This document shows positions 1-64,000 of a stretch of 64,000 nucleotides of DNA, one piece after another (position 1 is the first letter of the stretch; every line of letters begins with the position of its first letter). The stretch comes from Macrostomum hystrix (Eukaryota; Animalia; Platyhelminthes). The DNA lies in NCBI GenBank assembly GCA_950097015.1, contig CATNEN010000038.1, forward strand, positions 744,001 through 808,000, in the 5' to 3' direction. The position numbers were made by a program, and so were the translations under genes. The notes beneath the pieces are model-generated. The model did not search any database and was not told where the DNA came from. It saw only the letters and a list, made by a program, of their open reading frames with translations.

Positions 1-2
1 TT

Positions 3-3000
3 TTGGTGCTCAGCACAGCTGTGGCAGCCGTGGCATAGGTGCCCGATGTCGTCGTCGATGTTCGGCCAGTAGACTGCCGATCGGGCCAGCTGCTTCATCC
101 TCTGCATTCCGAAGTGTCCGAGGTGGAGAATCTTCAGCACCTCATTCCGGAGGTTCCGAGGAATCACAAGACGACAGCCATGCAGAAGACACCCGTTGCC
201 GCAGGAGAGCGAATCTTTGACCTTCCGTAAGCGGGCCACCTCGGCGTCTTCGTCTCGCCTGTCTGGTGGCCATCCTTCTCGACAGTAGCGCATGACGGTG
301 GAGATCACCGGGTCCCTCGATGATTCTTTGGCCACGGCTGAGGCGTCAGCCGGCTGGATTTGCAAGCTTAGGACCTTGATCGCGCAGACCGTGTCGAAGT
401 CGGCTGCGCTCTCCTCCCCGTCGAAATCTGGGTCGTCTCCCATTGGCAGGCGACTCAGGGCATCCGCGTTTCCGTGACTCTTGGTCTGGCGGTACTCGAC
501 TTCGTAGGTGAAGTTGTGGAGCAGGTTAGCCCACCGTGCCAGCCGGTTTGCCGCCATCACTGGTGTCTCCTTCTCGGGCCCGAATAGAGAAACCAACGGC
601 TTATGGTCCGTGACCAGGATGAACTTGCGGTTGAACAAGTATTGGAAAAACTTCTTTAGGCCGAAGATGATTGAAAGGGCTTCCTTCTGAATCTGAGGAT
701 AGCGGCGCTGAGCATCCGTCAGAGACTTTGAAGCGTTGGCGATCGGCCGCTCGCTACCATCCGGGTAGCGGTGGAACAGGACGGCGCCGATCCCGACGTT
801 GGATGCGTCGCAGGAGAGCCCGAGAGGGAGGTCGGCATTGTAGTGGACCAGCACGTTGTCCGACGAGAGCTCCTCCTTGATCTGTTCGAAGGCCCGCTGC
901 TCCGCGTCGCCCCATGTCCATGGTGCGTCCTTCCTGGTGAGTCGGTACAGCGGCTCAGAGATCGTGGCCATGCTTGGCGGCAGAAACTTTGCGTAGAACT
1001 GGACCGAGCCGAGGAATGAGCGGAGGCTGGACACGTCCTTTGGTGGAGGCATTTCGCGGACAGCGTCCACCTTGGTTCCCTTGGCGATGCCTTCTTTCGA
1101 CAGTACATAGCCAAGGTACTCGATGCTGGGCATGGCGAATTTGCACTTCTCCCGTCGGCAGCGAAGTCCCTTGTCAGAAAGGCGTTGGAAAAGCCGGCGT
1201 AGGTTTGCGAGATGCTCATCAGCGGTCGCGCCGCCGACCAGGTAGTCGTCCAAGTAGAAAACGACTCCGGGCAGATCACCGGCTACCATTTCCATGATAA
1301 ACTGGAACTCACCCACTGCAGACTTCGGGCCGAAAGCGAGCCGCTTCTGAAGAAGCACACCCCGGTGGGTGCTCAGTGCCAGGCGCCTCTGACTCATCGG
1401 TCCCAACTCGATCTGGTTGTAGGCGTCGGCCAGATCTACCTTTGAGAAGCAGTAGCTGCCTCCCAGCTTCTGTAGCAGTTCCTCTGGGAGGGGCAGCGGG
1501 TGACGGTTGTCTTCCAGCTGCGGGTTGATAGTGCACGAGTAGTCTCCGCAGACTCGCAGTTTCGGCTGCTCTGAGCCGGTCGAGGGCTTTCGCACGGGGA
1601 CCACGGGCGTCCCGTAGTCATTGAAGTCAGTAGGCTCCCAGATGCCTCTCCTGATGCCCTCGTCGTAGGCGCGCTCGAGCTCCTCGCGGATGGCGAAGGG
1701 GACAGGCCTAGCCTTCCGGAACACCGGCTTTGCATCCGGGTTAAACTGCAACTCGAGCTTGAAGTCCTTGAGGCAACCCAGCTCGTCCTTCCACAGGTCC
1801 GGGAATTCGTCGCAAAGATTTCGGCAGGCCTTTTGAAGAGCCTCGTCCGGCGGCAGGTGGTCAAACACTGCGTTGACTTCTTGAATGGCGCTGGCAGCGC
1901 CGAGCAGTTTGTCGACGGAGATTCCCAACAGCTTCGTGGCGGTCCGGCCGAGTAGATTCAAGCCGGGCACCTGTGTGACGATGTACTGGATGTCGTGCTC
2001 AGGAGCTGAGCCAGGCAATGTCGTTTTCCCGACGAAGGTACCTAGTACAGGTAAGTCGTGTCGGCTGGCGGACTCGTAGCGTGACTTCGCTACTTCGAGC
2101 GGCGGCGTCCCCAGCTTCTTCCAGAATGACTCTGTGATGAAGTTGCCGTTTGTCGCAGTGTCGACCTCGATGGCGAGAGCCTTGCCTTGGATGTGGATCG
2201 ACACTTCCAGCTTAGGCAGGTCGTCCTCGGTTTGGGCTACAGCACGTACAAGCACATGCTCCTCGACCTGTTTCACTGGCTTCTTGAAGTTCGCCGCAGG
2301 GGCAGATCCTTTGGCGTTGGAACGGCAGACAGGTTCTAGGTGACCCACCTTTTTGCAGTGCCGGCAGGTCGCGTCTTTGAATCGGCAATCGTTTGCCCGA
2401 TGGTTCTTCGCTCCGCAGCGGTAGCACGAACCAGACGCAGAGTCAGTAGTAGACCTGGAAGCAGTAGAATCTGTCGTAAATTTCGCCGAAGTGGCTCCGG
2501 GTCGCCGAACCTTCTGCTTAACCTTGTTAACGGGGCTGGATTTGTCGCCGTAAACCGTCTCCTTGGCGACTCGGGCGGCTTCCTCTGTCTCGATGGCGAT
2601 CTCGACAGCCCGGGCGAACGTGAGCTCTTCCACCTTTAATTTGAACAAAGCTTTGAGTACTGCTTCGTTCCTCACTGAGCAGATGAAACGCGTGCGCAGC
2701 GCCTCGTCCAGTGGATCTTTGATGGAAGAGAAATCGCAGGTGGTTGCATCCTGGCGGATTCTCGCAGCCAGTTCCTGGATCGTCTCACCCGGTTTCCGCC
2801 GCATGTCGCTCCAGAACCGGAAACGCTCCCGCACGATGAAGCGCTTGGTGTCATACTGTTCTTCCATGAACTTCTCAATCTCGTCCATAGTGAGCGTGTT
2901 GATCTCCTTCCGCGGCGTCTGCTGCGCTGCCAAGTTTGAGAGAAGCTTGTAGACAGACGGAGACTGGTTCGTCAGGAACACCTGAGCCTTCTTGTCGTCG

Positions 3001-3266
3001 GGTATGGAGTTCGCGCCCGTGAAGGTGCAGAATCTGGCCAAGTAGTCGGGCCAGAGCTCGGACGTGGCGTCGAATGGCGAGAAACTCGGAGTCGACGTCG
3101 TCACATGCGTCGGCAAAGCTGCAGCCTGGGACTGGTCCGCTGCAGGCTTTAGAGACCGAATGAGGTCGAGCATCATCTGCCGGTCAGCGTTCCGCTGTTG
3201 GCGCTCTTCTTCCATCTGCTGCCGTAGGAGGCTGATTATGTCCTCGTCTTGCATCGTTTCGGGCAT
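3..3266 (-). CDS. Gag-Pol polyprotein (gag, CCHC knuckles, aspartic protease, RT, RNase H, start of integrase zinc finger); runs off the window edge
   Basis: Manual translation from ATG 3266 (MPETMQDED...) is open to position 3 and is absent from the ORF track because there is no stop. Motifs: CYRCGAKNHRANDC and CRHCKKVGHLEPVC, protease EVDTAT, RT FSKVDLADAY and FYLDD, RNase H CDASNVGIGAVL / KEALSIIFG / TDHKPL, integrase HLGHFG...CHSC. Confidence 0.92.
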   Translation of the reverse strand, partial: MPETMQDEDIISLLRQQMEEERQQRNADRQMMLDLIRSLKPAADQSQAAALPTHVTTSTPSFSPFDATSELWPDYLARFCTFTGANSIPDDKKAQVFLTNQSPSVYKLLSNLAAQQTPRKEINTLTMDEIEKFMEEQYDTKRFIVRERFRFWSDMRRKPGETIQELAARIRQDATTCDFSSIKDPLDEALRTRFICSVRNEAVLKALFKLKVEELTFARAVEIAIETEEAARVAKETVYGDKSSPVNKVKQKVRRPGATSAKFTTDSTASRSTTDSASGSCYRCGAKNHRANDCRFKDATCRHCKKVGHLEPVCRSNAKGSAPAANFKKPVKQVEEHVLVRAVAQTEDDLPKLEVSIHIQGKALAIEVDTATNGNFITESFWKKLGTPPLEVAKSRYESASRHDLPVLGTFVGKTTLPGSAPEHDIQYIVTQVPGLNLLGRTATKLLGISVDKLLGAASAIQEVNAVFDHLPPDEALQKACRNLCDEFPDLWKDELGCLKDFKLELQFNPDAKPVFRKARPVPFAIREELERAYDEGIRRGIWEPTDFNDYGTPVVPVRKPSTGSEQPKLRVCGDYSCTINPQLEDNRHPLPLPEELLQKLGGSYCFSKVDLADAYNQIELGPMSQRRLALSTHRGVLLQKRLAFGPKSAVGEFQFIMEMVAGDLPGVVFYLDDYLVGGATADEHLANLRRLFQRLSDKGLRCRREKCKFAMPSIEYLGYVLSKEGIAKGTKVDAVREMPPPKDVSSLRSFLGSVQFYAKFLPPSMATISEPLYRLTRKDAPWTWGDAEQRAFEQIKEELSSDNVLVHYNADLPLGLSCDASNVGIGAVLFHRYPDGSERPIANASKSLTDAQRRYPQIQKEALSIIFGLKKFFQYLFNRKFILVTDHKPLVSLFGPEKETPVMAANRLARWANLLHNFTYEVEYRQTKSHGNADALSRLPMGDDPDFDGEESAADFDTVCAIKVLSLQIQPADASAVAKESSRDPVISTVMRYCREGWPPDRRDEDAEVARLRKVKDSLSCGNGCLLHGCRLVIPRNLRNEVLKILHLGHFGMQRMKQLARSAVYWPNIDDDIGHLCHGCHSCAEHQ

Positions 3267-3338
3267 GATTGTAGTAGCTTGATCCTTCGGTCAATAGTGA
3301 CAGTCGTTGTAGATTAGACGTCCTCGAAGTTGATCAAG

Positions 3339-3356
3339 ATCCTGCTTGCGACGCCA
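3339..3356 (-). promoter_or_regulatory. Primer-binding site (TGGCGTCGCAAGCAGGAT)
   Basis: Starts with TGG (complement of tRNA CCA) just inside the LTR; resembles a tRNA-Ser 3' end, but the tRNA identity is not verified. Confidence 0.65.
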
Positions 3357-3365
3357 GAAAATCCC

Positions 3366-3700
3366 TGTTGTATTCTTGAAGTAACGAATACAGAGATTCC
3401 AATTGTAGTGTCGGTAAATGTAAGTATAGCGCCGAAAGGAGCACTCGGCAGTCGACTGGATAAGCGTATATTTGTAACAGCAGTATTATTAAATACTGGA
3501 AAGGGGGGCTTGAGTGTGCGCACCGCGCGGGGGTTTCTATTTATAGCCTGGGGAGCGAGTGGGAGAACTTTCTAGAAAGTTCTCATAGATAGCCCGCGGG
3601 GGAGGCGCAGAGAAGATTCTGGAAACAACAGAGTGTTATAACAAGTGGTAGAAAGTTCTAGAAAACTATTTACGGAATTATCGTAACGAAACCCACAACA
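3366..3700 (-). repeat. 5' LTR of Gypsy element 1
   Basis: TG...CA termini with 5-bp inverted ends; TATAAATA on the minus strand near 3538-3545; sequence from 3701 matches a non-LTR repeat also present at 51100-51228. Confidence 0.8.
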
Positions 3701-4080
3701 TCAATAAGCCATATATTTTAACAACGCAAAGGAAAGGGACCCTCTCTGCACTTCATGTGGAGAGAACTTAGATAAGACAATCTGAGCTGGGCCATGTACA
3801 TTAAACAAAAGGGAGGGGCTGGCCCGCTATAGCCCTCCTTCAAGCCACAGACACTCAGGCTGAGAGAACCCCCCACTCGATTTTTATCGATCGGGCGGCA
3901 CAGCCATCCAATCCATCACCGCAAGCGAAAGCGAAAGCCTTGGCCCCAGCTTATGTACATTCAAACCTCAATAGACAGAAATCTCGTCCCCACAAACAAA
4001 CACTGACAAATGCATGGAGGACTGTAGCCTGTGTACTCTAAGTCAAGCTTCAACTAATGAAATTTCGGTTTCTTTCAATT
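3701..4080 (-). repeat. Dispersed repeat, inverted homolog of 49255-49502 + 51097-51228 (empty site of the foldback element)
   Basis: Reverse complement matches 49255-51228 once 49503-51096 is removed. Confidence 0.85.
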
Positions 4081-5221
4081 CATGTGATGCAAAAAGTTGA
4101 TCGCAAAAAACAGGATGATCTTTCATTAATTACTGCTTACTTCATATTCATACTTCATCAGATAATTAAACTTTCCAAGACTACAATTGTCAAGTTGACA
4201 ATTTGACATGTCATTCTCTTTCAAACATCCATATGCTTCTATTGACAGACACCATTTTAAGTTCAATGCGAAAAAGTGCACTATCGTAGGGGCAGAAATG
4301 GCAAACTTTTTCTCTCATACGTACACCTGTACAGGTACATATTTTAGTACAGATGGCCAACTACTGAATGTGTGTACAAAGAAAATGTAGAAAATTCAAT
4401 ATATAAATTTTTTGCGCACATCTGTTGCGCTTCTAAAAACTGAAGCCGCATTCAAATCGCACACCAAATACGTTCTGGCCATTCAGTTTTGTACCTAGAA
4501 AAATGACTAAAAATTAGCGAAATCACGTTTTTGAGATTTGAGAATTACCCACATCTTCAGTAAACAACATCCAATCAGTCTGAAATCAACATTGTCGTAT
4601 AGGTGACACCCAAGAAATTTGGTTGACATGTTTTTAAATGCAATTGAAGTCACATGTCTGTGTCATAGAGGCGTCTAAAAGTGCACCACTAAGAGTACTT
4701 TAAAAGTGCCGATTTTTTCAATCACAGAAGTACAAAAAAATTCTTCCCCATCAAGTAGTGTGTTGGGGTTACGACCCAGCAAGTCAAAGTTAAAAACATG
4801 CACATTTTTTCAACCTTAAAAACCCGTTTTTTGACCCTTTGACCCAGAACCCTTTGACCCTCTTCTTGGGTCAGCAAGAAAAAATCCATATCAAATCATT
4901 GTAGGCTTCTATAGCCCCTATCGACTGGATAGTCACTTGGCGACACCATAAACTGCCGAGAATAGCGCCGAGAGACAAATTTTTGTCATGTCCAAAAATA
5001 TCATGTTTTTGCCATGCCATGCCATGGCAACGCTTTTAACTTCAGTACATAGACCTAAGTATTTTACATGTTTTGCAAAAAACCGCATCCAAATCGGTTC
5101 AACTGGGCAAAAGCGGCAATCGTTAGAAGTTGAAAAACGTGCTTTCCTATCCCGACACGGTGGTTACATCTTATCAAGATGAGATATCGCATCCGTATCA
5201 CTCATCCCAACTAGAGCTGAG

Positions 5222-7023
5222 CACAGATCCTATATACACAGATCCTATATACACAGATCCTATATACACAGATCCTATATACACAGATCCTATATACACA
5301 GATCCTATATACACAGATCCTATATACACAGATCCTATATACACAGATCCTATATACACAGATCCTATATACACAGATCCTATATACACAGATCCTATAT
5401 ACACAGATCCTATATACACAGATCCTATATACACAGATCCTATATACACAGATCCTATATACACAGATCCTATATACACAGATCCTATATACACAGATCC
5501 TATATACACAGATCCTATATACACAGATCCTATATACACAGATCCTATATACACAGATCCTATATACACAGATCCTATATACACAGATCCTATATACACA
5601 GATCCTATATACACAGATCCTATATACACAGATCCTATATACACAGATCCTATATACACAGATCCTATATACACAGATCCTATATACACAGATCCTATAT
5701 ACACAGATCCTATATACACAGATCCTATATACACAGATCCTATATACACAGATCCTATATACACAGATCCTATATACACAGATCATATATACACAGATCC
5801 TATATACACAGATCCTATATACACAGATCCTATATACACAGATCCTATATACACAGATCCTATATACACAGATCCTATATACACAGATCCTATATACACA
5901 GATCCTATATACACGGATCCTATATACACAGATCCTATATACACAGATCCTATATACACAGATCCTATATACACAGATCCTATATACACAGATCCTATAT
6001 ACACAGATCCTATATACACAGATCCTATATACACAGATCCTATATACACAGATCATATATACACAGATCATATATACACAGATCCTATATACACAGATCC
6101 TATATACACAGATCCTATATACACAGATCCTATATACACAGATCCTATATACACGGATCCTATATACACAGATCCTATATACACAGATCCTATATACACA
6201 GATCCTATATACACAGATCCTATATACACAGATCTTATATACACAGATCCTATATACACAGATCCTATATACACAGATCCTATATACACAGATCCTATAT
6301 ACACGGATCCTATATACACAGATCCTATATACACAGATCCTATATACACAGATCCTATATACACAGATCCTATATACACAGATCCTATATACACAGATCA
6401 TATATACACAGATCCTATATACACAGATCCTATATACACAGATCCTATATACACAGATCCTATATACACAGATCCTATATACACAGATCCTATATACACA
6501 GATCCTATATACACAGATCCTATATACACAGATCATATATACACAGATCCTATATACACAGATCCTATATACACAGATCCTATATACACAGATCCTATAT
6601 ACACAGATCCTATATACACAGATCCTATATACACAGATCCTATATACACAGATCCTATATACACAGATCCTATATACACAGATCCTATATACACAGATCC
6701 TATATACACAGATCCTATATACACAGATCCTATATACACAGATCCTATATACACAGATCCTATATACACAGATCCTATATACACAGATCCTATATACACA
6801 GATCCTATATACACAGATCCTATATACACAGATCCTATATACACAGATCCTATATACACAGATCCTATATACACAGATCCTATATACACAGATCCTATAT
6901 ACACAGATCATATATACACAGATCCTATATACACAGAGCCTATATACACAGATCCTATATACACAGATCCTATATACACAGATCCTATATACACAGATCT
7001 TATATACACAGATCCTATATACT
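5222..7023. repeat. 15-bp tandem repeat (ACACAGATCCTATAT)n, about 120 copies
   Basis: Directly visible, highly homogeneous, with occasional single-base variants. Confidence 0.98.
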
Positions 7024-7869
7024 TGTATAGAGTGTATAGGATCTGTGAAGCTGAGAGAGATGCAGTGTGATCTTATTCTGACTAAAACGTGCTCGATTTC
7101 AATAAGATAGCAACAGGTGATATTAGTGGCTAGTAGTTGTGAGTATGTCTGTTCTGGGACACCATGTTTTCCGCCTTTGCACATTACACGAATAACTATA
7201 AACAGTAACCCAGCCAAGGTGGTAAAAAAATCTGAACCGAATGAAAAGCAAAGCCAAGAAATCATCAGAGAGTTGCTATCTATTGATGCAAGGGATGGAG
7301 AATCCCAGGAAATTTGTTCTTACGCTTGACCAACCTTGAGTATTGAGTATGTCCTTAAAGTCCTGGCCAGGAAAAAATACGCAGAAAAACTGATAATGCG
7401 CTTTTAATGTTCAGATCAATGAGGCAGAGGCGAGTAAAGTGGCGGTACGAACTTGGCAACGCAGGCCCTAAAAGCGATTAAGCATTGCCATTTACTGTGT
7501 ACTCGTATTTTTGGATGAAGAAACAAAGCGACCGGAGGTAAAAGCAAAAAGAAGAAGAAAAAAAATTGACAATTGAGCAGCAGCGACACCCTCTCACGCT
7601 GGGAGAAGTGCCATATAAAACAACGTGGTAGGCACGTTCCCGGGATTTAGGGGTATTGGTGAAAGTGCATACGCTCAGTACGTAAAACACGCAAGGTAAC
7701 GCAAACTAAGCTGTACAGCTAGGTGAGCAGAGTGACGGGTAATGAAAAGACAGCGAGGCGGATTTCTCAAACATTAAAGGCGGTTAAAGCCGCATGCTTT
7801 GCCTGCCTAGTATCAGAATATAATACAACAACTCCAGAAACTTAAGCAAACGGACCTAAATGACTGCAT

Positions 7870-8180
7870 TCATAAAATGGCGGCTTCTGGAACCTCAAAG
7901 GGATTCTGGTCCGGCCTTAGAAGAGCAGAAGAGTTACTGTTCACAAGCAAGCGACTTAGCAGATCTAAAGCCCCAATCGCTGACATCGTGGACAACCTAA
8001 ACAAAGTTTTGAACGCACATTCTTTTTCGGGTGCCCAGCCGCATCGCAAAGGTGAGGCAGGCAGTCCCGGAATATTTAATTGGCTGTACGGAACTAGATA
8101 GAGAATTAAAAAGCTAAAGATAGGAAAGGCTGCAGGAATTTTAGATGGTATAGCAAATGAGCACATTATCCACGGACAGG
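7870..8180 (+). pseudogene. Degraded non-LTR retrotransposon ORF2 fragment (pre-RT linker)
   Basis: Translates to KGFWSGLR...IKKLKIGKAAG/DGIANEHIIHG, matching the LINE consensus LKxGKAxGxDGIxxE; frameshifted. Confidence 0.55.
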
Positions 8181-8320
8181 AGTAGTATCTGCGGCTACTA
8201 TCTGGGACAAACATTTACGCAGTCGCCGTTTTCCACAATCTGTTAACTATATTATTCCCAAAGAGATCAGGGAAAAGGGTGCTCGCCCCTTCGAAAATCT
8301 GCCTCTATATTTCTTAATTC
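8181..8320 (+). mobile_element. Relic Polinton terminus (related family)
   Basis: Starts AGTAGTAT; 8215-8290 aligns with the intact TIR at 31905-31982. Confidence 0.7.
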
Positions 8321-8394
8321 AAAATTACACAAGTAACATACGTTTGATACAACTCAGCTTAATGCTACTGAGGTACATGTGGATACTATCCCCT

Positions 8395-8790
8395 CAGCAG
8401 TAAAAAACAATGTCCCCCATGCCAGCAGAGAACTAATGTCCCCTCAGTAGCAAATAACCAATGTCCCCCCGGCAGTAAATAACCAATGTCCAAGCAGCAG
8501 AGAACTAATTCCCCCCAGCAGCAGAGAACTAATTCCGCCCCAGCAGCAGAGAACTAATTCCCCCCAGCAGCAGAGAACTAATTCCGCCCCAGCAGCAGAG
8601 AACTAATTCCGCCCCAGCAGCAGAGAACCGATGTTCCGTCAGCAGCAAATAACCAATGTCCCCCCAGCAGCAGAGAACCAATGTCCCCCAGCAGGAGAGA
8701 ACTAATTTCCCCCCAGCAGCAGAGAACCGATGTTCCGTCAGCAGCAAATAACCAATGTCCCCCCAGCAGCAAAGAACCAATTTCCCCGAA
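8395..8790. repeat. Degenerate ~22-24-bp minisatellite (CAGCAGCAGAGAACTAATTCCCCC)
   Basis: Directly visible; shorter paralog at 53300-53555. Confidence 0.85.
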
Positions 8791-8959
8791 ACAGAAGAGA
8801 ACCTCCATAATACAAGAATGGAGGCTACTTGCAGGCATCCAAACCCCCAGCACGAAATATTTCCCCTCTTTCTTTTAAACAGGTTTATTGCAGAGAAAGA
8901 TTTCACTCAGCCCAGCAGGCAACAAATACTCCTGTTACATCTCCTGTTACATGTGGCAC

Positions 8960-9260
8960 TGTAGATACATTTAGAAAACTGTTAGACACATTCAGAAAAC
9001 TGTTACACACATTTAGAATCCTGTTAAACACATTTAGAAAACTATTAATACATTTAGAAAACTGTTGGACACATTTAGAAAACGGTTAAACACAATAAAA
9101 AGCTGTTGGACACATTTAAAAGACTTTTGGACACATTAAGAAAACTGTTAAACGCATTTAGAAACCTGCTAAACACTTTTAGAGACCTGTTAATCACATC
9201 TAGAAACCTGTTAAACACATAAAGAAAACTGTTAAACACATTTAGAAGATTGTTAAACGC
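8960..9260. repeat. Degenerate 21-bp minisatellite (ACACATTTAGAAAACTGTTAA)
   Basis: Directly visible. Confidence 0.85.
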
Positions 9261-9760
9261 TTTTTGTGTTTTATGTTGTGTTTTGTTTTGTGTTTTGTGT
9301 TTGTGATCAACGCATCGCAGAGCTGCATGGCCGGCTGGTCAGTCAGGATCAGCTTTATAATCGGAGAACGGGGGTGACTTCGTTCTTTCTCGGCCAAGTC
9401 TACCATCGCCTTATGCGTGAGCATCAGCTCACAGTAGCTAGCGTTGCGGAGCTGTTCGAAGCTACTTACTATCATGTTCAGTCCCGGCATAACATTTTTG
9501 CTTTGTTGACTGACCTACCACGACTGCGCTATTGTGCTGTTTAGGCCACATTTCTGCATGAGAACTCTATGAATATTCATGAAGAATGGCCTTGGCGACG
9601 CGATGCGGAAGATTGGAATAAGCCTGAACCTCCGATAAAACCAAGGACTGCGTCTGCACTAGGTGCTATGTTGAACGAGAACGTCTTAGGTCAGGTTAAT
9701 CATGTCCAGCATGGGAAAGTCGGACTAATCCCAATGCCGTCATTGTCTTCAACGGCTGAT

Positions 9761-10654
9761 GCTGCTGCCTACTCTGGTGCTACAACTGCTGCTGCCTACT
9801 CTGGTGCTACAACTGCTGCTGCCTACTCTGGTGCTACAACTGCTGCTGCCTACTCTGGTGCTACAACTGCTGCTGCCTACTCTGGTGCTACAACTGCTGC
9901 TGCCTACTCTGGTGCTACAACTGCTGCTGCCTACTCTGGTGCTATACCACTGCTGCTGCTTACTCTGGTGCTACAACTGCTGCTGTCTACTCTGGTGCTA
10001 CAACTGCTGCTGTCTACTCTGGTGCTACAACTGCTGCTGCCTACTCTGGTGCTACAACTGCTGCTGTCTACTCTGGTGCTACAACTGCTGCTGCTTACTC
10101 TGGTGCTACAACTGCTGCTGCTTACTCTGGTGCTACAACTGCTGCTGCCTACTCTGGTGCTACAACTGCTGCTGCCTACTCTGGTGCTACAACTGCTGCT
10201 GCTTACTCTGGTGCTACAACTGCTGCTGCCTACTCTGGTGCTACAACTGCTGCTGCCTACTCTGGTGCTACAACTGCTGCTGCCTACTCTGGTGCTACAA
10301 CTGCTGCTGCCTACTCTGGTGCTACAACTGCTGCTGCCTACTCTGGTGCTACAACTTCTGCTGCTTACTCTGGTGCTACAACTGCTGCTGTCTACTCTGG
10401 TGCTACAACTGCTGCTGCCTACTCTGGTGCTACAACTGCTGCTGCCTACTCTGGTGCTACAACTGCTGCTGTCTACTCTGGTGCTACAACTGCTGCTGTC
10501 TACTCTGGTGCTACAACTGCTGCTGCTTACTCTGGTGCTAACTGCTGCTGTCTACTCTGGTGCTACAACTGCTGCTGCTTACTCTGGTGCTACAACTGCT
10601 GCTGCCTACTCTGGTGCTACAACTGCTGCTGTCTACTCTGGTGCTACAACTGCT
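9761..10654. repeat. 27-bp minisatellite (GCTGCTGCCTACTCTGGTGCTACAACT)n, left part
   Basis: Directly visible; continues at 14591-15050 beyond the LINE. Confidence 0.95.
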
Positions 10655-13600
10655 TCTTCTTCTTCTGAATCCACCGTCCCCAAAGCTGCTACAGGCAGCG
10701 AGGAGGAGGAGCGCTCAGAGGCGCCCCAGTCTGCGCAGGAGGGCGAGGACTTGTTCAGGGTATAAATGCAGGGCCTCGTCCCAGTTGTCGTAGCGAACAC
10801 GGGTACCGTCGCCGCGCGGGCACTCGAAGAGAATGTGCTCTTCAGTATCGAGGTTGCCACAGTCGCGGCAGAGCGGGTCGTCAGTGAGGCCGAGACGATG
10901 GCGGGTGGAATTGGCCAGCATCGAGCATCCCGCCCTGAGCTGGTTGATGGCGACCGTCTCGGTGCGGCTGAGGTGTTTGGGGGTGGAGCGCCAGCACGGC
11001 CCCAGCACCTCGAGGTCAAGGGCGGCTCTCGCCCGGCGAAGGGCCGCCTTAGCAGCTTGGAAAGAGATGGGCCTGTCCTGCTGTCGTTCCAGACGGGCGC
11101 GATTAGCGTAGCGGTCGGCCAACTCATTTCCCGGGATGTCGCAGTGCACCGGGACCCAAACAAACTCGCAGCTGTGTTGAAAGGCGCTCAGCGTTGCCCA
11201 GCAAAGGCTGCCATCAGCCGAGCGCTGCTCGCAGGGGCCGTGCTCAAGGGCTGCCAGCGCCGCCAGCGAGTCGCTATGGATGCGGATCGACGTCCCGTGG
11301 TCCGGCGTCAGCTGTCTGATGTAATCGAGGGCCGCCCGTATCGCGCATATCTCCGCCTGGAAGGAGCAAGCAACCCGGCCGGCAGGGGCGGCAATAATGG
11401 TACCCCACCTGCGGGTGTTGATAACGGCGGCGCCCCAGGCATCCGAGGTGCCGTCCCTGACGGAGCCGTCGGTCCAGACGTCGATGTCCGTCGGTTGGAG
11501 ATCGGCAAGGAAGTTCAGCGCCCGGTCGCGTCGGATGCTCGTCGGGAGATAGCGGGCGCACAAAGCGGTGAGCGCCAGGTTGAAGTGGATCCGTGGATTG
11601 TCCATCCGGCAGTTGATCTCGGGGGTCGGCGGCGGGTATGGCTCGCGTGGAAGGGCCTCAAGGTGGGCGGCCTCAGTGAGCTCAAGAGCCACGCGACGCC
11701 AGCAACCTCGGAACGGACGACGATAGTCATTTAGAAGCAGAGGATTGATAGTCGGTTCCTGGCGACGATTGGCACTTTCAAAAGCGCGATTGAGGAGCCT
11801 GCTGCGGGTGATGCGCTCTGCGGAGTCGTGGGCCGGGACGTCATCTGGCAGGCGGAGGACGCGTTCGCGGAGGAGTGCGGCGCGCTCAAGGATCACGTGT
11901 CCAAAAGGCGGTAGGTTCGCTGCGGCTAGGAGGTTCGTAGAGCGAGTGAGCTGCGGGCATCCGGTGATGATGCGCGCACAAGCGTTCTGCTGCTGCTCTA
12001 TCAACAATTTGGTACTCGGCGCGGCGCTCGCTCCCCAGATGCCGCAGCCATGGTCGGCGACGGCACGGATGGTCGCCAGGTAGGCAGTGCGTAGGACATT
12101 CTGGGAGGCACCGGCCTTCCTGCTCGCGAGGCTAGCCAGGGCTCGGCGGCGTTGGCTCATGCGCTTACGGACGTCAGCAGCGTGGGACTTGAAGTTGAGT
12201 TGGCCGTCGAGAACCAAGCCAAGGAACCTGGGATTCGGGTCGAAGTTGAGAGGCTCATTGCCGAGCTGGAGCGGGACCCGGACCTTCCCATTGACCTCAT
12301 TCGGAGCAAGGGTGAACGTGCAGTAGCAGCACTTGTTGGTACTTAATTCGATCTTCCAGCGGGAGCACCAGCTGGTCACGGCATCCAGAGCTGGTTGGAG
12401 AACCTCGGCACACTTGAGCAGGGATGGTTGTGTGGCCAGGAGCGCCGAATCGTCCGCGTACAGGCTTATTCCGCAGTTGGGAGATGCCTCGGTAACGTCT
12501 GTGGCAAGATCGTTGACGAAGATGTTCCAGAGGGTCGGGGCCAGCACCGACCCTTGTGGCAGACCCTCCCGAAAAGTGCGTTGGCTGCTCATGGTGCCGT
12601 TCCAACACACCGTAGCTCTGCGATCTTCGAGGAAAGCGGCCGTCCAGCTGATCGTGTTGGCATCGATGCCGAGCCGGACCATCTTGTAGGTCAGGGCCTC
12701 TTTCCAGACAGATTCGTACGCGCTCTTGAAATCCTGGCAGCTGAGGATGCTCCCGAAGGCCGGGGAGCGCTCGAGGCCGTCAAAAATGTCTTGGCAGACA
12801 CGCGCCAGTTGTTCCTCCGTGCTACGTCCGCGGCGGAACCCAGCTTGGGCCGGCGAGAGCAGGCCCTTAGATTCAAGTTCATGTTGCAAGCGTTGTAACA
12901 CCATACGCTCCGCACACTTAGCAACGCAGCTCGTGAGAGCCACTGGCCTGTAGGAGGCCACAAGCTTCGGGTCCTTCCCCTTTTTTGCGATCGGGATGAT
13001 GGTCGCCAGCCGCCAGCTGCGCGGACATTGCTTGTTAGTCCAGGTAGCATTGATTAGGTCGAGTAACCGTTGGTCGAACCGGGTGCTGAGCCGCTTGAGC
13101 ATCTCATTGTGGATGCCGTCAGGACCTGGGCTCTTGCCTGATTTTAGGCGACGGATGGCAGCGTGGAGTTCAGCCATGGAGAAGGGGACAGCAGTGGTTA
13201 CCGGATTCTTGCGGGCCATCTTAGCGACATCCCGGACGGGGGCGTCCGTCTTGCGGCGGCGCACTCTGGCGACGGAGGCATAGTGCTGGCAAAAGGTGTC
13301 CGCTTTTTCTTTATCGGTACGGGCTGGGCGAAGGTCCGACCCATCCGGCGCAGTGCGGGCGATGTCCACCTTGCCGCGCTGTGGTGCCCTGTCGCCTCGC
13401 GTGGCGCGGAGAAATTGGAAGAGATCGCTGCCGACGGTGAGGTGTTGTGCCCGGTCTTCGAGGTACTCGCGGCGTTCTTTGCGGATGGTGTTTCCCGCCT
13501 CGTGTCTGGCCCGGTTGTAGTCGGCTAAGCTCTGAGGATTTGGCATGGCTTCGGCTTCTTTCCGCTTCTGGTTGCAGTTGTCTCGGGCTTTTTCGCAGTT

Positions 13601-14590
13601 GGAGTTCCAGAAAGGTGGCCTGTGGTTCGAAGGACTGCCGCGGGGTATCGCGAGGGCCGCTGCTTCAAGGATGTCACTGCAAAACGCGGCGTGTCGCTGC
13701 TCGATGCTGCCCCAGGCTTGCGGGCCCTGGAGTTCATCGAGGTGCTGCTGGAAGGCGGTCCATTGGGCTTTGCGAAAGCTCCAGCGGGTACGGCGGCGGG
13801 TGTCACGGCATTGGCGTAACCGTGTCAGCGGGAACGTGATTGGCAGGTGGTCGCTGCCCATATCACGCTCCGTCCTCCAGCCGTTGGCGATGTTCGCTGC
13901 CAGGCGCTCACTGGCGAGCGTCAGGTCCGGGGAGCTGCGGGAGCCGCTGCTTGGGCTGCTGCGGGTGTGTGCGGCACCATTGCAAATTTGGAGATGGTTA
14001 GCAGAGCACCAGTGTTCGATCGAGTGGCCCCTCTCGTCCTCATCGACCCAGCCGTCCCAGCTGCCATGGCCGTTGAAGTCCCCTCCGATCACCGTGGTGT
14101 CATTCGTTGGGAGGAGTGCGAGGTTCGGTGTCCAATTGTCGTGGCGCTGGGCACTCGCAGGCGGCGCGTAAACGTTGACAATTTGGACTGGCGCGCTGTC
14201 TTCGGGGTGGATGGTAATAGCAGCAGCGTCCAGTTTGTCCTGGTCTTGTGGGATAGGCGGAAGGTTGCTGTACCGAACGTCGAGGCGCACCAGGGTGATG
14301 ACTCCGCCCCTGCCGGTCGTCTTTTTTTGTTTCTTGGTGTTAACGGCCGGGGGCGACGCCGTCCTATTGCGCCCCAACGCATCACTGGGCTTGGCCCCGT
14401 CTGGCGGTTGAATTTGCGCCTGTGGGAGCGGGTTGTCCCGCTCGGAGCAAGCGGTGCGGCGGGAGCGGCAGCCGCGGCACCAGTTGCTACGGTCGTCTGG
14501 GAACCGGAGGCGACACGTAGGTCTGGCCACCAGCCTTCCAGCAACGCGCATCGACGGTCCGCCGGTATCGTCGGAGGTGTCCGGCTGGTC
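10655..14590 (-). mobile_element. Non-LTR retrotransposon, Ingi/I-group-like (APE-RT-RNase H), 5'-truncated or degenerate
   Basis: (GAA)4 3' tail at 10655-10666; GCTACAACTGCT flanks both ends (10643-10654, 14591-14602), a probable TSD although the target is itself repetitive; long ORF inside. Confidence 0.9.
10715..14551 (-). CDS. LINE polyprotein: AP endonuclease (C-terminal part), reverse transcriptase, RNase H, C-terminal zinc knuckle
   Basis: NVYAPP, GGDFNGH, PDLT, SDHLPI (APE); GKSPGPDGI, YRPVAL, QAGFR, PQGSVLAP, YADD (RT); TDGS, AEICAI, SDS, GNELAD (RNase H); CRDC...EHILFEC. Confidence 0.93.
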   Translation of the reverse strand: MRVAGRLVARPTCRLRFPDDRSNWCRGCRSRRTACSERDNPLPQAQIQPPDGAKPSDALGRNRTASPPAVNTKKQKKTTGRGGVITLVRLDVRYSNLPPIPQDQDKLDAAAITIHPEDSAPVQIVNVYAPPASAQRHDNWTPNLALLPTNDTTVIGGDFNGHGSWDGWVDEDERGHSIEHWCSANHLQICNGAAHTRSSPSSGSRSSPDLTLASERLAANIANGWRTERDMGSDHLPITFPLTRLRQCRDTRRRTRWSFRKAQWTAFQQHLDELQGPQAWGSIEQRHAAFCSDILEAAALAIPRGSPSNHRPPFWNSNCEKARDNCNQKRKEAEAMPNPQSLADYNRARHEAGNTIRKERREYLEDRAQHLTVGSDLFQFLRATRGDRAPQRGKVDIARTAPDGSDLRPARTDKEKADTFCQHYASVARVRRRKTDAPVRDVAKMARKNPVTTAVPFSMAELHAAIRRLKSGKSPGPDGIHNEMLKRLSTRFDQRLLDLINATWTNKQCPRSWRLATIIPIAKKGKDPKLVASYRPVALTSCVAKCAERMVLQRLQHELESKGLLSPAQAGFRRGRSTEEQLARVCQDIFDGLERSPAFGSILSCQDFKSAYESVWKEALTYKMVRLGIDANTISWTAAFLEDRRATVCWNGTMSSQRTFREGLPQGSVLAPTLWNIFVNDLATDVTEASPNCGISLYADDSALLATQPSLLKCAEVLQPALDAVTSWCSRWKIELSTNKCCYCTFTLAPNEVNGKVRVPLQLGNEPLNFDPNPRFLGLVLDGQLNFKSHAADVRKRMSQRRRALASLASRKAGASQNVLRTAYLATIRAVADHGCGIWGASAAPSTKLLIEQQQNACARIITGCPQLTRSTNLLAAANLPPFGHVILERAALLRERVLRLPDDVPAHDSAERITRSRLLNRAFESANRRQEPTINPLLLNDYRRPFRGCWRRVALELTEAAHLEALPREPYPPPTPEINCRMDNPRIHFNLALTALCARYLPTSIRRDRALNFLADLQPTDIDVWTDGSVRDGTSDAWGAAVINTRRWGTIIAAPAGRVACSFQAEICAIRAALDYIRQLTPDHGTSIRIHSDSLAALAALEHGPCEQRSADGSLCWATLSAFQHSCEFVWVPVHCDIPGNELADRYANRARLERQQDRPISFQAAKAALRRARAALDLEVLGPCWRSTPKHLSRTETVAINQLRAGCSMLANSTRHRLGLTDDPLCRDCGNLDTEEHILFECPRGDGTRVRYDNWDEALHLYPEQVLALLRRLGRL

Positions 14591-15050
14591 GCTACAACTG
14601 CTGCTGTCTACTCTGGTGCTACAACTTCTGCTGCTTACTCTGGTGCTACAACTGCTGCTGCCTACTCTGGTGCTACAACTGCTGCTGCTTACTCTGGTGC
14701 TAACTGCTGCTGTCTACTCTGGTGCTACAACTGCTGCTGCCTACTCTGGTGCTACAACTGCTGCTGTCTACTCTGGTGCTACAACTGCTGCTGCCTACTC
14801 TGGTGCTACAACTGCTGCTGTCTACTCTGGTGCTACAACTGTTGCTGCTTACTCTGGTGCTACAACTGCTGCTGCCTACTCTGGTGCTACAACTGCTGCT
14901 GCCTACTCTGGTGCTACAACTGTTGCTGCCTACTCTGGTGCTACAACTGCTGCTGCTTACTCTGGTGCTAACTGCTGCTGCCTACTCTGGTGCTACAACT
15001 GCTGCTGCCTACTCTGGTGCTACAACTGCTGCTGCCTACTCTGGTGCTGA
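14591..15050. repeat. 27-bp minisatellite, right part
   Basis: Same unit as 9761-10654. Confidence 0.95.
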
Positions 15051-16443
15051 TGTTACTGCGGCTACAGCTGACCCGAGTGATTCTGCCGTTTCTATTGCTG
15101 GTGACGGATCTGCAATGTCTGCTGATTAATTTGAGAATAAATGTTCGGAGTCATTTTTTACCCACCCCCAAGACAGAATCATAGTCACGCAGAGTTTTGG
15201 TCAGGCTGTTTTAGAGCGCACATAGCGGGTAACTTGTGCTGCTGCAGCTCCTTCCTGGATCAAAGCTCTCTCTTCTTGAACTCCCCCTGATCTCAAACCC
15301 AACAAGCAAACACAGGAAGCAACAGCTGCAAAAGAAAGGGTCCACAAAGCCATGTGTCATTTTAAAGAAGCGTCGAGTAGGTAAGGGAAATAGCGGGGTA
15401 GGAAGGGAGAAAATGGAGTGGGTAGGGTAGTGGTGGCAGTGCAGACATGTCCAGAGAGAATTGTGCGGTGGTAGAATATCGGCGCCTTCTTAATCTAACG
15501 CATGCTTGAAGCAGACCTTAGCTTTTCAGACCCCCTACTGCTCTCACCACCCAGTCCCCTTACAGAGTCACAATGAGCCCGGAACTCCTCCTTAAAATCA
15601 ATAATTATCGGTTCTCCCAATAATACACACATGAACTTTACAGACGGTTTTTCCATGCGTTTAATGCTTGCCCAATTCAGAGAACGCAGCCGGAGCAGCA
15701 GTAGTTGCCATTACGATACTTATTTTTCTGTCTGCATTATTTTATGCTATGCTTGCATCCCATATGCTTACCATTTTTCATCTACACACTCAACTAAATG
15801 GAAAACGCTAAATGGAAAATAACAACACGAAAATTCGCTACGGAAGAACTGAGCTCCATATAGAGACCAGGCTTTTGTTGAAAGATTCAATCTAACTTTA
15901 GCAAAGTGACTTTTCACAAAGCAGACAGCTGAACAGCTGAAACTAAACAGTGGCCAATACTATTGAAACATTGAAAGTTTCATTTAAACTAAAAAATACC
16001 ATCAAATGCCAGTTTTAATGTGAATATTTTATATTTGTACAAAAGAAAGTCTTTGTTGTACTATCTTTTTCAAAGATTTAAACATATTGACGAGATTTTG
16101 TTCACTACAACCGAAGGAACATTTTTATTCTACGTCTTTTGTCCTACAAAATATTTCAATTGCGACGAAAATATAATTTTAAACAGAGAAAGAAAATACT
16201 TTGAAATGTTTTATATGGCGGATTGGACATGTTTATATTTCTACCGAACAGAAAGTAGCATAAAAATCCTACAACTAAAATTTACTTGAGTGGGTCTCGT
16301 GGTGTTTAAATTAATAGAGAAACAATTTAGTCGTTTGTCATGCCTTTAAGTCATTCGAGAGGCATTTTCGTACTTCGAGAGGCATTTGAGTCATTGCATT
16401 GTTTGCAAAATTAAAGGCTGAATTTTCAAACTAAGGCTGTGAC

Positions 16444-16953
16444 CTAGCAGACGGTGACTGCGGCGGCTGCCAAGCTGGCCAGGCTTACCAGGATGGCGGC
16501 GGAAACTCCGCCAGTTCTCAGGCCGTCACTAAACGGTCCGGGCGGACCGCTGTTTAAGCTGCCACCGTTGCCGGCGAACTTGCAGTCGGGCGGGGCGAAT
16601 CCTGCCGGACAGTGGCAGTATCCGCGCGAGTTCACGATGCCACCGTTTTGGCAGGTGACATTGCCAGCCACAGCGGTTCGGGCACGAATATCCGAGGTGG
16701 ATTGGCAAAGTCCGGCTAGGCACATTTGCTCGTCGTTACGGTTTCCGCAACGCGCACCGTCTGGCACTCGATCGGGTGCGTGCACCGCCAGACGGTAGCT
16801 GCAAATGGCATAGCCGCACGTTTCTGGACCTCTCCCGGTTACAGTCGAACCGCAGTTCGCCAAATACGGAATCGGGAAACCATTTTCGGCAGGCGCAAAG
16901 TTGGCGCACATTGCCATATCACAGTCCGTGAGTCTTAACGGGCACCAGGATCT
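16444..16953 (-). CDS. ADAM copy A Cys-rich + EGF-like + hydrophobic tail exon
   Basis: VPDGARCG...MCLAGLC; CQNGGIVNSRGYCHCPAGFAPPDC; GGSLNSGP; hydrophobic end. Confidence 0.9.
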   Translation of the reverse strand, partial: RSWCPLRLTDCDMAMCANFAPAENGFPIPYLANCGSTVTGRGPETCGYAICSYRLAVHAPDRVPDGARCGNRNDEQMCLAGLCQSTSDIRARTAVAGNVTCQNGGIVNSRGYCHCPAGFAPPDCKFAGNGGSLNSGPPGPFSDGLRTGGVSAAILVSLASLAAAAVTVC

Positions 16954-19900
16954 CTGCAAGCGGTGAAGAAGTAGCTCGTGTGATGGTTAATTAATTGGTG
17001 AACTAGACAGCGAATCGGAATCGCTCAGGAGGAAGAGACGCAATAAATAGTGAGGTGAGCTTGACGGCTGACTTAAAAGGCAGTCAATATCGTTTTGCAG
17101 GAAAAGAAGCAATTCAATCAAAGTGAATACAAGCGTTAGTAGCTTTAAGAGCTTCCGAGAGTGATGGAATTCCTCAGACTCACGGCATCCTGTGCCGTCG
17201 GTCCCCAGAGTAACTGACACTGAGTCTGGGCGGAGCCGCACAGACCGTTGGCGCAGAAGTTGCTGCCGCACGGTGTCCCGTCTCTGGCAGTGAAATCGTC
17301 CGGGCAGGTTGAGTTGACGCCGTTACAGAATTCCGGCAGGTCGCATTCTCCTTTGGCGGCGCGGCAGACGGTGCCAGTCGGGCGCGGCTGACAGACAGTC
17401 AGGTCGCAGCAGCGCCCCGCGGCGCAGGTAGCGGATTCGGCCAGCTGGCAGGAGGTGGCGTTGCAGCAGGCGTTGCCTCTGTGAAATGGTTGGTGAGCTG
17501 ATAACTAACAACTTCTTTGCTACCTGTGACACAAAGCTCGAGACTTTGGATCTTGTTAGTTTCAAAATAGATGAAAAAGATGTAGAAAAAAAATCTATAT
17601 TGCACCGAAATCCACTTGGCACAGCCGCAGCTATTGCGCAGCGCTTCCAAATACTATGTGTACAGCTGTTCAGACTGTGTACTGAGTGCTGCCACTCCTA
17701 CCGAAATTTCCACGCCAGCAGATGTTGCTAGTCAATTTACAGCTGGGTGAAATGACGCAATGAGGGAATTGATTTAAGCGTCTGGCTCAGAAACACAGGT
17801 TATTTCCTTCGGGCTGCGATTCGAACTCCCGAACTACTCAGACGGAGTTGTCTTTCAATGTGCGGCAGTCACTTTTTGTAGGTATTCGTTTTTTATAGCA
17901 CACACGACACGCAAAACTCCTAACATAGCTCGTAGGAAGAATTAGTAGAGCATAAAATGAACAATTGCAAGAGGGCTGCGGGCAATGGCTCATCATTTGA
18001 CGACACTAGACCCCCAGCCAGCGAGGAGGCAATTCTGCCCATTTCCCTGACTCCCGAGCACACCTACTCACACAGGTGTGTACATCTGCAATCAATTTCT
18101 CATCATCAGGCAGTGTAGACTGTCTCTGTGCCCTGGAGGTTGGCCCCCAACGACGCAAATTGCACTACAAGCCCCAAGCCTTCTATCCGCGGCTGCGGGC
18201 CAAATTAATAAGTGAAAGTAATTCTAACCTGAGTTGTTGGGCAGCCAAGTGAAAAGTGAAAAATCCCAAGATTGGGTTAGATTGAAGAAGTCAAATCCCA
18301 GTTGACTGAGTACCCAGACCTACTCATCCCCTGCACCGCCACGACAACCGGCCTCGCCGCCGCAGTCGCAGGCCTCGCCGGGTTCCAGCAGGCCGTTGCC
18401 GCAGACCGCTTTTGGCCAATCCGCGGCTACTGGCAGGCGAAGCCCGCCCGGTTTGTCGGTCTCCGGTCTCGGCAACAGCAGGCAGTGACGGACGCCGGAA
18501 TCCAGGAAGCCCAGCAGGCCGTGTACTGAGCAGGACGACCAGCCGATGTCGCGCCAGTCGCTGTTAGACTGCATTGTGGCGCCCATCATGCAGGCTGAGT
18601 AGGGACAGTTGCAGTCCCGTCCTGGATATTCGTGATCGTGCTGGACGCCCAGGTTGTGGGCCAGTTCGTGTGCCATGGTCAGCCCGGTGCCATGAGCCCA
18701 CTGGCGAGTCTGGGGGAGTGCAGTCGGTGATATCAGAGATATTCGATATTCGGGATACCAGATTAGGGAGACTGGGAAACAGAGATTAGGGGGATGAGGA
18801 CCCAAGATTAGGGAGACAGGGAAACAGAGATTAGGGAGGCCTGTTAGACCTGTTAGACGTGTCTATCCCCCGAATAGAGATTAGAGACACTAGGGGATAA
18901 AGAATAGGGAGACTGGAGATCGAGAGAGGAATTGAAAAAAGAGGGTACTGGTCTCCCGATTCATTCTAATATAGGGATTAGTGTCTTCTACTGGAAGCCA
19001 GTTTGTTAGTTACTTACAACGCTGAGGCCAGCGCAATTCAATGAAGATAAAATTGACATTGTTTTGCATATGTTTCCTGTGGAGGCAATGCCAAATGTGG
19101 AGCCGTAGCTTTCTCTTCCACTGAAATTTGAGTTGATGAAGGTTTTAATATAGTTTTTGGCTATGCACTCGTAATTTGGTACCCGACCGAATTGTCCATT
19201 AGAAGTGTCTAGTAGATGGGAGTCTGGTAGGTTAAAGTATTGTCGATAAGAGAGTCTTGTAGCCATGTATCCATGGGACTCTTTTGTATAATAGAGTCTG
19301 GTAGACTGAAGTATTTTGGATGAGAGAGTCTGGTAGACTGGACTCTTTTGGATAAGAGAGTCTGGTAGACTGGACTCTTTTGGATGAGAGTCTGGTAGAC
19401 TGGAGTGTTTTGGATGAGAGAGTCTGGTAGACTGGAGTATTTTGGGTGAGAGAGTCTGGTAGACTGGACTCTTTTGGATGAGAGGGTCTGGTGGACTGGA
19501 CTCTTTTGGATGAGAGAGTCTGGTAGACTGGAGTGTTTTGGATGAGAGAGTCTGGTAGACTGGAGTTTTTTGGATGAGAGAGTCTGGTAGACTGGAGTGT
19601 TTTGGATGAGAGAGTCTGGTAGACTGGACTCTTTTGGATGAGAGAGTCTGGTAGACTGGACTCTTTTGGATGAGAGAGTCTGGTAGACTGGAGTGTTTTG
19701 GATGAGAGAGTCTGGTAGACTGGACTCTTTTGGATGAGAGAGTCTGGTAGACTGGAGTCTTTTGGAAAAGAGATTCTGGTATAGATTAAAGCATTGCCAA
19801 TAAGATAGGAGTCTTTTGTAGAAGGCAATGTGCTATCGGCTGTAGTCTTGCACATAGACAGTGAGCACTCAAGGCTATCCAATCAGCTCACTTAAGCAGG

Positions 19901-22900
19901 TGCACACAGTCGTAGTCCACTTCTTTGGGAATCGTCTGTGAATATGTCTTTATTAACTCCAGCGTGTCGCCCGGATTCCGAGTTGTCGGATTGGCGAAAT
20001 CGAAGTCAGAAATTGTACTGTTATGAATTTCCAGCGCGCTGACTACTACATAAATGTCGAAGCGACGAAATAACTGCAGAAATAGCGAAAAGATGCCTCT
20101 TATACTGCTTTAAGTACAGTGCGAAAAACTAACTGCAGCTTTATATATCCATAATTTTTTATGTGGAGTTATGTGGAGCTGTAGACCGCTCTGCCACTGA
20201 CACCCCGTGTCAACCTGTTGGACATGGGTATCACCTGTTAGACATGGGTATCACCTGTTAGACATTGGTTTCACTTGTTAGACACGGATGTCACCTGCTA
20301 GACCTGTTAGACGTGTGTATCACCTGTTAGACATGGGTATCACCTGTTAGACACGGGTGTCACCTGCTAGACCTGTTAGACGTGTGCATCACCTGTTAGT
20401 CATGGATATTACCTGTTAGACATGGATATTGTAATAACTAAGGCCGAGGCTATTTTTAGTGAGCAGACAAAACTCTCATTTTTACTGCCACGCTGAGCGC
20501 GCGTCAATTATTTGCTAGAACTGGGGTGGCGACACCCGCCCGCTCAAACCAATCAAACGACCCAGGTGTACACCTGGGCCTGGCTCACGTGCGTACGCAC
20601 ACCACATCTCTCCCCCTTCGAACAGAAACTGTGGACAGACAAAAGCGAACGAATTCGAGAAGCAAAATGTCGAAAAGAACGAAAAAAGAACTCGACCGAA
20701 AAAATATGCAGCTCTTGGAGGAAATAAAACACTCGCATTGATAGCCGCATCGGACTTGCAAAGAAAAGCATGCATGTGTTTGTTAATGTCAGTAGAAAAG
20801 TCAGTTCGTTTTCAGTCCTTGGTTTAATCCTTGTAGATCTTCACGCCACCCCGTGCAGCGCGGGGGTGCGGGCGCAGCGCCACCGGGGATTCGGGCGGGT
20901 CCCTCGCCGCCTTGCCTGGAGTTTCTGGCGCGGCCTGCAGCCTGGCACCAGCGTCATCTGATTCTGGGGTGACGACCTTGACCGCCGTGCAATGCCGCCA
21001 GAAGGCCGCGCCGTCACGAAGCAGCATCAGCGAGTTGCCGGCCACCCGCTGGACTGTCCAGGCGCCGCGCTCGAATGGCATTTGCGTCTTGCTGGCACCG
21101 ACTCGCCGTCGCAGCACCGAATCGCCGATCTGGATTTCGTGCCGCCGTGGCCGCCTCCTGGCGTCCACTCGCTGCTTCATCGCGGCCTTGGCGCTCGCAT
21201 CCAAATCTTGCAGCCGCTGCTCGTTGATGCGGACGCGCTGGGATGGCCGGGCGGCGGGGATGACATCGTTTGGTCGCCGGCCCATCAGCAGCTCGGCTGG
21301 CGCGCGGCCCGTGGCTGTGTGCGGCGTGTTCCTGTAGGCCAGCAGCCACTCGTCCAGAGCAGCCCTCCAGTCGCGCCGCTCCTCGATTGCCGCCCGCACG
21401 ACCTTGTTGATTGAGCGGTTCAGCCGCTCTGTCATGCCATTGGCGGCTGGGTAGTAAGGCGTGATGAGGCGGTGCTTGATGCCGTAGCTTTCTAAGAAAC
21501 GGACAAACTCCTTGGATGAAAATGGCGGCCCGTTGTCAGTTACGAGCTCCTGCGGGATGCCGAATCGCGCGAACATTTCACGCAGGCGTGGGATCAGTGC
21601 CTTGGCCGTCGTTGTCTGCATGAGCTGCACCTCGGGGAATCTCGAGTATCTGTCCACACACCAGCAGCATGTTGTTGATCGGGCCTACAAAGTCAGCCCC
21701 AATCGACAACCAGGCGCCCTTAGGGATCCGCGTTGGCTGTAGAGGCGTAGCCCGGACGGCTGGCGTGTGAGACATGATGGCACAGCTGCGGCACCGAGTG
21801 ACGAACTCCTCCGCTTGTGTTGCCATTCTCGACCACCAGACCTTGGTGCTGAGCCTTGCGGTCGTCTTCTGCGAGCACTGGTGTCCTTGGTGCGCTAGCT
21901 CGAGCATCTGCCGTAGAGCTGCTGGCACGACAATCCGCTGATGCCGAAGGAGAACTCCGTCTACTGCCGACAGCTCCTCTCGCAGCGCGTGGAGTGACTG
22001 CATCTCAGCGCTAGAGCGGTCCCATTGGCCGCCTTGCATCGCTGCTATCGCTGCCCGGATGACTGGGTCGCTGGCTGAGCTCTTGCGGATGTCTTCGAGC
22101 GTGAGCGCCTTCGGGACGGCCGCCTGTGCTACCTCGTTTATGTAGGCCTCTCTCAGCTGCTCGCTGGTCCTACTTCCTTCAGCGCTTAGAGGCTGCCTGC
22201 TGAGTATGTCTGCAGCATTGGACGCTCCTGGCTGGTATTCGACCTTGAATACCAGGTGCTGGATACGCAGCGCCATACGCTCGACTCGTGGAGGCGGCCG
22301 TGACCCTGGCGCATACATGGCTGTCAGCGGCTTGTGGTCGGAGATCACCGTGAATTCGGGCGATCCATACAAGTAGTACTCAAACTTCAGGCAGCCGAAC
22401 TTCACGGCGAGCGCCTCTTTTTCGGTCTGCGAATATCGCCGCTCGACGTCAGAGAGAGTCCGGCTCGCGTATGCGACTGGCCGCGAACTGCCGTCGTGCT
22501 GGACTGTACTTGCGCCAGGATTGCACCGAGTCCGGTTGGTCCCGCGTCCACAATCAGCTGTGTCCGTAGCCGCTTGTCGTAGAATGCCAGCGTTGTCGGC
22601 TCCGCAATGCTGCGCTTTAGCTGCGCAAAGGAGCTGGCCTGGTCGGCGCCCCACTGCCAGTCGGTGTTCTTCCGGGTCAGGCGCCGCAGCGGCTCCGCCA
22701 CCTTGGCCAGCTGTGGCGTGAATACTGCGAGATAATTCACGAGGCCCAAGAACGATCGAAGTTGACTTATCGTCTCTGGCTCCTTGAATTCTTGAACGGC
22801 GGCGACCTTGCTTTCTGTGGCTTGGACTTCTTCGGCCGTCAGTCGCATTCCCATAAACTCAATGCTGCTGCGTGCCAACCTGCATTTTCGAGCATTTAGC

Positions 22901-25900
22901 GTGATGCCGTGTTGCGCAGGCGGGCCAGGCAGGCCTCGAGGCTGCTTTTGTGCTCCGCCATCGTGCGGCCGAACACGACCACGCCGTCGTGGATCCATTT
23001 TACGTTGGGCAGGCCTGCCAGCACTCTGCACATCATTCTCTGTAGGATCTTCTGCGAGGTGGACAGGCCCATGCACAGCCGAGTGAGACGCCGAAGTCCT
23101 CGGGGTGTGGAGAATGTCAGCAGATTGTGGCATTCTTCTGCTACAGGCACCTGGTAGAACGCCTTCGCGATGTCCAGTTCCGAGAAGACGGTGCTGCCGG
23201 CCATGTCTCCCGTCACCTCTTCAAAAGTCGGAATCTGGTGCCGCTCGCGGATGACATAGCGATTGACATCGCGGAGGTCCTGTGTGATCCGCACTTCGCC
23301 TGGCTTTTTCTTGGGCACAACGACCATCCGCGCGACCCACGGAACTGGTCCGTCGACGGGCTCGATGATTCCGAGCTGCTCCAGTAGCTGCAGCTCCTTG
23401 TCCACTGCCTCTGCCAGGTGGATCGGTACCTTAGACGGTGCGTGACAAACCGGTCGGGCGCTGTTGGTCAGGTGGATGCTGACTGGCGGCCCGGTGAAGC
23501 AGCCGATGCCGCTGAGCACGCTGGAGTACTTGCGCAGTATCCTGCCGATGCTCTCAATGGCATCTTGGGGCATTCCACTGGATCTCGTGTCGCCGAGGAG
23601 GCTGTCGACAGCCGCCTCCGCTTCCCCGACCTGCAGCACCTGATGATCGACCGTCGGTGGTGGTCCGATCCGCAAGATTTCCATTTGAGTGGCCGTCTGC
23701 CTGCCGATGATGGTGATGCCTCTGCCTTCGACAACGTGAAATGTGGCGACCGCCCATCGGTCGAATAAGCGGATGGACATCGCCGCCTTGCCGATAAGTT
23801 GCATCGGCCGGTCCGAGCAGTACGCGAACAACCTGTCAGAGGCTGCTTGCAGACGCGGCAGCTGTTTAAGGCTCTCAAACGTTGCGCGGTTGATCACATT
23901 GCGAGCCGCCCCGCTGTCGATCAGCACTGACAGTCTGGTGCCGTTGATATCAGCTACTGTGTGGGCCGATTGCTCCTCCTGGTCGACCTTGAATATGCCG
24001 GTGGCCGGGTCGTACACCCTCTCGTAGCTGGTCTCACCTTGCAGCATCGCGACAGCATTCGAGTTGCTTTGGGGCGCCTCCTGCCTGGACCTGCAAGCTC
24101 TGGCTTTCCGCACTTTCTGCAGCTCTTGACTTGTGCCGCGGCGTGCCCTGGCCTGCCGCACCGATTGCAGCGCACCTGCGGCCCTGGTGGCTGTTCGGCT
24201 CTCCGGATGGCTGCGAGTTGCTGCTGCGGCTCACCTGGCCTGCCGTTCTCCATCGCGCTGGCCTGCTGCTCCGCCGCTTCTTTGGCTCTCGCCTTCCTCA
24301 GCACATCTGTCAGGGAGATGTCGTTGCCCTGTAGGAAGTCTCTACTCAGCATCTCGGAGTCACAGTAGGCGACGATTTTGTCTCGGATCAGCGAGTCCTT
24401 GATCGCTCCAAACTCGCACGGCTCCGCCGGCCTTGCGCAGGCGCTTGTACCACTGGTCGATCGTCTCGCCTGGCTGTTGTCTGCAGGTCTCGAACTTGAA
24501 GCGGAGGAACACGATGCTGCTCTTGCCGTCCCAGAATTCCTGGATATTCTTTGCGAGGCTGCTGTAGTCTTCCCCAGCGTCAATTTCATTCTCTTCGACG
24601 ATGGTCTGCAGCTCCTCTCCCGCGGCGTACAACAGCAGGTGTGCCCTTGCTTTGCGTCATGGATTCCAACTGCGTTAATGTATGAGGCGAACCAGCGAGC
24701 CCATGCAGTCCAGCGCTGTGCAGTTGAGTGGCAATCGCTATCGATTACAAACTGGCCGGGAGGCGCGAGAGAAATTTGCTCAGTCATGGTGCACTAGGGG
24801 TTCGGTTCTTGCGATGCCATTGTAATAACTAAGGCCGAGGCTATTTTTTGTGTGCAGACAAAACTCTCATTTTTACTGCCACGCTGAGCGCGCGTCAATA
24901 TATTATTTGCTAGAACTGGGGTGGCGACACCCACCCGCTCCGCAACCAATCAAAAGACCCAGGTGTACACCTGGGCCTGGCTCACGTGCGTACGCACACT
25001 ACAGATATTACCTGTTAGACATGGGTCTCACCTGTTAGACATGGGCATTACCTGTTATACATTCGTTTCACCTGTTAGACACGGGTGTCACCTGTTAGAA
25101 CTGATAGACATTGGTGTCAACTGTTAGACATGGGTGTCACCTGTTAGACCTGTAAGACATGGCTGTCACCTGTTGGACATGGGTATCACCTGTTAGACAT
25201 GGGTATCACCTGTTAGACATGGGTATCACCTGTAAGACATTGGTGTCACCTGTTAGACCTGCTAGACATGGGTATCACCTGCTAGACATGGGTATCACCT
25301 GTAAGACATTGGTGTCACCTGTCAGACCTGCTAGACGTGGGTACCACCTGTTAGACATGGGTATCACCTGCTAGACATGGGTATCACCTGCTAGACATGG
25401 GTATCACCTGTTTGACACTATACTCACATTGTTGACGATTCCAATAATGCTCTGTACCGCATCAATCACAGCCGATGACTTCGAGGAGTGAATTTTGAAC
25501 TGCAATGAGAAGTGAGCAGCTGGACTATTACTCTAATTAAGTACTCTAGTTAAGTTATTCTTTGCACCGAAATTAAGCCAACGTTTTTTCACATCGGAAA
25601 CGCTAATCGTTGCTAAGGCCCTCTAGTATCCATGGTTACACCAATGGATAACAAAATATCACTAAACTTTACGCATTCAACAACTATTAATTTAATTATT
25701 TTTAATTATTATAATATATATCAATAGTTATAAATAAAACCATAAACTTACTCATGAATTAGACTGTGCATGTAATGAATAATTCATCACCATGTCACGG
25801 ACAAAAAGAGCCGGGGTGAGTCGATTGCCTCGCCTAATGTCCATTGTACACCCTCATGACCTGGCCTAATGTCTATTGTACACCCTCATGACCTGGCCTA

Positions 25901-28900
25901 ATGTCCATTGCACACCCTCATGACCTGGCCTAATGTCGATTGTACACCCTGATGACCTGGCCTAATGTCTATTGTACACCCTCATGACCTGGCCTAATGT
26001 CTATTGTACACCCTCATGACCTGGCCTAATGTCTATTGTACACCCTCATGACCTGGCCTAATGTCTATTGTACAGCCTCATGACCTGGCCTAATGTCTAT
26101 TGTACAGCTTCATGACCTGGCCTAATGTCTATTGTACACCCTCATGACCTGGCCTAATGTCTATTGTACACCCTCATGACCTGGCCTAATGTCTATTGTA
26201 CAGCCTCATGACCTGGCCTAATGTCTATTGTACAGCCTCATGACCTGGCCTAATGTCTATTGTACAGCCTCATGACCTGGCCTAATGTCTATTGTACAGC
26301 TTCATGACCTGGCCTAATGTCTATTGTACACCCTCATGACCTGGCCTAATGTCTATTGTACACCCTCATGACCTGGCCTAATGTCTATTGTACACCCTCT
26401 TGACCTGGCCTAATGTCTATTGTACACCCTCATGACCTGGCCTAATGTCGATTGTACACCCTGATGACCTGGCCTAATGTCTATTGTACACCCTCATGAC
26501 CTGGCCTAATGTCTATTGTACACCCTCTTGACCTGGCCTAATGTCGATGGTTATCCCTCAAGTCTTTCCAAAGCTTGTTGTTAATGTAATTATGTGTTTT
26601 AATATCATAAAATTATAAATGTTACACTCACAAACCCATTGTCAGCGATGAGGTAGAGCTGCATAATGAATGGGCCGCCACGACTGAGCACCTTCCTGCT
26701 ATGGTCCAGCTTTATGGACCGGGTCTCGGACCTTGCGGAGCGCCGGTGCCTCTGTATTTGAGTTTTGAACAAGCAAAGGCGAGTAGAATTAACGGAATTG
26801 ATTCAGTCAGTCTGTCTGTGTTAGCTTGATCAGTCCATGGACTGGGTGCCGTCACACTCACTCAAATTTCTATCCGAGCTAATGCTGCTAATGCTGCTAA
26901 TGCGGTTAGGAGTCCGAAGCTCTGCGCCAAAACCTCCTGAGCATACGCTTTCAATGTTGGGTCACCAAGAAGCATAGAATTTGCAAAGCTAAGCCTCATC
27001 TATATAAATCTTGATTTTTAACTGGCTAACATGATCAAGCTGAACAGCAACTTGACACTTGAATGGCACCAGTCATAAATACTTTTTGCTATTCTGCCCC
27101 ATTCTATCTGTTGGTCAGCTTTATCAACAATGGGAATAGCCATCTATCTGACATTATCCTTGATCCTTGGCATATACTTATAGAATAATGAGTCACTTTC
27201 AAAATTGGGCTCTTGAACTTTATTATTCCAAATAATGGCTTACCTGTAATAAAACGCTGCCACCAAGCATTTTGGTCAGTTGCTGTGGACTTACTGGAAG
27301 TTATTGTGAAACCCAAATACTTAATCATTGAGCATCTCAATCTATTTCTAAAATGATGTAAATGAAAACAAAAATCATACTCACGTGCAGCAATCCGCTT
27401 ATTCAGCACGTCATAGGCCGATTCCAATGCTTTATGCTGCTTCCAACCGACACTTGATGGATACAAGTTGAGCTGGTACACCTGCCAGCTTGAGTCACGC
27501 ATCCGCATGCGATGCCCGGTGGCTTGAATATAGCCCAGGTGAGTGATGTTGATTGACAGCGTGCCACTGTCAATGAGGGTTGGATTCAGCTGTCCGTGTA
27601 AATGATCTGCATGGCTGTCTGTTCTGGGGTGTCTGTTCTGGGGGGTCTGTTCTGGGCTTTCTGATCTAGGCTGTCTGCTCTGAGGTGTCTGATCTGGGGT
27701 GTCTGTTCTAGGCTGTCTGTTCTGGGCCGTCTGCTCTGGGGTGTGTGTAGTATCTAGGGTGTCTGTTCTGGGGTGTCTGATCTGGGCTGTCTGTTCTGGG
27801 CCGTCTGCTCTGGGGTGTGTGCAGTATCTGGGGTGTCTGTTCTGGGGTGTCCGTTCTGGGGTGTCTGATCTGGGCTGTCTGTTCTGGGGTGTCTGTTCTG
27901 GGGTGTCTGATCTAGGCTGTCTGTTCTGGGGTGTCTGTTCTGGGGTGTCTGATCTGGGCTGTCTGTTCTGGGGTGTCTGTTCTGGGGGGTCTGTTCTGGG
28001 CTGTCTGTTCTGGGCCGTCTGCTCTGGGGTGTGTGCAGTATCTGGGGTGTCTGTTCTGGGGTGTCTGTTCTGGGGTGTCTGATCTGAGCTGTCTGTTCTG
28101 GGGTGTCTGTTCTGGGGTGTCTGATCTGGGCTGTCTGATCTGGACTGTCTGTTCTGGGGTGTCTGATCTGGGGTGTCTTTTCTGGGGTGTGTGCAGTATC
28201 TGGGGTGTCTGTTCTGGGGTGTCTGTTCTGGGGTGTCTGATCTGGGCTGTCTGCTCTGGGCTGTCTATTCTGGGCTGTCTGTTCTGAACTCTCTGTTCTG
28301 GGCTGTTTTCTGGGGTGTCTGTTCTGGGCTGATCTGGGGTGTCTGATTTGCCTGGCTGTCTGTTCTGGAGTGTATGTTCCGCAGTGTCTGTTCTGAGCTG
28401 TCTGTTCTGGAGTGTCTGTTCTAAAGTGTTTGTTCGGGAGTGTCTGTTCTAAAGTGTCTGTTCTGGAGTGTCTGTTCTGGAGTGTCTGTTCTGGAGTGTC
28501 TGTTATGAGGTGTCTGTTCTGGGCTGTCTGTTATCTGCTGTCTGATCTAAGCTGTCTGTTCTAGGCTGTCTGTTCTCTGCCGTTTGTTCTGGGCTGTCTG
28601 TTTTGGGGTGTTTGGATCTGAGCTGTCTTTTCTCTGCTGTCTGATATGGGGTGTCTGTTCTGAAGTGTCTGTTCTGGAGTGTCTGTTCTGGAGTGTCTGT
28701 TCTGGAGTGTCTGTTCTGGAGTGTCTGTTCTCTGCTGTTTGATCTGGGGTGTCTGTTTTGGGGTGTTTGTACCTGGCTGTCTGATCTGGCGTTTCTGTTG
28801 TGGGGTGTCTTTCTGAGCTGTCTGTTCTCTGCTGTCTGATATGGGGTGTCTGTTCTGGGGTGTCTGATCTGCATATCTGTATGTTCTTGAGTGTCTGTTC

Positions 28901-29320
28901 TGGGTCTCCGTTCTCACCGCAGCAGGTCAGAGCAGAGTGACACAAGGCCTGGCTGAGTCTCATTGCCCAACTGTGCAGTCCCAGACTCAATCGGCCACGC
29001 TGAGTAGTGGCACTGAGAGCGATGTCGCGATTTTCTGGCCTGGGATCGATTCCCCACGATTCGAACTGGGAACTCTTCAGGTCTGGAAAAGTATTTAACA
29101 GAAAGCTGTTACAAAGAGGCTTGCAGCAATAGGTCGTATTCAGGCTTCATCAAAAAGTATAAAAGTGTATTTGTGCGTACCTTCTCACCGCCAGGTAGAA
29201 TGAGAACCGGCGCAGCGATGGCATAGCAACAATCTCTAGGACCAAATTTCTGCCGATTTTCTGAAGCGATGAAATCGATTTCACATTTCGAACAGATTTT
29301 AAACCTCCGGTGTGTACCAG
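16444..29320 (-). CDS. ADAM/reprolysin (M12B) metalloprotease-disintegrin gene, copy A (multi-exon)
   Basis: GT-AG exons: 29181-29320, 28918-29082 (CHY...VSLC prodomain), 27385-27566, possibly 26862-26936 (phase unresolved), 26632-26751 (RHRR furin site, LYLIAD), 25428-25499, 19892-20073, 19018-19120, 18324-18709, 17184-17478, 16444-16953. The first exon may be the poly-Leu region near 29820-30000. Confidence 0.88.
17184..17478 (-). CDS. ADAM copy A disintegrin exon
   Basis: CCNATSCQL...CAAGRCC...CRAAKGECDLPEFCNG...CP; cag/gtgagt borders; frame not shown in the ORF track. Confidence 0.9.
18324..18709 (-). CDS. ADAM copy A catalytic exon
   Basis: HELAHNLGVQH (HExxHxxGxxH), Met-turn CMM, then CGNGLLEPGEACDCG. 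Confidence 0.93.
19245..19765. repeat. ~32-bp intronic minisatellite (GAGAGTCTGGTAGACTGGACTCTTTTGGATGA)
   Basis: Directly visible; paralog at 57335-57885. Confidence 0.92.
20210..20429. repeat. 20-bp intronic minisatellite (GACATGGGTATCACCTGTTA), continues at 25004-25415
   Basis: Directly visible on both sides of Gypsy element 2; paralog at 58330-59115. Confidence 0.9.
20430..25003 (-). mobile_element. Complete but decayed Ty3/Gypsy LTR retrotransposon in an ADAM intron
   Basis: LTRs 20430-20606 and 24821-25003 (TG...CA); 5-bp TSD GATAT (20425-20429, 25004-25008); PPT 20607-20619; PBS TGGCATCGCAAGAAC 24805-24819; absent from copy B. Confidence 0.95.
20824..24787 (-). pseudogene. Frameshifted gag-pol of Gypsy element 2
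   Basis: Overlapping ORF pieces: gag, protease LIDSGA, RT FSELDIAKAF with catalytic motif altered to WIHDG, RNase H YASRTL/EKEALAV/SDHKPL, integrase TDNGPPF...NGMTER; at least five frame changes. Confidence 0.9.
25830..26545. repeat. 32-bp intronic minisatellite (CCTGGCCTAATGTCTATTGTACACCCTCATGA), ~22 copies
   Basis: Directly visible; only ~7-8 copies at 59535-59770. Confidence 0.95.
27612..28905. repeat. 14-bp intronic minisatellite (TGTCTGTTCTGGGG / TGTCTGTTCTGGAG)
   Basis: Directly visible; paralog at 60840-61810. Confidence 0.92.
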
Positions 29321-29835
29321 CTGGCACAGCCTTCTGCCGAATGGGGCACCAATCACCGACAGGGCAACCTTCCACTGACCGGGCAACCTTCCACTAACAG
29401 GGCTACCTTCCACTGACCGGGCAACCTTGCACTGAGAGGGCTACCTTTCAATGATGCTCAACCACTCAACTGAACAAAGATTCATATGTAGGCTTCACCT
29501 TCTAGCCTTTTGTTGGTGCAAAATTTCAACGCAATGAGGTTAGTAACAGTACGAGTGATGGCATTTGATGACACAGAACATATGCATCTGTTCCAATTTG
29601 CTCATCGTTAACGATTGTGCACACTCGCTTAAATTTAAATTTCTTAGCTTCCCTAGCTTAACAACTGATATTTAGTAATTGCTCGGCAAGGAAAAAGCTT
29701 GTATTAAAACAGCCTGCCGAGTGCAGCTCACAGCATGTACATTGTGCGAACAAGTGTTCATTGGACAGACTGTGCTGCATGTTCTACTCAGCATCTGATG
29801 AGTCATTTGACAGACCGTGCGTTGGATCAGTAGCC

Positions 29836-29868
<33 letters not shown>

Positions 29869-30538
29869 GCAGCAGTAAGCACACAGAATCCCATCTAGCT
29901 ACTGGGGTTGGCCCGTAAATGTGCCTTAGATGGTTTCCGGGAATTTCAAGCATTTGCACCAAGCCAAACCCCTCCAGCTAACGAACAGATGAAGAAACAG
30001 TCATGTCATTGTTGTAACATTTAGTTAAATCATTTTAGATTTTGCTTACCCGGCTTGGCTGAACTTCCTGACCATCGTTGACCTGAAATGCTCTCACCTT
30101 GGCCAGCAAGGTTAATGGCCTGGTTGAGTCCGCTGAAATTGCAGTTTAGAAAGTTAGAAATTCAGTAGCAATGATTGCTTTTGTAGCTTTCCAGCATGTA
30201 ATTTTGTAAAAAATGCTCGCTAATTACTTTTGAATTGTGTTGTCATTTCAAATAATACATTTAAAACTGAGCACATTCAAAATAGTTATAATGATTGTGA
30301 GCACTGAGTACTTACCAATTGTGCATTTGAAACACAGCAGGGTGATAAATTTAGCAATTAATGTGATACAAAGAAGGCTATGGAATTCACTGGTATGACT
30401 TATTGTCATGTTTACACAAAAAGTTGCAGCGATTCAACCAGTTGAATAGTCAAATAGTCAAATCGGGCACGGAAAGCCGATTTGTGCCCGCTGGGGGGAT
30501 TTCGTCTATGTCTAAAGCTACGGAAATCTGTTCATATT

Positions 30539-31424
30539 ATTATTATTATTATTATTAAAACGAGCACGCTATCTATGGGTGCTGATTTTTTTTTATATAT
30601 ATTTTTTAACAACACATTTAAATGAACAACGAAAAGCAACATAAAAAGCGAAGTTTAGTAGGAATCAAATATCGAGCTGGGAAGGGAAAGCAAAGGTATT
30701 AAAAATAAGAGCAGTAAAAACACAAGGGACGCCAGGGATAAAACAAAATATGAAATATCTATTGTTGAATGCTAGTAAGATCTCGTAGTCTCAGGGCAGC
30801 TGTTCCCTTATTTTAGATATTTCTATGATGTATTTTGCTAAAGCTTCAGCGGTTTCCCTATCGTCTTGAGCCATTATGTATTTAGATTTTTCTTCTGCTG
30901 TTAAGGATATGAAATTGGGGGTTTTCCCAGAAACTTCCGTCTCAAATTTCGAACGTGCTGCGCTATACTTATTCCAAGTGCACTTAAAAAGGAAGTGGAC
31001 CTCGTTTTCAACTTCTGTTTTGCACTTACTACATAATCTATTTACATACGGAATTTTCGGTCTCGCAGTTCGCAATGTTTCGCAAGCTAGCTTATGGTTT
31101 CCTAGTCTAAACGAGGCTATGGTACGTCTCAACTCCGGGTTGTATATTTGTTGTAAATATTTTTCGGCTGAATAATATTGCTTGAAGGAGTAATAGAAGT
31201 GACTTAGCTTGCTTGAGTTCTGTGTCCTTTGTCTCCAATGGGTATCGAACTGAGAAACGAAATTTTTCCTGTGGTTTCCTATTGCTTTTGCAGGACTAAT
31301 GCCTCTGCAGTTCAGCATAACGTCATTGTTGGTCTTTGCTTTGATTCCAACATCACTGTATGTTTGGTCCGCCAATAACTTGGAAATTATGGAGTCCGGC
31401 CGGCTTGTTATGCAAGAAGTTATG
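30539..31424 (-). mobile_element. 5'-truncated non-LTR retrotransposon (RTEX-like C-terminus) with (TAA)n tail
   Basis: TSD CATATT (30533-30538, 31425-31430); (ATT)n tail; ORF 30791-31375 with FRLGNHKLACET...RLCSKC...ENEVHFLFKC; empty site at ~63897-63902 in copy B. Confidence 0.85.
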
Positions 31425-31871
31425 CATATTGCTGCATTGAAGAGAGACGTGGATGCATCGGACTAGGCTAGTTGGGGGCGAACGTAGTATTGAGCCGCGA
31501 GGCGCGAAGCGCCGAGCACCGAGGCCGCGGCAGGGGCCGAGGTCCGAGGCCTTGGTAGAGGCCGAGGGGCGAAATCGGAGTGAGCCCCACCTAAGATCCA
31601 GCGTACGTAGTGAGATAGAAAACACCTCGAAAATCACTCATTTTCAAGGTATATTGGGCGCCATTTGAGACTGCCTCAACCGTTTGCCTCGCGGGTGGTG
31701 TCGTTGGGTAGGTAACTTATAGGGTTATCCAATTTATGGCGGTTGGTTGCCATGTCAACGGAAAACTGCCATTTATGGAAATCGATTTTACGCAAACTCA
31801 TTTCCAGCGCTCATTTTTTCTGGCACGGAGAAAAGTTGAGACACAAAAGTTGCGGGCAGGCCTGGCCCAGG

Positions 31872-32601
31872 AGTAGTATGCAAGAGGGGGCTTCTAGGAC
31901 AAAAATAATCGCAGCCTCCATTATCCACAAACCATTACCTTTATTATTCACGAAGAGATCAGGAAAAAAAGGGTCCCCGCCTCTCTCTAAAAAACTCCGT
32001 CTCCATATTCTAAATTCTCTACTTTTAATATTCCACATCAGTTTGTGAGTTGCATATCTAGGACAAAAAATTATCGCAGCCTCCTTAATGCACAAACCAT
32101 TACCTTTCCTGAAGGAAAAAGGTTCCCCGCCAAAAAAAATCTGTCTCTACAGTTTGTGAACTTGGACAAAACAAATTATCGCAGCCACTCCCTAAGAGAT
32201 CATGCACAAAATAGCGAAGCTGCAAAAAGCGTGCCAAGACAATCAAATTAGCACTAAAATCCCATTCCCCAAACTCAAGACCCCAAACCTAGGGTGCTCA
32301 TCCTCCGAAAAAAAAATTATATTCTCATTAAAAATGCTCCCAACCGTCTCTCCAGGATCTTATTACAAAAGTCATGAGCCTAATTACAAGAGTAAATACC
32401 GATGCAAACAAGAATGCAGCGAGTACATGAGAAAATATTGGCCCGGCGTGGATATCAACGTCCCTAATATTAATCAAGCTCTCCAAAGACACTGGTTTCA
32501 TAACACTGGAGTAACCATAAAGGACTATGACAGCTACTATAACTTTGCAGAAATCATTAAGCAGCTTACATTCTCTCAATGATCAACGTCAATACAAACT
32601 C
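31872..32601 (+). repeat. Left TIR (~730 bp)
   Basis: Reverse complement of 46319-47045 with scattered mismatches; internal GGACAAAA-(1-4 nt)-ATCGCAGCC-type subrepeats. Confidence 0.95.
32334..32582 (+). CDS. TIR-encoded 82-aa hypothetical protein (left copy)
   Basis: TTAAAAATG start context like other element genes; open in both TIRs; diverged homolog at 52485-52723. Confidence 0.6.
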   Translation: MLPTVSPGSYYKSHEPNYKSKYRCKQECSEYMRKYWPGVDINVPNINQALQRHWFHNTGVTIKDYDSYYNFAEIIKQLTFSQ

Positions 32602-33363
32602 TTCACCGTTGAAATCAACGCCAACACCATCTTCCGTCTCAAACTGCAGCACAATCTCGTGAATCTCCTTATTACTTAGCACAACTCTTTTCACTGGATT
32701 TGGTTTCTCTACCAGCATCTGTCCTCCAGGAACAGAGTTTGAGATGTTGTACAAAATATTCGTTCGCTTTCCCTTAAATACCCAATCACGACTGAGATTA
32801 CTTCTGATTAGAATATTCAAACCCTTTACAATATCTGCGATATTGGGTGCTAAGAACAGACCGCTTTTATAAACATTCTTCTCGAATCCCAATTCCCTAT
32901 ACCATGTGTCATCTTTAAATTCAACCTCAGCATCTTTGTGAACTTGCATGACCACTCTCATTACAGTGAGATCATAGGATAGTTTGACAGGGAACAGTTT
33001 CTTCTCTGGCTTGCTCTCATTGGGTGTTTCAAAATGGCCTGTTTTAGTAAAAATATTTTCTAGAAAGTAATTGTAGGTATCCACACTTTGCGTGCTCACA
33101 GGGAATACCACAGCTTCTGCTGCTGCACCTCTCCATTTGTAATGAAACTTATTATTTGCTGCTGTCACATTGGGAACGTTTGACCAACCAGTGAAGTCGT
33201 TAAGATATACATGGTAATTAGCACTTGGATCCAGGCGAATCGCCTGCTCTAATTTTTCAACAAATATCCCGTTTGGGTCATTAATTCGCCCAGCTATTGT
33301 AATAGGAATGCTCTCCTTAGAGTGAGAAATAATATTATTTAGTCTTTCAGCAATCGCTTCCAT
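32566..33363 (-). CDS. Minor capsid protein (penton, single jelly-roll)
   Basis: 265 aa next to the major capsid gene; C-terminal NILY...VPGGQMLVEKP...I.EI.L...EDG..VDFNGE..VLTL pattern typical of Polinton pentons. Confidence 0.8.
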   Translation of the reverse strand: MEAIAERLNNIISHSKESIPITIAGRINDPNGIFVEKLEQAIRLDPSANYHVYLNDFTGWSNVPNVTAANNKFHYKWRGAAAEAVVFPVSTQSVDTYNYFLENIFTKTGHFETPNESKPEKKLFPVKLSYDLTVMRVVMQVHKDAEVEFKDDTWYRELGFEKNVYKSGLFLAPNIADIVKGLNILIRSNLSRDWVFKGKRTNILYNISNSVPGGQMLVEKPNPVKRVVLSNKEIHEIVLQFETEDGVGVDFNGEEFVLTLIIERM

Positions 33364-33386
33364 TTTTCAGCCCCGAAAAAAAATAT

Positions 33387-34673
33387 TTAAACTTTACTGG
33401 ATGAATTGTTGATCATGTTAAGCTTCACCTTCCTCTCGAACGCATAGATAATGTACAGGTCAACAGCAGTTGCGGCAGTCCTCTCAATGTTAGTCACGAT
33501 ATTCACAGGGCTGTTATCAGTAGGCATTTGTCTGGCAGACACATCAGCGCCAAACATCGGATAAAGAGTTCCATATTGAAGAGCAGTGATAGCAATTCCA
33601 TTGTTCTCTTTCACAGCCAAGTCGACCAACTCGCTGTAAAATTTGCTAATCTTGTTCTGACTGAAATTTCCATTTTGTGGCAGTGCAGGGTAAAGATTAT
33701 CACTGATTTCATGCTGAATGGACCGCACGTCTCCATGCATGTAGCGTATAATGTTATTTGGGTTTCTCATGTTAATAATAATATACCTTGGATTGCTGCA
33801 TGATCCCTCTTTAATGCAGATGTTTGTTCTGGGTTCGTTTCGCTCATCTCGACACATGTAGGCCGTGTAGGCGACATCAATGTCCTTCTCTATGGCCTTG
33901 AGATAATCTGCTTTTAGTGCGGTCTTTGGCTCAATGACTTCCAAATACAGCTCGATTCCGGTTAGCTTCACTTCCATCCTAGTGTGGTCCGCCCCAGTCC
34001 ACAACACTCTACTGCGATCATCTCTAGTCATCTTAAAGGTGTAGCTGAAGTTACTAGTCAGTCGATTAAATGTATTACAGAATCCACTCATGAATCTCAG
34101 TGGTACGAATACATCAACAGACCGATACAGCGGGTTCTTAGCAGCATCATCAGCACCTTGCAATGCATAGTTGTATCTCTTCTTCCTCTTTTTATAGCCA
34201 CTGTCATTGATATCTCCTTCTTTTTCATCTGCAATGAAACCTGCACCACTCCCCAACTGAATAAAATCTGGATTCTCGATCAAACAATGAGCGTCATAGA
34301 CAATTCCAAAGTTGGCGATTCGCTCCAACTCTGTGCTCCCATTCGATACACTAAACTCCTTGAACATGTACGCCCAAAAGTTACTAATCAGAGCCACATC
34401 TGCATCATGCTTGTCAACGTTAGCATGAGCTGCATCCGCACCTCCCTTTGTCTTGAATTGAAATGTCATATGGAAGCCGCTCTTAAGACTGTGCACACTA
34501 ACCAGAGACGAACATCCATTGTAGGTGAATGTCAGTGTTTGACCAGGACCAAGATTAGTTTCATTCTGATTTTCCTGACTGGGAACTCTTACTTGAGTCG
34601 CTTTGATTGTGCTATCATCACTCAAAATAGGCTTGTTAATTTTGTAGAAAACTGGTGTCAGTAGGTCGTTCAT
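33387..34673 (-). CDS. Major capsid protein (double jelly-roll)
   Basis: 428 aa from AAAAAAAATG (MNDLL...); N-terminal I...DDST...P...NL...TLTF, F....VSNG.E.E and LYP/FGADVS patterns of Polinton MCPs; size and position fit. Confidence 0.82.
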   Translation of the reverse strand: MNDLLTPVFYKINKPILSDDSTIKATQVRVPSQENQNETNLGPGQTLTFTYNGCSSLVSVHSLKSGFHMTFQFKTKGGADAAHANVDKHDADVALISNFWAYMFKEFSVSNGSTELERIANFGIVYDAHCLIENPDFIQLGSGAGFIADEKEGDINDSGYKKRKKRYNYALQGADDAAKNPLYRSVDVFVPLRFMSGFCNTFNRLTSNFSYTFKMTRDDRSRVLWTGADHTRMEVKLTGIELYLEVIEPKTALKADYLKAIEKDIDVAYTAYMCRDERNEPRTNICIKEGSCSNPRYIIINMRNPNNIIRYMHGDVRSIQHEISDNLYPALPQNGNFSQNKISKFYSELVDLAVKENNGIAITALQYGTLYPMFGADVSARQMPTDNSPVNIVTNIERTAATAVDLYIIYAFERKVKLNMINNSSSKV

Positions 34674-34704
34674 TTTTTTTAAACTAAAAAAAATAAAATA
34701 AAAA

Positions 34705-35892
34705 ATGAAGCGAAAAAATGCGCACCAAATATCTGAATTGGAGAAGCTAGCACAAGCAGAAAAGAGAGTTACCGGGCTAATCAATAAGGAGCAACAATCC
34801 TACAATGAGTTTGTCCATGCAGCCACAGAGTTTCATAAACCCGGGTATGGAGAAGCTAAGAAAAATATTGATCAAGTCAAAGAAACTATTGACGACATAC
34901 AGGAAACCCAGGTGCAAAAGGCTTTGGACAAAATTCCAGAAGCACCGCAGATACAACAATCTGCAGAATCGCATCAATCACAATCACTAAAAGTAACGGA
35001 TAACATTTTTGGACCAGTAGAACGTGTAGAACATGATGGGAAATATGTATTTGGAATAAGTATGTGGAGAAAAAACATTTATAATTAACCAGTGGAATAT
35101 TATATCGACATAAATAAGAACCATATTTCTGTTGTCAAAGGCTCAGAAACTAAGAGAATAATTTACACAGAAACCTTACTGAATTTTATGACTAAGAACC
35201 AAGAGAAAATTTCGGACAAGCAGCTAAAGAACTATAGAGATCTAGTACCTTTTGCTCTTGCAAGAGATATAGAAATACTAAAGGTCCCACAAGTTCTGAA
35301 AATAATGCATGACAACGGTGTCATCCTGACTAGATTCAAAAAGTACAAGCATTTTAAACAATGGTTTGGTTTGCCAGATCAAGAAGATGCCACAAAATAT
35401 CTAGAACAGCAACCGCCACAGCAGCAACCGCCACAGCAGCAACCGCCACAGCAGCAACCGCCACAGCAGCAACAAACATTCAAACCCGAAGACATACTCA
35501 GGCAACTGGAAAATGCAGATCCGACTCTAGTAGCTAATTATAAAGAAAATCACTCGGATGCCTGGCAACAACTAGAAAATTTCTCCCCAGATCGAATGAA
35601 TAAAATCAAAGCAAGAGTGTTCACACCACAACAAAGACCAGTAGTGAGTTCACCTTCAGACCAGTCCTCCACCGACCAGTCCTCCACTGACCAATCATTT
35701 CTTGAAAACCCCACTGGAAAAGGAATTTCTGACATCTATAAGCGAGTGGCTGTTCTTCTTGGAGCTGCAAAGACTGGCATGAAAGACGAAAATAGAAAAG
35801 AATTTGTCAACATCCTGGACAAAATGATGGAAAAGAAGTATATCGACAAACGGGCAAGAGAGCTTCTGCTTTCACGTTTTAACAAAAAATAA
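34705..35892 (+). pseudogene. Polinton uncharacterised protein (~395 aa, putative virion core) interrupted by an in-frame TAA at 35086-35088
   Basis: ORFs 34705-35088 and 35092-35892 are in the same frame; C-terminal GKG...RVAVLLGAAKTG...EFVNILDKM motif resembles a recurrent Maverick protein; QQQPP repeats. Confidence 0.65.
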
Positions 35893-35910
35893 TTTCTTCC
35901 CTAATAAAAA

Positions 35911-36303
35911 ATGCCAATTATTTTCGAAAAAGACGTGGACAAATACTATGACAAGGAGGAACTTAATCTAATTAAGCGTGGATCCGGACTTTTCCCGGCA
36001 GGCCACTATCCGAGGAAAGAACGCTCCGGGAATGGTCTTGCTGACATGATTGCACAGGGTGCTCGGGTCTTTAAAGTCATTAGTGAGAACAAAGAAAATA
36101 TTAAGAACGTGGCTGAATCAGTGGGAAGCGTTGTCACTGCGGCTAAAAAGATAAAGGATACTGTAACACAAGATATTCAGCCACCATTGGCACCATTGGC
36201 TCCGCCGGCTCCGCTGGCCCCGAATCCAGACAGTGTGGACCCTGCAATCTACGAGAAGATGAGAGCTAGCATTAAAAAAGGAAGTGGTTTCAAATTCGAC
36301 TAA
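35911..36303 (+). CDS. Small putative core protein with GxG protease-site-like motifs
   Basis: 130 aa; TAAAAAATG start; KRGSGL, RSGNGL, KKGSGF; amphipathic segment and Pro-rich tract. Confidence 0.7.
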   Translation: MPIIFEKDVDKYYDKEELNLIKRGSGLFPAGHYPRKERSGNGLADMIAQGARVFKVISENKENIKNVAESVGSVVTAAKKIKDTVTQDIQPPLAPLAPPAPLAPNPDSVDPAIYEKMRASIKKGSGFKFD

Positions 36304-36344
36304 AGGGTGCTTTTCGAGGGTACAAGACATGTAAGGGTACAAGA

Positions 36345-36430
36345 CTAGTCCCAAATAGACACATCTAAGTCCCAAATAGACACATCTAAGTCCCAAATAG
36401 ACACACCTAAGTCCCAAAAAGACACATCTT
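36345..36430. repeat. 21-bp tandem repeat (AGTCCCAAATAGACACATCTA) x~4
   Basis: Directly visible, intergenic upstream of the ATPase. Confidence 0.85.
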
Positions 36431-36472
36431 ATAAATGATTTACATTTTTTATTTATTTTTCATCATAGAAAA

Positions 36473-37273
36473 ATGGACTTTTCAAACGACTTCAATCCTC
36501 ATTGGACACGTAATCAGATTAAGTTTTCTCATCATGAGTCAATCCCGGGGCACTTCAGATGCATTGTTGTTGGTTCGTCAGGTTCAGGCAAAACATTCAG
36601 AGTCTTTAACATGCTTCTTAGACCTGGCTTTATCGATTATGACACTCTGCACATCTACTCTCCCACCCTGTATCAAGATGAGTATAAAATGTTGATCTCT
36701 GGACTTCAAAACAGACTGCACATAGAACACATTATTCAATGTTTTAATAACCAAAAGAGCCTTCCCAGTAACCCAGAAATTGTAGCTGCCGAATTTGCAA
36801 AGCACCTCAAAGACAATGAAAAATGGCAGAACATTAAAGTGTTCACCTATGGAGATCCGCAGGTTGATCCTAAGACCAAACTTCTACCCCAACCAGATGA
36901 GCTAGAAAAGGGGAGAAAACATTTGATTGTCCTTGATGATTGCATGACAGGCCCACAGAAGCAGATAGAAAACTATTTTACAAGAGGACGGCACAACAAT
37001 TGTAACGTGATTTACATTGCCCAGAACTGGTTCGAGCTCCCGAACAAAACAATTCGTGGGAACTGCAATCTGATCCTCCTGTTTCCAACAATTCCACAGG
37101 ACAGGCTAAAAAGATTTTACAATGAGGTCATTGCGCCTGCCTATTTTGTAAATCCAACAAAAAACTCCAACAGAAAGATTTCACAGGAGGAATTCGTTAA
37201 TCTTTGCTATGAAAAGTGGAATCAACCTTACCAGTTTGTGATGATCAACAAAGAAAAAAGAACTGTAATTTAA
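36473..37273 (+). CDS. A32/FtsK-HerA family DNA packaging ATPase
   Basis: Walker A GSSGSGKT, Walker B LIVLDD, FTRGRHNNCNVIYIAQ motif, IRGN. Confidence 0.95.
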   Translation: MDFSNDFNPHWTRNQIKFSHHESIPGHFRCIVVGSSGSGKTFRVFNMLLRPGFIDYDTLHIYSPTLYQDEYKMLISGLQNRLHIEHIIQCFNNQKSLPSNPEIVAAEFAKHLKDNEKWQNIKVFTYGDPQVDPKTKLLPQPDELEKGRKHLIVLDDCMTGPQKQIENYFTRGRHNNCNVIYIAQNWFELPNKTIRGNCNLILLFPTIPQDRLKRFYNEVIAPAYFVNPTKNSNRKISQEEFVNLCYEKWNQPYQFVMINKEKRTVI

Positions 37274-37298
37274 ATTAATTTAAAATTTCTATTAAAAA

Positions 37299-38027
37299 AT
37301 GTCTATTAATTTTGCAGGTGAATCGTTGGATCGCGGAAGCACACTCACTAGTGCTCAAGTTTCTTACCTTGACAGGCGTTATATAAATGTTGACGAAAAA
37401 ATTCCAGAAATCAAACTCATTAAAGATCGATTGAAAGCCCTAGAGCGGGCAAAACACCAACAACAAATAAACATGGAAGACCTGCGGTTGAGCATAGCAA
37501 AGCGGAAGGAAGAGATTGACATGCTATATATACAGTTTGTTCATGATCGGGATACTCTTGTTGCAGCGATACCCACTCTAAGATCAGACATCGCCACTCT
37601 GAGATCAGACATCGTCACTCTGAGAACTGCCATTAATAATCGAGCAAACTTGGTGGAAGAAAGAGTAACAGAAAATTCAAATAAAGTTCGAAATTTAGAA
37701 GCCTTTATGCTAAGATCAAGCACTGTGCATGATAGATTGAGTTCGCGACTCACAGCAGCAGAGTCAGATATAACAACTCTTCAGAGACTAGAAAATGAAA
37801 CAAAGGAAACACTAAGACCCATGGGGCTAAACGTAACAAGACACACTGAGTATTTGAATCGGATATACAACGACTGGGGGAAAACGAAAAGAAGACTCGG
37901 CCGACTAGAGAGACTGCACAATCTGCCAGACATTGACATTGAAGAAGCAAGAGTATCTGATGGACCATCAGAAGAGGCATCAAGGGAGGCGGCAAGGCGT
38001 GCAACAGATTTGCGAGAAAGGTCATAA
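37299..38027 (+). CDS. Coiled-coil protein (possible fibre/spike)
   Basis: 242 aa; heptads TLRSDIA-TLRSDIV-TLRTAIN and RLTAAESDITTLQ. Confidence 0.7.
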   Translation: MSINFAGESLDRGSTLTSAQVSYLDRRYINVDEKIPEIKLIKDRLKALERAKHQQQINMEDLRLSIAKRKEEIDMLYIQFVHDRDTLVAAIPTLRSDIATLRSDIVTLRTAINNRANLVEERVTENSNKVRNLEAFMLRSSTVHDRLSSRLTAAESDITTLQRLENETKETLRPMGLNVTRHTEYLNRIYNDWGKTKRRLGRLERLHNLPDIDIEEARVSDGPSEEASREAARRATDLRERS

Positions 38028-38057
38028 AAAATTTATATAATTTTTTTCGTTCAATAA

Positions 38058-38696
38058 ATGTCTGAAAAAATAAACTCGCTATATGATCAAGAGCAACCTA
38101 GTGCTCCTTACCAACCTAGTGCTCCTTCAAACTACCAACCTAGTGCTCCCCTTTACCCAACTTTCACTTGCAACTCGCAGCAATTCAGATTGGTGGAGAT
38201 TCAAAAGATGCGAGCTGATATTGAACGGCAAATTGATCATAATACCAAGAAACTGAAGCGCTATAATAGAGAGTGCAAGGTCTTCGATTGCCTTAATATG
38301 TTTCTTGGATCTGTATCTGTTCTATCGGGATCAGCAGCTGCTGTTTCAACACTTCCTGTAATCACTGTACCAATCGCCATTCCATTCGGAGCTGCTGGTG
38401 CCACATGTGGTCTGATTTCAGCAGTTACAGGAGCACTATCACGGAACAGACGACAAAAGCTAAAGCATCTACATGCGAAGCAAACAAATGAGAAATCAGT
38501 ACAAAGCTCTATCATCGGGTACATCTCAAAGGCGATTGAAGACAAGTTCATTTCAGAGGATGAGTTTAAAAACATTCAAGCCCTCTATGAGCAACGAGTT
38601 AGGCTTAATCTAAATACCATTGATGAAATGAGCCAGCTAAGAAATGATCTGGAGAATGTGTTCAAACAGCATGTCGCGAAAAAGAACAAGACCTAA
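38058..38696 (+). CDS. Putative membrane protein with three PSAP motifs (resembles adintovirus GasderminX-type ORFs)
   Basis: 212 aa; QPSAPYQPSAPSNYQPSAPLYP; QFRL..I coiled segment; two hydrophobic Gly/Ala-rich segments; ISEDEF. Confidence 0.75.
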   Translation: MSEKINSLYDQEQPSAPYQPSAPSNYQPSAPLYPTFTCNSQQFRLVEIQKMRADIERQIDHNTKKLKRYNRECKVFDCLNMFLGSVSVLSGSAAAVSTLPVITVPIAIPFGAAGATCGLISAVTGALSRNRRQKLKHLHAKQTNEKSVQSSIIGYISKAIEDKFISEDEFKNIQALYEQRVRLNLNTIDEMSQLRNDLENVFKQHVAKKNKT

Positions 38697-38712
38697 CAGG
38701 ACCTAACGGGAC

Positions 38713-39120
38713 CTAAAAAAATTTTTTTTTCAGCCCTAAAATGATTTCTTTGTAACTCTTTCGGGTGTGGGTCATTGCATACAAAACGGTCATACACAGC
38801 TCGCCACAAACATCACTGTTAAGCCCTTGGAGTATAAAATCTGAGCGGTATATTTTATGTCTCACATGAGTCATATAATTTCTCAGTTGTTCAGGTACAG
38901 CAGTTCCATAGCTATCAAAGTAATAGTACTTGTGTTTACGGTTCGGATCAATTACCCAACAAACCCAATGAGAACCTGGCTTTTCTGCAGGGTCAAAGTT
39001 CATGATTCCACATTCTTTTTCTAGTGGGGTTTCTGGCAGTGTATCCTTCATAAAGACGCCTCGGAAGTTTGGGATTTTTAATTGCTGAGCCAGCTCTTCT
39101 AAATAAATATTGGTTGTCAT
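38713..39120 (-). CDS. Adenain-like cysteine protease
   Basis: GSHWV (His), YFDSYG (Asp), Q...SDVCGELC (Gln/Cys). Confidence 0.93.
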   Translation of the reverse strand: MTTNIYLEELAQQLKIPNFRGVFMKDTLPETPLEKECGIMNFDPAEKPGSHWVCWVIDPNRKHKYYYFDSYGTAVPEQLRNYMTHVRHKIYRSDFILQGLNSDVCGELCMTVLYAMTHTRKSYKEIILGLKKKFF

Positions 39121-39152
39121 TTTTTTTAACAATTTTTTTGTTACAAATTTTG

Positions 39153-42100
39153 TTACAAATTATTTAATCTATAGTGTCCAAATGGTAGGCTGTTAATGTT
39201 GTCAGCAAAGATATATCGTTTGTTATCAGCACCTGAGAGGCCTATCTTCTTCTGTTGAATTGTGTGAATGTTGTGGTTCTTAGACTGCAGTTTCATAAAT
39301 TCATGGGTAGTGTTTTTATTATTGGTCAATGCGTCCTTGTATGAAGCTTCATGGAGATCGTTTTTAACAACATGTTTTGGGATTCCTTTTGATTTTTTAA
39401 TGGTAGACTTACAACTTTTTACAAAATAGGACTTTGCCCTCAAACCGATAAACTCTGTAATGAGGGTGCCAGCCGTTTCATCCTTCATTTTTCCTACAAC
39501 TTTTTGATTTGTTGTATCACGTACTTGATCGCCTTTCAAAGTCTTGAAGGACTCTGGATATTCGGATAGGTCATACAGATGTTTTTGCTTCAACATGTCC
39601 TGATAGACATCCTCAGTCTGTATGTTTAGAATTAGGGAGTCTGTGTCAGTATATAGAAGTTTCAGTTGTTCACCATATTGCCGCTTCATGTCATAGAAGC
39701 ATTTATACATCAGGCGCTTCGATTCGTCAAGTACAGTCACACCTGTGAATATCGGCTTGCATAGGGTAACTTTAGTCTTATAGAACAGTATGGCGCCCAA
39801 GTAATCATTAAAGATATGAAGCTCTTGAAAGTGGGCTTTGATAAACTTGTCTGAATGATACCAGGCTCATAACAGGTAACGAGCTTCAGGTTCGTGCGGT
39901 TGCGTTCGTTTTCTAGGGTCTTGCCATAGACAGAGTTGTTTGCAAGCTTGAACAGGTCCCTGTCAAAGCTGTTTGTTGCTTTAGTTCTAAACTGGGTTTT
40001 TTTTCTATGTATGGCTTCATCCACGCTTCTTCTGTGAATGCGAGAGCCCTGTGAACTTTCGTGACCCTACAGCCTAGGGAGATAAAATACTGCAACAGTT
40101 TGTAGTGGATTTTATAGCGTGTCTTGTTCATGAGATTTTGTGTTAACTTTTTCACATGCTCTTTTTCTTTTTCAGATAGCTGCCAGCTTCCATTGTACTG
40201 GATTATCTTTGGACAGTTAATGTTCTCATGGAAGGGGGCAAAGTCAGAGAAATAGTCGTGAAGTTCCCATGGGATTTCAACATCAACTTCATAGATCGCA
40301 GGTATTGAAAAGTCTGTGTTGTATTCTGTTAGCCACCTAAAATCTCTAACAGGTAAATCTTGGCTCATAGCCCAACCATAGAGGTTGTTGGCATCCAGGT
40401 AAAGGATGTAGTTTGAAGGCTTTTCTTTATCATAGTCTTCTAGATACGGATTGTTTGCCTTTGCATGCCTATGGACACAAATTGAGATGCCACCTCTCTT
40501 AGATGAATCTATAAAGTTGTACATGTCTATGTCTGTAAGCAGCTCGATGTACCAGTTGGGATTTTGATCCCATTTCATTTTAAGCAATGATTCCCAACTG
40601 GTAGCAGGCAAAGACACATAATGAGCGGGGTCAAGACCATAAGCTGAGTACCAGGTCTTTCTAAAGGTTTCAAATACATCAGCTAGAAGAAAGACATCAG
40701 TCCAAAGGTAAAGCATGTGATAATCAAGAAAGTTTCGGCAGTTAAAATGTTTGTAAACAGTCTGAGCATGCTCATAATCTTCATCAGAAATCCCAGAGTT
40801 TGTTAGCTTTGAAAAGAACTTGTCCTTGGGTGGTAATTGTTCGGCAAAGACATGATTACATTCATAAGGGTAGACGCCTTTCTTTCTAAGAAGCTTAAAT
40901 GAATCTGGGGAATCTGCCAGCATCTTGGTATAAGTACGTTGGTCATCGGTGAGATTTTTACTCAAAGCATCGAGACTTGCGGCCAGAAACTGGAATGAAT
41001 CTTTGATCTTAATCTTGCCTGAATCTCGCTTAATATCAATGCACTTAAACTTTTCTTTGTTCTCTGCGATGCAATCTAGTTTAATGCCTGGTATCATACC
41101 CAGCTTCTCAATCAATAAGTGATAATCATATCCCCTTCCGTTATGGAAGAAAATGGTAAGGTCACGGATGTTTTTCTTTAGTTTCAGATTGCAAGTGTTA
41201 TGAGCTGCCCCTCTAAATTTTCCTGTGAAGTGATCGTGGTCTCTGACTGTGTGGTTTTTGGTGTCGCAGGGTGTTAATAGCTTTCGGCAAATGTGACAAT
41301 GAGTTGCAGATCCGAAGTCGATTTCATCTTGATCGGACATAATTATTGGAACAGGCTGAATGGCAGCAACATTTTTCTGTAATTCCATCATCGAGTAAAT
41401 GAATTGTTCAACACACTGGTCACCTAAGAAATAGTTTGAGCAAAAGTTTGAGCAAATAAAAGAGTCTCTTCCAATAAAGAGATACGCAACAGAATTTGGG
41501 ACATGCTTATTGGTTTCAGGGTTTATAGTGCATTCGAAGTCAGCGTATACTATAAACGGGAGCTTCTCCATCTTGTGATAACTCTTAAATCTGAGATGCT
41601 TATCCGTTGGAAGTGTGCAGTTGGTTGGATGATCTTCACAGGTCAGTTCATGCTCTTTAAGTTTTTCATCACGATCGGGTCCACTATAATGCTTCAGACA
41701 AAGACGGCAGATTGCTACCGATTCATGATGATTGTTCATTTGCTTGTGGAGGAGCCTGGAAAGATCTTTAATCCAAACGTAGTGGGCATTTTCTCGCAAA
41801 TCACCTATGATTAGAAGATCGACATCTATGCAACGCCTACCTTCAGGATCTAGCGTGTTTTTACTGGCTCTGACTAATTGTACTTTTTTGCTCTTCTCAT
41901 TCCATTCAAAGACTGTGATTCTGATTTTATTGTTAAAGACTTCCTCTAGCTTTGGGATTTGATCGATTGCCAAGCCGCCTCTATTGAAGGAAATTCCTTT
42001 AGCATGGCATTCTAAAAGTTTTGCGTCAAAATACATTTTATAATGAGAAGTTCTCTCTGGGTGGGCTCGATCTTTCTCATACAATATTGCAGACAAAACG

Positions 42101-42938
42101 GCCCATAGTGCACAGCATTGGTCATAATTTTGCACATTGATGCATGCTTTTTTACTCGCTAGCTTTTTCGGGAGCTCAATATATGATGAAGCTTTGAGAG
42201 GGTCATATTTCATGATCATTACTGTAGCTTTTTGAATGCCATTGACAACCCAACCTGATCCTCTGGAAGTAAAGGCGTCAATCTTTTTACTGATCTCTTG
42301 AAGAAAGGGATCCTGTGTGTCAGTGGGAGTAAAGGGTAGAGCTTTAGTAGTCATGTAGTATTCAAGACGCTCAGTGGGTTTTGCAGGCATGTAAAATTCA
42401 ATCTTGAATGATAACTGAAGCTTGAAGGTCTTACGTGACTTCAGTGTGTGATCAATTACTGATTGAATTCTGTCTTTGAAGTCGTAAATGTCGGATTGGG
42501 AATTTGTGGTGTCTTCCTGGATTGTGTACTCAATATAATACTCTGTGAATTTTCTCTGTGCAAATTTAAGGTCTTCAGTTTGTAGCTCTGCTTCAACCTG
42601 GTGGATTGTACGTTCTAGATCTTCTTGCTCTTGCTTATTCTGTGGGTAGTTCGACACATTTTGACCTGTGAGTGTCTCATACTTATTGACTAAGCTGCGG
42701 CTCTTTTGTTGATGCTCAGTCGCCGGCTTCTTCACTGGTGTGTACTGCTCTGAATGCTGAAGCTGATTAATAATTTCTTGCTGTATTGCATAGCTCCCGA
42801 GGTAGCCTGGATCTTGATTGAATTTCTGCCTGCAAAGCTCTTGCAGGACTTGACTTTTTTGTTGAAACGATTGAGCTTGAGGATAATTATTTTGAAAGAA
42901 AGATTCGACAATTTTTTTTCTGGAATTGCTTTAGGCAT
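39153..42938 (-). CDS. polB: Protein-primed family B DNA polymerase (three single-base frameshifts in this sequence)
   Basis: Exo motifs YADFE, HNGRGYD, Y...DV; Pol motifs YLDANNLYGWAM, KLANNSVYGK, YTDTDS; frames join at ~42915, ~40000 and ~39815. Confidence 0.95.
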
Positions 42939-43032
42939 TTTTAATGAAAATTTTATAAAAAAAAATTTAGGGTGGTCACCCTCAAGTGAAGTGCAAAGTA
43001 TTGCAAACTACTACCAACAGTGCTAAATATAG

Positions 43033-43395
43033 TTATGAGAGCAGATTCTGTTCTGTTTCGTTTTCACAACTACCCCCGATTCTGACTCCTTTTTCTCTAG
43101 CGATTTTCTCCATCTCTTGTTGATGTGCTCTGTCATTGCCAGCCTTCACAGCTGATGCAACTCCGCCGGCTACACCTCCTGCAGCACCAAGAGCACCTGC
43201 GATGATGGGGATAAGAGTTAGCAAAGGAAGAATCCCGCCTGTCTTCTCATCAGTGATATTGTGCGTTTGATTGTTACAATGGATCATATGCTGGATTGGA
43301 TCTACTTTGACTTTGACACCTTTAATTGATACAACTCCTGGCTTCTTAGAGTCGATAATTCTGCTGATTTTATTCACGGTTCTGGTTTCAATCAT
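43033..43395 (-). CDS. Adenovirus protein X (pX)-like core/membrane-active protein
   Basis: KTGG-ILPLLTLIPIIAGALGA closely resembles adenovirus pX MRGG-ILPLLIPLIAAAIGA. Confidence 0.75.
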   Translation of the reverse strand: MIETRTVNKISRIIDSKKPGVVSIKGVKVKVDPIQHMIHCNNQTHNITDEKTGGILPLLTLIPIIAGALGAAGGVAGGVASAVKAGNDRAHQQEMEKIAREKGVRIGGSCENETEQNLLS

Positions 43396-43409
43396 TTTAT
43401 TTAAAAAAA

Positions 43410-44398
43410 TTAATTAATTTCTGTGTCATGTGGAATCACTAGAAGCTCAGCCCTTGTGAATGATCGTGTGGGGGCTTTTGAATTAAAGTCTTGAGATAGA
43501 AAATAGTAATCACCGGATGCTGATGTGAAATGCCTGTTTATCTTATGTACATCAAGACTAAAGTATGGGTCTGTTGCTCTTCTATTTGTGTCCTTCTCTA
43601 GCTCTCCTGGTAAGTAAAGGAAGCGAACGAATTCAGAGTTAGTAAGAATTTCCGGAGAATAAACACCAGGGAGCTTTGGAAATGGGAATTGGGAGATCGG
43701 ATGTTTTGAATTAACTGTGTCTTGTTTGATGGCAGTATTTGGTTTCAGGTTTGTCATTCGAGATACTTCATTGTTCAGTTGACTTATTACTGCGGGGAGT
43801 CTTTCTGTCCACTTGGTATAGTATTGGCCACTTTTTAGTTTCAGCTCTTCAGCTGTCTGCTTTGTGAAAAGTCTCTTTGCTAGAGTTAGATTGAATCTTT
43901 CAACAAAAGCCTGGTCTCTATGGAGCTCAGTTCTTCCGTAGCGCATTTTCGTATTGTTCTTTTCCATAAGGGATTTGACTGCACCCATGAATTCTTTGCC
44001 AGGATCAGTCATAAAGGTTTGGGGGTATGTGAGCGGTGAGTTTTTGTAAATGTCTTGGAGGGCAGCTGCAACTGCTTCTGACTTTTAGTCTTAAGCGGTC
44101 TCGCTTCCTTATATCTGGAGGCAATGTCTATAACTGTGAGCGCATACTTGTAGCCTGAGTCATTGGGGAGAAACAGAAGATCTGCTTGGTGCGCTTCATT
44201 AGGTTTATAGATGTTAAAGTGAGGTCTTGTAAATTTAACAGGTGGGAAATAGACTTGGTAAACTGCTTGCTTAGAGAGCCATCTTTCAACTGTTTGTTTT
44301 GATTCATTGCTTAGTTCTGCGAGTTTAGTGACTGCATTTTTTCCTACAAAGAATCCTTTGTCACTGTAGTAGAGCTTTTGAAGTTTCTGATCTGCCAT
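43410..44398 (-). CDS. int: Retroviral-like DDE integrase (one frameshift at ~44080)
   Basis: HQADL, YKYALTVIDIASRY, TDPGKEF, VERFNLTL; ORFs 44009-44398 and 43410-44012 join with one added base. Confidence 0.93.
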
Positions 44399-44425
44399 TA
44401 TTTTTTATTTAATTTTTTTATAAAA

Positions 44426-44869
44426 ATGATGCAACGCTCTGGTGGTAAACTAGACTCACATGGACTGGTAGAAAAGCTTCCTCATCCAAACAAAGGCTGG
44501 ACAATTCCCGGCTACAAATATTGCGGGCCTTTGAATCCGCTTGAAACACAGCTAGATAAAAACAATAATCCTAATCCTGGGCATGAACCCGTGAACGAGC
44601 TAGACTCTGTCTGCATGTGGCATGATATTAAGTATAGGGATTTTCCAGAGGAGAAGAATCGCTGGGACAAAGAAATGCTCAGAATGCTAGACAATATAGG
44701 GACTTCAAGCGGGTGGAGGGAATCGATCGCTCGGAAGCTAGTTAAAGCTGTTATTTTTGGTAAGGCAAAGTTGGGGTTGGGGATTGGTGGGGTGGGTTTT
44801 GTATTGCACGCGCCAAATAATGAACTAGGAAGACTGCTGAAAGAGCTGGGGGTTGAGAGAGCAGAATGA
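44426..44869 (+). CDS. Parvovirus VP1u-type phospholipase A2 (PLA2X)
   Basis: PGYKYCGP Ca-binding loop, PVNELD..C..HDIKY catalytic motif, downstream D..ML; TAAAAATG start. Confidence 0.9.
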   Translation: MMQRSGGKLDSHGLVEKLPHPNKGWTIPGYKYCGPLNPLETQLDKNNNPNPGHEPVNELDSVCMWHDIKYRDFPEEKNRWDKEMLRMLDNIGTSSGWRESIARKLVKAVIFGKAKLGLGIGGVGFVLHAPNNELGRLLKELGVERAE

Positions 44870-45209
44870 TTCAAGAAAAAAATTCTGCCAAAAAGTCTGC
44901 CAGCCGGCATAAAAAGCGCCACCGAGACTTTTTGGCAGAAAGCGCCGATTGGAGAACTAAAAAATCGATTTGCTGACTGCATGAGCATTCAGCTTTTAAA
45001 TACTGAGAGAAGATAAGGAGCATTTCGCTCGCTTCGCTGTGCTCCTTGTCAGCTTACTATTTTATACCAAACTATCAAGAAGGCAACGTGGACTACGTTT
45101 TCATAGTCAAGAGGTGACTCAAGGTAAGAAACTATTGACCAAATTTCAAATATTGAGTTTCTGCATTAGTAATTCATTTTCAAACTAAGACCCATCTTAA
45201 GTTTTAGAA

Positions 45210-45881
45210 ATGGAGCATGCTTGGATGGTAAATTTGCAAGGAGATCAACAGAAGGCGCAACTTTATAGTCTGCTCAATGTTGCAATCGAAGCAATCGAAA
45301 GTCCTGCGAAGAAAGAGCAGCTAATAAAAGGATTTATAGAATTCTTTAACTTAGATCGGGATTATTTTAAACGCCGAATTCTTCAATTAACCGAGGGTGA
45401 AAATCTGGAATCGGGCGACTACGAAAGGCAACTTCAAGCCTTGCGTCAGATAAAGCGGGAGGAGACTTTCGCCAAGCTGCTAGCCGATTCCCGTTTGAGT
45501 AATAGTAGTGCTCTAATTCAACCACCTGATGAAAGTGACACCTCAATCGTCAAGCACATTAAGTATCACCTCCATCAGATGAAAAAGTCACAACGAAATG
45601 GTCTGCGTGCTGCAATAAGCATAGGAAAGTTTCTTGTGGACTTTAAGGCGCAGGAGACTCGGCGATATTTCAAGATGATAGTAAAGGAGCACTATAACTA
45701 TCTCCTTGAAAAGGTCCAAATAAAGCGGGCAGCCGCCTCGCTTTATGTGACCCTATTCAAACTTTCGATTGTATACCCAGGACTTCAGCAAGTTTCGCTG
45801 CCGATTCGTGAACTTGACGGCAAGCTGAAGCTTCTACAGACAGTTTTAGAGAAAGATTCATCCTGGAAAACTCTTCTTTGA
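45210..45881 (+). CDS. Accessory hypothetical protein (223 aa, helical)
   Basis: Intact ORF inside the element; candidate 5'-UTR intron 45124-45207. Confidence 0.7.
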   Translation: MEHAWMVNLQGDQQKAQLYSLLNVAIEAIESPAKKEQLIKGFIEFFNLDRDYFKRRILQLTEGENLESGDYERQLQALRQIKREETFAKLLADSRLSNSSALIQPPDESDTSIVKHIKYHLHQMKKSQRNGLRAAISIGKFLVDFKAQETRRYFKMIVKEHYNYLLEKVQIKRAAASLYVTLFKLSIVYPGLQQVSLPIRELDGKLKLLQTVLEKDSSWKTLL

Positions 45882-45883
45882 TC

Positions 45884-46228
45884 TTTTGTCTAACGCGTTA
45901 GATTTTTTCTGCATATGTCTTCAATATAGTTACTCGCATGCTAAAGCGTTTATGTATGTCTGTTTTGTCTAACGCGTTAGATTTTTCTGCATATGTCTTC
46001 AATATAGTTACTCGCATGCTAAAGCGTTGTGTATGGCTGTTTTGTCTAACGCGTTAGATTTTTTCTGCATATGTCTTCAATATAGTTACTCGCATGCTAA
46101 AGCGTTGTGTATGGCTGTTTTGTCTAACGCGTTAGATATTTCTGCATATGTCTTCAATATAGTTACTCGCATGCTAAAGCGTTGTGTATGGCTGTTTTGT
46201 CTAACGCGTTAGATTTTTCTGCATATGT
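45884..46228. repeat. ~78-bp tandem array (~4.4 units) with palindrome TCTAACGCGTTAGA
   Basis: Perfect 14-bp palindromes start at 45889, 45968, 46045, 46123 and 46200. Confidence 0.93.
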
Positions 46229-46318
46229 ATGTATAGTCTGAAACGCTCGAAAAAAATTTTATGCAAGCCGTCTGTTCTTAGCACCCAATATCGCAGACAT
46301 TGTAAAGGGTTTGAATAT

Positions 46319-47045
46319 GAGTTTGTATTGACGTTGATCATTGAGAGAATGTAAGCTGCCTAATGATTTCTGCAAAGTTATAGTAGCTGTCATAGTCCTT
46401 TATGGTTACTCCATACTTATGAAACCAGTGTCTTTGGAGAGCTTGATTAATATTAGGGACGTTGATATCCACGCCGGGCCAATATTTTCTCATGTACTCG
46501 CTGCATTCTTGTTTGCATTGGTACTTACTCTTGTAATTAGGCTCATGCCTTTTGTAATAAGATCCTGGAGAGACGATTGGGAGCATTTTTAATAAGAATT
46601 TAATTTTTTTTCGTAGGATGAGCACCCTAGGTTTGGGATCTTGAGTTTTGGGATTGTGATTTTAGTGCTAATTTGATTGTCTTGGCACGCTTTTTGCAGC
46701 TTCGCTATTTTGTGCATGATCTCTTAGGGAGTGGCTGCGATAATTTGTTTTGTCCAAGTTCACAAACTGTAGAGACAGAATTTTTTGGCGGGGAACCTTG
46801 TTCCTTCAGGAAAGGTAATGGTTTGTGCATTAAGGAGGCTGCGATAATTTTTGTCCTAGATATTCAACTCACAAACTGATGTGGAATATTAAAAGTAGAG
46901 AATTTAGAATATGGAGACGGAGTTTTTTAGAGAGAGGCGGGGACCCTTTTTTTCCTGATCTCTTCGGGAATAATAAAAGTAATGGTTTGTGGATAATGGA
47001 GGCTGCGATTATTTTTGTCCTAGAAGCCCCCTCTTGCATACTACT
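46319..47045 (-). repeat. Right TIR (~727 bp)
   Basis: Reverse complement of 31872-32601. Confidence 0.95.
46338..46586 (-). CDS. TIR-encoded 82-aa hypothetical protein (right copy)
   Basis: MLPIVSPGSYYKRHEPNYKSKYQCKQEC...; six residues differ from the left copy. Confidence 0.6.
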   Translation of the reverse strand: MLPIVSPGSYYKRHEPNYKSKYQCKQECSEYMRKYWPGVDINVPNINQALQRHWFHKYGVTIKDYDSYYNFAEIIRQLTFSQ

Positions 47046-49502
47046 CCCAGGCGAGGCAGGAAAGCGATTTTTCAATTTCCTCATAGTCTATGGTGAAAGT
47101 GCAAAAAAATACTTTTTGGTACTGTATTTTTGGGTTACATTTTCCAGCGCAGCTCCCCAAGGGCTGAATCGATCGTCACGCGGGTGGTGTCGTTTTTTCT
47201 ACTCGGTGAGTTCTTTCCAGCGAGGTATGAGTCAACGGACTGCGAGTGTACCGCGCGCCTGATATCTGATGAATTTTACACTTGCGTGCTGCACGATACT
47301 GCAGCTGAATGGCAGGTAGTTGCACTGCGCAAGTGGTGTCAAAAATTCGGCACGGATGCCTGCTACACGACGCTATGCAAGGCGACTCTATGCGATGCAC
47401 GGTTATCAAGCAGTACTTGGAAATGCAGTGCAAAACGTGCATTTTTGCTGTTTTCTCGAAAATGCATGCCGACCTTGGTGGAGTCAAAATTTTTTTTCGA
47501 AGACAAACAGTAGGACAGCTTAGCCGCAAGCAAATGTGCACAAGATTAGGGCACATGACATACTGAGTCGGCGTTGATAAAAGTACATCGCAAGTGTACT
47601 AAAAGTACATAATAGTGCACATGCACTTTAGTGAAAAATTGGTATTTTTCTCCTTTTGACGCGCGCATTTCGCGAAATTCGGCTCCGAATTTGTCGAATG
47701 GTGCGTCAATCTACTGGAAATATTGTTTTGCGTCTAACAAGATATTGCGCGCACCTTTCGGCCCTACCCGGGCTGAGAAAGTCCACCCAGACTGGGGAAA
47801 GGTCGGTTTCGGGACCGGTGCAGACCTTGCTGTGCTCAAACCTACGGCTGGAGGCGAAAAGGGCGCAATACTCCTTGAGCTTGGTATTGAAAGATGCACA
47901 TCCCATGTGGGTATATGGGAAAAATACTACACGTATTACCTGTCAGGATTATTACCTGAAAATGTAATTATGCACAGCGTGTACATTGTGCATTATATCT
48001 GCTAATTGTATCTTTGCTTATTTGATCCTGTACACATTTAATTAGGGTAATGCTCAACTACATTAAACAATTGGTCACTTTTACATTGGCAAAATATGTT
48101 CACTCAGATAAAGGACAAGTGAAAAGTGGAAAAATCCACCCATTCCATTCATTAATTCCACCCATTCCATTCTTATAATGGCAGCCTGCAACACCATGAG
48201 AGATGCATCATGCAAGCCGACTATATCTATAAAGCTATAATATAAATATATAAACATATTCTGATTTCCACATTTTTGTATCATATAAATAAAGTGTTTA
48301 ACTTTTTGCCTCAATGTTTTAAGTCTTCATAGTAATGTATGTTTCCAATTATTATTTTCCGCATCTTAATGTCTGGGAGGGCTCCTCTCTTACTTGTTAA
48401 TATTCTATCACGTGCATGGTCACAGGGCTTTTTAAACTTTAGCAATCTTAATTAGTATAACACTTTATAATATTATATTAGAGTAGTTATTTAACTCTAT
48501 GATAGCATGCAAGTGTCCGAGCGGCAAGACACTACTCTTTACTTATTAATATGAATAACTCGTATGTATATTATTTGCACTGATTATAAATTATTGACAC
48601 ACAGTCTTATTAGGCTCAGTCCCAATAAAGGGCTACCAGTGGATCGGAGGGTGTCCAATCTTACACACAATCACTCTCTTATTCGGAATTACTCCTTATT
48701 TAATCAATTTCACTTTGCAAATCTGCAATATTTGAATCCCTTCTGGGCCTTTGTGTATAATTTCGATCAAAACCTGGATATCTTAGTTCAGTACGAATTC
48801 TCGCTTATGACATACAATTTCCAGCTTGTAGCCTTTAGCTAAATAATGAAATAAGAAAACTTGATTTGCTTAAACAGCTTGTCTTACGAACTTGCGGAAG
48901 AAACGCCAGTTGGGGATCTTTCCGTCTAAAAACCGCTTGTATATATAAAGTTTCTTTCGGAGTGGCGGACATGATTTTTAACAAAAAACGTCAGATAAAC
49001 AGATATTTAATTATACGGTAACGCTACGTTTCTAAGACTTACAAAAATTTAAATGTAAAAATACGACATTAATCGCAGGCAGCTACTACAAATGTATGCT
49101 GATCAATGGCATCCATGTTACTTGTAAGTGTTGCATTTTACTTACTGCTTCTTTGACTGTTTAATGTGTTTGTCTGTGTGTTTTGTATTTTGCTGGAGCA
49201 TTGCATTTATGTTGCAACTTGCCTTTGCAACATCGTTTTTCAAAGGAAAAACGAAATTGAAACCGAAATTTTATTAGTTGAAGCTTGACTTAGAAATAGA
49301 ATACACAGGCTACAGCCCTCCATGCATTTGTCAGTGTTTGTTTGTGGGGACGAGATTTCTGTCTATTTCGGCTTGAATGTACATAAGCTGGGGCCAAGGC
49401 TTTCGCTTTCGCTTGCGGTGATGGAATGGATGGCTGTGCCACCCGATCGATAAAAATCTAGGGGGTTCTCTCAGCCTGAGTGTCTGTGGCTTGAAGGAGG
49501 GC

Positions 49503-51096
49503 TATCCCGATGAAAACGTTACCGTGACAAGAGTCGCATTTGAATCGTTTTATGTGATTCAAATGCGCGTCAAGTGATTCAAATGCGCGTCTAGTGACTC
49601 AGAAACGATTCTAGTGATTCTAAAACGATTCAAGGGTGGGTGAGTGAGTCGCACAACATTTTCGGATGGCTAGAATCGTTTCTGAAGCGTATCTGATGCG
49701 TTTCAAGTTTTTCACACAGTTTCTGCAACGTGTTAGAACGAATTCAAGTATTCTTCCTGCTGCACAGTATTTATGTCGGATTCCTACCCGACACTTGACA
49801 TTTCATTTAAATCTGCTATTGTAATTAATAAGCTCTAACTCAATTTCACCTCAGTTACAAACTATTTATCCATGCTAATTTAGACAGGCCCAACCCCAGC
49901 CGAAGTGACTTATTAAAAATACAGACTACAAAATGCTATGCATCTTCATTATCTATCCTCAACTAACCTAACTTTGAAATAGTTGTCTCAACGACAATTT
50001 TGTCTCAAAGAACCACCCCCATTTGTATTTCAGAGCCACCAAACAGCATGAAGAGGCGACCATGTTGCGATGGAGCATATTGGACCTGGGAAACTGTGTG
50101 CAATGTTTCCTTACTTCTACAGAATTCCACTGTATGCTCGTAACTATGATCAAATGTGGCGAATTGACGACTTAGTCTGACGGGCGGACTTTGAACTTGA
50201 CTCGTGACGCTGACTCTATTTTTGTGCTTGTTCTTTTTACAATGAGCTCTCAGTTGTAGGCAAAGTAAAGTATTTTTAGTGTCATAGTGCCACGTTTTTT
50301 ATGACTAGCGTTCATGCCGCAGTTCGGACGCCGTGGGGCAATTGAAACTGCTGCGACTTTAAAAAGAACAAGCACAAAAATAGAGTCAGCGTCACGAGTC
50401 AAGTTCAAAGTCCGCCCGTCAGACTAAGTCGTCAATTCGCCACATTTGATCATAGTTACGAGCATACAGTGGAATTCTGTAGAAGTAAGGAAACATTGCA
50501 CACAGTTTCCCAGGTCCAATATGCTCCATCGCAACATGGTCGCCTCTTCATGCTGTTTGGTGGCTCTGAAATACAAATGGGGGTGGTTCTTTGAGACAAA
50601 ATTGTCGTTGAGACAACTATTTCAAAGTTAGGTTAGTTGAGGATAGATAATGAAGATGCATAGCATTTTGTAGTCTGTATTTTTAATAAGTCACTTCGGC
50701 TGGGGTTGGGCCTGTCTAAATTAGCATGGATAAATAGTTTGTAACTGAGGTGAAATTGAGTTAGAGCTTATTAATTACAATAGCAGATTTAAATGAAATG
50801 TCAAGTGTCGGGTAGGAATCCGACATAAATACTGTGCAGCAGGAAGAATACTTGAATTCGTTCTAACACGTTGCAGAAACTGTGTGAAAAACTTGAAACG
50901 CATCAGATACGCTTCAGAAACGATTCTAGCCATCCGAAAATGTTGTGCGACTCACTCACCCACCCTTGAATCGTTTTAGAATCACTAGAATCGTTTCTGA
51001 GTCACTAGACGCGCATTTGAATCACTTGACGCGCATTTGAATCACATAAAACGATTCAAATGCGACTCTTGTCACGGTAACGTTTTCATCGGGATA
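49503..51096. mobile_element. Non-autonomous foldback DNA element: 737-bp inverted arms, 120-bp spacer
   Basis: 49503-50239 is the reverse complement of 50360-51096; identical mirror ORFs in the track; GGC on both flanks; absent from the homologous site at ~3830. Confidence 0.92.
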
Positions 51097-52005
51097 GGCA
51101 TAGCGGGCCAGCCCCTCCCTTTTGCTTAATGTACATGGCCCAGCTCAGGTTGTCTTATCTAAGTTCTCTCCACCTGCAGAGCAGAGAGGTCCCTTTCCTT
51201 TGCGTTGTTAAAATATATGGCTTATTGAAATGGGCGATGTATCCCTTCACCCACAGGGCCACAACCCACAAGCCCCCTCAATGTACATTGACATAGATTA
51301 AGATAAAGATTAAGAATGGTATCGTGTTAGGTAGATTTAAGAATTTTATCTAATCCCGGATCAGCAAAAGCCGGGATTTTGCGACCCCTAGCATCAAGTA
51401 GTGTGTTGGGGTTACGACCCAGCAAGTCAAAGTAAAAAAACATGCACATCTTTTCAACCTCAAAAACCCGTTTTTTGACCCTTTGACCCAGAAGATGGGT
51501 CAGCAAGAAAAAATCCATATCAAATCATTTTAGGCTTCTATAGCTCGCATCGACTGGATAGTCACTTGGCGACACCATAAACTGCCGAGAAAAGCGCCGA
51601 GAGACAAATTTTTGTCATGTCCAAAAATATCTTGTTTTTGGTTGCCATTGCAACCAAAGCGCGTTGCCATGGCAACGCTTTTAACTTCAGTACATAGACC
51701 TAAGTCTTTTACATGTTTTACAAAAAACCGCATCCAAATCGGTTCAACTGGGCAAAGGCGGCAATCGTTAGAAGTTGAAAAACGTGCTTTACTATCCCGA
51801 CACGGTGGTTACATCTTATCAAGATGAGATATCACATCCGATCCGTATCACTCATCCCAAATAGAGCTGAGCACAGATCCTATATACACGGATCCTTATA
51901 TACATCTGGCTCACTCATCCCAACTAGATAGAGCAATTAAAAAGATAGGAAAGGCTGCAGGAAATTTAGATGGTATAGCAAATGAGCACATTATCCACGG
52001 ACAGG

Positions 52006-52725
52006 AGTAGTATCTGCGGCTACTATCTGGGACAAACATTTACGCAGTCGCCATTATCCACAATCTGTTAACTATATTATTCCCAAAGAGATCAGGGAAA
52101 AGGGTGCTCGCCCCTTAGAAAATATGTCTCTATATTCTATATTCAGTTTGTGAGTTGTATTCTGTGAGTATAGAATTCTATGACAAACATTATCGCAGCC
52201 TCCATATTAACTTTATTATTCCCAGAGATCAGGAAGAAAGGTATCTGCCTCTCACAAAAGCTGTCTCTACTATTCCAGATCAGTTTGGACAAATATTTCG
52301 CAGCCTATTCCAGATGAGTCTAGCACAAAAAATCTCCATATTCCTGATAGGAGCCTCCCAGTCCAAAAAGTGAACCTGCAAAAATTGTACCAAGACAATC
52401 AAATCAGCACCCATATTTACAATCCCAAACTCAAGCTCCAAAACTAGGGTGCTCATCCTTCAAATAGTAATCTTCTCAATAACAATGTTTCCAATGGTCT
52501 CTCCAGGATCTTATTACAAAGCGCATGAGCTCAATTACAAGAATAAGTACCAATGCAAACTAGAATGCAGCGAGTAAATGAAGAAATATTTGGCCGACAA
52601 CACAATAAATGTTCGTAATATTAATCTAGCTCTCCAAAGTCACTGGTTGTATAAGTATGGAGTGGCCATAAAATATTACGACAGCTACTATATAACTTTG
52701 CAGAAATCATCAAGCAATTATAATT
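52006..52725 (+). mobile_element. Relic TIR of an older related Polinton, including a decayed TIR ORF (52485-52723)
   Basis: Starts AGTAGTAT; aligns along 31872-32570; translates MFPMVSPGSYYKAHELNYKNKYQCKLECSE*MKKY...NFAEIIKQL with a stop and a frameshift. Confidence 0.85.
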
Positions 52726-53734
52726 ATTGTTAAAACAATTCCTGGAAGATTTCGACTGATTACAGGTTAGAGTGAGAAGGGACACACCCCCCAAGTGTTC
52801 TGCACCCCACTGCTGTATATTGGAAGTTGCCTGTCCCCCTGACTTTAAGAAGGCCAGTGGTCAACAGTCCATAGGCTCCACTTCTTTCCGCTTCTGCCGC
52901 TTCTGCTGTGCTTTTCGGTCGCCAAGCAAGTTTTTCACCAATTTTACTTTTAATTTCAGTAAGTAACTAGCAAGTTTTGCCCCCCTTCGGGTAGCACTAC
53001 TGGTCAGAAAAAAAATATTGTGTAATGCAGAAGGACAAAACACACCTGAAAGCAAACAAAAGCGAAAACTTATTTCGTCAGTAATAATTTCCCTGATTGC
53101 GAATATACGTGATTGCGATTCAACGAGAATTACTCGTAGAATTCTCACTAAATACGAAAAAAGTCAGTCTGAGCTTGAATACATTCTGAGACATCCGGTC
53201 TGTACACCAAGAGCCCAATTGGGGCAAAATTACACAAGTAGCTTACGTTTGATACAACTCAGCTTAATGCTACTGAGGTACATGTATATACTATCCCCTC
53301 AGCAGTAAAAAACCAATGTCCCCCAAGCAGCAGAGAACTAATGTCCCCTCAGTAGCGAATAACCAATGTCCCCCCGGCAGTAAATAACCAATGTCCAAGC
53401 AGCAGAGAACTAATTCCCCCCAGCAGCAGAGAACCAATGTCCCCTCAGTAGCAAATAACCAATGTCCCCCCGGCAGTAAATAACCAATGTCCAAGCAGCA
53501 GAGAACAAATTCCCCCCAGCAGCAGAGAACTAATTCCCCCCAGCAGCAGAGAACACTGCGGTGTGGAATTCTATGGGAATCAGAATGCTAAGTGAGCTGG
53601 AGTGCAGCATTGCGGGAACAAACAAATGTAGAATAAATCTGGGTGAGCAACTGAAAATTAAGACATAAATTATAAATATTATGGAGAGATGTTTATCTCG
53701 ACATGCCCTATAAAGCCTGAAGGATTCATATAGT

Positions 53735-53807
53735 CTTAAGTGGTCTCGCATCTTTGTATCTGGAGGCAATTTGTCTATAACTGTGAGCGCATACTTGTAG
53801 CCTGAGC
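53735..53807 (-). pseudogene. Polinton integrase fragment
   Basis: Matches 44090-44160 (SGYKYALTVID...). Confidence 0.75.
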
Positions 53808-54530
53808 CGAGACCGGACAAGGTAATTTTGCGTCACATTAAAAGTTTACATTTAAACTAAAAAATACCATCAAATGCCAGTTTTAATGTGAATATTTTAT
53901 ATTTGTATAAAAGAAAGTCTTTGTTGTACTATCTTTTTCAAAGATTTAAACATATTGCCGAGATTTTGTTCACTACAACCGAGGGAACATTTTTATTCTA
54001 CGTCCTTTGTCCTACAAAATTTTTCAATTGCGACGAAAATATAATTTTAAACAGAGAAAGAAAACACTTTGAAATGTTTTATGGCGGATTGGAAATGTTT
54101 ATATTTCTACCGAACAGAAAGCAGCATAAAAATCCTACAACTAAAATTTACTTGAGTGGGTCTCGTGGTGTTTCAATTAATAGAGAAATAATTTAGCCAT
54201 TTGTCATGCGTTTAAGTCATTCGAGAGGCATTTTCGTACTTCGAGAGGCATTTGAGTCATTGCATTGTGTGCAAAATTTAAAGGCAGAATTTTTAAACTT
54301 AGACTGTGACCTAGCAGACGGTGACTGCGGCGAAATTTTTATACTTCTACCGAACAGAAAGTAGCATAGAAATCCTACAACTAAAATTTACTAGAGTGGG
54401 TCTCGTGGTGTTTAAATTAATAGAGAAACAATTTAGTCATTTGTCATGCGTTTAAGTCATTCGAGAGGCATTTGAGTCATTGCATTGTTTGCATAATTTA
54501 AAGGCTGAATTTTTAAACTAAGGCTGTGAC

Positions 54531-55040
54531 CTAGCAGACGGTGACTGCGGCGGCTGCCAAGCTGGCCAGGCTTACCAGGATGGCGGCGGAAACTCCGCCA
54601 GTTCTCAGGCCGTCACTAAACGGTCCGGGCGGACCGCTGTCGAAGCTGCCACCGTTGCCGGCGAACTTGCAGTCGGGCGGGGCGAATCCTGCCGGACAGT
54701 GGCAGTATCCGCGCGAGTTCACGATGCCACCGTTTTGGCAGGTGACATTGCCAGCCACAGCGGTTCGGGCACGAATCTCCGAGGCGGATTGGCAAGCTCC
54801 GGCTAGGCACATTTGCTCGCCGTTACGGTTTCCGCAACGCGCACCATCTGGCACTCGATCGGGTCCGCGCACTGCCGGACTGTAGCTGCAAATGGCATTG
54901 CCGCACGCATTTGGACCTCTCCCGGTTACACTCGAACCGCAGTTCGCCAAATATGGAATCGGGAAACCATTTTCGGCAGGCGCAAAGTTGGTGCACGTTA
55001 CCATATCACATTCCGGGATTCTTAACGGGCACCAGGAACT
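54531..55040 (-). CDS. ADAM copy B Cys-rich + EGF-like + hydrophobic tail exon
   Basis: Paralog of 16444-16953. Confidence 0.9.
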   Translation of the reverse strand, partial: SSWCPLRIPECDMVTCTNFAPAENGFPIPYLANCGSSVTGRGPNACGNAICSYSPAVRGPDRVPDGARCGNRNGEQMCLAGACQSASEIRARTAVAGNVTCQNGGIVNSRGYCHCPAGFAPPDCKFAGNGGSFDSGPPGPFSDGLRTGGVSAAILVSLASLAAAAVTVC

Positions 55041-58000
55041 CTGCAAGCGGTGAAGAAGTAGCTCGTGTGATGGTTAATTAATTGGTGAACTAGACAGCGA
55101 ATCGGAATCGCTCAGGAGGAAGAGACGCAATAAATAATGAGGTGAGCTTGACGGCTGACTTAAAAGGCAGTCAATATCGTTTTGCAGGAAAAGAAGCAAT
55201 TCAATCAAAGTGAATACAAGCGTTAGTAGCTTTAAGAGCTTCCGAGAGTGATGGAATTCCTCAGACTCACGGCATCCCGTGCCGTCGGTCCCCAGAGTAA
55301 CTGACACTGAGTCTGGGCGGAGCCGCACAGACCGTTGGCGCAGAAGTTGCTGCCGCACGGTGTCCCGTCTCTGGCAGTGAAATCGTCCGGGCAGGTTGAG
55401 TTGACGCCGTTACAGAATTCCGGCAGGTCGCATTCTCCTTTGGCGGCGCGGCAGACGGTGCCAGTCGGGCGCGGCTGACAGACAGTCAGGTCGCAGCAGC
55501 GCCCCGCGGCGCAGGTAGCGGATTCGGCCAGTTGGCAGGAGGCGGCGTTGCAGCAGGCGTTGCCTCTGTGAAATGGTTGGTGAGCTGATAACTAACAACT
55601 TCTTTGCTACCTGTGACACAAAGCTCGAGACTTTGGATCTTGTTAGTTTCAAAATAGATGAAAAAGATGTAGAAAAAAAAATCGATATTGCACCGAAATC
55701 CACTTGGCACAGCCGCAGCTATTGCGCAGCGCTTCCAAATACTATGTGTACAGCTGTTCAGACTGTGTACTGAGTGCTGCCACTCCTACCGAAATTTCCA
55801 CGCCAGCAGATGTTGCTAGTCAATTTACAGCTGGGTGAAATGACGCAATGAGGGAATTGATTTAAGCGTCTGGCTCAGAAACACAGGTTATTTCCTTCGG
55901 GCTGCGATTCGAACTCCCGAACTACTCAGACGGAGTTGTCTTTCAATGTGCAGCAGTCACTTTTTGTAGGTATTCGTTTTTTATAGCACACACGACACGC
56001 AAAACTCCTAACATAGCTCGTAGGAAGAATTAGTAGAGCATAAAATGAACAATTGCAAGAGGGCTGCGGGCAATGGCTCATCATTTGACGACACTAGACC
56101 CCCAGCCAGCGAGGAGGTAATTCGGCCCATTTCCCTGACTCCCGAGCACACCTACTCACACAGGTGTGTACATCTGCAATCAATTTCTCATCATCAGGCA
56201 GTGTAGACTGTCACTGTGCCCTGGAGGTTGGCCCCCAACGACGCAAATTGCACTACAAGCCCCAAGCCTTCTATCCGCGGCTGCGGGCCAAATTAATAAG
56301 TGAAAGTAATTCTAACCTGAGTTGTTCAGCAGCCAAGTGAAAAGTGAAAAATCCCAAGATTGGGTTAGATTGAAGAAGTCAAATCCCAGTTGACTGAGTA
56401 CCCAGACCTACTCATCCCCTGCACCGCCACGACAACCGGCCTCGCCGCCGCAGTCGCAGGCTTCGCCGGGTTCCAGCAGGCCGTTGCCGCAGACCGCTTT
56501 TGGCCAATCCGCGGCTACTGGCAGGCGAAGCCCGCCCGGTTTGTCGGTCTCCGGTCTCGGCAACAGCAGGCAGTGACGGACGCCGGAATCCAGGAAGCCC
56601 AGCAGGGCGTGTACTGAGCAGGACGACCAGCCGATGTCGCGCCAGTCGCTGTCAGTCAGCATTGTGGCGCCCATCATGCAGGCTGAGTAGGGACAGTTGC
56701 AGTCCCGTCCTGGATATTCGTGATCGTGCTCGACGCCCAGGTTGTGGGCCAGTTCGTGTGCCATGGTCAGCCCGATGCCGTGAGCCCACTGGCGAGTCTG
56801 GGGGAGTGCAGTCGGTGATATCAGAGATATTCGATATTCGGGATACCAGATTAGGGAGACTGGGAAACAGAGATTAGGGGGATGAGGACCCGAGATTAGG
56901 GAGACAGGGAAGCAGAGATTAGGGAGGCCTGTTAGACCTGTTAGACGTGTCTATCCCCCCAATAGAGATTAGAGACACTAGGGGATAAATAATAGGGAGA
57001 CTGGGGTTCGAGAGAGGAATTGAAAAAGAGGGTACTGGTCTCCCAATTCATTCTAATATAGGGATTAGTGTCTTCTACTGGAAGCCAGTTTGTTAGTTAC
57101 TTACAACGCTGAGGCCAGCGCAATTCAATGAAGAATAACGTGCTGTTGTTTTGCATATGTTTCCTGTGGAGGCAATGCCAGATGTGGAGCCGTAGCTTTC
57201 TCTTCCACTGAAATTTGAGTTGATAAAGGTTTTAATATATTTTTTGGCAATGCACTCGTAATTTGGTACCCGACCGAGTTGTCCATTAGAAGTGTCTAGT
57301 AGATGGGAGTCTGGTAGGTTAAAGTATTGTCGATAAGAGAGTCTTGTAGCCATGTATCCATGGGACTCTTTTGTATAATAGAGTCTGGTAGACTGAAGTA
57401 TTTTGGATGAGAGAGTCTGGTGGACTGGACTCTTTTGTATAATAGAGTCTCGTAGACTGAAGTATTTTGGATGAGAGAGTCTGGTAGACTGGACTCTTTT
57501 GTATAATAGAGTCTGGTAGACTGAAGTATTTTGGATGAGAGAGTCTGGTAGACTGGACTCTTTTGGATAAGAGAGTCTGGTAGACTGGACTCTTTTGGAT
57601 GAGAGAGTCTGGTAGACTGGAGTGTTTTGGATAAGAGAGTCTGGTAGACTGAAGTATTTTGGATGAGAGAGTCTGGTAGACTGGACTCTTTTGGATGAGA
57701 TAGTCTGGTAGACTGGAGTTTTTGGATGAGAGAGTCTGGTAGACTGGAGTGTTTTGGATGAGAGAGTCTGGTAGACTGGACTCTTCTGGATGAGAGAGTC
57801 TTGTAGACTGGACTCTTTTGGATGAGAGAGTCTGGTAGACTGGACTATTTTGGATGAGAGAGTCTGGTTGACTGGAGTCTTTTGGAAAAGAGATTCTGGT
57901 ATAGATTAAAGCATTGCCAATAAGATAGGAGTCTTTTGTAGAAGGCAATGTGCTATCGGCTGTAGTCTTGCACATAGACAGTGAGCACTCAAGGCTATCC

Positions 58001-61000
58001 AATCAACTCACTTAAGCAGGTGCACACAGTCGTAGTCCACTTGTTTGGGAATCGTCTGTGAATATGTCTTTATTAATTCCAGCGTGTCGACCGGATTCCG
58101 AGTTGTCGGATTGGCGAAATCGAAGCCAGAAATTGTAGTGCTATGAATTTCCAGCGCGCTGACTACTACATAAATGTCGAAGCGACGAAATAACTGCAGA
58201 AATAGCGAAAAGATGCCTCTTATACTGCTTTAAGTACAGTGCGAAAAATTTACTGCAGCTTTATATATCCATAATTTTTATGTGGAGTTATGTCGAGCTG
58301 TAGACCGCTCTGCCACTGACACCCCGTGTCAACCTGTTGGACATGGGTATCACCTGTTAGACATGGGTATCACCTGTTAGACATGGGTATCACCTGTTAG
58401 ACAACAGTGCGAAAAACTAACTGCAGCTTTATATATCCATAATTTTTATGTGGAGTTTTTTAGAGTGGGAAAATAAAAACTGCAGGAGGGCTGCGGGCAA
58501 TGGCACATCATTTGGTGACAGGTGACACTAGACTCGCAGCCAGCGAGGAGGCAACTCTGACCAGTGTACACTCTCACTGTGCCTTGGAGGCTGGCTCTCA
58601 TGAGCGTAGATTGCATGACAAGCCCCCAAGCCTTCTCTACACGGCTGCGTCCCAAATTAATGTGGCCTCACCGCGGAATCAAGCTCAGGGAGCTTGGTGC
58701 GGGAGGCAAGCGCTATAGACCGCTCTGCCACTGACCACCCGTGTCAACCTGTTAGACATGTGTGTCACCTGTTGGACATGGGTATCACCTGTTAGACATG
58801 GCTGTCACCTGTTGGACATGGGTATCACCTGTTAGACATGGGTATCACCTGTTAGACATGGGTATCACCTGTTAAACATGGGTATAACCTGTTAGACATG
58901 GCTGTCACCTGTTGGACATGGGTATCATCTGTTAGACATGGGTATCACCTGTTAGACATGGGTATCACCTGTAAAACATGGGTATCACCTGTTAGACATG
59001 GGTATCACCTTTAAAACATGGGTATAACCTGTTAGACATGGCTGTCACCTGTTGGACATGGGTATCATCTGTTAGACATGGGTATCACCTGTTAGACATG
59101 GGTATTACCTGTTAGACACTATACTTACATTGTTGACGATTCCAATAATGCTCTGTACCGCATCAATCACAGCCGATGACTTCGAGGAGTGCATTTTGTA
59201 CTGCAATTAGAAGTGAGCAGCTGGACTATTAGTCTAATTAAGTACTCTAGTTAAGTTATTCTTGGGACCTAAATTAAGCCACGTTTTTTCACATCGGAAA
59301 CGCTAAAGCTAAACGCTAAACGCCCTCTAGTATCCATGGTTACCCCAATGGAAAACAAAATATCTCTAAACTTTACGCATTCAACAACTATTAATTTAAT
59401 TATTTTTAATTATTATAATATATATCAATAGTTATAAATAAAACCATAAACTTACTCATGAATTAGAATGTGCATGTAATGAATAATTCATCACCATGTC
59501 ACGGACAAAAAGAGCCGGGATGGGTCGATTGCCTCGCCTAATGTCTATTGTACACCCTCATGACCTGGCCTAATGTCTATTGTACACCCCCATGACCTGG
59601 CCTAATGTCTATTGTACACCCTCGTGACCTGGCCTAATGTCTATTGTACACCCTCATGACCTGGCCTGAATGTCTATTGTACACCCTCATGACCTGGCCT
59701 AATGTCTATTGTACACCCTCTTGACCTGGCCTAATGTCTATTGTACACCCTCTTGACCTGGCCTAATGTCGATGGTTATCCCTCAAGTCTTTCCAAAGCT
59801 TGTTGTTAATGTAATTATGTGTTTTAATATCATAAAATTATATATGTTACACTCACAAACCCATTGTCAGCGATGAGGTAGAGCTGCATAATGAATGGGC
59901 CGCCACGACTGAGCACCTTCCTGCTATGGTCCAGCTTTATGGACCGGGTCTCGGACCTTGCGGAGCGCCGGTGCCTCTGTATTTGAGTTTTGAACAAGCA
60001 AAGGCGAGTAGAATTAACGGAATTGATTCAGTCAGTCGGTCTGTGTTAGCTTGATCAGTCCATGGACTGGGTGCCGTCACACTCACTCAAATTTCTATCC
60101 GAGCTAATGCTGCTAATGCTGCAAATGCGGTTAGGAGTCCGAAGCTCTGCGCCAAAACCTCCTGAGCATACGCTTTCAATGTTGGGTCACCAAGAAGCAT
60201 AGAATTTGCAAAGCTAAGCCTCATCTATATAAATCTTGATTTTTAACTGGCTAACATGATCAAGCTGAACAGCAACTTGACACTTGAATGGCACCAGTCA
60301 TAAATACCTTTTGCTATTGTGCCCCATTCTATCTGTTGGTCAGCTTTATCAACAATGGGAGCAGCCATCCATCTGACATTATCCTTGATCCTTGGCATAT
60401 ACTTATAGAATAATGAGTCACTTTCAAAATTGGGCTCTTGAACTTTATTAATCCAAATAATGGCTTACCTGTAATAAAACGCTGCCACCAAGCATTTTGG
60501 TCAGTTGCTGTGGACTTACTGGAAGTTATTGTGAAACCCAAATACTTAAATCATTGAGCATCTCAATCTATTTCTAAAATGATGTAAATGAAAACAAAAA
60601 TCATACTCACGTGCAGCAATCCGCTTATTCAGCACGTCATAGGCCGATTCCAATGCTTTATGCTGCTTCCAACCGACACTTGATGGATACAAGTTGAGCT
60701 GGTACACCTGCCAGCTTGAGTCACGCAGCCGCATGCGATGCCCGGTGGCTTGAATATAGCCCAGGTGAGTGATGTTGATTGACAGCGTGCCACTGTCAAT
60801 GAGGGTTGGATTCAGCTGTCCGTATAAATGATCTGCATGGCTGTCTGATCTGGGGGGTCTGTTCTGGGCTGTCTGATCTGGGCTGTCTGATCTGGGGGGT
60901 CTGTTCTGGGGGGTCTGTTCTGGGCTGTCTGATCTGGGCTGTCTGTTCTGGGGTGTCTGATCTGGGGTGTCTGATCTGGGGTGTGTGCTCAGGGGTGTGT

Positions 61001-62224
61001 GCAGTATCTGGGGTGTCTGTTCTGGGCCGTCTGCTCTGGGGTGTGTGCAGTATCTGGGGTGTCTGTTCTGGGGTGTCTGTTCTGGGGTGTCTGTTCTGGG
61101 GTGTCTGTTCTGGGGTGTCTGATCTGTGCTGTCTGTTCTGGGCTGTCTGCTCTGGGCTGTCTGTTCTGGGCTGTCTGCTCTGAACTCTCTGTTCTGGGCT
61201 GTCTTCTGGGGTGTCTGTTCTGGGCTGGGGTGTCTGTTCTGGAGTGTCGGTTTTGGAGTGTCTATTCTGGAGAGTCTGTTCTGGAGTGTCTGTTCTGGGC
61301 TATCTGCTCTAGGCTGTCTGTTCTGGGCTGCCTGATCTGGGGTGTCTGTTCTGAGGTGTCTGACCTGCATGGCTGTCTGTTCTGGAGTGTCTGTTCTGGA
61401 GTGTCTGTTCTGAAGTGTCTGTTCTGGAGAGTCTGTTCTGGAGTGTCTGTTCTGGAGTGTCTGTTCTGGAGTGTCTGTTCTGGAGAGTCTGTTCTGGAGT
61501 GTCTTTTCTGGAGTGTCTGTTCTGGAGTGTCTGTTCTGGAGTGTCTGTTCTGGAGTGTCTGTTCTGGAGTTTCTGTTCTGGAGTGTCTGTTCTGGATTGT
61601 CTGTTCTGAAGTGTCTGTTCTGGAGTGTCTGTTCTCTGCTGTTTGATCTGGGGTGTCTGTTTTGGTGTGTTTGTACCTGGCTGTCTGATCTGGCGTTTCT
61701 GTTGTGGGGTGTCTTTCTGAGCTGTCTGTTCTCTGCTGTCTGATATGGGGTGTCTGTTCTGGGGTGTCTGATCTGCATATCTGTATGTTCTTGAGTGTCT
61801 GTTCTGGGTCTTCGTTCTCACCGCAGCAGGTCAGAGCAGAGTGACACAAGGCCTGGCTGAGTCTCATTGCCCAACTGGGCAGTCCCAGACTCAATCGGCC
61901 ACGCTGAGTAGTGGCACTGAGAGCGATGTCGCGATTTTCTGGCCTGGGATCGATTCCCCACGATTCGAACTGGGAACTCTTCAGGTCTGGAAAAGTATTT
62001 AACAGAAAGCTGTTACAAAGAGGCTTGCAGCAATAGGTCGTATTCAGGCTTCATCAAAAAGTATAAAAGTGTATTTGTGCGTACCTTCTCACCGCCAGGT
62101 AGAATGAGAACCGGCGCAGCGATGGCATAGCAACAATCTCTAGGACCAAATTTCTGCCGATTTTCTGAAGCGGTGAAATCGATTTCACATTTCGAACCGA
62201 CTTTAAACCTCCGGTGTGTACCAG
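54531..62224 (-). CDS. ADAM/reprolysin metalloprotease-disintegrin gene, copy B (multi-exon)
   Basis: Exons 62085-62224, 61822-61986, 60611-60792, 59857-59976, 59129-59200, 58012-58193, 57105-57207, 56412-56797, 55271-55565, 54531-55040; possible first exon (poly-Leu) near 63050-63275. Confidence 0.88.
55271..55565 (-). CDS. ADAM copy B disintegrin exon
   Basis: ECDLPEFC loop; same splice borders as copy A. Confidence 0.9.
56412..56797 (-). CDS. ADAM copy B catalytic exon
   Basis: HELAHNLGVEH, CMM Met-turn, CGNGLLEPGEACDCG. Confidence 0.93.
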
Positions 62225-62724
62225 CTGGCACAGCCTTCTGCCGACTGGGGCACCATTCACCGACAGGGCAACCTTCCACTGACAGGGCAACCTTCCACTG
62301 ACAGGGCAACCTTCCACTGACAGGGCTACCTTCCACTGACAGGGCTACCTTTCACTGACAGGGCAACCTTGCACTGAGAGGGCTACCTTCCAACCACTCA
62401 ACTGAACAAAGATTCATATGTAGGCTTCACCTTCTAGCCTTTTGTTGGTGCAAAATTTCAACGCAATGAGGTTAGTAACAGTACGAGTGATGGCATTTGA
62501 TGACACAGAACATATGCATCTGTTCCAATTTGCTCATCGTTAACGATTGTGCACACTCGCTTAAATTTAAATTTCTTAGCTTCCGTAGCTTAACAACTGA
62601 TATTTAGTAATTGCTCGGCAAGGAAAAGCTTGTATTAAAACAGCCTGCCGAGTGCATCTCACAGCATGTACATTGTGCGAACAAGTGTTCCGTATGACCA
62701 GCTACGGCCCTATATGCAAATCCA

Positions 62725-63000
62725 ACTGCATGTTCTACTTAGCATCTGATACTCTGATGACTCATTTGACAGACTGTGCTGCATGTTCTACTAAGCATCG
62801 GATGAGTCATATGACCGACTGTGCTGCATGTTCTACTTAGCATCTGATGAGTCATTTGACAGACTGTGCTGCATGTTCTACTTAGCATCTGATGAGTCAT
62901 TTGACAGACTATGCTGCATGTTCTACTTAGCATCTGATGAGTCATTTGACAGACGGCTGCATCTTCTTCTTAGCATCTGATGAGTCATTTGACAGACTGC
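62725..63000. repeat. ~44-bp tandem repeat (CTGCATGTTCTACTTAGCATCTGATGAGTCATTTGACAGACTGTG-like)
   Basis: About six units here; about one unit at 29765-29820 in copy A. Confidence 0.85.
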
Positions 63001-63069
63001 GTTCGACTGCGTGCAGTTTTAGCAAAAAGAATCGGTTTGTTTTTCCTGTTCATTCCCGCTACAATCAGT

Positions 63070-63109
<40 letters not shown>

Positions 63110-64000
63110 GAAGCTGCAGAAGCAGCAGCAACAGCAGCAGCAGCAGTAAGCACACAGAAGCCCATCTAGCTACTGGGGTTGGCCCGTAAATGTGCCTTAG
63201 ATGGTTTCCGGGAATTTCAAGCATTTGCACCAAGCCAAACCCCTCCAGCTCACGAACAGATGAAGAAACAGTCATGTGATTGTTGTAACATTTAGTTCAA
63301 TCATTTTAGATTTTGCTTACCCGGCTTGGCTGAACTTCCTGACCATCGTTGACCTGAAATGTTCTCACCTTGGCCAGCAAGGTTAATGGCCTGGTTGAGT
63401 CCGCTGAAATTGCAGTTTAGAAAGTTAGAAATTCAGTAGCAATGATTGCTTTTGTAGCTTTCTAGCATGTAATTTTGTAAAAAATGCTCGCAAATTACTT
63501 TTGAATTGTGATGTCATTTCAAATAATACATTTAAAACTGAGCACATTCAAAATAGTTATAATGATTGTGAGCACTGAGTACTTACCAATTGTGCAGTTG
63601 AAACACAGCAGGATGATAAATTTAGCAATTAATGTGATACAAAGAAGGCTATGGAATTCTCTGGTGTGACTTATTGGCATGTTTACACAAAAGTTGCAGC
63701 GATTCAACCAGATGAATAGTCAAATAGTCAAATAATCAAAAATCGTCAATCTTTAAAATTCATACAATTTGAAACCCGATATACTCGTAGTTTCAGGTTT
63801 GCCAAGGCTCATAGACTAAAACAGCGGGCACGGAAAGCCGATTTGTGCCCGCTGCCGGGGGGATTTCGTCTATGTCCAAAGCTACGGAAAGCTGTTCGTA
63901 TTGCTGCATTGAAGAGAGACGTGGATGCATCGGACTAGGCTAGTAATGAAGTCGGTGACGGTGACTTATCACATCACGGTATGAGTGAGCCGTGATGCAT

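Follow-up and report, generated by a model that had tools for sequence, protein, structure and literature searches.

The window analysed here is a 64-kb stretch of Macrostomum hystrix DNA, in which positions 31872-47045 are occupied by a 15,174-bp element that starts with AGTAGT and ends with ACTACT (Table 1). These ends fall under the (AGT)2//(ACT)2 or (AG)3//(CT)3 motifs of Polintons/Mavericks, and both the size and the terminal inverted repeats (TIRs, 730/727 bp) lie within the ranges of that group (13-25 kb, with TIRs of 100-1500 bp). The two repeats are 97% alike, aligning with 707 matches, 20 mismatches and three one-base gaps. The target site duplication (TSD), CCCAGG, has the usual length of 6 bp (range 5-8 bp), and an identical 6-mer would flank both sides by chance about once in 4000 cases (4^-6). 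There are 14 distinct genes (15 if the second copy of the one repeated in the right TIR is counted), and the coding share is 85%. An earlier sequence-only reading had described these termini, the TSD and TIRs of ~730 bp, all of which were found, and about 15 tightly packed open reading frames (ORFs), a count that holds except that three of them are broken.

Table 1. Features of the element, by position in the window.
Feature	Position	Strand	Details
Left TSD copy, CCCAGG	31866-31871	.	Single CCCAGG in unoccupied form
Left TIR, 730 bp	31872-32601	+	AGTAGT at start
82-aa ORF in left repeat, function unknown	32334-32582	+	Typical start context; duplicated in right repeat
Minor capsid protein (penton), predicted, 265 aa	32566-33363	-	Open; model pLDDT 71.6
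Double jelly-roll major capsid protein, predicted, 428 aa	33387-34673	-	Open; PF21738 E 1.7e-4, below cutoff
Uncharacterised gene	34705-35892	+	In-frame stop at 35086-35088; same frame both sides of stop
Basic protein, 130 aa	35911-36303	+	Three G-x-G motifs following basic residues
A32-like genome packaging ATPase, 266 aa	36473-37273	+	Open; Pox_A32 E 4.5e-6, above cutoff; Walker A + B
Coiled-coil protein, 242 aa	37299-38027	+	Weak coiled-coil family matches only
SLATT-like membrane protein, 212 aa	38058-38696	+	Open; SLATT_1 E 1.5e-5, below cutoff
Adenain-like cysteine protease, 135 aa	38713-39120	-	Open; Peptidase_C5 E 5.5e-5, above cutoff; His, Asp, Gln, Cys motifs
Protein-primed B-family DNA polymerase with endonuclease VII insert	39153-42938	-	Broken; homology over three frames
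pX-like protein, 120 aa	43033-43395	-	Open; Adeno_PX E 4.4e-6, above cutoff
Retrovirus-like (rve) DDE integrase	43410-44398	-	Split in two frames near 44080; rve E 4e-4 on first piece
Parvovirus-type phospholipase A2 (PLA2), 147 aa	44426-44869	+	Open; PF08398 E 5.7e-15; YCGP + HD motifs
Variable accessory stretch	44883-46318	.	Orphan ORF, tandem repeat and inverted penton-gene piece
Orphan ORF, 223 aa	45210-45881	+	In accessory stretch
78-bp tandem repeat	45884-46228		In accessory stretch
Inverted 72-bp piece of penton gene	46247-46318		In accessory stretch
Right TIR, 727 bp	46319-47045	-	ACTACT at end; carries second copy of 82-aa ORF
Second copy of 82-aa ORF	46338-46586	-	Within right TIR
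Right TSD copy, CCCAGG	47046-47051	.	

The predicted structures identify 33387-34673 and 32566-33363 as the double jelly-roll major and the single jelly-roll minor capsid proteins. Failure of these two products to model as jelly-rolls had been named beforehand as grounds for rejecting a viral identity; both do model as jelly-rolls, the major capsid protein on a low-confidence model (pLDDT 52.2). Every PDB match listed for the latter is a jelly-roll capsid entry (best E 4e-10, TM ~0.35-0.40), while the penton model matches minor capsid/penton proteins in BFVD (E 5e-12 to 3e-11) and the mavirus penton (Z 10.5, rmsd 8.1, 230 aligned). Sequence searches of the PDB with the capsid and penton returned no matches. 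As in Polintons/Mavericks, this predicted capsid pair is accompanied by a packaging ATPase and an adenovirus-like protease, both above the Pfam cutoff. The capsid, ATPase, protease, PLA2 and pX-like genes all have open frames, in keeping with their earlier description as intact.

The ORF in the repeats has no Pfam or NCBIfam match, and six of the seven codons changed between its two copies are non-synonymous. Family searches gave no convincing match for 34705-35892, in which 34705 is the sole start with the typical context, or for the basic protein at 35911-36303, a candidate core protein that may be processed by the protease. The coiled-coil protein is possibly a fibre. The gene at 38058-38696 was considered as gasdermin-like and rejected, as it scores as SLATT-like instead; its Atlas neighbours are viral and mollusc clusters without names (score 0.93-0.94). 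Of the 562 ATGs in the element, 14 have the AT-rich ...AAATG start context, with a threshold set after the starts had been inspected, as do 11 of the 18 starts listed.

The orphan ORF at 45210 shows no family match and no likeness to the ORF at 34705. The accessory stretch that contains it is missing from a contig of organism C, where 32611 is joined to 44882 on opposite strands, and its summed depth is lower in public runs X1 and X3. This slot adjoining the right repeat is swappable in the element's family.

The protein-primed polymerase (pPolB) and rve integrase of Polintons/Mavericks are both present. The polymerase has 297 homologues at E<=1e-60, and exonuclease and polymerase motifs were seen. 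Its frame switches near 40000 and 39830, and a third break probably lies at the gene start, near 42900-42930. All six polymerase relatives tested align over two frames, five of them over three. Profile scores for the integrase are weak because the gene lies in two pieces, and IS481/IS3 profile matches run on across both. The ...AAATG context is absent from all four ATGs internal to the broken pieces. With both genes broken as assembled, the copy is not intact in the sense of PMC8097293, in which all core ORFs are uninterrupted, and it would depend on related copies for replication or movement. The sequence-only reading had called the element complete and noted no defect in it. Completeness stands for both ends, the TSD and the full virion module, but the polymerase lies in three frames, the integrase in two, and 34705-35892 has an internal stop.

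Contigs from four public runs (X1, X3, X5 and the outdoor metagenome X9) were compared with the window. An empty-target joint, 31865 to 47046, with one CCCAGG whose six letters fit either side, is present in X1, X3 and X5 and absent from the contigs of X9. Its interpretation as an empty allele was rejected, since the X1 contig has a depth of 1057 against ~65-165 at the other joints listed; this contig may represent other copies of a repeat. Contigs of all four runs differ from the window at the two polymerase breaks near 40000 and 39830 and at the 35086-35088 stop, and those of three at the integrase break. No whole sister copy was found on a single contig among the public-run contigs compared, and sister copies are known piecewise. 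Third codon positions account for 26 of 38 listed differences from the window in organism C (p 1e-5) and 14 of 24 in the four runs (p 0.01), tallies that cover the best-supported 40 of 568 and 29 of 1192 differences and pool all genes rather than the capsid alone. The family is multi-copy and common to at least three organisms. Because related copies differ at the breaks and the differences fall mostly at third codon positions, it was likely active recently.

One premature stop was seen in the copy, whereas about eight would be expected under a simple equal-rate model if the 2.75% TIR difference reflected post-insertion decay (P ~0.003). The copy is therefore less decayed than its TIR divergence suggests, and dating the insertion by that divergence was rejected. 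Two of the four frame breaks adjoin 8-base runs and the other two have longest runs of 3 and 4; some of the breaks may have arisen in assembly.

Placement of the family was approached through the capsid and the polymerase. In a FastTree tree built without named reference sequences, the capsid groups tightly with eight unnamed proteins at 42-78% identity, and the next relatives share at most 27%. The close capsid relatives are all on short contigs (<6 kb). Database searches found no named capsid relative, and the clusters looked up for 20 capsid relatives carried no informative names. No related loci were confirmed in viral contigs for the capsid, ATPase or polymerase, or in metagenome contigs for the capsid. 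Named polymerase relatives come from Pinctada, Leptopilina, Amphiura, Plutella and other invertebrates, with a best identity of 39%. Literature searches found no paper describing this family; insertions of Orthopolintovirales in flatworms have already been reported in a preprint. On these sequence comparisons, the element would represent a new family, apparently without a name, of the ordinary Polinton/Maverick/adintovirus kind, to which Repbase, Dfam or the adintovirus supplement may hold a closer relative.

With ends, TIRs, TSD and six core genes found, the proposed Polinton/Maverick/adintovirus-type identity with a full virion module is borne out. The suggestion of an undescribed lineage survives at family level, given the absence of a named capsid relative, but not for the gene set, which is standard, PLA2 and SLATT being already present in adintoviruses. 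The element shares with Polintons/Mavericks (class Polintoviricetes) its 15.2-kb length, 730-bp TIRs, 6-bp TSD, pPolB, rve integrase, ATPase, protease and both capsids, and differs in the small gene duplicated inside its TIRs and in a capsid without a named relative. Its (AGT)2//(ACT)2 ends are the commonest end motif that PMC8097293 gives for vertebrate Mavericks, for which that source also describes a two-module layout; here, the penton and capsid lie at one end and the integrase and PLA2 at the other. For pPolB, invertebrate Polintons with an endonuclease VII/HNH insert offer a parallel, as the insert motif is present in the element and in 116 of its best 120 relatives. HNH inserts have been described for nematode and oomycete pPolB2.

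Among adintoviruses, the accessory set appears closest to the Alpha type. PLA2, characteristic of Alpha virion modules according to Starrett et al. 2021 (PMC8502044), is present, and the SLATT-like gene may correspond to a SLATT label on the Alpha maps of the same source, in figure text of unsure layout. A pX-like gene is also shared, as are candidate OTU Cys and His residues, picked out by eye, in the N-terminal part of the polymerase. However, Alpha PLA2X is a PLA2 with a C-terminal pX-like part, whereas the element has a separate pX gene and no Pfam pX match on its PLA2. PMC8502044 defines Alpha adintoviruses by an OTU-pfam03175 class PolB; PF03175 had no match on the three pieces of this broken polymerase gene and is carried by 6 of its best 120 relatives. 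Beta adintoviruses have GasderminX and Cupiennin as accessory genes; a Pfam search of 18 frames found no gasdermin match. In BFVD, adintovirus entries come 8th among the matches to the capsid model and 41st-42nd among those to the penton model.

We therefore regard the locus, with considerable confidence, as a full-length Polinton (Maverick, adintovirus-type) integrated with a 6-bp TSD in a likely animal genome, its virion genes open, its polymerase and integrase broken as assembled, and therefore likely reliant on related copies. The rve integrase would insert linear DNA via the AGTAGT ends with a 6-bp stagger, the observed traces being the TSD and the unoccupied target. By analogy with Polinton biology, the polymerase would copy an excised linear form from its inverted ends by protein priming, and the ATPase would load it into a capsid built of double jelly-roll proteins, with pentons closing the shell. 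The adenain-like protease may mature small core proteins, and the PLA2, pX-like and SLATT-like proteins may help entry or exit. The earlier proposal that this copy or a sister copy could make particles is weakened, for this copy, by the broken polymerase and integrase; sister copies in other samples are free of those breaks that could be checked.

Other accounts can be weighed against this one. It is rather doubtful, though to be taken seriously, that the family now spreads solely as a germline transposon without particles, its capsid genes being leftovers. No Polinton virion has been observed to date, as stated in the Jeong et al. preprint and PMC8097293, and the element is known here from DNA contigs. 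Against this, the copy has broken replication genes but open frames in every virion gene, open frames are kept in the relatives of both capsid (42-78% identity) and penton (53-81%), and third codon positions predominate among the between-host differences, tallied over all genes. We judge it quite improbable that the copy at this locus is intact and of recent origin, its breaks and stop being long-read assembly errors from collapse over similar copies. The two breaks beside 8-base runs, the deficit of stops relative to repeat divergence and the sister copies lacking the checkable breaks would fit, but two breaks lie away from long runs, one defect is a stop codon rather than a length change, and the TIRs differ at 20 positions, with mostly non-synonymous changes in their ORF. 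That a free virus or contaminant was co-assembled into a host contig is very hard to credit: X9 has related sequence without the unoccupied-target joint and the close capsid relatives all come from contigs under 6 kb, but the 6-bp TSD, the unoccupied target with one copy and the older relics of a related element in both ADAM units (see below) speak against it.

The integrated, helper-dependent Polinton favoured here could also belong to a broader scenario, which we consider unlikely: an unnamed family of Polintons, with a capsid clade to itself, still moving among several related invertebrate hosts, probably as particles, and in organism C a large capsid-keeping population, polymerase-less or polymerase-swapped, served by a few helpers. 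Organism C has many public runs, and in it the genes for capsid, penton, ATPase, integrase and PLA2 have ~10x the depth of the polymerase at 85% likeness; this would imply many polymerase-less or polymerase-swapped derivatives. If so, organism C would be a tractable host for a first sight of Polinton virions. Three runs presumed to be RNA cover the same five genes; their depth profile follows that of DNA, and they were rejected as evidence of expression.

Particle formation by animal Polintons is a long-standing open question, as set out in the Jeong et al. preprint and PMC8097293. This locus leaves it unanswered, while mapping in full a multi-copy family that apparently has no name. Animal genomes commonly carry full-length Polintons with open virion genes, with 134 intact Mavericks in 17 vertebrates given by PMC8097293 and 266 full-length Polintons in nematodes, so a single locus is of modest interest. 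Nevertheless, the distinct capsid clade, the unoccupied target and the relatives in several hosts offer a basis for surveying copies and for looking for particles in host tissue.

On its flanks the element has exons of ADAM reprolysin and disintegrin together with a LINE and a gypsy element. Both ADAM units of the window also carry, in corresponding positions, older relics of a related element, and the relic at 52488-52691 retains an ORF remnant 66% identical to the 82-aa repeat ORF.

The element is a textbook provirus of the Polinton/Maverick/adintovirus type, defective as assembled. It shows insertion with a 6-bp target duplication, a full and open set of virion genes, broken replication genes and related copies elsewhere. 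It begins with AGTAGT, ends with ACTACT and is flanked on both sides by CCCAGG. The terminal inverted repeats (730 and 727 bp) align as a pair with 707 matches, 20 mismatches and three one-base gaps.

The target without the element, carrying a single CCCAGG, is present in public sequencing runs. In contigs of X1, X3 and X5 (three of the four runs compared, two studies), position 31865 is joined to 47046, and the six letters fit either side. The target is probably a repeat itself, since the X1 contig with the unoccupied target has roughly tenfold the depth of the other listed joints and the window departs from the matching second ADAM unit at 31472. The unoccupied joint demonstrates the duplication, not necessarily an empty allele.

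Features of the element and its surroundings
Feature	Position	Strand	Remarks
Element	31872-47045		15,174 bp
Small ORF, left copy (gene 1)	32334-32582		82 aa, within left repeat
Penton (minor capsid), then major capsid (genes 2-3)		minus	
Two genes without assigned function, A32 ATPase, coiled-coil protein, SLATT-like protein (genes 4-8)		plus	
Protease, polymerase, pX-like, integrase (genes 9-12)		minus	
PLA2, orphan ORF (genes 13-14)		plus	
Small ORF, second copy	46338-46586		82 aa, within right repeat
Insert hosting the Polinton	31472-31871 and 47046-about 47993		About 1.3 kb; missing at matching place of second ADAM unit; looks multi-copy in X1
Deleted relic of related Polinton	8181-8320 with 15812-15963		
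Deleted relic of related Polinton	52006-52716 with 53731-53806		
Tandemly duplicated ADAM metalloprotease gene unit	about 3700-30500 and 49200-64000		Reprolysin and disintegrin exons; units about 89-97% alike; introns rich in minisatellites
Open LINE frame	10715-14713	minus	1332 aa; endonuclease and reverse transcriptase
27-bp tandem arrays	9760-10654 and 14585-15048		Flank the LINE frame
Gypsy-type LTR retrotransposon remains	20824-24793	minus	GC-rich, several frames
Putative gypsy-type remains	719-2952		Seen as GC-rich frames only
15-bp tandem array	5222-7022		120 copies, 98% alike
Perfect inverted repeat	49502-51097		738 bp, arms 120 bp apart; foldback element or assembly artefact

The element has 14 distinct genes, which take up 85% of its length. 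The ATPase, protease, pX and PLA2 passed the Pfam cutoff, while the capsid, rve and endonuclease VII scored below it, as did the SLATT-like gene for SLATT. The small ORF had no match in the family searches (Pfam, NCBIfam). The sequence-only reading had taken both capsid genes for jelly-rolls, and structure prediction agrees with it. The major capsid model is weak (pLDDT 52.2), with all of its listed PDB matches being jelly-roll capsid entries (best E 4e-10) and its named BFVD matches mostly major capsid proteins. For the penton (model pLDDT 71.6), BFVD matches are to minor capsid and penton proteins at E 5e-12 to 3e-11, and the model also fits the penton of mavirus (Z 10.5, rmsd 8.1, 230 aligned); all six rows with Z >8 are capsid entries from jelly-roll viruses.

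Known Polinton biology suggests how these products would act. The polymerase would support protein-primed replication from the ends with a terminal-protein and vOTU domain (PMC11161782); candidate Cys and His residues for vOTU were picked by eye. The ATPase would package the genome, and the protease would mature small core proteins, with G-x-G motifs in ORF 35911 (ORFs are named by start coordinate) and in the pX-like and PLA2 proteins as candidate sites. PLA2 would allow entry through the membrane (PMC8502044). For this copy, polymerase and integrase would have to be supplied in trans.

Replication genes are interrupted in several places. All six polymerase relatives tested align in two frames and five of the six in three; the frame changes near 40000 and 39830. 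The ATG at 42938, which has the typical start context of the element, is out of frame with the main polymerase piece, and the alignment of one relative reaches 65 codons further upstream than the first in-frame ATG (42390); from this we infer a putative third break near 42900-42930. This context is at least 84% AT over 25 bases followed by AAATG (a threshold chosen post hoc). Of 562 ATGs, 14 have it, and so do 11 of the 18 listed starts. The penton, integrase and ORF 45210 starts miss it on one count, and the four internal ATGs on both. The integrase is split near 44080, and ORFs 34705 and 35089 form a single frame with a stop at 35086-35088.

These defects are private to this assembled copy, since in all four runs the contigs differ from the window at both polymerase breaks and the stop, and in three of the four at the integrase break as well; the listed rows of this comparison do not include the break near 42900. 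The defects may be mutations or errors of the assembly. Of the four frame breaks, two lie beside 8-base runs and the other two do not, and only one stop is observed against about eight expected if the repeat divergence reflected in-place decay.

The stretch, whole or in part, is present in 20 runs from nine studies. Eight runs, from the coded organisms A and B, hold more than half of its words, and eleven from organism C about a tenth. For an organism C DNA run compared at 85% likeness, 25 of 30 bins were covered and the outer flanks were not. At this level, summed depth, which is not copy number, was 4e4-1.8e5 over the genes for penton, capsid, ATPase, integrase and PLA2. Most of the polymerase had about 5e3-1.2e4 (more diverged polymerases would escape the comparison), and the non-coding repeat had <200. 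The 82-aa gene within the repeat was covered there and the non-coding repeat was not. In one organism C contig, 32611 is linked to 44882 in opposite orientation; the accessory stretch next to the right repeat is thus missing from that copy. Third codon positions account for 26 of 38 listed differences in organism C (40 of 568 differences listed, two outside frames) and for 14 of 24 in the X1, X3, X5 and X9 contigs (29 of 40 listed rows, of 1192 differences, with the stop row and ten rows from the flanks set aside; five outside frames).

The family is apparently unnamed, with a distinct capsid clade. A capsid word search gave nine matches (43-78% identity), none informatively named, and a profile search gave 495 representatives at E<=0.001. 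Among 94 full-length representatives, identity drops after the eight nearest from 42% to <=27%. A FastTree phylogeny of 95 rows, none of them named references, places the window and these eight in one group (support 100) that adjoins a group of roughly 480-aa capsids (support 99). The polymerase reaches at best 39% identity to its relatives, the named ones coming from molluscs, insects and echinoderms, and its endonuclease VII insert is common to 116 of the 120 best. No account of the family came up in a literature search; Repbase, Dfam and the supplements of preprints, outside that search, may bear on this.

Around the element lie exons for reprolysin and disintegrin, together with a LINE and a gypsy element, a setting that indicates an animal host. 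Two older relics, with AGTAGT ends at 8181 and 52006, lie at matching places in both tandem ADAM units and are therefore older than the duplication of the unit. In both, the AGTAGT end is preceded by the same 15 bases. The relics resemble the full element's repeat at about 70%, and an integrase scrap is also present.

Follow-up and report, generated by a model that had tools for sequence, protein, structure and literature searches.

The open reading frame at positions 38058-38696 (+) of the window, which is the whole 64,000-nucleotide stretch of Macrostomum hystrix DNA analysed here, encodes a predicted two-helix-hairpin membrane protein of 212 aa with late-domain motifs and lies within a Polinton/adintovirus element. 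Judging from sequence comparison, the pair of late-domain motifs on this putative Polinton membrane protein is real and family-wide. P(T/S)AP binds TSG101 and YPXnL binds ALIX, and both motifs of the family very probably bind these ESCRT adaptors. The best explanation, held with moderate confidence and drawn by analogy, is that the hairpin protein would be an ESCRT-recruiting exit protein of the Polinton, working like NS3 of bluetongue virus.

The element spans 31872-47045 (15,174 bp), has AGTAGT ends and is flanked on both sides by a CCCAGG target-site duplication (6 bp). The left terminal inverted repeat (31872-32601, +) is about 730 bp long and 96.5% identical to the right one (46319-47045, -). 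A likely minor capsid protein (penton) is encoded at 32566-33363 (-), assigned on position and size only and with no Pfam match, and a likely major capsid protein of the double jelly roll type at 33387-34673 (-; PF21738, E 1.7e-4, below the curated cut-off). An A32/FtsK-type packaging ATPase (36473-37273, +; PF04665, E 4.5e-6, above cut-off) is followed by the upstream neighbour of the late-domain gene, a 242-aa coiled-coil-like protein with a 21-nt tandem repeat of its own (37299-38027, +). Downstream of the late-domain gene and convergent with it lies an adenain-type maturation protease (38713-39120, -; PF00770, E 5.5e-5, above cut-off), so that the gene sits between the ATPase-side genes and the protease. 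The remaining genes are a protein-primed PolB (39153-42930, -; PF03175, E 4.4e-11) and an rve integrase (43410-44398, -; PF00665, E 4e-4 on the first piece), each split into two reading frames, a protein with an adenovirus pX-like segment (43033-43395, -; PF05829, E 4.4e-6) and a parvovirus-type PLA2 (44426-44869, +; PF08398, E 5.7e-15). The pPolB and rve integrase, the morphogenesis module, and the long terminal inverted repeats, AG-start ends and 6-bp target-site duplication identify the element as a Polinton/Maverick (adintovirus); the initial annotation's placing of the protein in a capsid-type Polinton is confirmed by these repeats and by the ATPase, protease, pPolB and integrase. The splitting of PolB and of the integrase marks this copy as a provirus in slight decay, and selection on it may have ended now that both genes are broken.

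Several further features of the element were recorded. The pX-like segment and the PLA2 come from two open reading frames here, placed divergently; fusion of pX and PLA2 as PLA2X, and PLA2 as a candidate entry factor, are described in PMC8502044. The capsid reading frame at 33387-34673 (-) contains LYPAL and LYPMF, at residues 327 and 370, which may have a structural role. In a 130-aa open reading frame at 35911-36303 (+), the middle segment looks amphipathic and [KR]-x-G-[SN]-G-[LF] sites occur three times; the product may be a protease-matured, membrane-lytic virion protein comparable to adenovirus VI or the 'Cupiennin' class. Just inside the right terminal inverted repeat, at 45884-46318, there are a 78-bp unit repeated 4.4 times and a short duplicate of the penton-like gene.

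Outside the element, the window contains fragments of related Polintons at 15812-15963 and 52026-52716 (an integrase piece at 94% and a stretch resembling the terminal inverted repeat at about 70% identity). A perfect inverted repeat of 738 bp with a 120-bp spacer at 49502-51097 is either a foldback element of recent origin or an artefact of assembly. A segmental duplication of about 88-97% identity pairs 16226-20284 with 54332-58403 and 25010-30463 with 58747-63733, and within it lies a fragment of a reprolysin-like metalloprotease (18323-18862, E 1.7e-11). A LINE and a fragmented LTR retrotransposon pol occupy 10718-14713 (-) and 20827-24230 (-); the LINE endonuclease-RT frame is open over 1,332 codons. 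The retroelements and the reprolysin-like fragment in the flanks of the Polinton fit the genome of an animal.

The N-terminal region of the 212-aa protein carries three PSAP motifs of the TSG101-UEV type (38097-38150, +; residues 14-17, 20-23 and 28-31). They are followed at residues 32-36 by LYPTF (38151-38165, +), a variant of the [LIVM]YPx[LIV] ALIX-type motif of the family. The initial annotation had described a triple PSAP created by a short internal repeat and followed by a hydrophobic hairpin, and this description holds. A 17-nt direct repeat is present three times (38091-38107, 38109-38125 and 38133-38149; span 38091-38149, +), with copies of 88, 100 and 100% identity and spacings of 18 and 24. 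Since the three repeat copies encode the three PSAPs, these represent one motif duplicated twice and not three independent ones. When the N-terminus of the 212-aa protein was shuffled 20,000 times, at least one P[TS]AP arose in 1.4% of the shuffles and three arose in none. The terminal F of LYPTF leaves no strict match to YPxL or LYPx(n)L and is found at this position in 2 of 153 family members, which makes LYPTF a rare, non-canonical form of the putative ALIX-type motif. Of the LYPx(n)L motif named in the initial annotation, the family widely has a YPxL-type form (127/153), and this copy has the variant with terminal F. A further N-terminal motif, NSLY (38058-38085), is common to the closest subfamily (P0001-P0013) and was not seen family-wide.

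The triplication itself is an incidental, local oddity of this copy. Three PSAP copies occur in this protein alone (1/153), two copies in one other member (1/153), and more than one copy in none of the 117 proteins of a second homologue set. A near-identical element (~97% identity; contigs in runs X5/X8 of one study) is without 24 nt inside the repeat; this shortfall equals one repeat spacing and is consistent with one unit fewer. At least four other open reading frames of the same element have short in-frame tandem repeats. On the grounds of its rarity, the shorter close element and the repeats across the element, the triplication was rejected as a selected multivalent signal, and the emphasis that had been placed on the triple copy is not upheld. 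With its F-ending ALIX-type motif, the triple-PSAP copy may lean on TSG101; the triplication can equally be neutral slippage.

Homologues were collected by a family profile search, which returned 2,319 clusters (50% identity) at E<=1e-3. The best 150 of these clusters, together with earlier matches, gave 164 proteins for examination, of which 11 were dropped for a short or truncated N-terminus, leaving 153 divergent relatives. Named members come from two corals, with multiple copies in each genome; the labels of Atlas neighbours, based on few records, are Mollusca, Nucleocytoviricota and Preplasmiviricota. Ahead of the conserved core lies a short region, 31 residues long on average, that is unalignable. 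Within this region, [LIVM]YPx[LIV] was found in 127 proteins, P[TS]AP in 74 and either motif in 139, against maxima of 4, 4 and 6, respectively, in composition-matched shuffles. The YPxL type (83%) is the main motif of the family, above PSAP (48%); P[TS]AP is missing from 79 members, and 9 have neither PSAP nor YP. Over the remaining ~180 residues of the sequence, either motif was present in 1 of the 153 proteins.

The first family profile itself included the motifs, and two checks were made with the core only. Among non-seed proteins with high core-only scores, [LIVM]YPx[LIV] was present in 56 of 72 and P[TS]AP in 32 of 72. A second search, its profile (A5) built without the N-terminus, gave 105/117 and 94/117 after 3 of 120 proteins had been dropped, and 18/20 and 16/20 after thinning at 70% identity; a clade bias remains in this second set, which was seeded from loci found via the motif pattern. 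The initial annotation had named lack of conservation in homologues as a ground for abandoning its reading; with three copies here and P[TS]AP in 74/153 and 94/117 relatives, the putative P(T/S)AP late-domain motif is instead conserved. In the two sets, the motifs exceed composition-matched shuffles by a factor of roughly 80 or more. Near-miss motifs do not rise above the range of the shuffles: P[^ST]AP was counted 6 times against a mean of 4.7, P[ST][^A]P 17 times (mean 9.6, maximum 19), and the YP motif without the hydrophobic residue at -1 7 times (mean 5.2), all with n=153. PPYP of the ALG-2 type and dileucine signals were each found in 0/153, and PPxY in 15/153.

The order of the two motifs varies, PSAP coming first in 43 proteins and YP in 28. 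On a quick tree made from the core only (150 rows, with many weak branches), the order arrangements are scattered, with 23 and 21 changes, of which 11 and 6 are forced by starred branches. Scattered order and exact residue preference are, at the level of sequence, the pattern of selected short linear motifs. The residue preferences of these putative motifs match those of the TSG101 and ALIX ligands given in PMC8402826 and PMC4880917.

Beyond the disordered tail, the protein is predicted to be helical and membrane-associated. The N-terminal part of helix 1 (38172-38288, +; residues 39-77) has a conserved FRLxxI start, a coiled-coil face and a basic patch ahead of the membrane segment. It leads into a Gly/Ala/Ser/Val-rich hairpin with a tight Pro turn (38289-38441, +; residues 78-128), predicted to be a two-pass or deep membrane hairpin, in which no D, E, K, R or H occurs and the maximum 19-residue hydropathy is 1.72. 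The predicted cytosolic C-terminal part (38442-38693, +) consists of a basic post-hairpin helix, an S-K-A-x-x-D-x-x-I-S-x-x-E-F turn and a C-terminal helix. The turn (38526-38567, residues 157-170) is the most conserved segment of the family; it recalls the latter half of an EF-hand or TerB-type turn, DUF533 being matched in 12 of 148 members, and is a candidate partner-binding or oligomer site. An AlphaFold2 model based on the 148-sequence alignment has helices at 39-97, 104-162 and 167-211 (mean pLDDT 86, pTM 0.67), the first two forming a long helical hairpin with the hydrophobic segment at its tip. Residues 1-38 are predicted to be disordered, with no secondary structure and a pLDDT of 57-66. 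A structure model built on just 11 sequences reached a pLDDT of only 59 and was not used for the fold searches.

The 20 residues on each side of the hairpin have net charges of +3 and +6. Across the family, the median uncharged stretch is 44.5 aa. Of 148 members, 133 carry a net positive charge on both flanks, and none shows a signal-like stretch at the N-terminus. Because the flanks are positive and the N-terminus is not signal-like, both ends of the protein, and hence both motifs, are predicted to lie on the cytosolic side. It is in the cytosol that ESCRT adaptors act; a lumenal position, which the initial annotation had listed as a refutation, is not what the predicted topology gives.

The genes of relatives were also located where possible. 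Related loci were found neither in viral_contigs nor, with the close alignment as query, in metagenome_contigs, and a phage search gave no match; sequencing runs guessed to be RNA yielded partial, divergent contigs only. A distant-subfamily query returned five loci; L005 among them lies in bacterial DNA and is spurious. In L001 the gene adjoins pPolB and also penton- or fibre-like genes, in L003 it adjoins PLA2, and the contigs of L002 and L004 are too short to show neighbours. The family is, at least partly, Polinton-borne, and the position of the gene is not fixed between this element and the fetched loci.

The exit reading draws on the likeness to NS3/NS3A of the orbiviruses (PF01616), which are also non-enveloped and whose protein has a similar layout of late domains, coiled coil, basic patches and two hydrophobic segments. 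In bluetongue NS3, the late domains, PSAP among them, lie at the N-terminus, and the protein further has a coiled coil, polybasic motifs, two transmembrane segments and a cytosolic C-terminus (PMC6949946); it is non-structural, carries a C-terminal VP2-binding motif and is required for non-lytic budding (PMC6949946, PMC7409164). By analogy, the cytosolic tail of the Polinton protein would recruit ALIX via the YPxL-type motif and TSG101 via P[TS]AP, and non-enveloped capsids would bud into a membrane and leave the cell without lysis. The protein would be non-structural, its C-terminal helices may engage the capsid, and the membrane used may be the plasma membrane, the endosome or the inner nuclear membrane. 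Polintons probably assemble in the nucleus, so that a plasma-membrane route would need a further step. Herpesviruses use ALIX and ESCRT-III at the nuclear envelope, and, speculatively, budding at that site would fit with the ALIX-type motif being the predominant one.

The likeness has limits. In NS3 the partner of PSAP is PPxY (NEDD4), and a glycosylated loop separates the transmembrane segments, whereas in the Polinton family P[TS]AP goes together with an ALIX-type YPxL, and the protein, with a tight hairpin and no real outer loop, belongs to a dsDNA integrating element. The NS3 hallmarks of a PPxY and PSAP pair and a glycosylated loop were not found in the family, in which PPxY is infrequent and the hairpin is tight and uncharged. 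No match to PF01616 was obtained at the Pfam cut-off; the best E was 0.043, in 3 of 20 members, with none for the 212-aa protein. Two orbivirus NS3 models were among the best 50 matches in the viral structure library BFVD, at E 0.061 (TMq 0.45) and 0.11. These values fall short of showing homology to NS3.

The top BFVD matches are the invertebrate iridovirus proteins S6DF61, A0A068QKD3 and A0A5B8RH66 (E 7.6e-7 to 6.1e-5), below which come giant-virus proteins, SLATT-labelled proteins and the NS3 models. The three proteins have 214-276 aa, 16-25% identity and TMq 0.53-0.60; the rmsd is large (10-30 A), and the comparison is by predicted fold and not by motifs. Given the modelled folds, they are probably homologues. 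Tiger frog virus, a related iridovirus, buds via ALIX, TSG101 and NEDD4 using other late-domain proteins (PMC4880917). In the PDB, Foldseek found nothing at E<=0.001, and VIA-align gave generic helical hairpins only, with Z of 12.7 or less.

Motif pairs of this kind are described for HIV-1 p6 (PTAP and YPXnL) and MLV (PSAP and LYPAL), and single late domains for EIAV p9 (YPXL) and hepatitis A virus VP2 (YPX3L) (PMC8402826). Retroviruses and hepatitis A virus have the same two motif classes, but place them in capsid or Gag, whereas those of the Polinton are on a separate predicted membrane protein. The view of the initial annotation that ESCRT use is not an expected function for a non-enveloped virion was overstated in the light of the bluetongue NS3 and hepatitis A virus VP2 precedents (PMC6949946, PMC7409164, PMC8402826); late domains in a non-enveloped virus are an already known type of mechanism.

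The adintovirus proteins GasderminX and PLA2X are membrane-active accessory gene products of the same virus group and typically have a C-terminal pX-like domain (PMC8502044). The 212-aa protein has no Pfam match to pX or gasdermin, nor do these appear among the 25 commonest families of the 148 members, and hhalign to the pX reading frame of the element gave a probability of 3%; identity with GasderminX is not supported.

The strongest rival to the exit reading, possible though well behind it in probability, is a SLATT-like pore former acting as a viroporin or lysis factor, whose late motifs would send the protein into multivesicular bodies or tie up ESCRT membrane repair and so lead to lysis. 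The hairpin is moderately hydrophobic and Gly/Ala/Ser-rich, similar to pore-forming hairpins, and there are weak profile matches to AopB (E 0.004), to the RTX N-terminus (33 of 148 members) and to SLATT_1 (5 of 148, best E 0.0021), all below the curated cut-offs. Nine of the best 50 BFVD matches bear a SLATT label (E 0.012-0.14, TMq 0.36-0.58). Viral SLATT proteins (SMODS/SLOG-associating 2TM), which occur in NCLDVs, PLVs and adintoviruses, have a plan of a helix, a two-TM hairpin and a conserved helix that the predicted architecture here fits; they have been described as putative pore formers, with no late domains assigned and with entry pores rather than exit proposed, in the text of PMC12220804 that was available. 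SLATT labels also stand on adintovirus maps (PMC8502044, supplement Fig. S2), and the family may be among those labelled 'SLATT', 'ColicinX' or 'Adintoc' there. The 212-aa protein itself has no SLATT match in Pfam, the best E of the family being that for SLATT_1, and an Atlas score of 0.75 for SLATT_4 is a lead only; a SLATT origin of the family is plausible. A pore is less readily reconciled with the matches lying below the curated cut-offs, which a generic coiled coil and hydrophobic hairpin may explain, with the PDB matches being generic hairpins, and with the presence of two different late motifs together, which is typical of budding proteins (PMC8402826). The two roles overlap, in that NS3 also shows viroporin-like activity (PMC7409164).

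It is unlikely that the YP motif acts instead as a YxxPhi clathrin-adaptor sorting signal, or as another kind of proline-motif anchor, by which the protein would be routed to endosomes or exosomes and change host signalling. YPxL and the YPTF of this copy do both fit the YxxPhi consensus, and host exosome cargoes use such motifs. The residues around the tyrosine nevertheless follow an ALIX-type pattern: Pro stands at +1 for 150 of 224 N-terminal Tyr, the residue at -1 is hydrophobic in 129 cases against 7 without, and Y[^P]x-hydrophobic is under-represented (19 against a shuffle mean of 35.8, n=153). The YP motif moreover co-occurs with P[TS]AP.

Less probable still is a virion component that would form a pore for endosomal escape at entry, its motifs steering the incoming particle. 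Such a role has been proposed in print for the SLATTs of PLVs (PMC12220804), and the gene has structural genes around it in this element and penton- or fibre-like ones beside it in L001. A two-pass membrane protein would, however, be hard to package in a naked capsid, and late motifs do their work in the producer cell, from its cytosolic side. The element already has a PLA2, whereas the argument in PMC12220804, as far as its available text goes, depended on the absence of lipases. A G-x-G maturation-site pattern outside the hairpin, an ad hoc pattern and a weak test, was present in only 1 of 153 proteins.

That the motifs have no function and simply result from a proline-rich, disordered tail together with DNA slippage is highly improbable: the recent repeat, the tandem repeats in other reading frames and the length difference in the close relative account for the three copies and not for the motif, with its strong enrichment and its near-misses at chance, so that this reading stands for the triplication and is largely refuted for the motifs.

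In the literature covered, outside which most subscription journals lie, no paper was found on this late-domain Polinton protein. Matches for polinton with ESCRT were unrelated by title, and the combinations of Polintons with transmembrane and egress, and of SLATT with virus and ESCRT, gave none. The main text of PMC8502044 contains no PSAP, late domain or envelope term; 'egress' is absent from the texts of PMC8097293, PMC11131425, PMC12220804 and 10.64898/2026.06.19.733378 as available, and 'ESCRT' and 'budding' from the last two. Maverick particles have not been observed so far, according to the available text of PMC8097293.

Read as an exit protein, the family would give Polintons a concrete and testable way out of the cell, encoded by an accessory gene that is widespread and keeps its ESCRT-type motifs; particles would then be predicted in vesicle fractions and not at the density of naked capsids. 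For viral SLATT-like proteins, this is a different proposal from the entry pore already in print. More tentatively, many animal Polintons may be quasi-enveloped, a SLATT-derived protein shared with invertebrate iridoviruses serving as a budding adaptor that relies first on ALIX and encloses naked capsids in host membrane, possibly as early as at the inner nuclear membrane. If this is true, the protein would be a DNA-virus counterpart of orbivirus NS3 and would give a reason why free Polinton virions are so hard to see.
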